The notes under the pieces were generated by a model that saw nothing but the letters and a program-made list of their open reading frames with translations, had not been told where the DNA came from and searched no databases. From positions 4,278,001-4,342,000 of the forward strand of contig CM022668.1 in assembly GCA_012295275.1 (NCBI GenBank): DNA of 64,000 bases. The letters run 5' to 3'. Origin of the DNA: Chrysomallon squamiferum. Its lineage: Eukaryota; Animalia; Mollusca. The position numbers and the translations under genes are program-made. Of the stretch, positions 1 to 64,000 are shown piece by piece. Positions within the stretch are counted from its first letter, which is position 1. The number at the start of each line of letters is the position of its first letter.

Positions 1-292
1 GTGTATTTATTATATTTATAATTTTCATCAAGACAGTCCATTGCATGACACTGGCAGTATCAGAGGGTTTTCCCCTTTCTTAAGTCGGAGGTCAAACCGG
101 TTTGCAACAATCCAACAGCACCGTAGCGTAACGAAAGTAATTCATGGCGAATAACTCGTAATTGTACTGTTAGCTTGAATACAGATCATTAACAACCAAA
201 AAAAGTTCAACAAAGGTTACGAAAACAACAACATTTTTATTGCACCTGATATACATACATTACTACTAATAATTATAGTTGGTAATTTATGT

Positions 293-393
<101 letters not shown>

Positions 394-491
394 ATAATAA
401 ATAAATAATAAAATCAACAACTTACTTCAGAGCCACTGTTTCTTTTTCTTTACTTTTTTAAATTTAATTATTTTATAGATTTTTTTCTTGC

Positions 492-523
<32 letters not shown>

Positions 524-904
524 CTTGTTGTTATTATATTATTATTATTATTATTAAAACTTTTCCGATTCTTCAAACAAGAGGTACGAAAATAAGTAGA
601 TCTTGCATAACACAAACTCCCTCCGAAGCCCTGTTATTTTATTTATATACTTTTTTAATTTTTATTATTTTTATATATATAATTCAGTATTTCTTTATTT
701 ATTTGTTTGTTTGTTTGTTTGTTTATCTGTAAGTATCTAAAGCCAATCTTTTTAACTACTGAGAATAAAACGAACGGGAAATAACTCCAATCTAAATGTC
801 CTGAAATTACAATTAATCCGAAGTTTAAATGCAATTAATGATACGTGATTGGAATAGCTAAAATAAATAAATCAAATGAAATCAAATGAAACAGAGATTT
901 TAGC

Positions 905-936
<32 letters not shown>

Positions 937-989
937 TAATGATACATATATATATAATCTACAAATTAATTAATATCAACCGCTCATTA

Positions 990-1021
<32 letters not shown>

Positions 1022-1491
1022 AACGCAATACTTATACAGCTGCTGGTACCACTACCCCTACTAATATCTATCAAAACGACTATGACGACTAATACTACCA
1101 CTGTTACTGCTATTGTTATTACCACTACAACTGTATACTGCTACTACTGCCACTACCACTACTAATACTAATACTACTATAATACTAATACTGCTCCTAC
1201 TCTAGACTTTTAACATTAGATAATTACTTATATTGCTACTGTTTCTACTTCTATAATTACTTCTGCTACTGTAATTACTATTACTGCTACTACTACCAAT
1301 ACTAGTACTACTAATACTACTACTATACTACATCTACTACTACTAACACACCTTTCTCTTCCTATCTGTTTTTCTCGCTACTTATCTGTATGTCTGTCCG
1401 TGTGTATATGCATGACTTGCAGAAATAAAGAAAAGTGTATATATCATTATCATTATCATCATATCATTATATTTATAATTATCGTTATTAA

Positions 1492-1537
<46 letters not shown>

Positions 1538-2144
1538 ATCATTATCACATTATCATCATCATCATCATCGTCTAATGTTTAACCTCCTCATAGAACAAAT
1601 AAAACCACTGAAGAAAAAAAACCCTTTTCCAATCTCAATATTTTCTTTAAAGAAGAAGAAGGAGAAGAAGCACAAAACATGTAAAACCAAATCAGCGTTT
1701 AAACCTCGTTTGACAGTTCAGGAAAATCTTTCTAAAACTGTTTACGTGTTTTTATGAACATCTCTCTCCAGTTTCTTTAATAGTTTTCCGTATTTTGGAG
1801 CAAAACATATTTTTATCGAACAACGACCTCCGAGGAACAAGTTTAAATAAATTTTAATACCTCAGATATTTTTATTTGCTTTTTCTTCTTTCCTTTGACA
1901 ACAAAGAGAACATTTCACAGCGTGTTGTTCCGCCATTAATGTTGCTACGAAGATATTTACAAAACGATATATGCAGGTAATAATTTGAATATTAATCGCT
2001 AATGATAAAATAAATGTTAATATTTTATTTTATTTTTTTCTTAAAGTTAATACTGAAATGTAAACTGTTTTGGTTTTTTTTTTCGTTTTTTCTCTTTACT
2101 GTATGTCCCACGAGGACTATTAAACATTAGATGATGATGATGAT

Positions 2145-2195
<51 letters not shown>

Positions 2196-3210
2196 GATAA
2201 CGATAATGATAATAATAATGATAATGATGATAATAATAGTAATTATAAAACTCACTTTTCATTTTTTCCCCTCCCCAGAGTGTTTTTATTATTTTATTTT
2301 AGAAAAGTGATGGATGCTATGTTTCTGCCTGTTTTTATTTTTTTTGATGCCCGAAGCTGGTGAGTATTTTCTTTATGTGTATTTTATTAACATTATTTAT
2401 GTTATTTATTTGTTTGTTTCGTTCGTTGGATGGTTGGTTATTCTTTATATTATTTATTTACTTGTTCGCGTTCTTGTTTGTTTAATATTTATTATATTGT
2501 ATTTGTTTGTATGTTCATTCATTTCTTCCTTACTTCCTTTCTATCTTTCTTTATTTTATTTATCTTCCTTATGTTTCGATTTGTGTTTCATAAATTACCT
2601 CCATAAAATACTTGAAGTAATGGACACATACTCCCTGGTTTATTATGAGTTCTATTTAATTTTTTTTTTTTTTTTTTTTAATACATATATATTTTTTACT
2701 GTTAAAAACTTGGATCCGAAGTGGTAATTCTTTCTCTTTTTTTTTTTGAACAATAAAAACTTTATGTTTTATATTCTGTTTATGAATATTTAACCTAGTT
2801 GACCAAATAAGAGAATTTGATTTCTTTTCTTTTCTTTTCCTTGTTAATTAAAAATGTAACCAAGTATTTCACACTTTGAAATAAGTTGGGCTTTGACTGT
2901 ATTTAAAAAATAAACAATAATACATATATATATAATAATAATAGTAATAACAAAAATACAGAGTTAACAGCAACAGAAGTAAAACAGTTTCTGCTTATGC
3001 AAACTTATAGCTGAACATTACAGTCCAGATTCTGCCTTTATTACTTTTCTCTGATTTTTTTTGGGGGTGGATTTACTTTTTTTTTATCAGATGTTTTCTG
3101 TTTTTCTTAGATTTTATTCTTTTGTAAATGTTTATCCATGATAAAGTTTAATGTTGAAATAATTATATTAGGTCTTTGAGAAAAGCAGTTATGAAAACAG
3201 TATGTGATTG

Positions 3211-3250
<40 letters not shown>

Positions 3251-5266
3251 TTATATAAATCAAATTTTGTAGATTTGTTTTTATTTCTTTAAAATAAAGC
3301 CAACAGATAAAATAAATATGTTTGTTCATTTAATCTAGTTTTAATATTTTTTACATTGTGTTTATTCACGGTGATCAAATTCAAAATAATAAAAATAAAG
3401 TAATAATCTTTCTTCCTTGTACATTAATCCGTTTCAATAAGTCAAGTGCAGTTTGCTTATTTTAATGAGATATTTATTGTAAATATACACAACGGGTATA
3501 ATAACTAAGTGATATACTTTTCTCATTCAGTAACTGAATTAGTACATCTCCAGTTGAACAGATTTAACTTTTGTTTTAAATGGCAGAACATTTTAAAAAC
3601 TTAAAATTTCCATGCATGAAAACAATGACAGACATGTTAATACTGTATGAATTATTCAAAAGTTTTGATTTCCTATTTGGCCTTCCGCATAAAGTAATAG
3701 ATTTCAGGCCTTTTATAAATTTCATTCTGGCTTTGGAAAAGACACGAATTTTACACAACTATTCGTTCTGGATAGCGATCGCCGCTGTTACACATCTCTT
3801 TACTACGACTGTGGTTAGGCTTCCGCACGCATTCAATAACACAAACGATTCTTTGTTGTCTAACTACCTGTTTGTTTAATGGCCGACAAATGATGATGCA
3901 CGCATGCTCGTTAGTCATTGGTCAATAAGGGAAATAACTACAGTTACTAAACAATTCTCGTAAAGTCCTATTTAATTTACTTTATTGCATTATGTTAATT
4001 AAGATAAAAATATGTATTTATTTATATATCTATATTGGTGTATAGTTTGGTTTCCACGGTTTTTTCTTCTTTTTTGTTCTTTTTTCTGTCGGTTTGGTTT
4101 GTTTTGTTTGTCGTTGTTTTGTTCTTTTTATAAATACGCCTAAAGCATATAATTCAAATAACAATAAAATACATTTATTGAACGAAAACCAGAGAAGTGA
4201 AAAATAATACTAATAATAAGGAGGAAGGAAAATTATGTAAATGAGCAATCTTGAAAAGCACGATAGAAAAAAATCTCATACAAATGCTTTCATTTTTGCT
4301 TTGGATTTTATCTCTTCACAGCTGAAGAATGTATTCATTTACTAACTTTTAAAAAATCAAGAAAAAAAGACAAAAAAAACCCTAACAGTAAACAACAAAT
4401 TAATAAAGCAATTTAAACAGTAAAACACCCTTATGCACCGTTCATTGTTAGAAAATGATTCAACATCTTTGTATTATATTTTATTTATTTATATTTAGAT
4501 ATAAAAAATGTATTTATATTATTTTCTTGTAAATGTGTGTTATCTATAAGTGTAAACAGTTGGTAGTGATTAATTTCGCCAGAAATAACAATTCTTTTAG
4601 CTGTCCTGACGTTTATATCTTTTAAATGAAATCTAAAAATGTATTTAATTGTAAACATATGATATGTAATATAAAGTATAAACCTACTTTTATTGTATTA
4701 TATATATTGTTACATTTTGTTGCATAAAATTTCAATATTTGTTTAAATTTTAATCAATGCTGCTTCATTTTTCAGGTGTTAATATATATAAGATATTATT
4801 AGAATAGCAATGTACTGTCTTTAGTACTTTTAAATGTTTAGAAAACAGCAGATATATTCAGAATTATAGAAAATAACAGATTTTAAATACATATGATTAA
4901 AACAACACTTGACAAAGAATTTTCTGAAAAAAACAAAAAAAATACTAATAAAAAATAAAAATACAGAAAATTAGTTACTGGGTAATATTAATTTTCAATT
5001 CTTTTATTATTATCATTTCTTCTTCATCATCTTCTTTTAAAAAAAATATTATTACAGGGGCCATTGAGGTTTATTTAAAATTGAGCATAGTTTTCCCATA
5101 TATATACTTAAAATTTACAGTTCACATAGTTCAGTACTTCAGTTAAACATATCCCTTTCTCAAGCTGTGGAAGACATTTTCAGAATGTTATTCTTTTTTT
5201 CAGGAGAATTACAAGAGTTGGGTACAATTCATTCCAATGTTACATTTTATTATTTACTTTTATGAT

Positions 5267-5410
<144 letters not shown>

Positions 5411-5494
5411 CATACATACATGTTAAACTTGCAGTTAAGAAAATAACCACACGAAACTGTATATGAAGGTATGTATGTTAGCATGTGTGTGTAT

Positions 5495-5550
<56 letters not shown>

Positions 5551-6129
5551 TAATCAGAAGAACTAAATCCATGGCAGACAGAAGAAAAAAGTGGCAGACG
5601 GCAGATTCTTCTTATTTAAAAAGCTGGTAACTGCCTCATTTTACTGGTTTTATTAACATCTGCATTCCTTCCACTGTTTGAATTTTTATGATTCTATGAC
5701 AATGGCCATTGTTTTGTTGTTATTCTTCTTCTTTTTTGTTTAAATCTGTCTTTTTGATCTTGTTCTTCATTTTATGTGCAATGTTTTGTTTATAGATTTG
5801 GTTGTGTTTGACACACAATGGAAACTGCATTTAATTACTCTTGCTATCTTTACTGAAAATGATTTTTGAAATGTGTCAACTCTAAAGTGAATACACTATA
5901 TAAACTGCTTTGAGAGTTGGTTCATTTAAAAGAGTTTTAATTCACAAATTAGTACATGAAGGAAACAATCAAATTCAAATAGATCTGCTAAGAATAAATT
6001 GAAAATATTATTATGACTATAAAAATATAAAAATATTTAAATTCAAGAGGTACTTTCTCTAAAGCACTATTAATTCAAACATTTGAGCAAGAATGCTAAT
6101 ATGAAGTAAAAAAAATAATTCAAACTGAT

Positions 6130-9040
6130 TTACAGTTACAGTTGTACAATCATAACACATTATGTTTTCATAACACGTACACTTATGTTCATTATTGTGA
6201 TTTGCTTTCATGATATGTTTAGTGATATATGAGCAGAAAATGTATCCACTTGAACAATGAAAACAGTGTCAGACCATACATAATTTTCATTACATTGCTT
6301 GCATGAATAATGGTTCAAATGTTTCAAAGTTCTCAGCAATAGTCAGTGTACCTAAAAAATTGATCTTGAATATATGGTTTAAATACAAGTATAAAAATTC
6401 AGATGGGTCTATGACATTGAAATGTTTTTCATATTTTTCTGTTTGATGTCAAATATTTACTTTGATGTCATTTTCTATTTCCTTGTTGTATTTATCAGAT
6501 AGCAAACACTGAATTATCCTGGAACTTGAAAAAATATTGTTACTTTTTAAAGCTTCAAAACCACTGCTTATGCACAATGCATTAATAACAGGTTCAGTAT
6601 ATAATGGCAGATGTTTGTCTACTCTATCATAGAATAACAATAGCATGTATGATTAAAGTTGTCAGTTGAAAAAGACAGAGAATTATCATCACATGAAACA
6701 AACTGATGTTCAATAAGTATGGTATAGCGACCTCCGTGACAGGAATCTCCATGATGACAGACAATACTCTTCAGCTGATATTTAATTTCTGCTTTTTCTG
6801 CATTTTTACGCTGATCATTACATTTTATGAACAAATTGTGAGAAATTTGAACATAATTTGAATTCTTTCTCATACATTTATCAAATAAAATCTCTGAATT
6901 GTGAAAATAAGAGTTGAAGGGAAAGATCTTAGTGTTTGTTTAATAAACATTTACTATGTGAGCACATCCATGCCTTTTCTACTCTCTCTGATTTAATAAA
7001 ATTATCAAGTAACTGTTGCACAGAACTATAACCCATTGCATCAAGATGACGCATTATGAAATGCCCATAATTATTTTCTCTAGATGTTGTTGAGCTACAC
7101 TGTAGCAGATATACTCGTGCTGTAAAATAATATTCCCTTGAGCCCTTTCTGTGAAATATCTGATATCTCCTTGGAGTGTTTATTTTCATCTTTCAAATTT
7201 TTCAGTATTTCTATCACACTTTCTTCTGCTATTTGAACTGGTATTTTTTCATTATTATCAGAACATACAGTTACAGGCTCACATTTATTTTCATGAAGAA
7301 TTAACCATGCTAAATCAGTTGCTGCTAGGGCTTGCATCATTGCAGTAAACCAGCAGGTGTTGCCAAAATTCTTCAAAGGTCTCCAGATGAATCCTAAATC
7401 AGTGATATCTTTGTCAGCATTTTTCATATTTTTCTCATGGCCATAGTGCACACTTTTGTAGCAGTGATCATGCACCAGATTGGATTCGTCCTTTGTTTTA
7501 CTGGTATTGTGTCTTGTTTCTATTTTATTTTTGAGTGGTTACTGAAAATGATCTTTTTTGTTAAAATTATCAATTTGCTCTTTATTGCTAGCCCACAAAT
7601 GTTGTGTTAACATTTTTACCAATTGGTTTCTTTATCTTCCTTAAATATTTTTTGACTTTTCATGCAAACTACAGCTGCCAATGTTTGCAATGAAACAGTC
7701 TGATTATGCAATTTTTCTGAAAAATTATCCAGTCTGTCTTTGGTTCTGCCTTGCAGTCCAGTATATTTCAGAATTCTAAACCTATTTTCAATTGTGCTAG
7801 TTGTTTTCATCTATTCATGAATAAAGTTTTTACTACTGGGAATTTCTGATGCCGATTTTTCAGTCTGTGTTACATTTGTCAAAAATATATTTATTTTAAA
7901 CATTGAAGAAATATTTCTGAAAAACATGGATTAACATTACTATTTTCATCAAATTTACATGGCAATCAGGTTTAGTTAATATTTTCTAAGATACCTTCAG
8001 AAATTGACTTAAACAATCTGTAGTAAACAGGTTGCAATATTTTTATGTCAACTTGTTCAAAATTAAATTCATCAAAATCAGAATATTCTTTTGAAATCAG
8101 TATCACAAAAATACCAAGTAGCAATTCTCTTATTTCTTTCATGTCATTAATATTCATGACCAGACTTAACATATTAAGAAAAATTCTGCAGTTGTTAGCG
8201 TTTTTTTCTTGCATTTTTTCCAGCAAATTTTGTTCACCTTATTCATGAAATGACTAGAGCATATGTGAACATATTTAAAAAAAAATCAGAGTGCTGACTC
8301 ATCATTTTCCATGATCAATGTAAAAATTGATTCAGTGTTTCATTATTAAAATGTAAAAGAGCTCCTAAGATAAAAACCATTGATCAGTGTAGGGCAGGAA
8401 ATATTGTTCTATCCAAATGTTTTCTTTTCAGCATATCTGAAATTACAACTCCAGTCTAACATTGTTGCCAGTGCTTCATTTTCACTAATCATAGTGGCAA
8501 CAGTAATGCCCATCTTATCTTTTTTATAGCATATTCATAGTATAAGAACTGCTTACCATCTTCATTTTTATGAACAATGCTGCCTGTAGCACCCAATATA
8601 AAGCAACTTTTTCTACTAAATTGTGATACAATCTTAATCCCTCTTCTGACCAATATAGTATATAATTAGGTTGCAAAATGATTCTTAAAAATAAAACCTG
8701 TGTAAGATTTTTCTTTCATTAACAACAGAAGACTTTTGGTACACCCTTTGTCTCTTCCAACTTTTTTCCTAGATTCAGAAGCTATTTGACGAAACACACT
8801 TGTGGCTTTTCCGTACCCACTGACATTTCCGGCTACAAGTCTGCTGGCTTAGCATCCGTAACACATTCTAAATAATGCTAAAAGCATTTCTTACAACTAG
8901 CAAATATTTTTTTCAAATCTTCTCTGAGTTTTCCTCTAATAGGCATATGATTCTACTCATGTTTAACATTACCTGAATAAATAACATGCCCAGTGTCCAA
9001 TTTGTACATATTCAAGCTGACATTTACAGAACAGTCTGCA
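6130..9040 (-). mobile_element. Degenerate Mutator/NOF-FB-like DDE transposase followed by a USP (peptidase C19)-like domain
   Basis: Transposase motifs: (D/G)ATGSIV, FLYY, VATMIS, VHICSSHFM (CxxH) and TTSTIENRFRILK. USP Cys box LKNFGNTCWFTAMMQAL and His box YQLKSIVCHHGDSCHGGRY...SCDD. Many stops and frameshifts. Confidence 0.68.
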
Positions 9041-9489
9041 TTTTGTTCGTACGTGATAAATTTAGCAGTAATTATTTTTTCTTTTCTTCTCAATGTCAGT
9101 GAAAACATCATTTCACTGTATCAGTATGTCACTATGTGAATACTTTTGATTAATAAGATGAAAAATGAATATCTTAAATGTATAATATGTGGTAATAGAC
9201 TGTTATTTGTGATGACATTAAAATAAAATGTTCGAAAATAAATTAAACTACAATTAATTAATAATAACTGCAAATAATAATAATGTCCATTTTCATGGCA
9301 CTTGTTCTAATGAAAATCCTTATTATATACATTTTTATTTTTTCAGCCTATGTTAATTTCCATGTGAATTAAAAAAAAAAAAAAAAAAAAAAAAATTCAA
9401 TGAAAACGTAAAATGACTATTAATAAATGGAATTAAACTCTATGAATATCTTGCAAGCTTGTTGTTTATTTATTTATTCATTCTTTCAT

Positions 9490-9954
9490 CACTGCCAACG
9501 CAATGTACACGCCATTCTGTGGAAGGTATGAGATTATGGAAGAATCGAGTGTGTTTATTGTTGACATTAACAGAAACAGAAGGAGTTATCAACCCGCTGA
9601 AGTCACCTAACAAGATTGCATGTACGGATACGTTGTGTGCGTCTCTGACAGCAAACGTAAAGAGGTGTATTTTTTTTCAATATAAATGGCGAATCATTAA
9701 GCGTTTTCTTACCGATGGGGTGCTCTTTGTGTCCCGACGGAATTTGCTTTGACAAGAAGGGAAATCTCGTAATGGCGGATAAGGGAAACAACTCGATGTT
9801 TGTTCTAACCCATAAAAGGGTAGTTTGTGAAGGAAACAGTGATGGAATTGGTTTGAATGGGCTAAAGGCCGTTGCTGAAGACGATCTCGGAAGGCTTTGG
9901 GTTGGTGATTACAGCGGCTATGTCTCTGCTTTCTACAGCCGCACGTTATATTAA
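9490..9954 (+). pseudogene. C-terminal NHL/beta-propeller fragment of a TRIM-NHL-like gene, frameshifted
   Basis: LKSPNKIAC, VCVSDS, CPDGICFDKKGNLVMADKGNNSMFVL and KAVAEDDLGRLWVGD are NHL-repeat-type motifs, split across reading frames. Confidence 0.7.
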
Positions 9955-12184
9955 CAAGAAGGAAACTTGAAAACATTCAAAATGTTAATTATTTTATTAT
10001 ATCGGCACTTTCCAAACCCTTTCATTGAAATTCATTGATTCAGATGCAATCAAATAAAAATACTCTGTATGATGTTGGAGCATCATGCTTTCGAGAGTTG
10101 GAAGCAGAAAAAAACAACAACTCAAAAACAACCTATAAATTAAAAAGAAAAATACGGGCATAATATAATTTGACATGTTTATGGAATAAGGTTGTATATT
10201 GCACGGTGTAATTATCGGTTGTCAGCAGAAACCGAATACGATTGTATTTTATGAAATACGTAAATAAATAAATTCATATGATGCTACTGCTGCTAATAAT
10301 GGTAGATGTAATAATATTTAACTGGATTCTCTCACACTCAAAAGTAGATGTGGCAGTTTCAATATCTTTAAATAAATCGACCATTTATTTACAAACTTTG
10401 CATAAGCAAATTCTTTGTGGATCGCTATAGAAATGGTTTGGAACTTTATATTTTGAAAAATATATAATTTCTAGTCATTTAAATTTCTATGTTGGTAAGT
10501 ACTTAAACATTTGTTACTGAAAGTTTTTGTCGTTAGAGTAATAAGGTTTATCCTTACAGATATGGGAAGGTACTTGTTAAAACTGATCAATAAAAAGCAA
10601 CAGTAATGAATAATTAATTATATTTAAAAATATGTTTTGGGAAAAGTAACTATTAATGAAGTACGTATGTTATTTATGAATAATCAAAAGAGGAAACTTA
10701 AGTTCAAACTCAATGACTGCTGAGATAGTTTAACGTATAAGTTAAAGTTTTAAAAACGTCGGAAATAACGATTTCATTTCGTTTCGTATTTGTTCCATGA
10801 CCGACTCATTAAAATCAAAACAACCTAACACTCTCACAATGTTAATAACGTTAACACGTTGTTTTAAGACAATAACTGGTTGTTTTTAGACAATAATTGA
10901 TTCTTTTAAACTACATTACGCGTTTACCTACCAGTCCACAGCCAGTACAAGCTTAAATATTCTATCCTTCAATGGAATTATATTTATAATTTGATCAGCA
11001 CAGTCCCTTCCACGACTTTCCAAAAAGGGATTTCCCCTTGCTTAAATCCGTGTTCGTTTGTAATGTCAAGATACCTGGCAGCCAAAACCGGTTGCAGATG
11101 ATTGTCTGGGCTAAAACCAGAAATCATAGAGAATGACGCTGTAACTTGAAAATGTACGTTTCAAACTGTGAGAAATAAAAACCGATTTGCAACAATCGAA
11201 CAGCACCGTAGCTTAGCGAAAGAATGCGCAGTTCGTGGCCAGTACTGTTAGCTAAAGGGTTTATTTGTACTGAATACGGATCATTAACGAAAAAAATAAA
11301 TAAAAATGTATGTTTTCTTTTCTTTTTTTTGTGTGGGTATAATGGTTCTCTGTTCTATTAGCGATTCACTTCAGTCGTAGGTTACTGATTAGACAAACCA
11401 GTTAGGAAAAATTCTAAATAAAAGTAAAGGTTTTCCCCGAATTCCTGATTCAGCACTTTGTGTTTTTCCTACAGTTTCCAGGAAAATACAGATTCAATAT
11501 AACATCACTATCACATTGATCACAATTAGGTTTGTATAGTTACGGACTGAAATAATGTCCCAAATGTTACGAAAACGTATTTGTTGTAAAAATATATATA
11601 TAATAAAAAGTATAAACCTACTTTTACTGTATGATATAATGTTAAAATTTCAATATTTGTTATTATTTAAATGAATGCTGCTGCATTTTGCAGGTGTTAA
11701 TACAGAAGATATTATCTGCTGTAGGATCACAATGAACTGTCTTTAGTAATTTTTACCAAAATTTCTTACCTGTGTAATATTAATTTTTAATTTTTTTTAT
11801 TATTATCATTTCCTTTTCATATTCTTCTTTAAAAAAAAATATATTACGTATATTTATTTTTTTATTATTTTTTATCTTTTTGTACTGTTACTGTAATTTG
11901 ATGTTACCTTTAGTAGTTTTTTTTTAATTTTTTATCAGGAAATGTTAAAAGTAAAATACAGAGAGCTTGTACTTGAAAAATATGAAAAGAGAACATTTTG
12001 CTGTTGTTCTTGTTGCAACTTATCAATTTTATTTTCTTATTTAATTTTTCAAATTTTATTTTATTTTTAATTGTATACAATAGTTTGAACAATTTTTGTC
12101 CAAAATATTTATTTTTGTAATCGACATAAATACCTTGATCTTACTACTACTAACACAAACAGCAACAACAACAACAACAGAAGC

Positions 12185-12370
12185 ACAATTAAGCATAGTT
12201 ATCCCATATATATACTTAAAATTTACAGTTCATATAGTCCAGTACTTCAGTTATACATATCCCTTTCTCAAGTTATGGAAAAACATTTTCAAAATGTTAT
12301 TCTTTTTTTCAGGAGAATTACAAGAGTTGGGTACAATTCATTCCAATCTTACATTTTATTATTTACTTTT

Positions 12371-12465
<95 letters not shown>

Positions 12466-13140
12466 CATGTTAGACGACAGGAAAATGTATATGAAGGTAT
12501 ATGTGTTAGCGTGGTGTGTGCATGTGTGTGTGTGTGTGTGTGTGTCATAATCAGAAGAACTAAATCCATGGCAGACAGAAGAAAAAAGTGGCAGACGACA
12601 GATTCTTCTTATTTAAAAAGTTGGTAACTGCCTAATTTTACTGGTTTTATTAATATCTGCATTCCTTCACCTGTTTGAATTTTTATGATTCTATGACAAT
12701 GGCAATTGCTTTGTTGTTCTTCTTCTCCTTTTGTTTTAAATCTCTCTTTTTAATCTTGTTATACATTTTATGTACAATGTTTTGTTTATACATTTGGTTG
12801 TGTTAGACATACAATGGAAACTGCATTTAATGACTGTTGCTAACTTTACTGAAATGTATTTTAAAAATGTATCATCACCAATGAGAATTAATTAAGTCAC
12901 TTTAAATAGATTGCTTTGATTGATGGTTTATTTAAAACAATTTTACTTCAGAAATTAGTGCATGAAGAAAAAAACATAATTCAAATAGTCCTGTTAAGAG
13001 TTGGATTTGAAAATATTATTATTACTATAAAAATGTGAAAATATTTAAATTGAAGAATTAGTTTCTTTAAAGCACTTTTAATTCAAACATTTAACTATGA
13101 ATGCTAATATGAATTAACAAAAATAATTAAAACTGATCTG
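12185..13140 (+). repeat. Direct duplication of ~5080-6130
   Basis: Shared (AG)n/(TG)n flanks and the block aatcagaagaactaaatccatggcagac. Confidence 0.85.
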
Positions 13141-14475
13141 TTAAAAAGTGTTGGGTTTGAAAGTGTTTTATTACTATACAAATGAAAAATATATTTAAAT
13201 TCAAGAGTTAGTTTATCAAAATATTTTTAAATCAAACATTCGAACATCAATACTACTACGAAGCAACAAAAATAATTCAAATAGAACCACTTGTGAAAGC
13301 TTGGCTTCGAAAATATTCTAGTGTAGCATAAACCATTGTTAAAAGAAACTGCATCATGAAATTCAAAATGAATGCATAAATGTTTATTAAAATGTTTATT
13401 AAAATGTTTTAGCTTTGTGAGTTGATTGATGTAATAGAAAGAGCAACACAAAAACAAACAGAAGTAATAAATGAAAGCAAATTAATAACTGCAATAGTAT
13501 ATATGTGTGCATTTTGTTGGTACGTGATAAATTTAGCAGTAGATATTATTGTATAAGGGGGAATAACTGTTGACTTTTACTTTTTGTATTTTTGAGTTGC
13601 TTTTGAATTTGTATACAGCTGAGAAAAATAAAACATTAAAAAGTTAACCGTCTGTTATTATTTGATAAAGTATTTATTTATTTCAGCTTTAAGATGTGTA
13701 GTGTAAATATCATCACTGATGTGGATAAACAATCAAGAAACTAGATACTATTTTCAAACAGATCAAATGTACACTTTTTAAATTTCTCTAAACAAATTAG
13801 CAACTTTACTACACCATAAAATAAGAATCAGTTATTTTGAATATCTATGTAATTTTCATCATTTTATCTTCCTTAACAAAGCAATCCCTTGAAAATGTAC
13901 CAGATGCTTGTATATCCACTTTAACAAGAAACAATAACTTTAAAGTTTACAGAATTCATTTCATCTGATAAATATATTATGTCTAAAATATACTGATTAT
14001 ATTTAGACTATTTATGATCAGTAAACCTAGATATAAATAAATGAAACTTAAATGTAACCAGCATACCAAAGTAAGCTGCTCTTTCATTCATGTATATAGA
14101 ATATTTTTTTCTTAATTACTTCAGTTCATACAGCTCGTTGATGTTAGCAAAGATAGGTAGTGAAAACAAGTTTCAATAATTTATTCTGAAATAATATTGG
14201 TTTAATTGTGGAAAACATTACTTGCAAATAAACAAATAAAAAAATAAAAATAAAAAGTAATGATTCAAATGTATCAAGCGTATCAAAGTAAACTGATCTT
14301 TCATTCAAGTATATAAAACTTATTTAAGGCTTTTATAAAATTATTATTACATCAACACAAACACTTCATTGATACTACACTGATGGATTGGATGTGTAAG
14401 ATGTTTTTCAGTAATTTATCCTCAAATAACATTAAGATAATTCTTGGAAATATGAACGTATGAGAAAAATTTCCT

Positions 14476-14608
14476 TCACCGGAATATTAGCTTCTTCCTC
14501 AGTGAGCTGAACAGAGCTGGTGACTGCTTTAACACACGACCATCCTCCATCTCGACTTTCTCACCTACTTTCTCATTTACTAATGTAAGCAAACTGAGAA
14601 TGTCGTCT
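14476..14608 (-). CDS. Copy A exon 7: p10 C-terminus
   Basis: ttttcag|A GAC GAC ATT..., translating DDILSLLTLVNEKVGE...KQSPALFSSLRKKLIFR*. Homologous to 29175-29307. Confidence 0.85.
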
Positions 14609-15149
14609 CTGAAAATTAAAATGAAAATAAATTTAAAGAAGTAATAAATAGTAATATTTTAGTAACAAACAGAAAAGATAATATATATATATATATGTCC
14701 CACTTGCATTTTGTTTGTATTGGTTTGGTAAAGGATCTGAAAGGAGAATGAAAAGGAACATTCCTTTGGAGGTTCTAACTAAAATACAGTCACAAATGTA
14801 ACAAATGTTTAATATATATAATGAGCATGAATTATACCAAATTTTGTAATCATCAGATGGACAGTTTTTTATTTGGTTCATAGTAACTAATGTGCCCTCC
14901 GTTGAAAATACATCATCCAGCTATTAGCTAAAAAGGTGTCACATGACAAAAGATCAATACAAAGCACTTAGGCAATGTCACAAAGAACAGTACCAAAGTC
15001 ACAGAATATAATAATAATGGTATCCAAATATATTACTCCACTTGGTCTTTTATTTTTATTTTAAATATGGAAAATATGTACACATAAACAGTGCTAAAAG
15101 GTGTTTGAAACGCAGGCCAGAAAAGCATTTAAAGTTTCGCACTTATTAC

Positions 15150-16543
15150 CACAACAACTCTCTGAAAGATCATTACCCAGCAACATATCTACATCCTCCA
15201 TCGGTAAACTGTCTATGAGACCGACATACACATCTCCAGGAACTAGAGGTGAATTGAGAAGAAGTTGGTGTAATGGAATAGTAGTACACCTTCCTGCAGC
15301 TGCCTTAATGATTATATTTTTATCTGTTGCCGATTTTTCTGGATCTTTTATGGCATCTTTTAGAATCAGGCTCTGTCAAGGTCCTGTGTCTCGAAAAATG
15401 GAAATTACCCTAGGAGAATAACTATTTGATTGAATATCACAAATAGTACCCTGTGACATATATTTAACATATTTCTTATGAGTATACATCTCTGGTAATT
15501 CTGAGACATTACTTACTGTTCTAACAAAACCTACAGTTTTCTGATTATCCTTTTGTCTGGCATAACAGTTTGAATCAACATGATTATTCATTATGCAATA
15601 CGAACAACGTGGTTGAAAAGGTTTAGTTTCAGCTGACAGATTACTCTTCACTGACATCCCTGACCTAGTATTATAGTATGCTGCATAACTGATGTAGGCC
15701 TAACAGAAAACCTTACCTGATTACCATCAACATTCCTCGCAAAACTTAACACAACTTTGCGACTTGTGGATGAGAACGTAGTTATCAACAGCTACAGCAG
15801 CAGTTTGTTGACTTTCTCCGATCTGCCTGGTCTGCCAAATGTAACCGAACATTTACCGGTAAACAATTTTTCACTTCATCCAAACTGATTAATTCAAGTA
15901 ATTTGCCATAATCATTCCCAATGTCGCTTGATCTAGTCCATTTATCAAAAACATTCTGTTTTCTAGACACAAACTCACAGTGCGTTTCTGAATCTAACTT
16001 CGGAAAAGGCTGATGATATGCCTCGCTGGTAAAAATAATAGGCTGTCAGCACTGCTGATTTTAACACCTCATAATTTCCGACCTGAGCATATCTAATGCA
16101 TTATAGGTTAGAGCAGTCTTTCCTTTCAATTTACTTTGAATTAACAAATGCCAAAACAATTCTGGCCATTTTAATTCAAAGGCCACTCTTTCGAACTGCT
16201 GAAACAAACTTTTAACATCATTCTCATCAAAATTAGGAACTGACCTGTAACGATCATTGATTCTAAAACCATTCGATGCATTCTCGCTTGAATTATCTCT
16301 AAACTCTCCTCTCATTTAAAGTTCATGTTCCATTTTCAATTTAATTATCTAGGTCATTACTACCCCCACTCTCGTTATCTACAGAATTTCCAAACAAAGT
16401 CTCTGTTAAGATTTCTCTGATTTGCTCTATTTTTTTGACTGAGCAATTGAAATATTATGAATATTTGCTAGCTCCAATAGCTCAGCTGTCTTGGCTCTTT
16501 TGATAAAAGTTACACTAGGATTGTTCAATGTATCTTGATCCAT
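15150..16543 (-). mobile_element. Ty3/Gypsy gag-protease remnant in the last intron of caspase copy A
   Basis: VPNFDENDVKSLFQQFERVAFELKWP...LLIQSKLKGKTA (SCAN-like gag), CSYC...H...C zinc knuckle, IFRDTG aspartic-protease motif and LLGNDL. Absent from the equivalent intron of copy B. Confidence 0.8.
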
Positions 16544-16899
16544 AATTATTTCTCAGTTTTGATTTATTTATTTTAATATCAATATTATTTTGCTGTGTTG
16601 TGTTTTCTCAAGTGGATATAAACATAAATTAGCTGTCATTAAACTGAGAAAATACACAATACATCTAAAGAAATAATTCCATAAGAATTTTTGAAAAAAA
16701 GCACCCAAATTAAATATTAATTTTACAACAACGCCATGGAGCTGAATTTTGGCGGAAACAATAAAAAAGCGCGATTGTGATTGTAGTTACAATTAAAGGA
16801 ACGCAATTTCAATTCCATGGCATAAAAATATAAAGTGCGGATGTGATTGAAGTAACAAATTGTCACGCAATCTGAATTCCGTTACAAATATTTCATCAT

Positions 16900-17160
16900 T
16901 ATCATCATTGTCCAGCTGCTCTGGCCTGCTTTCTGGACACACTTCCATCTTCTAAAATCATATCTATTTCTCTCATGCGGATAACTGGTTTTTGGGTCGT
17001 GATGTGATGTTTAACATAATTATTTTCATTTACATTTGCCTGGCTGTTAGTTTGTTCTTTGTCTGTCTTGTTTGTTGTCCATGTTTCTGCATTACATGTC
17101 ATTTCTGCACGAATACATTAGTTTTAATCTTCAAGCTGATTCTTAAGTTTCCCCTTAAGT
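16900..17160 (-). mobile_element. Short LINE (RTE-like) ORF2 3' fragment
   Basis: CNAETWTTNK resembles the YGxETWT motif found downstream of RT in RTE-type LINEs. Very degraded. Confidence 0.4.
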
Positions 17161-17191
17161 TTTCATACAATCCTAAAATTCATTTACTTAC

Positions 17192-17501
17192 TTTTTAGCA
17201 TATTTTTTTAAAATTTCTGTCATATTTGTGATGTACCAGGATCCTTTTGATCTTGATCTGTAAGTCACAAAACCTGGTACTGTGGCATATCCTATTAGAA
17301 AATCTGATTCATTGGGAATTAGTTCTGCCTGCGATATACGTTCTGCCTGCGATATAGGTTCTGCCTGCGATATAGGTTCTGCCTGCGATATAGGTTCTGC
17401 CTGCGATATACGTTCTGCCGGCGATATACGTTCTGCCTGCGAGATTGTTTCTGAAGGCGAAGCATCCATGTTAATATTACCGTCTATTTGTCGTTCATGT
17501 C
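17192..17501 (-). CDS. Copy A exon 6: intersubunit linker with 7x ISQAE[R/P/L] repeat and start of p10
   Basis: Bounded by tttacag| and AA|gtaagt. IPNESDFLIGYATVPGFVTYRSRSKGSWYI. Confidence 0.88.
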
Positions 17502-17891
17502 CTGTAAACAAAATATATCAAAAATCAAGTTCTGATATTTTAAAAACATTAATCTTCAAACAGCATGCGAATGCATACCCAAACCCATACAGATAGATAT
17601 CTATAATTATACATGATGTATTTTAGAGCAAATAAACACTAAAAACTTTTATCATTTGTGGACAATGTCAGTATAATTTTGTGTCAAACTCGTAGCAAAT
17701 TGTTCATCCCAAAAATCGTTCTCATGTATTAAACAATGAGATTGGAATTTACATAGAAATAGGCAATATAATACAATATATACGTGGCTATACAGAATAG
17801 GTATTAATGTATGTAGATTTGGGGAAAAAAATGTAACACCTTCAGTGAATAATAATAATAATAATAATAATAATGTGCCTATCATACATAC

Positions 17892-18191
17892 CTGGTTGTT
17901 TTTTGTTTCCCTGACAAGCCTGTATAAAAAACAACTTTGGTTTCCCACTCAGTGTTGGACACGACTCAGGTCTAAATGGTTCAGTCAATTTTCTGATCTT
18001 TACAGGGAAACCGTTACATCCGTATACCACACCTTCAGCTCCGTGTGATAAAATACAAACCACAACACAGTCATAGTCACTGTGATCACGGGACGCCATC
18101 CAGTTTACAGCATGAATCATACGATAGTCTGACATATTTTCTTTGTATTCGATGCGGAAGTCAAGATCCTGAAAAGTATCTCTCAGTTTTA
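17892..18191 (-). CDS. Copy A exon 5: catalytic p20 exon (SHG...QACQG)
   Basis: Same 300-nt length as the paralogous exon 27699-27998. Catalytic His and Cys are intact, but the in-frame acceptor reads GG rather than AG. Confidence 0.88.
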
Positions 18192-18437
18192 CCTTGAAAT
18201 AAAAGTGGTTTTCATGCTTTTAAACTAGGTAAGTAATATTGATGTTTATGTATGTGTTTGTTCAGTTCGAACCAAAAAAATGTTTTTAATAGATGATGTT
18301 TGAGCATGTGACATTATTTATGACATTTTACACATATTCTGAAACGTGAAAATAATGGAAAATTATTAATTATGTAAGTGAATAAATCTGACTATATATA
18401 TCTAATTAGTGTATGAATTTCATTTATAAAACACTAT

Positions 18438-18530
<93 letters not shown>

Positions 18531-18717
18531 TATATGTAAATAAACCTTCATTACTATTATTATTGCTTTTATTACTATCTTGTTATTATTTGTTCTTAGA
18601 ATTATTTTTAGTATCATTATTACTGTTATTGTTATTGTTACTGATGCTGTTATTTTAATTATTATTATAGTTTGTGTTGTTGTTGTGGTTGCTATTCTCT
18701 TTCAAAGTAAAATTTAC

Positions 18718-18816
18718 CGATATCTTCATCAGTTCCTGGCCTGTCTAGCAATGCTTCATCATCTTTCTTCATTTGATCTTTGTGAAAATTTCTATTGTTG
18801 ATTATTAAACATATTC
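18718..18816 (-). CDS. Copy A exon 4: p20 N-terminal part (GICLIINNRNF...DRPGTDED)
   Basis: 99-nt exon bounded by tgtag| and |gtaaat, with the CLIINNxxF and RxGT caspase motifs. Confidence 0.88.
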
Positions 18817-19227
18817 CTACAATAACACAGAAAAAAAAACCCAGTTTTAACGGAAATATGAAGCATAAATTTAAGAGACAGAGAGAGAGAAACAGACAGA
18901 CAGAATGAGCGGGAGATACAGTGATATGAATGTGGTGAGTCCAGATTGTGTCTGTGTTTATGAATCACTCATCAAGATACAGTAGCTGGAGTAAGAGCAG
19001 GGAATCATGACTTGTACACTGGGGAATTCAAATCTCTAGCAGTGCAGATTTGCGTAAACATCACCAAACAAATCTCAAGGACATAAAAAAAAATGTATTA
19101 GTGTATTTGTGTATTTGTGTATGACAGATATCGCTCACATACATTGTTTGTCCCATTCTAATACTATTATTAAAAAGGCCTCTTTTTCCTAGTCACAAAT
19201 CAGTAAAATATTTATTTCAAAATATAC

Positions 19228-19284
19228 CTCGAACATTAGAATCCATTTTGTAGAAGCGAAGAGGACTACGGCCAATGCGATTCT
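19228..19284 (-). CDS. Copy A exon 3: start of caspase domain (ENRIGRSPLRFYKMDSNVRG)
   Basis: 57-nt phase 1-1 exon bounded by ctgcag| and |gtatat. YxMxxxxRG is the usual start of the caspase p20 subunit. Confidence 0.75.
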
Positions 19285-19828
19285 CTGCAGATTTTTCAAG
19301 AACAAATAAGTGAAAAAATTAAACATAATAATACGTAACAAAACTGAAGATAAGTTCTGCTATAAAATTAAAATAAATGCAGCTTAATCCGATTTCTTCA
19401 TTGGTTTTGCGATGTCAGTTATTTGCTTATAATAAAGTATAATGATAAAATAACAAAGAGTAGAACTATGAAGATAAAATAAAATGATGCCCGTTATAAT
19501 GATAATGATGATGATACCACGTCTGAAGTCACATTTTTTCTTCAACCCATATGAGAAAGTACTAGAAATAAACATTTTCATAAAAATAAACATAGATGAT
19601 CAAATTCAAGACATAAATAAAAATCACACATGCACACACACAATGTAACTAGAGACATTAAATCATAAAAGCGTTAGTCACTGGTGAATGAAATTTTGTG
19701 ATAAAATCTTGAGGGATAATAGTAATGACACTGAAATAACTTAAAACTTTACACTCTCTGAACTCTAGAATATTTGCCAACTGTTTTGTGTTTTCAGAGA
19801 GCTGATTTACTTCAAACCAAAACATTAC

Positions 19829-20086
19829 CTTCCAAAATGTTTTCCAGTGCTGCTGCTATTTGTGTCATTTCACAGTTCCTCATGACCTTGGACAAATCTC
19901 TTATTATCTTTTTACTATCATGAGTGTTGTTTATCATTTGGAGCCTTAGTTTGATCACGTTAGTGTTTCTGTCGTGAGGTGAATGATAATACTCACTCAA
20001 ATCTTGTGTTAAGTCAGGAGTATTCAAAATGGTTGGAAGGGAAAAGAACTCCTTGTCTGATATATGCAGAAAGATATCATGTATAG
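19829..20086 (-). CDS. Copy A exon 2: putative death domain (symmetric phase 1-1 exon, 258 nt)
   Basis: Acceptor tgcag| and donor G|gtaatg, open frame. IHDIFLHISDKEFFSLPTILNTPDL...IKLRLQM...IIRDLSKVMRNCEMTQIAAALE has a death-domain-like helical pattern. Confidence 0.65.
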
Positions 20087-20513
20087 CTGCATTAAACAAT
20101 ACAATGAAATACAAAACAAAAGTGAAATACATTTTGAATATATATTTATAAATTATTGATTTTATTAGTTTATTGATGATAAAAGTTTGCTAATAATATA
20201 CTATTTGAATAAAAGTAATTAGAATGATAATTATAAATGCTGACATTTTCCTTTTTTTGTGGTATTATTTTGTTTATTCAGAAATGTTTAAAAAATCTCG
20301 TCGGAACAATTAACAAATAATAGAAAGTTGAAATCTTTGATAAAATTAGTTAAAATACGTAAATTACAGAAACATGATGTAATCTGATCATTTATAAGAA
20401 TATTTCTACATTAATTTATTTTCAAACTAAAGTTAGAACACATATTAAGTTATCACTTTTATTATTCTTGGGTCATTTAAGAAGGTTTCCGGGTGTTTTG
20501 GTTTCTTATTTAC

Positions 20514-21420
20514 CTGGTTCTGAAGCAAGACTTTGTGTTGGCTGAGGAGTCTTTGGTACAACCCTCTCTGTTGTCCTACCAGGCTTTGTTGGCTCACTGG
20601 GATATTCTACTTCAAAATTTTGATTTGGCATGTGTTCTTGTTGTTCACATTGATGAGCTTGTTCTGAAGAAGGAATTTGTGCTGGTTGAGGATTCTTTGG
20701 TACAACCATGTTCGTTGTCCTACCAGGCTGTCTGGAATATTCTCCTTGCACCCCTTGTATTGGAAGGTTTATTTGTTGTTCAAGTTTATTTCCACTCTTC
20801 ATCAATGCTGACTGATCTGCTGTAGACATTGTACTAAGACCCATCCACTGCTTGTAGTTCATTGTTTTTTCCACCAAATCAGATCTTCCTATCTGCTTAA
20901 AAGAACCTTCCAAAATATCAATATTTTCAGGACTAATTTTTTTCATCTGATCAAGAAGGAAAACAAAATCTAGTACATTGTGAATCTTTTGTTGCTTTGC
21001 TCCAGGAATGTCTGCAGAACAAAACAACCTATCCAAGTCCTCTTTACCGATTTCATCAGAAAGATCAAGAAGCAGATTTCTGTATGGTGAAAAATGTGAT
21101 CCATACATGAACAGAAGTTTATCCAGTTCTTTCTCGTCAACCTATAATTTTTTCACAAGATCTAACCTCATAATACGTTTTAACATCTCGGCCAAAACCC
21201 ACTTATTTGTTTCTTTCAGTTTGCCTGTTTCCTCAAGAAAGCTGAATAGTTCAGTTCCATTCTTTATATGTTCCAGTCGATTGAATGGAACAAAGTCACG
21301 ACACAAGAATTTCAGAGAATCAATGTCCTTGCTGTTCAGGTTTCTGTTAACTTCAAGCAATACAGATCTGTAATGACTAAACTCCTCACTGATTTAATCT
21401 GTTAGTAAATCATCAGTCAT
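20514..21420 (-). CDS. Copy A exon 1: tandem death effector domains plus a Pro/Gln-rich linker (two in-frame stops)
   Basis: YRSVLLEVNRNLNSKDIDSLKFLCRDF...KRIMRLDL (DED1) and SPYRNLLLDLSDEIGKEDL...IGRSDLV (DED2). Donor CAG|gtaaat after 20514. Confidence 0.88.
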
Positions 21421-22200
21421 TTTGTTTGCTATTTATTAGACACAGCTCTTGTCTGGAAAAAGTTTAAATTAAGTCACACCAGTGAACAACTGATTTTTTA
21501 TTTCCATTCATTGTTGGTGTACAAGTGTTTCAGCAAAATTATATAATCGGGTGATCAGTAAAATCTATATTATATGTTGTCACAGCTTTAGAATTTAGTA
21601 TAGTTTTGTTTCCCAGACAGTGACTGGGGAAAATATCTGACATTGTCATCATAAGAAAGAACTAAACAGCAGTCATTAATTTTCCTTATAATTTATGTCC
21701 AACAATATACCAAACCTTGGTAGTTTTCTGACTAAATTAAATTTTGTTCATCAAATACTCGTCTATTTGTTGTTGTTGTTACAACAAAAAATCAAATATT
21801 GTTTCCTGATGTGGTAAGTTACTTGTTAAAACAGTATCGATTTACAAATTTTATTTTAAAATATTTGTTTGAAAAGTATCTACTAGTATAAGTCAAGTAT
21901 GTATGTTATTTATGAATAATCAAAAGTGAAAGCTATTGTTGTATCTGACTGACTTCTAAAACAATTAAACTTTTACGTTGAAATATTAAACGATTTCGTT
22001 TCGTTTTACGATACTTCTGTTCAGTGACTAACTGTTTAAAATCAAAACAACCTAAAGCTGTTACAATAACTGATTGTATTAGACTATCAAGCGTTTACCT
22101 ACCAGTCCACAGCCATAGCAAGCAAAAATATTTTGTCTTTGAATCAATTATATTTATAATTTTCATCAAGACAGCCCATTTCATGACACTGGAAGTCCAC

Positions 22201-22302
22201 CAAGGGTATTCCCCTTTCTCAAGGCCGGAGTCACACAAGGATATTCCCCTTTCTTAACGCGGGAGTCACACAAGGGTTTTCCCCTTTCTTAAGGCAGGAG
22301 TC
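22201..22302. promoter_or_regulatory. Three tandem 35-bp units, each with an NF-kB/Rel(Dorsal)-like site, ~0.8 kb upstream of the copy A ATG
   Basis: On the gene strand: GGGGAATACCC, GGGGAATATCC and GGGGAAAACCC, each adjacent to gagtca. Confidence 0.5.
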
Positions 22303-22624
22303 AAATCGGTTTCAACAATCCAACTGCACCGTAGCGTAACGAAAGTAATTGATGACGCATAACTCGTGATTGTACTGTTAGCTTAAATACAGATCATTAA
22401 AGAAAAAAAAAGTTCAACAAAGGTTACGAAAACAACAACATTTTTGTTGTACCTGATAGACATACATTTCTACTAATAATTATAGTTGGTAATTTATGTA
22501 TTGGGAGAGAGAGATAATAAATAAATAATAAAATCAACAACTTACTTCAGAGCCACTGTTCCTTTTCTTTACTTTTTTAAATTTAATTCTTTTATATATT
22601 TTTTCTTGCTTCTTGTTGTTGTTG

Positions 22625-22682
<58 letters not shown>

Positions 22683-23418
22683 AACTTTTCCGATTCTTCA
22701 AACAAGAGGTACGAAAGAAAGTAGATCTTGCGTAACACAAACTCCCTCCGAAGCCCTGTTATTTTATTTATATATTTTTTAATATTTATTATTTTTTTAT
22801 ATATAATTCACTATTTATTTATTTATTTGTTTGTTTGTTTATTTGTAAGTATCTAAAGCCAATCTTTTTAACTACTGAGAATAAAACGAACGGGAAATAA
22901 CTCCAATCTAAATGTCCTGAAATTGCATTTAATCCGAAGTTTAAATTCAATTAACTATACATGACTGGAACAGCTAAAATAAATAAATAAAATGAAATCA
23001 AATGAAACAAAGATTTTAGCGATAGATAGAGAGATAGATAGATAGATAGATATACTGATACATATATATATAATGATATAATCTATAAATTAATCAATAT
23101 CAACCGCTCATTAAATAATAATAATAATAATAATACAACGCAATACTTATACAGCTGCTGGTACCACTACCCCTGCTAATATCTATTAAAACGACGATGA
23201 CGACTAATACTACCACTGATATTGCTATTGTTACTACCACTACAACTATATACTGCTACTACTGCCACTACCACTACTAATACTAATACTACGATAATAA
23301 TGTTTTTCTCGCTACTTATCTGTATGTCTGTCCGTGTGTATATGCATGACTTGCAGAAATAAAGAAAAGTGTGTATAATCATCATCATTATCATCATATC
23401 ATTATATTTATAATTATC

Positions 23419-23469
<51 letters not shown>

Positions 23470-26091
23470 ATCATCATCATCATCATCATCGTCTAATGTT
23501 TAACCTCCTCTTGAAAAAAAACCCAGTTCAAATTTCAATATTTTCTTTAAAGAAGAAGAAGAAGAAGAAGCACAAAACATATAAAACCAAATCGACGTTT
23601 AAACCTCGTTTGACAGTTCAGGAAAATCTTTCTAAAACTGTTTACGTGTTTTTATGAACATCTCTCTCCAGTTTCTTTAATAGTTTTCCGCATTTTGGAG
23701 CAAAACATATTTTTATCGAACAACGACCTCCGAGGAACAAGTTAAAATAAATTTTAATACCTCAGATATTTTTGTTTGCTTTTTCTTCTTTCCTTTGACA
23801 ACATAGACAACATTTCACAGCGTGTTGTTCCGCTATTTTTTCTTCTATTTTTAAATACTTATAGTGATTATTATCATTTATTGTTTACTTTCTTTTTTTG
23901 TTATTTAATTTGTATTTTGTTCCGAGCAACTGCACAAGCAAAAAATAAAAATTTAGAACATTTTAAAGATGTAATAAATAATAAAATGTTGTGTTTACAA
24001 AATGCAAATGCTGAAATTTTCAAAATCATAATTATAAAATCTGAATTCTAACCAAACTGACCTCTCAGCACAGCAAAGTTAACTCCGACACCAAAAGGGA
24101 GGTAACCCAACTGTGATAAACACAACATTTTAAAATAAAGGCAGCCGAATCATGTAGATACAGGACTAAAATGTCCGATCTGTCAGTGAATTTGTCTGTA
24201 TTTTTTAAAGAGATACCACAATATCTTCGACAAGCCGTCACCAGGGTTTCAGTACTTCAGTGAAGGTTACATTCACGATGTTAACATGTTTTGGAATGAT
24301 GCGGCACCATTTTTACCTAACCTAGTTGAACAAATAAGAGAATTTTATTTCTTTTCTTTTCTTTTCTTGGGCTACGACTGTATTTAAAAACAAAACCAAA
24401 AAAACACAGCAATGATAACAAAAATACTGAGTTAACAACAATGTGGGTGATTTTTATATATTTCCATGAGAAAATACTTGTCACTAACTAAGAAAGGGAA
24501 AATGTTAATTCTACTTCCTTGTACAAAAAGAATCTAAAATTATACATTTTTTTAAATTCTTATAGTCAGTTTTCTTTTACGAATTACAAAATTAGTCGAA
24601 AGAAAAATTACATTCTGATCAAATTTTATTATGAATTTATTAACTTAAGCAAATCATCACCAGTATATACGTTATTTTTATTATTTATCTATTTGTTTAT
24701 TTATTTCTGTTTAATGTTTTTTTTTGAAATTTTTATTTACTTAATAAACTGATTGTTTTCCTTTTTAGATACTGTGTACACGTTATCAAAGGAAACACTT
24801 TAAGATAGAAACAGTTGCTGTTTAAGTTGTGTGTTGTCAGTGAGTTTTGTCATGTGAAATACATCAGAAGTAAAACAATTTCTGCTTATGCAAACTTATA
24901 GCTGGACATTACAGTCCAGATTCTGCCTTTGTTACTTTTCTCTGATTTTTTATTATTTTTATATAAGATGTTTTCTGTTTTTCTTAGTCTTTATTCTTGT
25001 AATAATGTTTATCCATGATGAAATAATTATATTAGGTCTTTGACAAAAGTAGTTACTGTTTTCATTGTGACTGGGGTTTTTATTTTCTTTCTTTCTTTCT
25101 TTTTCTTTTTTTATAATTTGGTTATATTAATTTTTTACATTTGTTTTGTTTTCTTTAAAGGTAAGCAAACAGGTAAAATAATAATGTTTGTTCATTTAAT
25201 CTAGTTTTAATATTTTTTTAAACTGTGTTATTTATGGTGATCATATACAAAATAATAAATATAAAGTAACAATGTTACTTCCCTATACATTAATCATTTT
25301 CAACAAGTGTACTTTGCTTATTTCAATGAGATATTTATTGTAAATATATACACAACGGATATAATAACTGATATATTTTTCTCATTCAGTAATTGAATTA
25401 ATACATCTCCAGCCTTATAGGTCACTTGAACAGTTTTAACTATTCTTTTAAATGGCAGAACATTTTAAAAACTTAAAATTTCCATGCATGAAAACAATAA
25501 CAGACATGTTAATACTGTATGAATTATTCAAAAGTTTTGATTTCTTATTTCTCTTTTTCTTTTTGTTTTATTTCTTTTAACTTTTTTCTTTTTTACTTCT
25601 TACATTTTTATTCCAATAAAGAAGTGGTAACAGTTATTTTAATTAAATTTTAACAGCTGTTTTATTCATACATTTATTTTTCATTTATAGTTTTAGTACT
25701 GTTTGTTGCATGAAATTAAATAATTCTATTTTTTCCTGTCTGTAGTCAGAAAAAATATATACTTTATGTCAGAAAAATATATGTAAATTGTTTTTATTGT
25801 ACAGTGAACTGTATGTAAAGTGACATCTCGTTATGCACTTGGAATCAGTTTAATATCAAAACATTTACTGTGTCTTCAAATATCATTAGGGCCAATTTTA
25901 TTACTAATATAATGGATTCAGGTGTTCCTCTGGCCATCCATATAAAGTAATAGATTTCAGGCCTTTTATAAATTTCATTCTGGCTTTGGAAAAGACACGA
26001 ATTTTACACAACTATTCGTTCTGGATAGCTCATCGCTGTTACACATCTCTTTACCACGACTGTGGTTAGGCTTCCGCACGCATTCAATAAC

Positions 26092-26209
26092 GAATGAATG
26101 AAAAAAAAATAAAAAAATAAAAATTAACGTGCTAATCAGAGCTAGCTGTTGTGAAGCACGTCTACGACGGGCACACTTTCTGACAGGTCAGTGGGCGTGT
26201 CCGTCGCAG
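26092..26209 (-). mobile_element. 5'-truncated copy of the same retroposon family
   Basis: Target-site duplication ttcaataac at 26083-26091 and 26210-26218. Empty sites at ~3832 and ~26600. Confidence 0.75.
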
Positions 26210-27238
26210 TTCAATAACACAAACGATTCATTGTTGTCTAACTACCTGTTTGTCTTATGACCGACAAACGATGATGCACGCATGCTCGTTAGTCATTGGT
26301 CAATACCAGCTGTCAATCATGTATGGCAGACGGGTCAGTTATGTTATCAGTTTGTTTCAGTTAACTACAGTTACTAAACAATTCTCGTAAAGACTTATTT
26401 AATTTACTTTATTGCATTATGTTAATTAAGATAAAAATATGTATTTATTTATATATCTATGTTGGTGTATAGTTTTTTTTTTTTTTTTGTGTGTTTTTTT
26501 TATTTGGGGTTGTTTGGTTTGTTTCGTTTGTTGTTGTGGATAGCGATCGCCGCTGTTACACATCTCTTTACTACGACTGTGGTTAGGCTTCCGCACGCAT
26601 TCAATAACACAAACGATTCATTGTTGTCTACCTGTTTGTTTAATGGCAAACGATGATGCACGCAATACTAGCTGTCAATCATGTATGGCAGAGGGGTCAG
26701 TTATGTTATCAGTTTGTTTCAGTTAACTACAGTTACTAAACAATTCTCGTAAAGACCTGTTTAATTTACTTTATTGCATTATTTTAATTAAGATAAAAAT
26801 ATGTATTTATTTATATATGTATTGGTGAATGGTTTGGTTTCCTCGTTTTCCTGGGGTTTTGTGTGTGTGTGTGTGTGTGTTATTGGGTGTTTTTTTTTTG
26901 TTTTTTTTGTTTGTTTTGTTTTGTTTTGTTTTTTGTTTTTTTTGTTCTTTTTATAAATGCGCCTAAAGAATGTAATTCAAATAACAATAAAATACATTTA
27001 TTGAACGAACACCAGAGAAGAGAAAAAAAATACTAATAATAAAGAAGAAGAAAAATTATGTAAATGAGCAAATTTGAAAAGCACGACAGAAAAAATCTCA
27101 GAAAAAATGCTTTCATTTTTGCTTTGGATTTTAGCTCCTCATAGCTCAGAAATGTATTCATTTTCTTATTTTTAAAAAAACCAAGAAAATAAACAAAAAA
27201 AAACCCTAACCGTAAGCAAGAAATTAATAAAGCAATTT

Positions 27239-27438
27239 NNNNNNNNNNNNNNNNNNNNNNNNNNNNNNNNNNNNNNNNNNNNNNNNNNNNNNNNNNNNNN
27301 NNNNNNNNNNNNNNNNNNNNNNNNNNNNNNNNNNNNNNNNNNNNNNNNNNNNNNNNNNNNNNNNNNNNNNNNNNNNNNNNNNNNNNNNNNNNNNNNNNNN
27401 NNNNNNNNNNNNNNNNNNNNNNNNNNNNNNNNNNNNNN
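27239..27438. other. Assembly gap (200 N)
   Basis: Run of N. Confidence 1.
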
Positions 27439-27698
27439 AAAAGCAATAATAATGAAAGTATATGAGGTGTGTGTGTATATATAATTCATAGTGTTTTTTA
27501 AACAAAATTCATACAGTATTTAGATATTTGTAGAGAGATTTATTCACTTGCATAATTAATTGTATCCCATTTTTTTCACCTTTCAGAATATGTATAAAAG
27601 AGATAATATTTTTTTGTTCAAACATAACTTACACATACACTAACACACATCAGTATTCATACCTAGTTAAAAAATATGTAAATACATTTTATTTGTAG

Positions 27699-27998
27699 AT
27701 AAGCTGAAAGAAACTTTTAAGAATCTTCATTTCATCGTCCACTACAAAGAAAATTTGACTGACACTGACATGGTTGAAACTGTAAAGGGCCTGGCTTTCT
27801 TTGATCACAGTGACTATGACTGTTTTGTGTGTTGTATTTTATCACACGGAGACAAAGGTGTGGTATACGGAGGTAACAATTTGCCTGTAAAGATCAGAGA
27901 ATTGACTGAACCATTTAGACCTGAGTCGTGTCCAAAACTGAGTGGGAAACCAAAGTTGTTTTTTATACAGGCTTGTCAGGGAAAGAAAAAACAACCAA
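27699..27998 (+). CDS. CASP8: Caspase-8-like copy B, catalytic exon (5' exons missing or hidden by the gap at 27239-27438)
   Basis: Acceptor tttgtag|. DCFVCCILSHGDKG...GKPKLFFIQACQG. Donor A|gtatgt. Confidence 0.9.
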
Positions 27999-28014
27999 GT
28001 ATGTATGATAGGCA

Positions 28015-28054
<40 letters not shown>

Positions 28055-28341
28055 TCAAGAGAAGGACTTTCTGCGGGGAAGAATAATTTGTTTCAAGTTT
28101 GACAAAAATTTATACTGACATTGCCCGCAAATGATAAAATTTTCAGATTTTCTATGAATTTTACATAAAATGAAAGAGGCATTACCCAGAAATGATAAAT
28201 TTTTAATGGTTTTTTATTTCCTCTAAGGTACATCATATATAATTATAAATATCTGTATGGGTTTGGATATGAGTTCGTATGCAACTAGGATTAATGTTTT
28301 CAAAATATCAGAACTTGATTTCTGAAATATTTTATTTACAG

Positions 28342-28522
28342 TTGTTGTAGACCAACACACTAATAGTGGCATAGGTAGTCCGGAGGCAGAAACAATCCCG
28401 AGTGAAGCAGATTTTCTGATAGGATACGCCACCGTACCCGATTTTGTGACTTTCAGATCAGAATCAGAGGGAACATACTACATCATCAAACTTACACAAA
28501 TGTTAGATGACTATGCAAAGAA
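28342..28522 (+). CDS. CASP8: Caspase-8-like copy B, linker/p10 exon
   Basis: tttacag| then IVVDQHTNSGIGSPEAETIPSEADFLIGYATVPDFVTFRSESEGTYYI...YAK, donor AA|gtaagt. An in-frame alternative acceptor precedes 28351. Confidence 0.85.
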
Positions 28523-28684
28523 GTAAGTCAATGAATTTGAGGGTTGTGTAACCCTTTAAGGGAAACCTTAGCAATCAGCGTGAACATTACATCTAACTTA
28601 CTCTGGCAGTAACACACACACACACACACACATATCTACATATATATATGTATATTCAACAATTTTAAATATGTAAACAGTGTA

Positions 28685-28735
<51 letters not shown>

Positions 28736-29174
28736 AAATCTGTGGGGTGAGATATTTTGGTACCATTATTTGCTGTGACTTTGGTACTGTTGTCTGTGAA
28801 CTTGCCTAGGGGCTTTGTATTGATCTTTTGTGATGTCACGCCTTGTTAACTAATATTGTTAGCTGGATGATGTATCTTCTAGGGAGGACAAATTGATTAC
28901 TACATTTTGTAGAATTCATACATATTACATATATTATGCGTATGTTAGAAGCATTTGTTAATATGTTAATGTATTTTAGTTAGAACCTGCCAAGGAATGT
29001 TTCTACATTATGTTGTTAACTAAAATGTACAAGAAATCATTATCATTCTCTTTTGAGATCTTTTAACAAACTAATACAAACACAATGCATCTGGGAATAT
29101 ATACAAATGCTTGTTATTAGAAAATTACTATTTATTACTTTTTCAAATGTATTTTCATTTGATTTATGTTTCAG

Positions 29175-29307
29175 ACAGGACGTCCTCAGTTTGCTGACGT
29201 TAGTAAATTATGAAGTAGGTAAAAAAGAGTTCAATTTCAAAGGTCGTCTGTTCAAGCAATCACCATCACATTTCAGCACATTAAGAAAGAAGGTGTTATT
29301 CAAGTGA
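29175..29307 (+). CDS. CASP8: Caspase-8-like copy B, last exon
   Basis: tttcag| then QDVLSLLTLVNYEVGKKEFNFKGRLFKQSPSHFSTLRKKVLFK, ending at TGA. Confidence 0.88.
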
Positions 29308-30422
29308 AGGACATTTTTTCATTTGCATAATTCTTTTTTATTTTAAGTTTTGTTTATTGCAAATGATGTTTCCCACAATTAATCCAATATTATTTCAGGA
29401 TACATTATTGAACAAATCTTACACATCCTATTTACCTGTACTAATATCAGTGAACTGTGTTTGTTGTGGCAAGCAAATTAAAAACATAAATAAAAAAATG
29501 TTTCAATAAGTTCTGTCTACTTGAATGATGGAGGAGCTTACTTTAGTTTGCTTGTTACAATTATTTGTTATTTATGTACGTCTAGTTTTACAGATCATAA
29601 ATAGTCTAAATAGTAAGTGTATTTTACTTTAAAACTTTTTTGTTTCCTTTTTTGTTCTTGCATTAAAGTTATAAAAAAAAAGAAACAAAAAATGAATTCT
29701 TTAAAGTTATTGTTTCTCGTTAAAGTGGATAAGCAAACATTTGGTAGATTTTCAAGCGATTGCTTTGTGTGTTTGTTTATTTGTTTATTCACGAAGATAC
29801 AATGATGAAAATTACATAATGTTCAAAATACCTGATTCTTAATTTATAGTGTAAATAAAGCTATTTCTTTAAAGTAATTTGAAAAGTGTACAGTTCATCT
29901 GTTTGCAATTTGTATATTGTTTGTTTATCCACATCAAAAATAATATATATTAAAACAACTTTTTATATAATATAAAATGACATCCTTATGCTGAATTATT
30001 TAAAATTCTGGAAACTGCCACATCTACTATGAGTGTGAGACAAACCAGTTAAACATTACTATAATTACTACTTTCACTACTACTACTACTAGCAGCACTA
30101 ACATCATATGAATTTATTTATTACTTTCAAAATAATATCTTTCACAGAAATACAGTCGTATTTACTTTCAGCTGGCATAACCGATAACTAATTATGGTGC
30201 AAAGTTTAATGTGCGATCTAATTCCTTAAGTCTGTCAAATTATGTTATGTCCATATTTTTCTTTTTAATTCGTATATATTTTTTTTCATATTTCCGGCCC
30301 TCGAAAGTTTGATTCAGTAATCGTATAGAATATTATTATTTGATTGTATCTGAATCAATGAAAGGGTTCGGGATGTGCCACTATAATGAATATTTTGAAT
30401 GCTTTTAAGTTTTTTCTTCTTG

Positions 30423-30800
30423 TTAATGTAACATGCAGTTGTACAAAACAGAGGCGCAGCCGCTGATATCACCAAATCAAAGCCGTCCCAGGTCGTCAAC
30501 GGCCTTTGCTCCATTCAAACGAATTCCATCACGAACTATTTCCTTAACATGGATTAGAACAATCACCGAGTTGTTTCCCTTGTCCGTCATTACGAGATTT
30601 CCATTCTTGTCGAAGCAAATTCCTTCGGGACAAGAAGAGAACCCCATCGGCAGGAAAACGCTTAAAGATTCACCACTGAAAAAATACACAAAGTATTCAG
30701 TTTGAAACTAGATACTCACACAACGTTTGCGTACTGCCATGACAGAATGCATTCTTGTTTGGTGACTTCAGCGGTTAGACATATTTTCTTGTGAGTGTCA
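30423..30800 (-). pseudogene. NHL fragment, more diverged paralog
   Basis: CPEGICFDKNGNLVMTDKGNNSVIVL...GAKAVDDLGRL*, with indels and a stop. Confidence 0.68.
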
Positions 30801-31654
30801 AGTTTCAAACTGAATACTTTTTGAAGTAGGATTCATGAATTTCGATGTGTTTAAATTAGTCTGGTTAATTTCTTATCACAATTTAAAATACTTCACTTGT
30901 ATTAATTTAATTATTATTCTGTTGTTTATTATTAAATTACTATTATGATTATTATCATTTTTACACGATTTTAAGATAACAAGCAATTTTCCAAGTTATT
31001 AATCATTTTAGAGTTTTTACGCTGCACTATAATATTTTAGAATCCAAGCCTTCACAAGTAGCTGTGTTTGAATTACTTTTGTTACTTCATATTAGCATTC
31101 TTGCTCAAATGTTTGAATTAATAATGCTTTAGAGAAACTAACTCTTCAATTTAAATATTTCAAAATTTTTATAGTAATAATAATATTTTCAATTTATTCT
31201 TAGCAGATCTATTTGAATTTGATCGTTTCTTTCATGTACTAATTTGTGAATTAAAACTGTTTTAAATAAACCAACTCTCAAAGCAGTCTATTTAGTTTAT
31301 TCACTTTAGAGTTGACACATTTCTAAAATCATTTTCAGAAAAGATAGCAAGAGTCATTAAATGCAGTTTCCACTGTGTGTGAAACAGCACCAAATGTATA
31401 AAGAAAACATTGCACATAAAATGTATAACAAGATCAAAAAGACAGATTTAAAAAGAAAAGAAAAAAAAAAGAGAGAAGAATCACAAAACAAAACAATGGC
31501 CATTGTCCTAGAATCATAAAAATTGAAACAGGTGAAGGAATGCAGATATTAATAAAACCAGTAAAATGAGGCAGTTACCAGCTTTTTAAATAAGAAGAAT
31601 CTGCCGTCTGCCACTTTTTTCTTCTGTCTGCCACGGATTTAGTTCTTCTGATTA

Positions 31655-31950
31655 TGACACATACACACACACACAAACATACACACAAACACACACAAAC
31701 ACACACACACACACATACATATACAGATACACACACATACACACATACACACACAAACATACACACAAACATACACACAAACACACACACACACACATAT
31801 ATACAGATACACACACATACACACACAAACACACACACATACACACACAAACACACAAACACACACACATACAAACACACACACACACACACACACACAG
31901 ACACCCACACCCAGATACACACACACACACCCACCCAGAGACACACACAT
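31655..31950. repeat. Compound (CA)n-derived low-complexity repeat
   Basis: Interrupted cacacaaa/catacaca units. Confidence 0.9.
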
Positions 31951-32018
31951 GCTAACAAACATACCTTCATATACAGTTTCATGTGGTTATTTTCTTAACT
32001 GCAAGTTTAACATGTATG

Positions 32019-32116
<98 letters not shown>

Positions 32117-35077
32117 AATACATAAATTATCTGTCTCTATGTATATATATATAATCCTAAAATTAAATAATAAAATGTAACATGGGAATGAATTGTATGC
32201 AACTCTTGCAACTCTGCTGAAAAAAAGAATAACATTCTTGAGCTTGAGAAAGGTTGAGAAAGGGATATGTATAACTGAACTACTGGACTGTGTGAACTGT
32301 AAATTTTAAGTATATATATGTTATAACTATGCTTAATTTTAAATAATCCTCAATGGCCTCTGTTGTTGAAGTTGTTGTTATTGTTATTATTATTATTATT
32401 ATTGTTAGTATTAAAATCAGGGTATTTATGTTCATTACAAAATAAATATTTTAGACATAAATTGTTCAAACTATTGTATACGATTAAAAATGTTCTCTTT
32501 TCATATATTTCAAGTACAAGCTCTCTGTAGTTTACTTTTAACATTTCCTTATAAAAAAATACTGAAGATTACAGCAAATTACAGTAATAGAACAACAATA
32601 AATATATAAATAAATAAATAAATATACGTAATAATATTTTTTTTAAAGAAGAAGATGAAGAAGAAATGATAATAATAAAAGAATTGAAAATTAACATTAC
32701 CCAGGTAACCAATTATCTGTATTTTTATTTTTTATTATTATTTTTTTCTTCAGAAAATTCTTTGTCAGGTGTTTTTTAATGATATTTGTTTAAAATGTGT
32801 TATTTTCTACCATTCTGAATACATCTGCTGTTTTCTAAACATTTAAAAGTACTAAAGACAGGACATTGCGATTCTAATAATTTCTTGTATATTAACACCA
32901 GAAAAATGCAGCAGCATTCATTAAAAAGTAGGTTTATAGTTTATATTACATACCATATTTTTACAATTAAATAAATTTTTGGATTTCATTTAAAAATATA
33001 AACGTCAGGACAACAAAAAGAATTGTTATTTTTGGCGAAATTAATCACTACTAACTGTTTACAGTTATAGGTAATACACTTTGCAACAAAAACAAAACAA
33101 AAACAAAATTACAGTGAAAAATCAATAAATTAAGAAAAAAAGATGTTGCGTCATTTTGTAACAACGAACTGTTCATGAGGATGTTTTACTGTTTAAATTG
33201 CTTTATTAATTTCTTGTTTAAGGTTGTTTTTTGTTTATTTTCTTGTTTTTTTAAAATAAGAAAATGAATACATTTCTGAGCTGTGAAGAGATAAAATCCA
33301 AAGCTAAAATGAAATCATTTGTCTCAGGTTTTTTTCTGGTGTGCTTTTCATATTTGCTCATTTACATAATTTTTCTTCTTCTTTATAATTAGTATCTTTT
33401 CTTTTCTCTGGTTTTCCTTCAACAAACGTATTTTTTTGTTATTTGAATTACATTCTTTAGGTGCATTTATAAAAATAAAAAATAAAAATAAAAAAAATAA
33501 AAAACCCCAAAACCGTACAAACAACAAGACAGTGACACACATAAAACAAACAAGGAAACCTAAACATTCACTAATACATATATAAAAAAAATACATATTT
33601 TTATCTTAATAAACATAAGGCAAAACATTAAATTAAATAGGACTTTACGAGAATTGTTTAGTAACTGTAGTTATTTCCCTTATCTGAAGCAGACTGATAA
33701 CACTGCTGACCCCTCTGCCATACATGATTGACAGCTAGTATTGACCAATGACTAACGAGCATGCATGTATCATCGTTTGTCGGTCATAAGACAAACAGGT
33801 AGTTAGACAACAATGAATCGTTTGTGTTATTGAACGCGTGCGGAACCCTAACCACAGTCGTAGTAAAGAGATGTCTAACAGCGATGATCGCTATCCGGAA
33901 CGAGTAGTTGTGTAAAATTCGTGTCTTTTCCAAAGCAAAAAGCAACTTGATAAAAGCCTGAAATCTTACTTTATACCGTATAGTATAGTCACAGTGGTAT
34001 ACGGAAGGCCACAGGAACACGTAAGTCCGTTTTATTAGTAACATAAATTATATGGGTAATATAACTTTCCCGTTTTGATATTTGAATGCACAGTCAATCT
34101 TTTGATATAAAACTTATTCCAACTAGATGTCACTTTACATACAAATCACTGTACAATAAAAACGATATATATTTTTTTTTTCTCACATCAACTATATATA
34201 TTGTCTGACTATATATTTAGGAAAAAATAGAATTGTTTAATTTTAGACAAGAAACTGTACAGTATTAAAATTACACATCAAATTTAACAGAAATAATAAA
34301 ATATTTAAAAAAATTTCGGGGGGGGGGGCAAAATAAATTTATGAATAAAAAGATGTTAAAATTTAATTAAAATAACCATTACAACTTCTTTGTTGGAAAC
34401 AAATGGAAGAAAAAAATAAATAAAACGATAAAGAAAATGTTTGAATAATTCATACAGTATTAACATGTCTGTCATTGTTTTCATGCATGTAAATTTTAAG
34501 TTTTTAAACTTTTCTGCCATTTAAAACAAAAGTTAAAACTGACCAGTAAGCCTTGAGATGTGTTAATTCACTTAGAGAATGAGAAAAATATATCAGTTAT
34601 TATACCCGTTGTGTATATTTACAATAGATTACAAACGGATTAATGTACAGGGAAGAAACATTATTACTTTATTTTTATTATTTTGAATTTGATCACCATG
34701 AATAAACAGAATATAAAAAATATTAAAACTAGATTAAATGAACGAACATTATTATTTTATCTGTTGGCTTTGCTTTAAAGAAATAAAAACAAATTTACAA
34801 AATTTGATTAATTATAACCAAATTAAAAAACAATAAAAAAAGAATAAAATGAAAAGAATTAAAATACCAATCACAATGAAAACAGTAATTGCTTTTCCCA
34901 AAGACCTAATATAATTATTTCAACATCAAATTCCATCATGGATAAACATTTATACAAGAATAAAGACTAAGAACAAGTAAATAAATAATATAAGGAATAA
35001 ACAACCATCCAATTAACCAAAGAAACAAATAAATAACATAAATAATGTTAATAAAATACACATAAAGAAAATACTCA

Positions 35078-35137
35078 CCAGCTTCGGTCATCAAAAGAAA
35101 TAAAAACACAGACAGAAACATGGCATCCATCACTTTT
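35078..35137 (-). CDS. Putative signal-peptide exon (MDAMFLSVFLFLLMTEA-G) of an unidentified gene
   Basis: tttag| acceptor, ATG, hydrophobic core and phase-1 G|gtgagt donor. An upstream exon has a cag|gtaata donor at ~35442. The copy at ~2303-2359 (+) has a 2-nt deletion. Confidence 0.45.
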
Positions 35138-36004
35138 CTAAAATAAAACAATAAAAACATATACTGGGGAGGGGAAAAAATGAAAAGTGTGTTTTATTAT
35201 TACTATTATTATCATTATTATTATCATTGTCGTTATCTTTGTTATTATTATTATTATCATCATCATCATGGTCATCATCATCTAATTTTTAATAGTCCTC
35301 GTGGAACATACAGTAAAGAGAAAAAAAAACGAAAAAAAAAAAAAAAAACAACAGTTTACATTTCAGTATTTTCTTTAAGAAAAAAATAAAATAAAATATT
35401 AACATTTATTTTATCATTAGCGATTAATATTAAAATTATTACCTGCATATATCGTTTTGTAAATATCTTCGTAGCAACATTAATGGCGGAACAACACGCT
35501 GTGAAATGTTATCTTTGTTGTCAAAGGAAAGAAGAAAAAGCAAACAAAAATATCTGAGGTATTAAAATTTATTTAAACTTGTTCCTCGGAGGTCGTTGTT
35601 CGATAAAAATATGTTTTGCTCGAAAATGCGGAAAACTATTAAAGAAACTGGAGAGAGATGTTCATAAAAAGACGTAAACAGTTTTAGAAAGATTTTCCTG
35701 AACTGTCAAACGAGGTTTAAACGTTGATTTGGTTTTATATGTTTTGCGCTTCTTCTTCTTCTTTAAAAAAAACATTGAAATTTGAACTGTTTTTTTTTTC
35801 TTCAGTACATTTATTTGTTCTACGAGGAGGTTAAACATTAGACGATGATGATGATGATGATGTTAATAATAACGATAATAATAACTATAATGATATGATG
35901 ATAATGATGATGATTATACACACTTTTTATTTATTTCTGTAAGTCATGCATATACACACGGACAGACATACAGATAAGTAGCGAGAAAAACAGGAAGAGA
36001 AAGG

Positions 36005-36420
36005 TATGTTAGTAGTAGTAGATATAGTATAGTAGTAGTATTAGTAGTAGTATATATAGTATAGTAGTATTATTAGTAGTAGTAGATATAGTATAGTAGT
36101 AGTATTAGTAGTAGTAGATATAGTATAGTAGTATTATTATTAGTAGTAGATATAGTATAGTAGTAGTATTAGTAGTACTAGTATTGGTAGTAGTAGCAGT
36201 AATAGTACTTACAGTAGCAGAAGTAATTATAGAAGTAGAAACAGTAGCAATATAAGTTATTATCTAATGTTAAAAGTCTAGAGTAGGAGCAGTATTAGTA
36301 TTAGTAGTGGTAGTGGCAGTAGTAGCAGTATGTAGTTGTAGTGGTAGTAACAATAGCAATAACAGTGGTAGTATTAGTCGTCATCGTCGTTTTGATAGAT
36401 ATTAGTAGGGGTAGTGGTAC
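36005..36420. repeat. (TAG)n-derived minisatellite/low-complexity tract (inverse copy at ~1045-1345)
   Basis: Repeated tagtagtagatatagtatagtagtagtat units. Confidence 0.85.
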
Positions 36421-36525
36421 CAGCAGCTGTACAAGTATTGCGTTGTATTATTATTATTATTATTTAATGAGCGGTTGATATTGATTAATTTATAGATTAT
36501 ATCATTATATATATATGTATCAGTA

Positions 36526-36565
<40 letters not shown>

Positions 36566-36903
36566 GCTAAAATCTTTGTTTCATTTGATTTCATTTGATT
36601 TATTTATTTTAGCTGTTCCAGGCATGTATAGTTAATTGAATTTAAACTTCGGATTAAATGTAATTTCAGGACATTTAGATTGGAGTTATTTCCCGTTCGC
36701 TTTATTCTCAGTAGTTAAAAAGATTGGCTTTAGATACTTACAAATAAACAAACAAACAAATAAATAAATAAATAGTGAATTATATATATAAAAATAATAA
36801 ATATTAAAAAATATATAAATAAAATAACAGGGCTTCGGAGGGAGTTTGTGTTACGCAAGATCTACTTTCTTTCGTAGCTCTTGTTTGAAGAATCGGAAAA
36901 GTT

Positions 36904-36958
<55 letters not shown>

Positions 36959-39900
36959 TAATAACAAGAAGAAGAAGAAGAAGCAAAAAAAATATATAAA
37001 ATAATTAAATTTAAAAAAGTAAAGAAAAGGAACAGTGGCTCTGAAGTAAGTTGTTGATTTTATTATTTATTTATTTATTATAGTTTATCTCTCTCTCTCT
37101 CTCCCAATACATAAATTACCAAGTATAATTATTAGTAGTAATGTATGCATATCAGGTACAACAAAAATGTTGTTGTTTTCGTAACCTTTGTTGAACGTTT
37201 TTTTGTTTTTTTTGTTAATGATCTGTATTCAAGCTGACAGTACAATCACGAGTTATGCGTCGTCAATTACATTCGTTACGCTACGGTGCTGTTGGATTGT
37301 TCAAACCGATTTGACCTCCGACTTAAGAAAGGGGAAAACCCTTGTGGGACTCCCGCCTTGAGAAAGGGGAATACCCTTGTGCGACTTCCAGTGTCATGCA
37401 ATGGACTGTCTTGATGAAAATTATAAATATAATTGATTTAAAGACAGAATATTTATGCTTGCCACTACTGTGGACTGGCAGGTAATCGCTTGGTATAGTC
37501 TAATACAATCAGTTATTGTAAGAGCTTTAGGTTGTTTTGATTTTAATGAGTTAGTCACTGAACAGAAGTATCGTAAAACGAAACGAAATCGTTTAATATT
37601 TCAACTTAAAAGTTTAATTGTTTTAGAAGTCAGTAAGATACAACAATAGTTTTCACTTTTGATTATTCATAAATAACATACATACTTGACTTATAGTAGC
37701 AGATACTTTTCAAACAAATATTTTAAAATAAAATTAATAACAATACTGTTTTCATAGGTATGTTTTAAGAAGTAACTTCCATATCAGTAAACAATATTTG
37801 ATTATTTGTTGTAAAAGAAACAACAAATAGACGAGTATTTGAGAAACAAAATTTAATTTAGTCAGCAAACTACCAAGGTTTGGTATATCGTTGGATATAA
37901 ATTGTACTGAAAATTAATGATTGCTGTCTGTTTAGTTCTTATGATGACATTGTCACATTACCCCAGTCACTCACTGGGAAACAAAACTATACTGAATGCT
38001 AACACTGATGTTTGCTTACAAAGTTCCAGATGTGAAAACATATAATACACATTTTATTCATCAGCTCAGTTATTTAATTTTTTTTAAAATACCTGTAGCG
38101 ACACAGTGTTTCGTTGTCTGATCAATGTAATAATCAGTTGTTCTCAGGTGTGACTTAATTTAAACTCTGTGTACAGTTTTTTTTTGTTTTTTTTTTTCAA
38201 GAAAAGAACAGTATACCCTGTATCTAATAAATGAGAAACAAAAATATGAAGGTGCGTTAATTGTAAGAATTAATTCTTTCTTATGATGATATTGTCAGAT
38301 ATTTTCCACAGTCACTGTCTGGGAAACAAAAATATACTAAATGCTAAAGCTGTGAAAAGATATAATATAGATTTGTTATTTTCTATAGTTGTTAATTCTG
38401 AATATATCTGTTGTTTTCTAAGCATTTAAAACATACTAAAGACAGTTCATTGTGATCCTACAGCAGATAATATCTTCTGTATTAACACCTGCAAAATGCA
38501 GCAACTTTCATTTAAATAATAACAAATATTGAAATTTTAACATTATATCATACAGTAAAAGTAGGTTTATACTTTTTATTATATATATATTTTTACAATG
38601 AAATAAGTTTTCGTAACATTTGGGACATTATTTCAGTCCGTAACTCTACAAACCTAATTGTGGTCAATGTGATAGTGATGTTATATTGAATCTGTATTTC
38701 CCTGGAAACTGTAGGAAAATCACAAAGTGCTGAATCAGGAATTCGAGGAAAACCTTTACTTTTATTTAGAATTTTTCCTAACTGGTTTGTCTAATCAGTA
38801 ACCTACGACTGATGTGAGTCGCTAATAGAACAGACAACAATTATACCCACACAAAAAAAAAAAAAAAAAAAAACCATACATTTTTTATTTTCGTTAATGA
38901 TCCGTATTCAGTACAAATAAATTAGCTAACAGTACCATCACCAGTTACTCGCCACGAACTGCGCAATCTTTCGCTAAGCTACGGTGCTGTTCGATTGTTG
39001 CAAACCGGTTTTTACTTCTCACAGTTTGAAACGTACATTTTCAAGTGACAGCGTCATTCTTTATGTTTTCTGGTTTTAGCCCAGACAATCATCTGCAACC
39101 GGTTTTAGTTGCCTGACATCTTGACATTATACACGAACACGGCCTTAAGCAAAGGAAAATCCCTTTTTGGAAAGTCGTGGAAGGGACTGTGCTGATCAAA
39201 TTATAAATATAAATCGATTGACGGATAGAATATTTAAGCTTGTACTGGCTGTGGACTGGTACGTAAACGCGTAATGTAGTTTAAAAGAATCAATTATTGT
39301 CTAAAAACAACCAGTTATTGTCTTAAAACAACGTGTTAATGTTATTAACATTGTGACAGTGTTAGGTTGTTTTGATTTTAATGAGTCGGTCATGGAACAA
39401 ATACGAAACGAAATGAAATCGTTATTTCCGACGTTTTTAAAACTTTAACTTATACGTTAAACTATCTCAGCAGTCATTGAGTTTGAACTTAAGTTTTCTC
39501 TTTTGATTATTCATAAATAACATACGTACTTCATTAATAGTTACTTTTCCCAAAACATATTTTTAAATATAATTAATTATTCATTACTGTTGCTTTTTAT
39601 TGATCAGTTTTAACAAGTACCTTCCCATATCTGTAAGGATAAACCTTATTACTCTAACGACAAAAACTTTCAGTAACAAATGTTTAAGTACTTAGCAACA
39701 TAGAAATTTAAATGACTAGAAATTATATATTTTTCAAAATATAAAGTTCCAAACCATTTCTATAGCGATCCACAAAGAATTTGCTTATGCAAAGTTTGTA
39801 AATAAATGGTCGATTTATTTAAAGATATTGAAACTGCCACATCTACTTTTGAGTGTGAGAGAATCCAGTTAAATATTATTACATCTACTATTATTAGCAG

Positions 39901-40236
39901 CAGTAGCATCATATGAATTTATTTATTTACGTATTTCATAAAATACAATCGTATTCGGTTTCTGCTGACAACCGATAATTACACCGTACAATACACAACC
40001 TTATTCCATAAACATGTCAAATTATATTATGCCCGTATTTTTCTTTTTAATTTATAGGTTGTTTTTGAGTTGTTGTTTTTTTCTGCTTCCAACTCTCGAA
40101 AGCATGATGCTCCAACATCGTACAGAGTATTTTTATTTGATTGCATCTGAATCAATGAAGTTTCAATGAAAGGGTTTGGAAAGTGCCGATATAATAAAAT
40201 AATTAACATTTTGAATGTTTTCAAGTTTCCTTCTTG

Positions 40237-40705
40237 TTAATATAACGTGCGGCTGTAGAAAGCAGAGACATAGCCGCTGTAATCACCAACCCAAAGCCTT
40301 CCGAGATCGTCTTCAGCAACGGCCTTTAGCCCATTCAAACCAATTCCATCACTGTTTCATTCACAAACTACCCTTTTATGGGTTAGAACAAACATCGAGT
40401 TGTTTCCCTTATCCGCCATTACGAGATTTCCCTTCTTGTCAAAGCAAATTCCGTCGGGACACAAAGAGCACCCCATCGGTAAGAAAACGCTTAATGATAC
40501 GCCATTTATATTGAAAAAAAAAATACACCTCTTTACGTTTGCTGTCAGAGACGCACACAACGTATCCGTACATGCAATCTTGTTAGGTGACTTCAGCGGG
40601 TTGATAACTCCTTCTGTTTCTGTTAATGTCAACAATAAACACACTCGATTCTTCCATAATCTCATATCTTCCACAGAATGGCGTGTACATTGCGTTGGCA
40701 GTGAT
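40237..40705 (-). pseudogene. NHL fragment, near-identical inverted copy of 9490-9954
   Basis: Same sequence on the opposite strand, inside the inverted duplication. Confidence 0.7.
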
Positions 40706-41149
40706 GAAAGAATTAATAAATAAATAAACAACAAGCTTGCAAGATATTCATAGAGTTTAATTCCATTTATTAATAGTCATCTTACGTTTTCATTGAATTT
40801 TTTTAATTTATTTTTTTAATTTACATGGAAATTAACATAGACTGAAAAAAAAAATGTATATAATAAGGATTTTCATTAGAACAAGTGCCATGAAAATGGA
40901 CATTATTATTATTTGCTGTTATTGTTAATTAATTGTAGTTTAATTTATTTTCGAACATTTTATTTTAATGTCATCACAAATAACAGTCTATTACCACATA
41001 TTATACATTTAAGATATTTATTTTTCATCTTAGTAATCTAAAGTATTCACATAGTGACATACTGATACAGTGAAATGATGTTTTCACTGACATTGAGAAG
41101 AAAAGAAAAAATAATTACTGCTAAATTTATCACGTACGAACAAAATGCA

Positions 41150-42532
41150 GACTGTTCTGTAAATGTCCACTTGAAAATGTACCAACTGAACACTGGGCAT
41201 GTTATTTATTCAGGTAATGTTAAACATGAGTAGAATCATATGCCTATTAGAGGAAAACTCAGAGAAGATTTGAAAAAAATATTTGCTAGTCGTAAGAAAC
41301 GCTTTTAGCATTATTTAGAATGAGTTACGGATGCTAAGCCAGCAGACTTGTAGCCGGAAATGTCAGTTGGTACGGAAAAGACACAAGTGTGTTTCGTCAA
41401 ACTGCTTCTCAATCTAGGAAAAAAGTTGGAAGAGACAAAGGGTGTACCAAAAGTCTTCTGTTGTTAATGAAAGAAAAATCTTACACAGGTTTAATTTTTA
41501 AGAATCAGTTTGCAACCTAATTATATACTATATTGGTCAGAAGAGGGATTAAGACTGTATCACAATTTAGTAGAAAAAGTTGCTTTATATTGGGTGCTAT
41601 AGGCAGCATTGTTCATAAAAATGAAGATGGTAAGCAGTTCTTATACTATGAATATGCTATAAAAAAAGATAAGATGGGCATTACTGTTGCCACTATGATT
41701 AGTGAAAATGAAGCATTGCCAAGAATGTTAGATTGGAGTTGTAATTTCAGATATGCTGAAAAGAAAACATTTGGATAGAACAATATTTCCTGCCCTACAC
41801 TGATCACTGGTTTTTATCTTAGGAGGTCTTTTACATTTTAATAATGAAACACTGAATCAATTTTTACATTGATCATGTAAAATTATGAGTCAGCACTCTG
41901 AATTATTTTAAATATGTTCACATATGCTCTAGTCATTTCATGAATAAGGTGAACAAATTTTGCTGGGAAAAATGTAAGAAAAAAACCCAACAACTGCAGA
42001 ATTTTTCTTAATATCTTAAGTCTGGTGATAAATATTAATGACATGAAAGAAATAAGAGAACTGCTACTTGATATTTTTGTGGTTTTGTTCTCCAGTCATA
42101 TAAACTCCTAGACAGACTATTTCATAAAAGCAACTGTTTTGAAATATCGATTTCAAAAGAATATTCTGATTTTGATGAATTTAATTTTGAACAAGTAGAC
42201 ATAAAAATATTGCAACTTGTTTACTACAGAATTTCTTAATTTAGCTGAAGACTCTTTGTTTAAGTCAATTTCTGCAGGTATCTTAGAAAATATTAACTAA
42301 ACCTGATTGCCATGTAAATTTGATGAAAATAGTAATGTTAATCCATGTTTTTCAGAAATATTTCTTCAATGTTTAAAACAAATGTATTTTGGACAAATGT
42401 AACACAGACTGAAAAATCTGCATCAGAAATTCCCAGTAGTAAAAACTTTATTCATGAATAGATGTAAACAACTAGCACAATTGAAAATAGGTTTAGAATT
42501 CTGAAATATACTGGACTGCAAGGCAGAACCAA
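41150..42532 (+). mobile_element. Second, inverted and 3'-truncated copy of the Mutator/NOF-like transposase remnant
   Basis: Reverse-complement match to ~7720-9040. It ends just after the IENRFRILK motif, before the USP part. Confidence 0.65.
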
Positions 42533-44926
42533 ACTTTATATTGTATTGGTAATCAAATCCATTTTTAATGCTTGTGAATAGTGTATATTTCAGATTGTGA
42601 CTGCTCAGTCGGTGTAAAAGATTAGCTGAAGATAATTATGAATTTCAGATGACCTCATTATTAATAACAATGTCAGATCATTTCTGTATTTGAAAGGTTT
42701 ATTGTAGGCCTTGTGTAATATGTTTCTCAGGAATTCAATTCTAATATAATCTACATAATCTATGTTGTGAGTCTAACTGGAATGCACTCATACAAAAATG
42801 ATCCTCATGACTGTAATCACCAAAAATAGCAGTGATTTCATTACTTTATAATTTAACTACATATTGTGTCATTATATTTATAGTCATCAAAAGACTGTTT
42901 AAAATAAAATATTTTAGATGCTGACAGTTTAACCATAACTTTTGAGGGAACTTTCTTAATAATAATAATATTGAAAATTATTTTATGCCCTGTTACACAC
43001 AATAAAGAAAAACACAACAACAAACAAACGCAACGGTTTATCATGACAGAACTTGTTGTACTCATATATTTATGATGCAATATTTTCCATGTAAATACAA
43101 AGTTGTGACTTCACTGATACCTTTACAGAAATAATTTTATATTCCATTTATTAAATATAAATTCTGTAAATTCAATGATTTAAACTATATATTCATGTGA
43201 AATTATGTCAAAAGAAATGGCTTCTGTGTTATTTTCATATCAAATTAGAATCTGAATTAATATATTAAAGTGTGCATTATGCATGAGCAAATAAACCAGA
43301 TTTGATATGCTCGGGTGAAATTTACCTTGTGTGTCATGTTTGGTTCATACAATGAAACTTCAGTGATGAACCTGATCACAGTTCAGTGACATGGCATATA
43401 TTCTAAATTACTGGGTGGCCAATTCTGAGGGGTTTGTATATGAGAGACCTTTACTTTGTTTGGTTACATTGGTAATCAGATCCACCGAGGAGGTTTGATC
43501 ATGGAAATAAAGTTCATCAGGTGATCTAAACTCCACTCCAGTATATCAAATACCATGTCTGTTTGGATACCTTAATATATTACAACATATCACTAAATGG
43601 AAATCTGATTTTATTACAAAATGGCTCCTTTTTCAACTTCTTTTTTACTTAATTTTTTTTTTTATTGTGATTTTTTTTACTTGTTTTTATTACAGAACTT
43701 GTATTTATATACTTTTATTACAAATTGCTATTTAACAACAGAAGTGGAGGCCAGACATTAATTGTTGATTATTAATTATCATATTGATATTTGTAATTTG
43801 GGACAAAATTATGAGAGGGAACTTGCTCAAATTTGATAGATGCTGTAATTAAATAAATTATTGAAGGCACTGAATAAAATATTTCATTATTATTATTATT
43901 ATTAAAATAATAATAAAAATAAAATGTTAAATTAATTAAATCTAGGTTGACATATCTGATTGTCACAAATGGCCTTTGAGGTTCAAGATATTAAAGAAAA
44001 AGTAATACAAACAGTTTTTATTTACTTTATTATGAAGTGTTTCGATACAGGTGACAAAATGTGTAGTGAAGCCTACATAATTGTAAATAGAAAAAAATAA
44101 CATGATACAAATATCATATAATTTTTGTCTAAACAAATCAGAAACATAACAATTACTTTAATTTGTAGGCCATATTTGAATTTTTCAGCTGACATAACTG
44201 ATTCTGTTCAGGAAGCTGCAAAATTTATAAAAGACACTGTGAAACAAATGTTTGTCCCTTGTTCTTGCAGAGGTCAGTTAAAAACAACAACCACAACATT
44301 TAAATTACAAATTATCTTATTTATTTTTTATTTGTTTATTTATTTATTGTTTTTAACTGTTGAATATTTCTTGCACATATTCTAATGGAAATGTAGTAAA
44401 CTTAGTTTCAGTTTATTATTATTATTATTAAATAATAACCGATATGCTTGGATTTTTCAAAAGAAATACAAATTAAAGTAAAGCAACGTAAAATGACGAC
44501 AGTAAATAGATTAGCAAAAATACCTTAATTTCACAATTGTTTATTTATTTATTTTTTATTTTTTTTAGTCCGGGTAAGTAATTAATGCAAGAATTCAAAA
44601 GGAAAAACAATAGCAAATACTTGGTTATAGAGTTATCTCCTACTTGTTCCCGTAACCAAGCAATAACTCTAAACTAACGGTTTTAGAAATTCGCTGGCTT
44701 CTCCTTAGCAACGCAGTTGCCATACTTCTAAAACAAATTGCATTATATATATGAAATTTTAATTTTGCTATTGTTCTGAAACATATATTTTATTTTCTAA
44801 TAAAAGTGAATACGTTTTATGTCTTAGAAGTTTTAACTGTTATTGAAACTGCGAACTATTTTTACAGCGCCTTTATTTCAGTTCCCGAGAACAGTTATAA
44901 ATATGATAAAGGCAATAATGTTTGTT

Positions 44927-45147
44927 ACACGCCCGGATCTCCTGTCCCGGAACCCATCCCTGGCGATCCCAGAGATCGGATCCGTGATAGGCGTGCCTGA
45001 ACCTTGAATTGGACGTGGGCATGTAAAAAGAGTTTTCCATCCCATTCCATTCCACGCCTGCAGACCTGTCAGAAAGCGCGTCCGTCGTAGACGTGCTTCC
45101 CAACAGCTTGCTCTGATTAGCACGTTAATTTGTTTTCATTCATTCAG
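44927..45147 (+). mobile_element. Short retroposon (SINE or LINE 3' end) with (TTCA)n tail
   Basis: Target-site duplication tgtttgtt at 44919-44926 and 45148-45155. Empty site in the duplicate at ~53615. Confidence 0.75.
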
Positions 45148-45320
45148 TGTTTGTTCTTGTCAAGAATGCGGACTGGTAGGTAAATGCGTGATGTAGTTTA
45201 ATAGAATCAGTTATTGTCTTAAAACGAGGTGTTAATGCTATTAAAATTGTAACATCTTTAGGTTGTTTCGATTTTAACTAGTCAGGGAATCGTTATTTCT
45301 GTCGTTTTTGATACTTAAGA

Positions 45321-46292
45321 TAGTATGGATCAATGATTTTGTTAAAATAAAAATAGGAAACTCATTGTTTGTGTACATAGTAGTACATGTTTTAGAAGTT
45401 GAATGCTTTTTGTTTTAACGAAAAATAGTGACTTTCTAATTTTTAATAAAATAATTTATAAGGCCGGTTGACGGACCTTTAATAAAAAAAAAAAAAAAAA
45501 AAAAAATGTTGTAAAACTGACTCAAGCGTTATAATGAGTCATCTTCATATTCACGCGCCATCGTCTGTAAAAAAAAAAAAATTTTTTCTTTTATTATTAT
45601 TATTATTTTTTTTTTTTGGCTGGCGACGTCGTAATAATATCTGAAAAATATATAGTACGAAACGCGTACGAGATAGTATGACGTTAGCAAAAGAGAAAGA
45701 AAGGTTTCGACCTTTGTAGCAACTTCTACTCAGTAATAGACATCTATGTATACAAAGCATTGATTAAATGACATATTTCCCCATTATACTTTTAATAATA
45801 CATATTGAATTGATTACATTAAGAAGGCATACGTATTTAAACATTTGTAAATACTAATTGGCGTTCGACGCTACCATATTGGATTTCGATCGGAAGTTTC
45901 CGTGAGCTCACGAATATTTTTAAACTTCAAAATTAAATTATTTTGCATCCATTTTTCAGAACTTTTTAAGATTTATATTGATAAAGGTAAGGACGGTTGT
46001 TCATATTATCAAACCATGATGTCACGCGCCTTTTCTAACTACTTTTTCAACTTAATCAAACTTTTGAAACTGGATTATGTTTGTGTAAATGCGAGCATAA
46101 TAAACTGAAATTATAATACGGAATACGATTAATGTATTAACTTTTGTAGTTGTCAAAAATGTTCCCCCTCTCAGAACCCAGTAGAAAAGAACATTTAGGG
46201 ATTGTTTGTACCCATTAAATCGAAATTTCTCGAGGCTTTTTTCCATGACGTAATTTGTGCCGTTATGTTACCGTTCCTGTTGGTCCATGCTA
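45321..46292. mobile_element. Non-autonomous DNA-transposon-like insertion in the upstream block of copy C
   Basis: Ends tag(t/c)atgga / tccatgcta, flanked by cttaaga on both sides. The homologous blocks at ~39440 and ~63090 are empty. Second copy at 53792-54958. Confidence 0.55.
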
Positions 46293-46904
46293 CTTAAGAA
46301 TTAAACTATTTCAGCAGGCAGTAAGATACAACTAGTTTTCACTTTTGATTATTCATACTTAAAATACGTACTTCATTAATAAATACTTTTCCCAACAAAT
46401 ATTTTAAGATAAAATTAATTACTCAATACTATTGCTTTTCATAGATCGGTTTCAACAAGTAACTTACCACATCTCCAAAGAATATTTGATTATTCATGGT
46501 AATAACAACCACAAAATTGACCAGTACTTTATAAGCAAAATTGAGTTTAGTGATTAACCTAGGTTTGGTATATACTGCATATAAAGTATGATGAAAATTA
46601 ATGACTACTGTATGTTTAGTTCATATACTAATATTGTAAGATATTTTCCCCAGTCACTCACTGGGAAACACAAATCTACTAAATGATAACACTGATGTTT
46701 CTTTACAGATGGGAAAACATATAATATACATTTTACTGATCACATCAATTTTTTTATTTTAAAGAAATACCTGTATGCCTTGAGTGTGTCAGAGAAAGGA
46801 AATATAATCAGTTGTTCACAGGCGTGAATTAATTTAAACGCTGTCTGTATACTGTTTTCCAGACAAGAACTGTAGAACTGAGACTAATAAATAAGAACAA
46901 AATA

Positions 46905-48123
46905 ATGAACTTTAAACTGACATTCAATGTCAACAAAATATGCATAGAATCTATAAATAAACCTGAAAAAGTACAACTTCTAAAATATGTGACGAAAGAA
47001 CAATGTTGCAGACAGCCACCCATTCAGGAAAAGGAGACTCATGTTCAGACAGCAGCCAAAAATGACCAAAGAATCATAAAACATAATTTAATTTATGTTT
47101 TAACTTTATGTTGAAAACCAAAATAATATAGAAATATTCCTGTAATTACCTCAATGTTTCTGTAATTTATCCTTTGAATCAAAGATTTCCGTATTTTAAC
47201 TTTTATTAGTTCTATGAATGATTTCAACTTTCCTATTATTTATTTGTTCCTTCAACAATTTCATCATTACTAATAAACAAAATAATACCACAACAAAAAG
47301 GAAAATGACAACATCTAATACTCAGTCTAATTATTTTTTATCCAAATACTATATTATTAGCAGACATTTATCATCAGTAAAGTAATAAAAACGAATAATT
47401 TATAAATATGCATACAAAATGTATTTACACTTTCTGTTTGCATTTCAAAATGTTCATTTTAAATCGAAATGCTTAATTTTACTTTCTTTTATTAATAAGT
47501 TTGTATCTATTTTAATTTTTTTCTTCTATGTACTATGGGTAATCTGTAGATGTGCATTTTTATAATGATTCCCTGGTTTCATTTCTAAATTAAACAATTA
47601 ATACTGTTATATCATTATATTATATTTATTATTATTATAATATTTGTTTATTTGTTACATTTTCTTAATTATTCATTATTATTTCATTCATTTTTCATAT
47701 CTGATACACTAATCCATGATATTGCTCTGCATATATCAACCAAGCAGTTCTTTGCCCTTGGAACCCTGTTGAATATTCCTGACTTAACACTACAAAATAT
47801 GAGTCAGCATTCCTAGTCATCTCTTGAGAGAAATATTAACATGATAAAGCTATGGCTCCAAATGAGAAATAGCACTCATGATAAAAAAAAAGAAGATAAT
47901 AACAGATTTGTCCAAGGCCACGAGAAACTGCGAAATGCCACAAAATAATGTTTTAATTTGAAGTAAATCAGCTCTCTGAAAACACAAAACAGTTGGCAAA
48001 TATTCTAGAGTTCAGAGAGTGTAAAGTTTAAGCTATTTCAGTGTCATTACCATTACCCCTAAGATTTTATCACAAACTTTCATTCACCAGTGACTAAATT
48101 TCTTTATGATTTTAGTTACATTT

Positions 48124-48177
<54 letters not shown>

Positions 48178-48937
48178 TGTTATTTATGCTACTTATTTAT
48201 TGAAAACCACCAGAGAATCAGATTTGAAAAGTGGTACAGCAGTTCCAAAAAACTGATGTAGACCAGGATCCTGTTCCCTAGCAATAACAGTAATGATAAT
48301 GATAATAAAATTAATGCTAACAACAAATAACAATTTGATAGTAATAGTAATAAAAGCAATGACAAAAATGAAAGTCTGTATATGTGTGTATATGTCCCTG
48401 TAATTTATAGTGTTTTATCTCATAATATTCATTCAATATTTAGATATTTGTTGAGAGATTTATTAACTTACGTCATTATGTGCCATTTTTTTTTCACCTT
48501 TCAGAATATGTACGTATGTCATAACGAAAATCACATGTTCAAACATAACCTATTGAAAAAATATTAAACATTTTTTTGAACAACACACACACACACACAC
48601 ATCAATTATATATACCAAGTTTTAAAATATGTAACATTTTTCATTTCTAGTTACACTGAAAGAAACTTTTGAGAAACTTCAATTCATCATCAAATACAAA
48701 GAAAATTTGTCGGATACTGACATGGATGAACTTGTATATAAGCTGGCTTCATTTGATCACAAGAACTTTGACTGTGTTGTGTGTTGTATTTTGTCACATC
48801 GAACTGAAGGTGTGATATATGGGTGTAACGGATCAGAGACTTGACTGAACCATTTAGACCTGAGTCGTGTCCAACACTGAGTGGGAAACCAAAGTTGTTT
48901 TAAATGCAGGCTTGTCAAGCGAAGGAAAAACAACAAG
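46905..48937 (+). pseudogene. Caspase-8-like copy C pseudogene (DEDs deleted; DD exon and catalytic exon disrupted; no p10 exons)
   Basis: DD-exon remnant at ~47705-47950 (LIHDIALHISTKQFFALGTLLNIPDLTLQNM...MIKLWLQM). The catalytic exon from 48651 has SHG changed to SHR, a deletion after GCNG, and a TAA just before QACQA. Confidence 0.82.
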
Positions 48938-48964
48938 GTATGTCTGATAGGCACATTATTATTA

Positions 48965-49007
<43 letters not shown>

Positions 49008-49981
49008 TTGAAGCTATTTAGGTTTATACATGTTATATTGTGTGGTCTAATTCTGTGCAGGGATGAACAGTTTGCTGTGAGTTTGACATAAAATTAACTG
49101 ACATTGTCCACGAATTGCCAAAATTTAAGATTTGCTACAAATTTGACAACATTATACTGACATTATCCACAAATGATAAAATTTTAATGTTTATTTGCTC
49201 CAAAATACTTAAAATATAGTTACAAATATTTGTATGGGTTTGGGTATGAGTTGGTATGCAACTAGGATTAATGTTTTAAATATGCATGAGGTTTTTGACA
49301 TATTTTATTTGCAAGATACATTTCCTCCGTGCAGATTCTTATTTTGTCTTGGTACCCCGTATGAGCTTACTCGTATCATTAAACAAAATTATTTAAATGT
49401 ATGTTTCATGATTGTATAATGTATTATTATCAAGTCGCCTGTATATCGTAATTAAATAATTAATGTGAACCTTAACTTGTGTTCTGTTTATTTCTGTAGT
49501 GGATAAAGAGACGTACTGATTTATATAGATTTCTGCCAATTTAGCGTTTATATTCCTTGTTAGGTGGCCTACGAAGCACCTTGTTACCCTACACTGAGCC
49601 TTAATAAAACATACAAGATGTTTAAGGGTGTGAGCCCCGTCACAAAACTACATTTTTCTAATAAATATAAATTTCTACAAATGCAAATGCTGAGGAACTT
49701 AAAAATCTGGAAACTGCCACATCTGCTTTTCAGAGTGAGAGAATCCAGATTAATATTATTATTATTACTATTACTACTACTACTACTACTACTACAAGCA
49801 GCAGTAATATCATATTAATTTATTTATTACTTTCAAAATAATTTATATTCTTGATCTAAATTACATATTTAAAATACTAAGTTTTTCTGATCTGTGTCTT
49901 TCATAGAAATACGATTGTATTCAGTTTCTACTAATATAACCGATAAATCTGTCAAATTATATTACGTCGATATTTTTCTTT

Positions 49982-51345
49982 TTAATCGTAACCAATCCAC
50001 GCATCTACAGTGGGTATGGGAACAATCATTTTAATGTAGCCATCATGCAACCTTGCTTTTAACGTTTCACGATTTAACATGTCGAGATAGATCGATGAAC
50101 TGGATTCTGACTGCTGTGCCTGATCAATGATTTCGGGTATGTCTGGCTCGACCTGTCTGTCAGATCGCTCGTCCTTTTCCGTGTGTATGTAACCCAGTGC
50201 TTGTTCAATCCGGCTCTCAGCTCCTTCAACGTGAGCTCTGTCGTAGAAGACTGTAATTGTCAATTGACTTCGGCATCTGCTTCATTACCCTTTCTCCTTT
50301 TTTCACGAGCAGCTTGTAGCATGTCAGTGATGTTTCTCGTAAGACAACCGATTTGTTCTTTGACCTCACTTAAATATCGCACGCAGGCAGACATTTCTTC
50401 TTCATTATATTTGATCGTGTTCGTCTCTGACACCATCAGATTCTCCAGCAACTGAAGCAACACCTGGGCTGTCGTATCCACCATCATCTTCATTTCCTTG
50501 GCATTGATGCTGATCTGATCTGCCACCAACCCGAATTGCCAAATTTCATTTCTTACGTCATGAAGTTGTAGTCCTCTGTGCTTTGACCAGGACAACCAAG
50601 TGTATAGAACCCGTGGCAAGTGTATCTGGTTCAAAGAGGAACATTCTTTATCCAGTGTATGCTTGGAACAGACAAGATCACATGCTGCTGAGCACTGCTG
50701 TTGATGCTATTCAACTGAACATATGAATTTGTTGTCTGAATCGATAATGATGTCGTCCCTGCTTTTTGTTCCTCCTGATGCCTTCATTAGCAAAACCAGA
50801 ATGGAGAGGTTAAGCATAGACGTACACGTATGGAGCAAACTCGAGATGTTCTTAACTCAGACTGAGCTTCAACGTAAAGCACATTGCACCTATCAGAATA
50901 GATCAAGGAAGGGAAGTAACTATGCTAATTTCTGGATCAGGCACGAATGTTCTTTTGGTGATGACTACTCAGTGTTTTTCTATGGAAGAAAGCTGTACAC
51001 TTCTTCTTGTTAGATGTGATCTCTGGAGTCTGCAGGTAAGTGGTGCTTTCTAAATTGATTTCACTGATTGTCTGCTTGTTCCGATTATTATTGTGATTAG
51101 TTGAATGTTCAGATGCAGCTAAGCATGTAGTACATACAGTATATCTGATTAACTGTAATGAAAGCAAAACACTTCCTGCATTACTCATTACTGAGGAAAC
51201 TTTCTCTACCATTAACAGTGGCACGATGCACGCCACGAAGCTTGCGAAATCTGGCCTGTGTCACACAATTCCTGTTTTTGTTTTTGTTTTTTTTATGTGT
51301 GTGCCAGATCACACAGCCTAAAAACATTTACCTCAGTTATGTTCA
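49982..51345 (-). pseudogene. B-box/coiled-coil (TRIM-like) N-terminal remnant
   Basis: Cys/His clusters (KCTAFFHRKTLSSH, CDLVCSKH) followed by a helical, charged coiled-coil-like stretch (ORFs 50260-50634 and 49982-50263). Its 3' flank matches the sequence downstream of the NHL fragments. Confidence 0.5.
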
Positions 51346-51579
51346 AGTGAAGCTTTTCAAAAAATATTTTCTATGAATAGTTTTTCTATGATAATATTTA
51401 TATATTGTTATCAACACCATAACAATCTTACTGTCATCTTTATCATTTATTATGACAGTTTGTAGTCATTCAGTATATTTAATTACTTGGAAATTCCAGT
51501 TTTATTTAAATCATTTACTGTAAGGCTGTATTCTGAAGATTTAAATGTGCAATTAAGTATTTACAGATGTGTCATCATG

Positions 51580-52530
51580 GCTGATGAGGTGGACTTGGCT
51601 ATTCCACTGATGTTAGCTGTCTATAATGAGGAGGAGCTGATGATGTTACTTTTAACTTGAAAGAGTTTTCAGACAAAATATGTTTGGAACAGTTTTGCTT
51701 CACAAAAGATAAAATGCATCATCTGTGCAATTTGGTTAGAATGCCACCCAATCATTTGTGAAACAAGTTTTTGTCTGACTTTGTCTGGTTTTGAGGTGAC
51801 TTGCATACCCACGTTGCTTTTGTGATTTCAGATTCCTGTTTTTTCGGAATTCACTTTGCAGCTGAGTTTGATCTTTAAACATGTTTCTAATTACATCTTT
51901 GACAACTTTGGACACAAACTTTCATCAAGCATGGATAAATCCTCAGCTACTTGCAGATATCATTGCAAATAAAGTTCTCCTCTGAAGAACTGGTGAGGAT
52001 TCATCGATGGAACAGTGCATGAGACGGAGTGACCATCAGTGGACCAAAGACATGCTTTTAGTGGCCACAAGAGAAAGCATGACATCAAATTTCAGTCAGT
52101 GATGGCACCCAGTGCACTTGTTGTTAAGTTGTTAGTGCCATATGCTGGAACTAGACAAGTCAGTGTTCTTCTTCCACTACTAGAAGCCAGGATGAATGAT
52201 GTGAATGAAGATCTACTTTCCCTATATAAAGGTACCTACCCCCTGAGGGATTATCTATTGTGTCCCTTTGAATCAGTCCACATGTAAGGGCTTTCAACAA
52301 AAAACATGTCTGCTGTTTGACAATGTGTAGAATGGGGGCTTCGCAAAGTAGTGCAGCTGTTCTAGTTTGTGGGTTTTAGGAAGAACTTAAAACTGTTCCT
52401 GCAGCCGCATATTGACAGATATTACTTTCTGGCCCATCTGTTCACAAACTGTCACACGTGTCTGTGTGGGTCACAGACATCATTCTTTTTTGGACTGAAC
52501 CCACCAACACTTGAAGAATACCTATCGTGT
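51580..52530 (+). mobile_element. PIF/Harbinger-ISL2EU-type DDE nuclease (HARBI1-like) remnant
   Basis: FIDGT, QRHAFSGHKRKHDIKFQSV, YPLRDYLLCPF, QCVEWG, FRKNLKLFL and LFTNCHTCL...FFGLNPPTLEEYL. Frameshifted. Confidence 0.78.
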
Positions 52531-53173
52531 ATTATTTTGTTTTAAAAATAAAGAAAAAAACAACCCAAGAAAAGAAACCTCTAAAAAATAAACCTTGTGT
52601 TTGTAAATGATTGTATACGAAAGAAGATGTGTTTGGGAGTGAAAGTGTATGTAAAAAATGTTTTTTATATTTTCAGCTTAGAAATTCACCACACAATGTA
52701 CTGTAAGAAAATAGTATTTATATTGCTTGTAAACTGATAATGGATGATACATTAGAATTTATGCTTGTCAATTGCCAACATTATAAACTAATGAGACAAG
52801 GATGTTTTCAATTAAGGAACAAATGATCAAGAAATTATTATCAGGTATCGGTGGGGTGTAGGTGTATGTCAGTTCATTTAAAAGAAATTCTAGGGGCCTG
52901 ACCATATGGTGTGTTTTTTTTAACTATAAAAAAAACTTACTTCATTGCATACTGTCAAATAAACAACACTGATGTTAATTATTAGCAGTAGACATATAAT
53001 TAAAGCAACAGTGATTCATTCTCATTCACATTAATGATCAGTTATTATTAGGAATTTTAATGATGGAAATAATAGGCAAAACAACTGCGTTTGCATCTAA
53101 GAAAAAGGAAAAAAAAGCAAGAGAAAAACATGGATTTTCTATATACATCTTTGTGATCTAAAAACAACTTGAA

Positions 53174-53373
53174 NNNNNNNNNNNNNNNNNNNNNNNNNNN
53201 NNNNNNNNNNNNNNNNNNNNNNNNNNNNNNNNNNNNNNNNNNNNNNNNNNNNNNNNNNNNNNNNNNNNNNNNNNNNNNNNNNNNNNNNNNNNNNNNNNNN
53301 NNNNNNNNNNNNNNNNNNNNNNNNNNNNNNNNNNNNNNNNNNNNNNNNNNNNNNNNNNNNNNNNNNNNNNNNN
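53174..53373. other. Assembly gap (200 N)
   Basis: Run of N. Confidence 1.
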
Positions 53374-55556
53374 AACTAACTGTTTTAGAAATTCGCTGGC
53401 TTCACCTTAGCAACGCAGTTGCCATACTTCTAAAACAAATTGCATTATATATCTGAAATTTTATTTTTGCTATTGTTCTGAAACATATATTTTATTTTAT
53501 AATAAAAGTGAATATTTAGAAGTTTTAACTTATTGAAACTGCGAACTATTTTTACAGCGCCTTTATTTCAGTTCCCGAGGACAGTTATAAATAAAAATAT
53601 GATAAAGGAAATAATGTTTGTTCTTGCCAAGAATGCGGACTGGTAGGTAAATGTGTGATGTAGTTTAATAGAATCTGTATTTGTCTTAAAACGAGGTGTT
53701 AATGCTATTAACATTGTAACATTTTTTGGTTGTTTCGATTTTAATGAGTCAGTCGGGGAATCGATATTTCTGTCGTTTTTAATACTTAAGATAGCATGGA
53801 TAAATGATTTTGTTAAAATAGAAATAGGAAACTCATTGTTTGTATACATAGTAGTACATGTTTTAGAAGCTGAATGCTTTTTGTTTTAACGAAAAAGAGT
53901 GAATTTTTTATTTTTAATAAAATAATTTATAAGGCCGGTTGACGGACCTTTAATTTTTTTTAAAAATGTAAAACTGATTCAAGCGTTATAATGAGTGTAT
54001 CAAGGCTATCATTGAAATAACACGTAATCAATTTGCTTTTTACATGTAAATACTACCTTTAATGCATTGAAAATGGAAATAAATAAATAAATAAATAAAT
54101 ATATATAAAAGAATTATAATGGTTTCCAGTATCGTTTTACAACTTCGCCAAGAACTGTCTGCTATGGAGTTTTAGCAGAGTAACGTGTCCACATTATGGT
54201 ACCTAATGAAAAGTCATCTTCGTATTCACGCGCCAGTGTCTGTAAAAATTACTTATTTTCTTTTCTTTTATTATTTTTTTTTATTTTTTGGGGCTGGCGA
54301 CGTCGTATTAATATCTGAAAAACATATATAGTACGAAACGCGTACGAGATAGTATGACGTCAGTTACCAAAAAAGAGAGAGAAAAGGTTTCGACCTTTGC
54401 AGCAACTTCTACTCAGTAATAGACATCTATGTCTTACAAAGCATTGATTAAATGACATATTTTCCCAATATACTTTTAATAATACATGTAGAACTGATTA
54501 CATTATGAAGGCATACGTATTTAAAAGCTTGTAAATACTAATTGGCGTTCGTCGCTGCCATATTGGATTTCGATCAGAAGTTTCCGTGAGCTTACGGATA
54601 TTTTTAAACTTCAAAATTAAATTATTTTGCATCCATTTTTCAGAACCTTTTATGATTTACATTGATAAAGGTAAGGACGGTTGTTCATGTTATCAAACCA
54701 TGATGTCACGCACCTTTTCTAACTAATTTTTCAACTTATTCAAACTTTTCAAACTGGATTATGTTTGTGTAAATGCGTGCATAATAAACTGAAATTATAA
54801 TACGGAATACGATTAATGTATTAACTTTTGTAGTTGTCAATGTTCCCCCTCTCAGAACCCAGTAGATTGTACCTATTAAATCGGCGAAATTTCTTGACGC
54901 TTTTTTCCATGACGTAATTTGTGCCGTTACGAGTTACCGTTCCTGTTAGTCCATGCTACTTAGAATTAAACTATTTCAGCAGGCAGTAAGATACAACTTT
55001 TGATTATTCATAATTAAAATGCGTACTTCATTAATAAATACTTTTCTCAACAAATATTTTAAAATAAAATTAATTACTCAATACTATTGCATTTCATAGA
55101 TCGGTTTCAACAAGTAACCACATCTCCAAAGAATATTTGATTATTCATGGTAATAACAACCACAAAATTGACCAGTACTTTATAAACAAAATTGAGTTTA
55201 GTGATTAACCTAGGTTTGGTATATAGCTGCATATAAATTATGATGAAATTTAATGACTACTGTATGTTTAGTTCATATACTAATATTGTAAGATATTTCC
55301 CCCAGTGAGTCACTGGGAAACACAAATCTACTAAATGATAACACTGATGTTTGTTTACAGATGGGAAAACATATAATATACATTTTACTGATCACATCCA
55401 TTTTTTAATTTTATAGAAATACCTGTATGCCTTGAGTGTGTCGGTGAAAGGAAATATAATCAGTTGTTCACAGGCGTGAATTAATTTAAACGCTGTCTGT
55501 ATACTATTTTCCAGACAAGAACTGTAGAACTGAGACTAATAAATAAGAAAAAAATA

Positions 55557-56841
55557 ATGAAGTTTAAACTGACATTCAATGTCAACAAAATGTGCATAGA
55601 ATCTATAAATAAACCTGAAAAAGTACAACTTCTAAAATATGTGATGAAAGAACAATATCGCAAACAGCCACCGATTCAGGAAAAGAAGACTCATGTTTGG
55701 AGAGCAGGTTAAAAAAAAAAAAAAAAAAAAATCTTCTTAAATGACCAAAGAATCATAAAACTTAATTTAATTTGCGTTGTAACTTTATGTTGAAAACCAA
55801 AATAATATAGAAATATTCCTGTAATTACCTCAATGTTTCTGTAATTTATTCTTTGAATCAAAGATTTCCGTATTTTTACTTTTATTAGTCCTATGAATGA
55901 TTTCAACTTTCCTATTATTTATTTGTTCCTTCAACAATTTCATCATTACTAATAAACAAAATAATACCACAACAAAAAGGAAAATGACAGCATCTAATAC
56001 TCAGTCTAATTATTTTTTTTATCCAAATACTATATTATTAGCAAACATTTATCATCAGTAAAGTAATAAAAACGAATAATTTATAAATATGCATACAAAA
56101 TGTATTTACACTTTCTGTATGTGTTCATTTTGTGTGTGTGTGTGTGTGTGTGTCCAAAAAACTGATGTAGACCAGGATCCTGTAATGATAATGATAACAA
56201 AATTAATGCTAACAACAAATAACAATTTGATAGTAATAGTAATAAAAGCAATGACAATAATGAAAGTGTATATGTGTGTATATGTCCCTGTAATTTATAG
56301 TGTTTTATCTCATGATATTCATTCAATATTTAGATATTTGTTGAGAGATTTATTCACTTACATAATTAATTATGTGCCATTTTTTGTCCACCTTTCAGAA
56401 TATGTACGTATGTCATAACGAAAATCACATGTTCAAATATAACCTATTGAAAAAATATTAAAAAAATTTTTGAACAACGCACACACACACATCAATTATA
56501 TATACCTAGTTTTAAAATAAGTAACATTTTTCATTTCTAGTTACACTGAAAAATACTTTTGAGAAACTTCAATTCATCATCAGATACAAAGAAAATTTGT
56601 CGGACACTGACATGGTGGTGCTTGTATATAAACTGTCTTCATTTGATCACAAGAACTTTGACTGTTTTGTGTGTTGTATTTTATCACATGGAACTGAAGG
56701 TGCGATCTACGGATGTAACGGTTTGCCTCTACGGATCAGAGACTTGACTGCACCATTTAGACCTCAGTCGTGTTCAACATTGAATGGGAAATCAAAGTTG
56801 TTTTTTATACAGGCTTGTCAGGAGACAAACAAGACAATCAG
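55557..56841 (+). pseudogene. Caspase-8-like copy D pseudogene (DEDs and DD exon missing; frame disturbed after QACQ; no p10 exons)
   Basis: Exon 56541-56841 reads DCFVCCILSHGTEGAIYGCNG...KLFFIQACQ. The upstream sequence duplicates that of copy C. Confidence 0.8.
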
Positions 56842-56857
56842 GTATGTATGATAGGGA

Positions 56858-56893
<36 letters not shown>

Positions 56894-57744
56894 TTGAAGC
56901 TATTTAGGTTTATACATGTTACATTGTGTGGTCTAATTCTGTCAGGGATGAACAGTTTGCTGTGAGTTTGACATAAAATTAACTGACATTGTCCACGAAT
57001 TGCCAAATTTTAAGATTTGCTACAAATTTGACAAAATTATACTGACATTATCCACAAATGATAACATTTTTTATGTTTATTTGCTCTAAAATACTTCAAA
57101 TATAGTTACAAATATCTGTATGGGTTTGGGTATGATTACTTGTATCATTAAACAAAATTACTTAAATGTATGTTTCATGATTGTATAATGTATTATTATC
57201 AAGTCGCCTGTATATTATAATTAAATAATTAATGTGAACCTTAACTTGTGTTGTGTTTATTTCTGTAGTGGATAAAGAGACATACTGATTTATATAGATT
57301 TCTGCCAATTTAGCGTTTATATTCTTTGTTAGGTGGCCTATGAAGCACCTTGTTACCCTAGACTGAGCCTTAATAAAAATACAAGATTTATAAGGGTGTG
57401 AGCCCCGTAGCAAAATTACATTTTTCTAATAAATATAAATTTCTACAAATGCAAATGCTGAGGAACTTAAAAATCTGGAAACTGCCACATCTGCTTTTGA
57501 GAGTGAGAGAATCCAGATTAACATTATTATTATTACTATTACTACTACTACTACTACAAGCAGCAGTAATATCATATTAATTTATTTATTACTTTCAAAA
57601 TAATTTATAATATTGATCTAAATTACATATTTAAAATACTGAGTTTTTCTGATCTGTGTCTTTCATAGAAATACATTTGTATTCAGTTTCTACTAATATA
57701 ACCGATAAATCAGTCAAATTATATTACGTCGATATTTTTCTTTT

Positions 57745-58810
57745 TAATCGTAACCAATCCACGCACCTACAGTGGGTACGGGAACAACCATTTTAATGTA
57801 GCCATCATGCAACCTTGCTTTTAAGGTTTCACCATTTAACATGTCGAGATAGGTCGATGAACTGGTTTCTGACTGCTCTGCCTGATCAGTGACGTCGGGT
57901 ATCTCTGGCTCCACCTGTTTGTCAGATCGCTCGTCCTTTTCCGTGTGTATGTAACCCAGTGCTTGTTCAATCCGGCTCTCAGTTCATTCAGTGTGAGCTC
58001 TGTCGTAGAAGACTGTACTTGTCAATTGACTTCGGCATCTGCTTCATTACCCTTTCTCCTTTTTCCACGAGCAGCTTGTAGCATGTCAGTGATGTTTCCC
58101 GTAAGACAACCGATTTGTTCTTTGACCTCACTTAAATATCGCACGCAGGCAGACATATCTTCTTCATTATATTTGATCGTGTTCATCTCTGACACCATCA
58201 GATTCTCCAGAAACTGAAGCAACACCTGGGCTGTCGTATCCACCATCATCTTGATTTCCTTGGCATTGATGCTGATCTGATCTGCCACTGACCCGAGTTG
58301 CCAAATTTAATTTCTTATGTCCTGAAGTAGTAGCGCTGAATTCTGAGTCCTCTGTGGTTTGACCAGGACAACCAAGTGTATAGAACCCGTGGCAAGTGTA
58401 TCTGGTTCAAAGAGGAACATTCTTTATCCAGTGTATGCTTGGAACAGATAAGGTCACATGCTGCTGAGGACTGCTATTGTGATGACTACTCAGTGTTTTT
58501 CTATGGAAGAAAGCTGTACACTTCTTCTTGTTCGATGTGATCTCTGGAGTATGCAGGTAACTGGTGCTTTCTGAATTGATTTCACTGATTGTCTACTTGT
58601 TCCTATTATTATTGTGATTAGTAGAATGTTCAGATGCAGCTAAGCATGTAGTATATACAGTATATTTGATTAACTGTAATGAAAGCATAACACTTCCTGC
58701 ATTGCTCATTACTGAGGAAGATTTCTCTCCCATTAATAGCGGCACGATGCACGCCATGAAGCTTGCCAAATCTGGCCTGTGTCACACAATTCCTGTTAAA
58801 AACATTTACC
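57745..58810 (-). pseudogene. B-box/coiled-coil (TRIM-like) remnant, second copy with an internal deletion
   Basis: Duplicate of 49982-51345 lacking roughly 50700-50960. Cys cluster CRKCYAFITVNQIYC. Confidence 0.5.
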
Positions 58811-59054
58811 TCAGTTTTGTTCAAGTGAAGCTTTTCAAAAAATATTTTCTATGAATAGTTTTTCTATGATAATATTTATATATTGTTATCAACATCATAA
58901 CAATCTTACTGTCATCTTTATCATTTATTATGACAGTTTGTAGTCATTCAGTATATTTAATTACTTGGAAATTCCAGTTTTACTTAATTCATTTACTGTA
59001 AGGCTGTATTCTGAAGATTTAAAAGTGCAATTAAGTATTTACAGATGTGTCATC

Positions 59055-60015
59055 ATGGCTGACGAGGTGGACTTGGCTAGTCCACTGATGTTAGCTTCTA
59101 TAATGAGGAGCTGATGATGTTACTTTTAACTGGAAAGAGTTTTCAGACAAAATATGTTTGGAACAGTTTTGCTTCACAAAAGATGAAACACATCATCTGT
59201 GCAATTTGCTTAGAATGCCTGACCCAATTAATTGTGAAACAAGTTTTTGTCTGACTTTGTCTGGTTTTGAGGTGACTTGCATACCCACGTTGCTTTTGCG
59301 ATTTGAGATTCCTGTTTTTCGCAATCCACTTTGCAGCTGAGTTTGATCTTTAAACATGTTTCTAATTACATCTTTGACAACTTTGGACACAAACTTTCAT
59401 CAAGCATGGCTAAATCCTCAGCTACTTGCAGATATCATTGCAAATAAAGTTCCCCTCTGAAGAACTGGTGGGGATTCATCGATGGAACAGTTCATGAGAT
59501 GGAGTGACCATCAGTGGACCAAAGACATGCTTTTAGTGGCCACAAGAGAAAGCATGACACCAAATTTCGGTCAGTGATGGCACCCTGTGCACTTGTTGTC
59601 AAGTTGCTAGGGCCATATGCTGGAACTAGACAAGACAGAGGTAGACTTGCTGTCAGTGTTCTTCTTCCACTACTAGAAGCCAGGATGAATGATGTGAATG
59701 AATATCCACTTTCCCTATATGAAGGTACCTCCTGAGGGATTATCTATTGTGTCCCTTTGTATCAGTCCACATGAAAGGGCTTTCAGCAAAAAACTTGTCT
59801 ACTGTTTGACAATGTGTAGAATGGGGGCTTGGCAAAGTAGTGCAGCTGTTCTAGTTTGTGGGTTTTAGGAAGAACTTAAAACTGTTCCTGCAGCTGCATA
59901 CTGACAGATATTACTTTCTGGCCCATCTGTTCACAAACTGTCACACGTGTCTGTGTGGGTCACAGACATCATTCTTCTTTGGACTGAACCCACCAACACT
60001 TGAAGAATGTCTGTT
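59055..60015 (+). mobile_element. PIF/Harbinger-ISL2EU-type DDE nuclease remnant, second copy
   Basis: Duplicate of 51580-52530, reading GPYAGTRQD. Confidence 0.78.
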
Positions 60016-60638
60016 CTGTATTATTTTGTTTTAAAAGTTAAAAAAAACACCCCCGCCCCCACCAAAAACAAAACACCAAAAAATAAACTATGTGTTTGTA
60101 AATGATTGTATATGAAAGAAGATGTGTGTTTGGGAGTGAAAGTGTATGTAAATTGATTTATATTCCTTGTACATTGATAATGGATGATACATTAGAATTT
60201 ATGCTTGTCAGTTGCCAACATTCTAAACTAATGAGACGACAAGGATGTTTTCAATTAAGGAACAAACGATCAAGAAATTATAATCAGGTATCAGTGGGGT
60301 GCAGGCAATTTTTATGTCAGTTCATTTAAAAGTAATTCCAGGGGCCTGACCATTTTTTGGGTTTTTTTAACTACAAAAAAACGTACATCATTGCACACTG
60401 TTAAATAATCAACACTGATGTTAATGAATAGCAGCAGACATATAATTAAAGCAACAGTGATTCATTCTCATTCACATTAATGATCAGTTATTATTAGGAA
60501 TTTTAAAGATGGAAATAATAGGCAAAACAACTGCGTTTGCATCTAAGAAAAAGGAAAAAAAAGCAAGAGAAAAACATGGATTTTCTATATACATCTTTGT
60601 GATCTAAAAACAACTTGAAGCTCAAGGATTTTTAATTA

Positions 60639-61281
60639 CCGTATATACTTGTGTATAAGTCGAATTTTTGGGAGACTATTAATGTAATATTTTGGGGGTC
60701 GACTTATACATAGGTAACGCTTTTGTAGCTGTTGCTGAAGAGTCGCCATTTTGACTATTTTTTGCTACGGGATGCATCTAAAATAATCGCGGTCTTTCAG
60801 CTTTTCAAAAATATAATTTTATCGTATAAAAAAATTTGAAAAATTAAATAACAAAACCAAATATGAATGTAAAACATGATATTCTTCCGTTTAATGACAT
60901 AAAAATACATTTTAAAGCGAGAAAACCGTCAGTACGGCGTTATGCCTTACGGCGTCTTGCAATGATCTAGGAATGCAGACTTCTCTGCCAAATTGCACTA
61001 AATATCGGTCCTAATTTCATAAACAAAACTCAGGCTATAGCTGGTGTAATACATGCATTTACGTTATTATGGTATGTTCGTGCAAGTTACAGCTCGTGCA
61101 AGTTATGTTACAGTAGGCGTACAATGTAGGCCTTCATGGCACTGTCACACCGGTCTAAAAATAGTGACGGTGCCTGGAATCTACAGTCGACTTAAAAACA
61201 AGTAATACCTAAAATAACGCAATTTTTGGTCTTAAAATACACATCGACTTATAAGGTCGCCTTGTACACAAGTATATACGG
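60639..61281. mobile_element. Tc1/mariner-pogo (Tc2-like) MITE
   Basis: Perfect inverted ends ccgtatatacttgtgta / tacacaagtatatacgg, each flanked by TA. Internal gtcgactta-type repeats and no ORF. Confidence 0.8.
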
Positions 61282-62219
61282 TAGGTGTTAAGCATTACCT
61301 GTATTAAGAGACAAAAAAAAAAAAAATAATAATAATAATAATAATAATAACCTATTATAAAATCAAAAATTAGTTGAGGAAGAAGTAGTAGCTTTTTATA
61401 AAACATTGTATGCTAATCAAGACAATGATTTTACTAACAAAAATCTAGAGAAAATATTTACATACATGGTCAAACTTTATAGAAAAATGTAAAGTGACAT
61501 GGACAAGATAAGAACATTAAGTCTACCAAAGACAATAAAAGAATTTTAGTTTTAAAAGATGGGTTTGTTAAAACCAATTATTACTTATTAATTTTTAATT
61601 GTTAATTCTTTTTTTTCTTTTTTTTTTTCACACATTCTCGGAAAAAAATCGCAATTTAAATAGCACAAAAGAAAGTAAAAAATAAATAATAATAAAAATA
61701 ACTAGTCAAAACTAGAAAATTAAAAAAAAAAAAAAATCAAATAGTGGTATCTGTGATTACTACAAAATGTGAAGCTGTTTTTTATTCATTAAATATTTAC
61801 AAAAATAAACAAATAATATAAATAATCTTAACAAAATATACATGAAGAAAATATACTGGGGAGGGGAAAAAGGAAAAAAATGAAGAAAAAAAATGAAAAG
61901 TGTGTATTATTACTATTACTGTTATTATTATCAACATCCTTATCATTATCATTATTACCCTTATCATCATCATCTAATGTTCAATCGTCCTCGTAGAATG
62001 GATTAAAAAGAGAGAAGAAAGAAATAACAATTCGGTGATTTTATTATTACTATTATTTATTTATTACATTACAATACATCTATCTATCTGATGTAAGAGA
62101 AAGTAAATTGCGTTAATTTTATTTTTGTTTTGTTTCAGAATCAGACACCATTACACATCCTTAACAGCGGAAAGTACTGAATACATAAATTACCAACTAT
62201 GATTATTAGTAGTAACGTA

Positions 62220-63280
62220 TGTGAAAACGGTACAACAAATAAATGTTCGTAACGTTTGGGTAAGTATTTCAGTCTATAACTATATACACACCTAATTTTG
62301 ATCAATGTGATAGTGACATCATATTGAATCTGTATTTTCCTGGAAACTAAACACATGCTGTAGGAAAATCGCAAAGTACTGAGTCAGTAATTCGGGGAAA
62401 ACCTTTACTTTTATTTAGAATTTTTCCTAACTGGTTTGTCTAATCAGTAACCTACAACTGATGTGAGTCGCTAATAGAACAGACAACCATTATACCCACA
62501 CAAAAAACATACATTTTTATTTTTTGTTTTCATTAATGATCCGTATTCAGTACAAATAAACTCTTTAGCTAACATTACCATCACCAGTTAATCGCCACGA
62601 ACTGCGCATGCTTTCGCTAAGCTACGGTGCTGTTCGATTGTTGCAAACCGGTTTTTATTTCTCACAGTTTGAAACGTACATTTTCAAGAAAGCGTCATTC
62701 TCTATGTTTTCTGGTTTTAGCCCAGACAATCATCAGCAACCGGTTTTGGCTGCCAGGTATCTTGACATTACAAACGAACAGGGATTTAAGCAAGGGAAAA
62801 TCCCTTTTTGGAAAGTCGTGGAAGGGAATGTGCTGATCAAGTTATAAATATAATTCCACTGAAGGATAGAATATTTAAGCTTGTACTAGCTGTGGACTGG
62901 TAGGTAAAAGCGTAACGTAGTTTAAAAGAATCAATTATTGTCTAAAAACAACCAGTTATTGTCTTAAAACAACGTGTTAATGTTATTAACATTGTGACAG
63001 TGTTAGGTTTCGTTGATTTTAATGAGTCGGTCATGGAACAAATACGAAACGAAATGAAATCGTTATTTCAGACGTTTTTAAAACTTTAACTTAAACGTTA
63101 AACTATTTCAGCAGTCATTGAGTTTGAACTTAAGTTTTCTCTTTTGATTAATAATAAATAATATACGTACTTCATTAATAGTTACTTTTCCCAAAACATA
63201 TTTTTAAATATAATTAATTATTCATTACTGTTGCTTTTTATTGATCGGTTTTAACAAGTACCTTCCCATATCTGTAAGGA
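62220..63280 (+). repeat. Conserved caspase upstream block (also at 38600-39640 on + and 10550-11590 on -)
   Basis: Near-identical sequence containing kB-like GGGAAAATCCC / GGGATTTCCC sites. Confidence 0.85.
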
Positions 63281-63658
63281 ATATTTGATTATTGATGGTA
63301 ATAACAATAACAACAACAACAAAAAATAGTCCAGTACTCGATAAACAAAATTTAATCAGTAAACTACCAAGGTTTGGTATATCGTTGGATATAAATTGTA
63401 ATGAAAATTAATGACTGCTGTCTGTTTAGTACATATGCTGATATTGTCACATATTTACCCCAGTTACTGACCAGGAAACAAAAATATACTAAATGCTAAG
63501 ACTGATGTTTGCTTACAGAAGTGAAAACATATAATATATATTTTATGCATCACCCCCAGTTATTTAATTGTATGCTTAATTTAAACTCAAACTGTGTCTG
63601 TATATTTTCCTCCAAACAATAACTGTATACCCTGTGTTTAATAAATAAAAAAAACAAA

Positions 63659-64000
63659 ATGACTAACACTTTGCGAATGGATGCAGAGGACGAGGGAGGT
63701 GTTGATTTCAGATGTGTACTACTTGAAGTTGATGGTGACCTGCACAAGGAGGACATTGATTCACTGAAATTCTTGTGTCGCGAGTTTGCTCCATTGAGTC
63801 GACTGGAACATATAAAGAACGGAACTGAACTGTTCAGCCTTCTTGAGAAAACAGGCCAACTGAAAGAAACAAATAAGTGGCTTTTGGCCGAGATGTTAAA
63901 ACGTATTATGAGGTTAGATCTGGTGGAAACATTGCAGGTTGATGAGAAAGAACTGGATAGATATCTGTCCACGTATGGATCACATTTTTCACCATACAGA
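63659..64000 (+). CDS. CASP8: Caspase-8-like copy E, exon 1 (DED1; open to the window edge)
   Basis: ATG at 63659. MTNTLRMDAEDEGGVDFRCVLLEVDGDLHKEDIDSLKFLCREF...KRIMRLDLVETLQVDEKELDRYLSTYGSHFSPYR with no stops. Close paralog of 21420-21080. Confidence 0.9.
   Translation, partial: MTNTLRMDAEDEGGVDFRCVLLEVDGDLHKEDIDSLKFLCREFAPLSRLEHIKNGTELFSLLEKTGQLKETNKWLLAEMLKRIMRLDLVETLQVDEKELDRYLSTYGSHFSPYR

Follow-up and report, generated by a model that had tools for sequence, protein, structure and literature searches.

A broken caspase-8 duplicate with a likely death-domain exon in a fast-turnover caspase array of probable caspase-8B type

Results

In the window analysed here, a 64,000-nt stretch of DNA, the caspase-8-like copy designated A is quite probably a broken caspase-8 duplicate with an additional exon for a likely death domain (DD), and hence a likely pseudogene of the caspase-8B (DED-DED-DD-caspase) design. 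It is a new, decayed member of an already known architecture, and the surrounding locus is a fast-turnover array, which we infer to have evolved by birth and death of copies via segmental and inverted duplication.

Copy A lies on the minus strand. Its exon 1 (20514..21420, 907 nt) carries the ATG, DED1 (~21372-21145), DED2 (~21084-20848) and a Pro/Gln-rich linker which contains a 134-nt internal duplication; both DEDs were detected by Pfam above the cut-off (E 1.7e-21 and 2.3e-16) and are read as an ordinary caspase-8 pair. Exon 2 (19829..20086), the likely decayed death domain, is 258 nt long and of phase 1-1, with AG/GT ends and 85 open codons, one codon shorter than its counterpart in copy C; the two remaining frames contain 12 and 8 stops, and the frame stayed open in 41 of 20000 shuffles. 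The caspase domain begins in exon 3 (19228..19284, 57 nt) and continues in exon 4 (18718..18816, 99 nt; RxGT motif and a 14-residue loop), exon 5 (17892..18192, 301 nt; p20 with SHG and QACQG), exon 6 (17192..17501; an intersubunit linker that holds two Asp sites and a 6-residue unit repeated seven times, followed by the start of p10) and exon 7 (14476..14608; the end of p10 and the stop). Peptidase_C14 of Pfam corresponds to these caspase exons, which flank exon 2 on the side opposite to the DED exon. The coordinates, exon ends and Pfam domains thus agree with the first-pass annotation, which had placed a 258-nt phase 1-1 exon between the tandem-DED exon and the caspase exons. Intron 6 contains an insertion of about 2 kb (15042..17101, minus strand) without counterpart in copy B, which is likely a decayed retroelement; a SCAN match within it was weak and below the Pfam cut-off.

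The same annotation had taken copy A for a working gene, which its sequence contradicts. An in-frame TAA stop (21396-21394) replaces codon 9, where copy E has GCA (Ala), and a TAG stop (21144-21142) replaces codon 93, where copy E has CAG (Gln). Exon 5 is one base longer than in copies B, C and D, a +1 frameshift, so that canonical splicing closes the frame 10 codons into this catalytic exon. These stops and the frameshift are not present in the paralogs (copy E for the stops; B, C and D for the frameshift), and the single open frame from the DEDs to p10 is broken at codon 9, codon 93 and exon 5. Among six nearby AGs that could act as alternative acceptors for exon 5, one (18179) opens the frame; it was rejected as a rescue because it has no pyrimidine tract and both upstream stops stay. 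In exon 2, Pro stands at the Gly of copy C and Arg at its Trp, so the DD tryptophan is lost. The dN/dS of the DD exon between copies A and C was 0.60, with a 95% confidence interval (0.25-1.59) that includes 1, and identity of the two copies was 81% in this exon and higher in the flanking introns (86% and 92%). As assembled, copy A is a pseudogene. The order of tandem-DED exon, 258-nt exon and caspase exons is real, but the product of copy A is not intact, and given these lesions the label of a DED-DED-DD-caspase gene fits an ancestral or paralogous gene and not the product of this locus.

It is very improbable that the animal itself, or its population, carries an intact copy A and that the lesions are assembly errors or a null allele. 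All 12 splice sites and the catalytic His and QACQG Cys motifs are preserved (the motifs also in copy B), and the lesions were read from the assembly, which would fit such an explanation; against it stand three independent lesions, two of which are base substitutions, the loss of conserved DD residues, the retroelement-like insertion and a p20 dN/dS between copies that is not below 1.

The identity of exon 2 as a death domain, claimed from the helix pattern of its copy C paralog, is backed by one search and left unconfirmed by the others. In the ESM Atlas, which counts as one source of evidence and not several, its best match was a Death cluster at 0.91 with 186 shared features, a level reachable by 4-10 in 100 shuffled proteins; Death was carried by 21% of the members of that cluster, the ten best family-bearing matches all fell within one clan, and after exclusion of the Death clusters the best named match was DED at 0.81. 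Copy C retains Gly/Leu and Leu-Trp-Leu at positions characteristic of DDs. But Pfam Death gave no match to exon 2 of copy A, and no match was obtained with phmmer against 1.84 billion representatives, in a 5.8-billion protein search (0 of 83 candidates), in the PDB sequences or, above threshold, among 128 fetched proteins. Two AlphaFold models, built on shallow alignments of 1 and 3 sequences from decayed copies, were alpha/beta (pLDDT 71.6 and 62.3) and not the six-helix bundle of a death fold. Foldseek returned no match to the exon 2 model at E<=0.001, and in VIA-align the highest score (Z 5.8) went to small alpha/beta domains; the 50 rows also included two pyrin domains, at Z 5.0 and 4.4. 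The missing HMM, sequence and structure matches and the alpha/beta models would suit an unrelated linker exon. We regard that as highly improbable, since the Atlas matches are all of the death fold with DD well above DED, the size (85-89 aa) and position agree with the published 8B DD, and the fold models derive from those few decayed sequences. Exon 2 therefore likely encodes a decayed death domain.

Exon 2 is indeed spliced into transcripts, although of related copies. RNA contigs in two of three runs, all from a single study, join the DED exon to exon 2 in frame (20656/20070), and in X2 position 20661 is joined to 19913 and 19881 to 18088, both at depth 10, which is also the depth of a 1378-nt record; a single contig thus likely spans DED2, exon 2 and p20. 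Skipping of exon 2 was found in none of the 15 of 19 joints listed. Since these contigs are mostly 80-95% alike to copy A, they derive from related copies and not from copy A, which itself had no match among the RNA runs listed. Related copies are thus expressed with exon 2 included; the exon 2 acceptor of copy A lies 6 nt downstream of the acceptor used in this related RNA.

The remaining copies lie on the plus strand, and an array of working DD-caspases is not what the window contains: three copies (A, C and D) are broken, and the other two (B and E) have open frames but are incomplete within it. Exons 5-7 of copy B (27699..29307) are open with intact catalytic motifs; the copy lacks its 5' part, beside an assembly gap (27239-27438). 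Of copy E, the opening 114 codons of the DED exon (63659..64000) fall within the window, and their frame stays open up to its edge. Decay has gone further in copies C and D than in copy A. Copy C (46864..49316) has an exon 1 remnant without DEDs, a broken DD exon and a p20 exon broken by a 13-nt deletion and a stop, and the p10 exons are absent. The copy C peptide that had been quoted as the death-domain paralog is present (~47704-47945, plus strand), but its ellipses conceal a TAG stop at 47814, a +4 frameshift within an A-run at ~47885, an acceptor with TG in place of AG and a 3' deletion of the last ~30 nt. Copy D (55500..57135) also has an exon 1 remnant without DEDs, its DD exon is deleted, its p20 exon is frameshifted near the end and the p10 exons are absent.

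A DED profile search returned 3 distant vertebrate matches among 6959 candidates, and a metagenome scan with DED1 returned none in 242 stretches. The p20 scan matched 3 of 300 metagenome stretches; two are distant animal caspase loci without a match to exon 2, and the third was rejected as a bacterial-looking chance match.

Discussion

The DED-DED-DD-caspase architecture has been published for the bivalve caspase-8B proteins Cg8B of Crassostrea gigas (AKP95634) and Mc8B of Mytilus californianus (ADB80146) (PMC7836458). Because it is already known from oyster and mussel, the novelty claimed for it falls on the first-pass annotation's own terms. DD binding had likewise been reported: PMC7836458, citing Sakamaki 2014, states that the Mc8B DD binds the DDs of human Fas and FADD. 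Copy A, a possible ortholog of Cg8B and Mc8B, shares with them the order DED-DED-DD-p20-p10, with exon 2 as the likely DD, this domain on a separate exon and the QACQG motif. The 14-residue F-to-RxGT loop is common to copy A, Cg8B, Mc8B and Tubifex Tt8, whereas this loop has 5-6 residues in the 8A group (by eye, from supplement rows), and in a tree of fetched proteins copies A and B do not group with Mytilus caspase-8A. Neither Cg8B nor Mc8B came up in the p20-exon homolog search or the DED profile search. Unlike oyster caspase-8B, in which every domain (each DED and the DD) has its own exon (PMC7836458), copy A has both DEDs within one 907-nt exon, and unlike bivalve 8B, the genes here have multiplied locally, with most copies decayed and copy A broken.

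Inheritance from a shared caspase-8B ancestor is at least as likely as the proposed acquisition of the DD through exon shuffling within the family. An independent gain of the DD in this lineage, converging on bivalve 8B and leaving copy A still a pseudogene, appears unlikely. The symmetric phase 1-1 exon is shuffle-ready, the DEDs share one exon here and not in oyster, and the prodomains of lophotrochozoan caspases have been swapped repeatedly (PMC11463336); DED1 of copy E is also nearer by eye to abalone Hdd8 (Haliotis discus discus; 31 of 74, the nearest in the supplement alignment of PMC7836458) than to Mc8B (27/74) or Cg8A (26/74). Hdd8, compared over its DED and CASc rows, shares the caspase motifs of these genes. 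However, the 8B domain order together with the same 14-residue catalytic-domain loop argues against two origins, and a single origin is simpler.

The amphioxus bbtCaspase-1/2 has a DED and a DD in tandem before the caspase domain and interacts with bbtFADD2, but it carries a single DED and its catalytic domain is caspase-2-like (PMC3196919). The scallop DD-CASc caspase-8/10 (PMC8878197) has no DEDs, and its DD is immediately followed by a caspase-8-type domain; copies C and D, now broken, would have had an ancestor of this layout once the DEDs were lost. Vertebrate caspase-8/10, which works with FADD, shares the tandem-DED-plus-caspase layout but has no DD; it made up most of the 120 p20-exon homologs listed of 157, and PF00531 was found in none of these 120.

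Direct docking of DD-bearing paralogs onto DD receptors is plausible. An intact paralog would be a zymogen whose DD may bind the DD of death receptors or of FADD, and its tandem DEDs may nucleate DED chains. The protease domains would thereby be brought together, dimerize and cleave themselves at the Asp sites of the linker, and the output could be apoptosis or NF-kB signalling that relies less on FADD. Adaptor independence is not described for any 8B in the sources consulted. Copy A itself would yield no active protease.

The locus of copy A, being a decayed copy, opens no new mechanism and its importance is modest. Our results suggest that the DD-bearing caspase-8B design, so far described from two bivalves, also occurs in a further lineage, likely that of a gastropod-like mollusc, where it has multiplied and is expressed. 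Likely DDs of this type can go unseen by Pfam, and counts of the design may therefore be too low. It is decidedly unlikely that the array is an immune arms-race locus in which lesions yield new domain combinations beside dead genes, an idea that draws on a p20 dN/dS above 1 between copies. If true, DD-bearing caspase-8 would reach beyond bivalves, and the in-frame loss of both DEDs would have produced a DD-caspase from which copies C and D descend. If translation of copy A restarted at Met105 (21108), a 346-residue DED-linker-DD protein without protease would result, which could act as a FADD-like or cFLIP-short-like decoy from a caspase pseudogene.

Copy A, as assembled, is a pseudogene with a caspase-8-like layout

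The caspase-8-like copy A (14476-21420, minus strand) is a pseudogene as assembled. Seven exons with AG/GT ends throughout could be built on the minus strand: exon 1 (21420-20514) with two Pfam death effector domains (DEDs), exon 2 (20086-19829), a candidate death domain (DD) exon of 258 nt and phase 1-1 which is open for 85 codons, exons 3 (19284-19228) and 4 (18816-18718), exons 5 (18192-17892) and 6 (17501-17192), both with a Peptidase_C14 match, and exon 7 (14608-14476). The exon coordinates of the first-pass annotation were correct, and the DED-DED-DD-caspase gene that it placed here stands in its exon order, tandem DEDs and Peptidase_C14 domain, but not as an intact gene, since two stops and a frameshift interrupt it. 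The SHG, QACQG and linker Asp sites are intact. Codon 9 is an in-frame TAA (21396-21394) and codon 93 an in-frame TAG (21144-21142), where copy E (63659-64000, plus strand) has GCA and CAG, respectively. Compared with copies B (27699-29307), C (46864-49316) and D (55500-57135, all plus strand), exon 5 has one extra base, so that with canonical splicing the frame ends 10 codons into this exon; of six nearby AGs, only a weak one (18179) would yield an open frame. From Met105, the spliced copy (21108 to ~18165, minus strand) holds 346 open codons, which cover DED2, the linker and exon 2 and run into the truncated beginning of the caspase part.

Intron 6 of copy A carries an insertion of ~2 kb (15042-17101) that copy B lacks; it has broken gag/SCAN-like frames and is likely a decayed retroelement, and diverged RNA-library contigs also align to it. 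The intersubunit linker is extended by seven tandem 18-nt repeats (17320-17455, minus strand), which are missing in copy B.

Exon 2 as a probable death domain

Exon 2 of copy A is likely a decayed DD. Its remaining two frames contain 12 and 8 stops, and shuffled versions were open in 41 of 20000 trials. Death-domain clusters came top in the ESM Atlas (0.91, 186/256 features), a level at which it should be noted that 0.9 was reached by 4-10 of 100 shuffled proteins; Death is annotated on 21% of the members of the best cluster, and the ten best family-bearing matches all fell in one clan. When Death clusters were excluded, the best named matches were DEDs (<=0.81), and both searches count as one source of evidence. 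The Pfam Death model did not match exon 2, and no protein relatives were found among 83 candidates of a 5.8-billion search, in 1.84-billion representatives or among PDB sequences. The two AlphaFold models, built from 1 and 3 sequences, were alpha/beta (pLDDT 71.6 and 62.3) rather than six-helix bundles, and neither had a significant structural match; the second placed helices at 10-19, 23-29, 55-70 and 74-84. Between copies A and C, the dN/dS of this exon was 0.60 (interval 0.25-1.59), and its identity of 81% was below that of the flanking introns (86% and 92%). At two positions that are conserved in DDs, Gly and Trp of copy C are replaced by Pro and Arg in copy A.

Copy A itself was in none of the RNA runs listed (0.01-0.02 of words). 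Contigs from three RNA-library runs of one study aligned to the exons, mostly at 80-95% identity, and the RNA therefore comes from paralogs or a relative. In two of the three runs, exon 1 (20656) was joined in frame to exon 2 (20070) via 29 letters, with an acceptor 6 nt upstream of that of copy A, at the position seen in copy C, and with a linker shorter than that of copy A. In one run (X2), the joints 20661/19913 and 19881/18088 had depth 10, as did a 1378-nt record lying on DED2 from its base 1171; from this equal depth we infer that one contig runs through DED2, exon 2 and p20, the exon 2 piece being only 33 nt. Further joints linked exons 4-5, 5-6 and 6-7, and none of the joints listed (15 of 19) skipped exon 2. 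The junctions 20514/20086 and 19829/19284, expected from the copy A model, were not among these listed joints.

Relation to known DED-DED-DD-caspases

The design, with its likely DD, is real, and relatives express it, but it is not new: Vogeler et al. 2021 (PMC7836458) already give it, together with the proposed mechanism, for caspase-8B of Crassostrea gigas (Cg8B) and Mytilus californianus (Mc8B). There, bivalve caspase-8 is divided into three types, the one with two DEDs plus a DD is attributed to single-exon domain gain or loss, and the Mc8B DD is described, with reference to Sakamaki et al. 2014, as binding its counterparts in human Fas and FADD. The parts available of other sources describe amphioxus bbtCaspase-1/2 as DED-DD-caspase (PMC3196919), scallop caspase-8/10 as DD-CASc (PMC8878197) and many prodomain swaps (PMC11463336); the DED-DED-DD-caspase design is not mentioned in the available portion of the last, nor in those of PMC9389742, PMC10923776, PMC11874512, PMC12066828 and PMC10967218. 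No report of this design in a gastropod was found in the literature searched, which is weak evidence because subscription papers were missing.

By analogy with the DISC pathway and Mc8B, an intact paralog would dock via its DD onto FADD or a DD receptor and build DED chains through its tandem DEDs. Docking and chain formation would gather the protease domains, leading to dimerisation and self-cleavage, and apoptosis or NF-kB signalling would follow. No protease would be expected from copy A.

The design would work like caspase-8B, and membership of that group is likely. The loop before RxGT, counted by eye, has 14 residues in copy A, Cg8B, Mc8B and Tubifex Tt8 and 5-6 in Mc8A and Cg8A. DED1 of copy E, also by eye, is nearest to that of abalone Hdd8 (31/74; Mc8B 27, Cg8A 26), a likeness suggestive of a mollusc and perhaps of a gastropod. 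Copy A differs from the oyster gene structure in having both DEDs on one exon. In a tree of copies A and B with 24 proteins hand-picked from 123, from which fragments of <150 aligned residues were dropped and Cg8B and Mc8B were absent, the two copies paired (99/91) beside two Logan caspases (82/91) and did not join Mytilus caspase-8A. These neighbours, P0002 and P0003, are the closest of the caspases compared; they form single-member clusters and are fused at the C-terminus to the start of an AIG1 GTPase (PF04548) and to a ubiquitin domain (PF00240).

The caspase array and its surroundings

None of the five coding copies in the window is a complete open gene, three being broken and two incomplete. 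In copy C, the DD exon has a stop (47814) and a frameshift, lacks the acceptor AG and is deleted at its 3' end; both DEDs and the p10 exons are gone as well, and p20 is broken. In copy D, neither the DEDs nor the DD exon remain. Exons 5-7 of copy B are open and its 5' half is missing next to an assembly gap, and copy E is open over all 114 codons falling inside the window. The window is AT-rich, microsatellite-rich animal DNA (GC 25-40% by 2-kb bin) made up of inverted (96%; 8104-11755 vs 38427-42081) and direct (88-94%; 45537-53173 vs 54212-60619) segmental duplications; gaps of 200 N lie at 27239-27438 and 53174-53373. These duplications agree with birth and death of caspase copies, although haplotypes left uncollapsed in the assembly could account for some of the copies.

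In both C and D the two DEDs have been lost in frame (46905-47060 and 55557-55712, plus strand), leaving ~50 open codons of exon 1, a remnant that in D ends with a phase-1 donor; the two copies may descend from a DD-caspase that had no DEDs. The p20 exons (17893-18189, 27701-27997, 56543-56821) gave pairwise dN/dS of 1.14-1.55, every interval including 1, and p10 of copies A and B gave 0.45 (0.23-0.85), a pattern for which relaxed selection, positive selection or gene conversion may be responsible. A sixth copy of the region upstream of the caspase gene lies at 36137-38250 and stops where the DED exon should start. Three NHL-repeat exon fragments alternate with the caspase copies, the first (9661-9951) assigned by Pfam NHL and the other two (30427-30705, 40357-40776) by similarity, and a fragmented ubiquitin C-terminal hydrolase (UCH) domain lies at 6622-7538 (minus strand).
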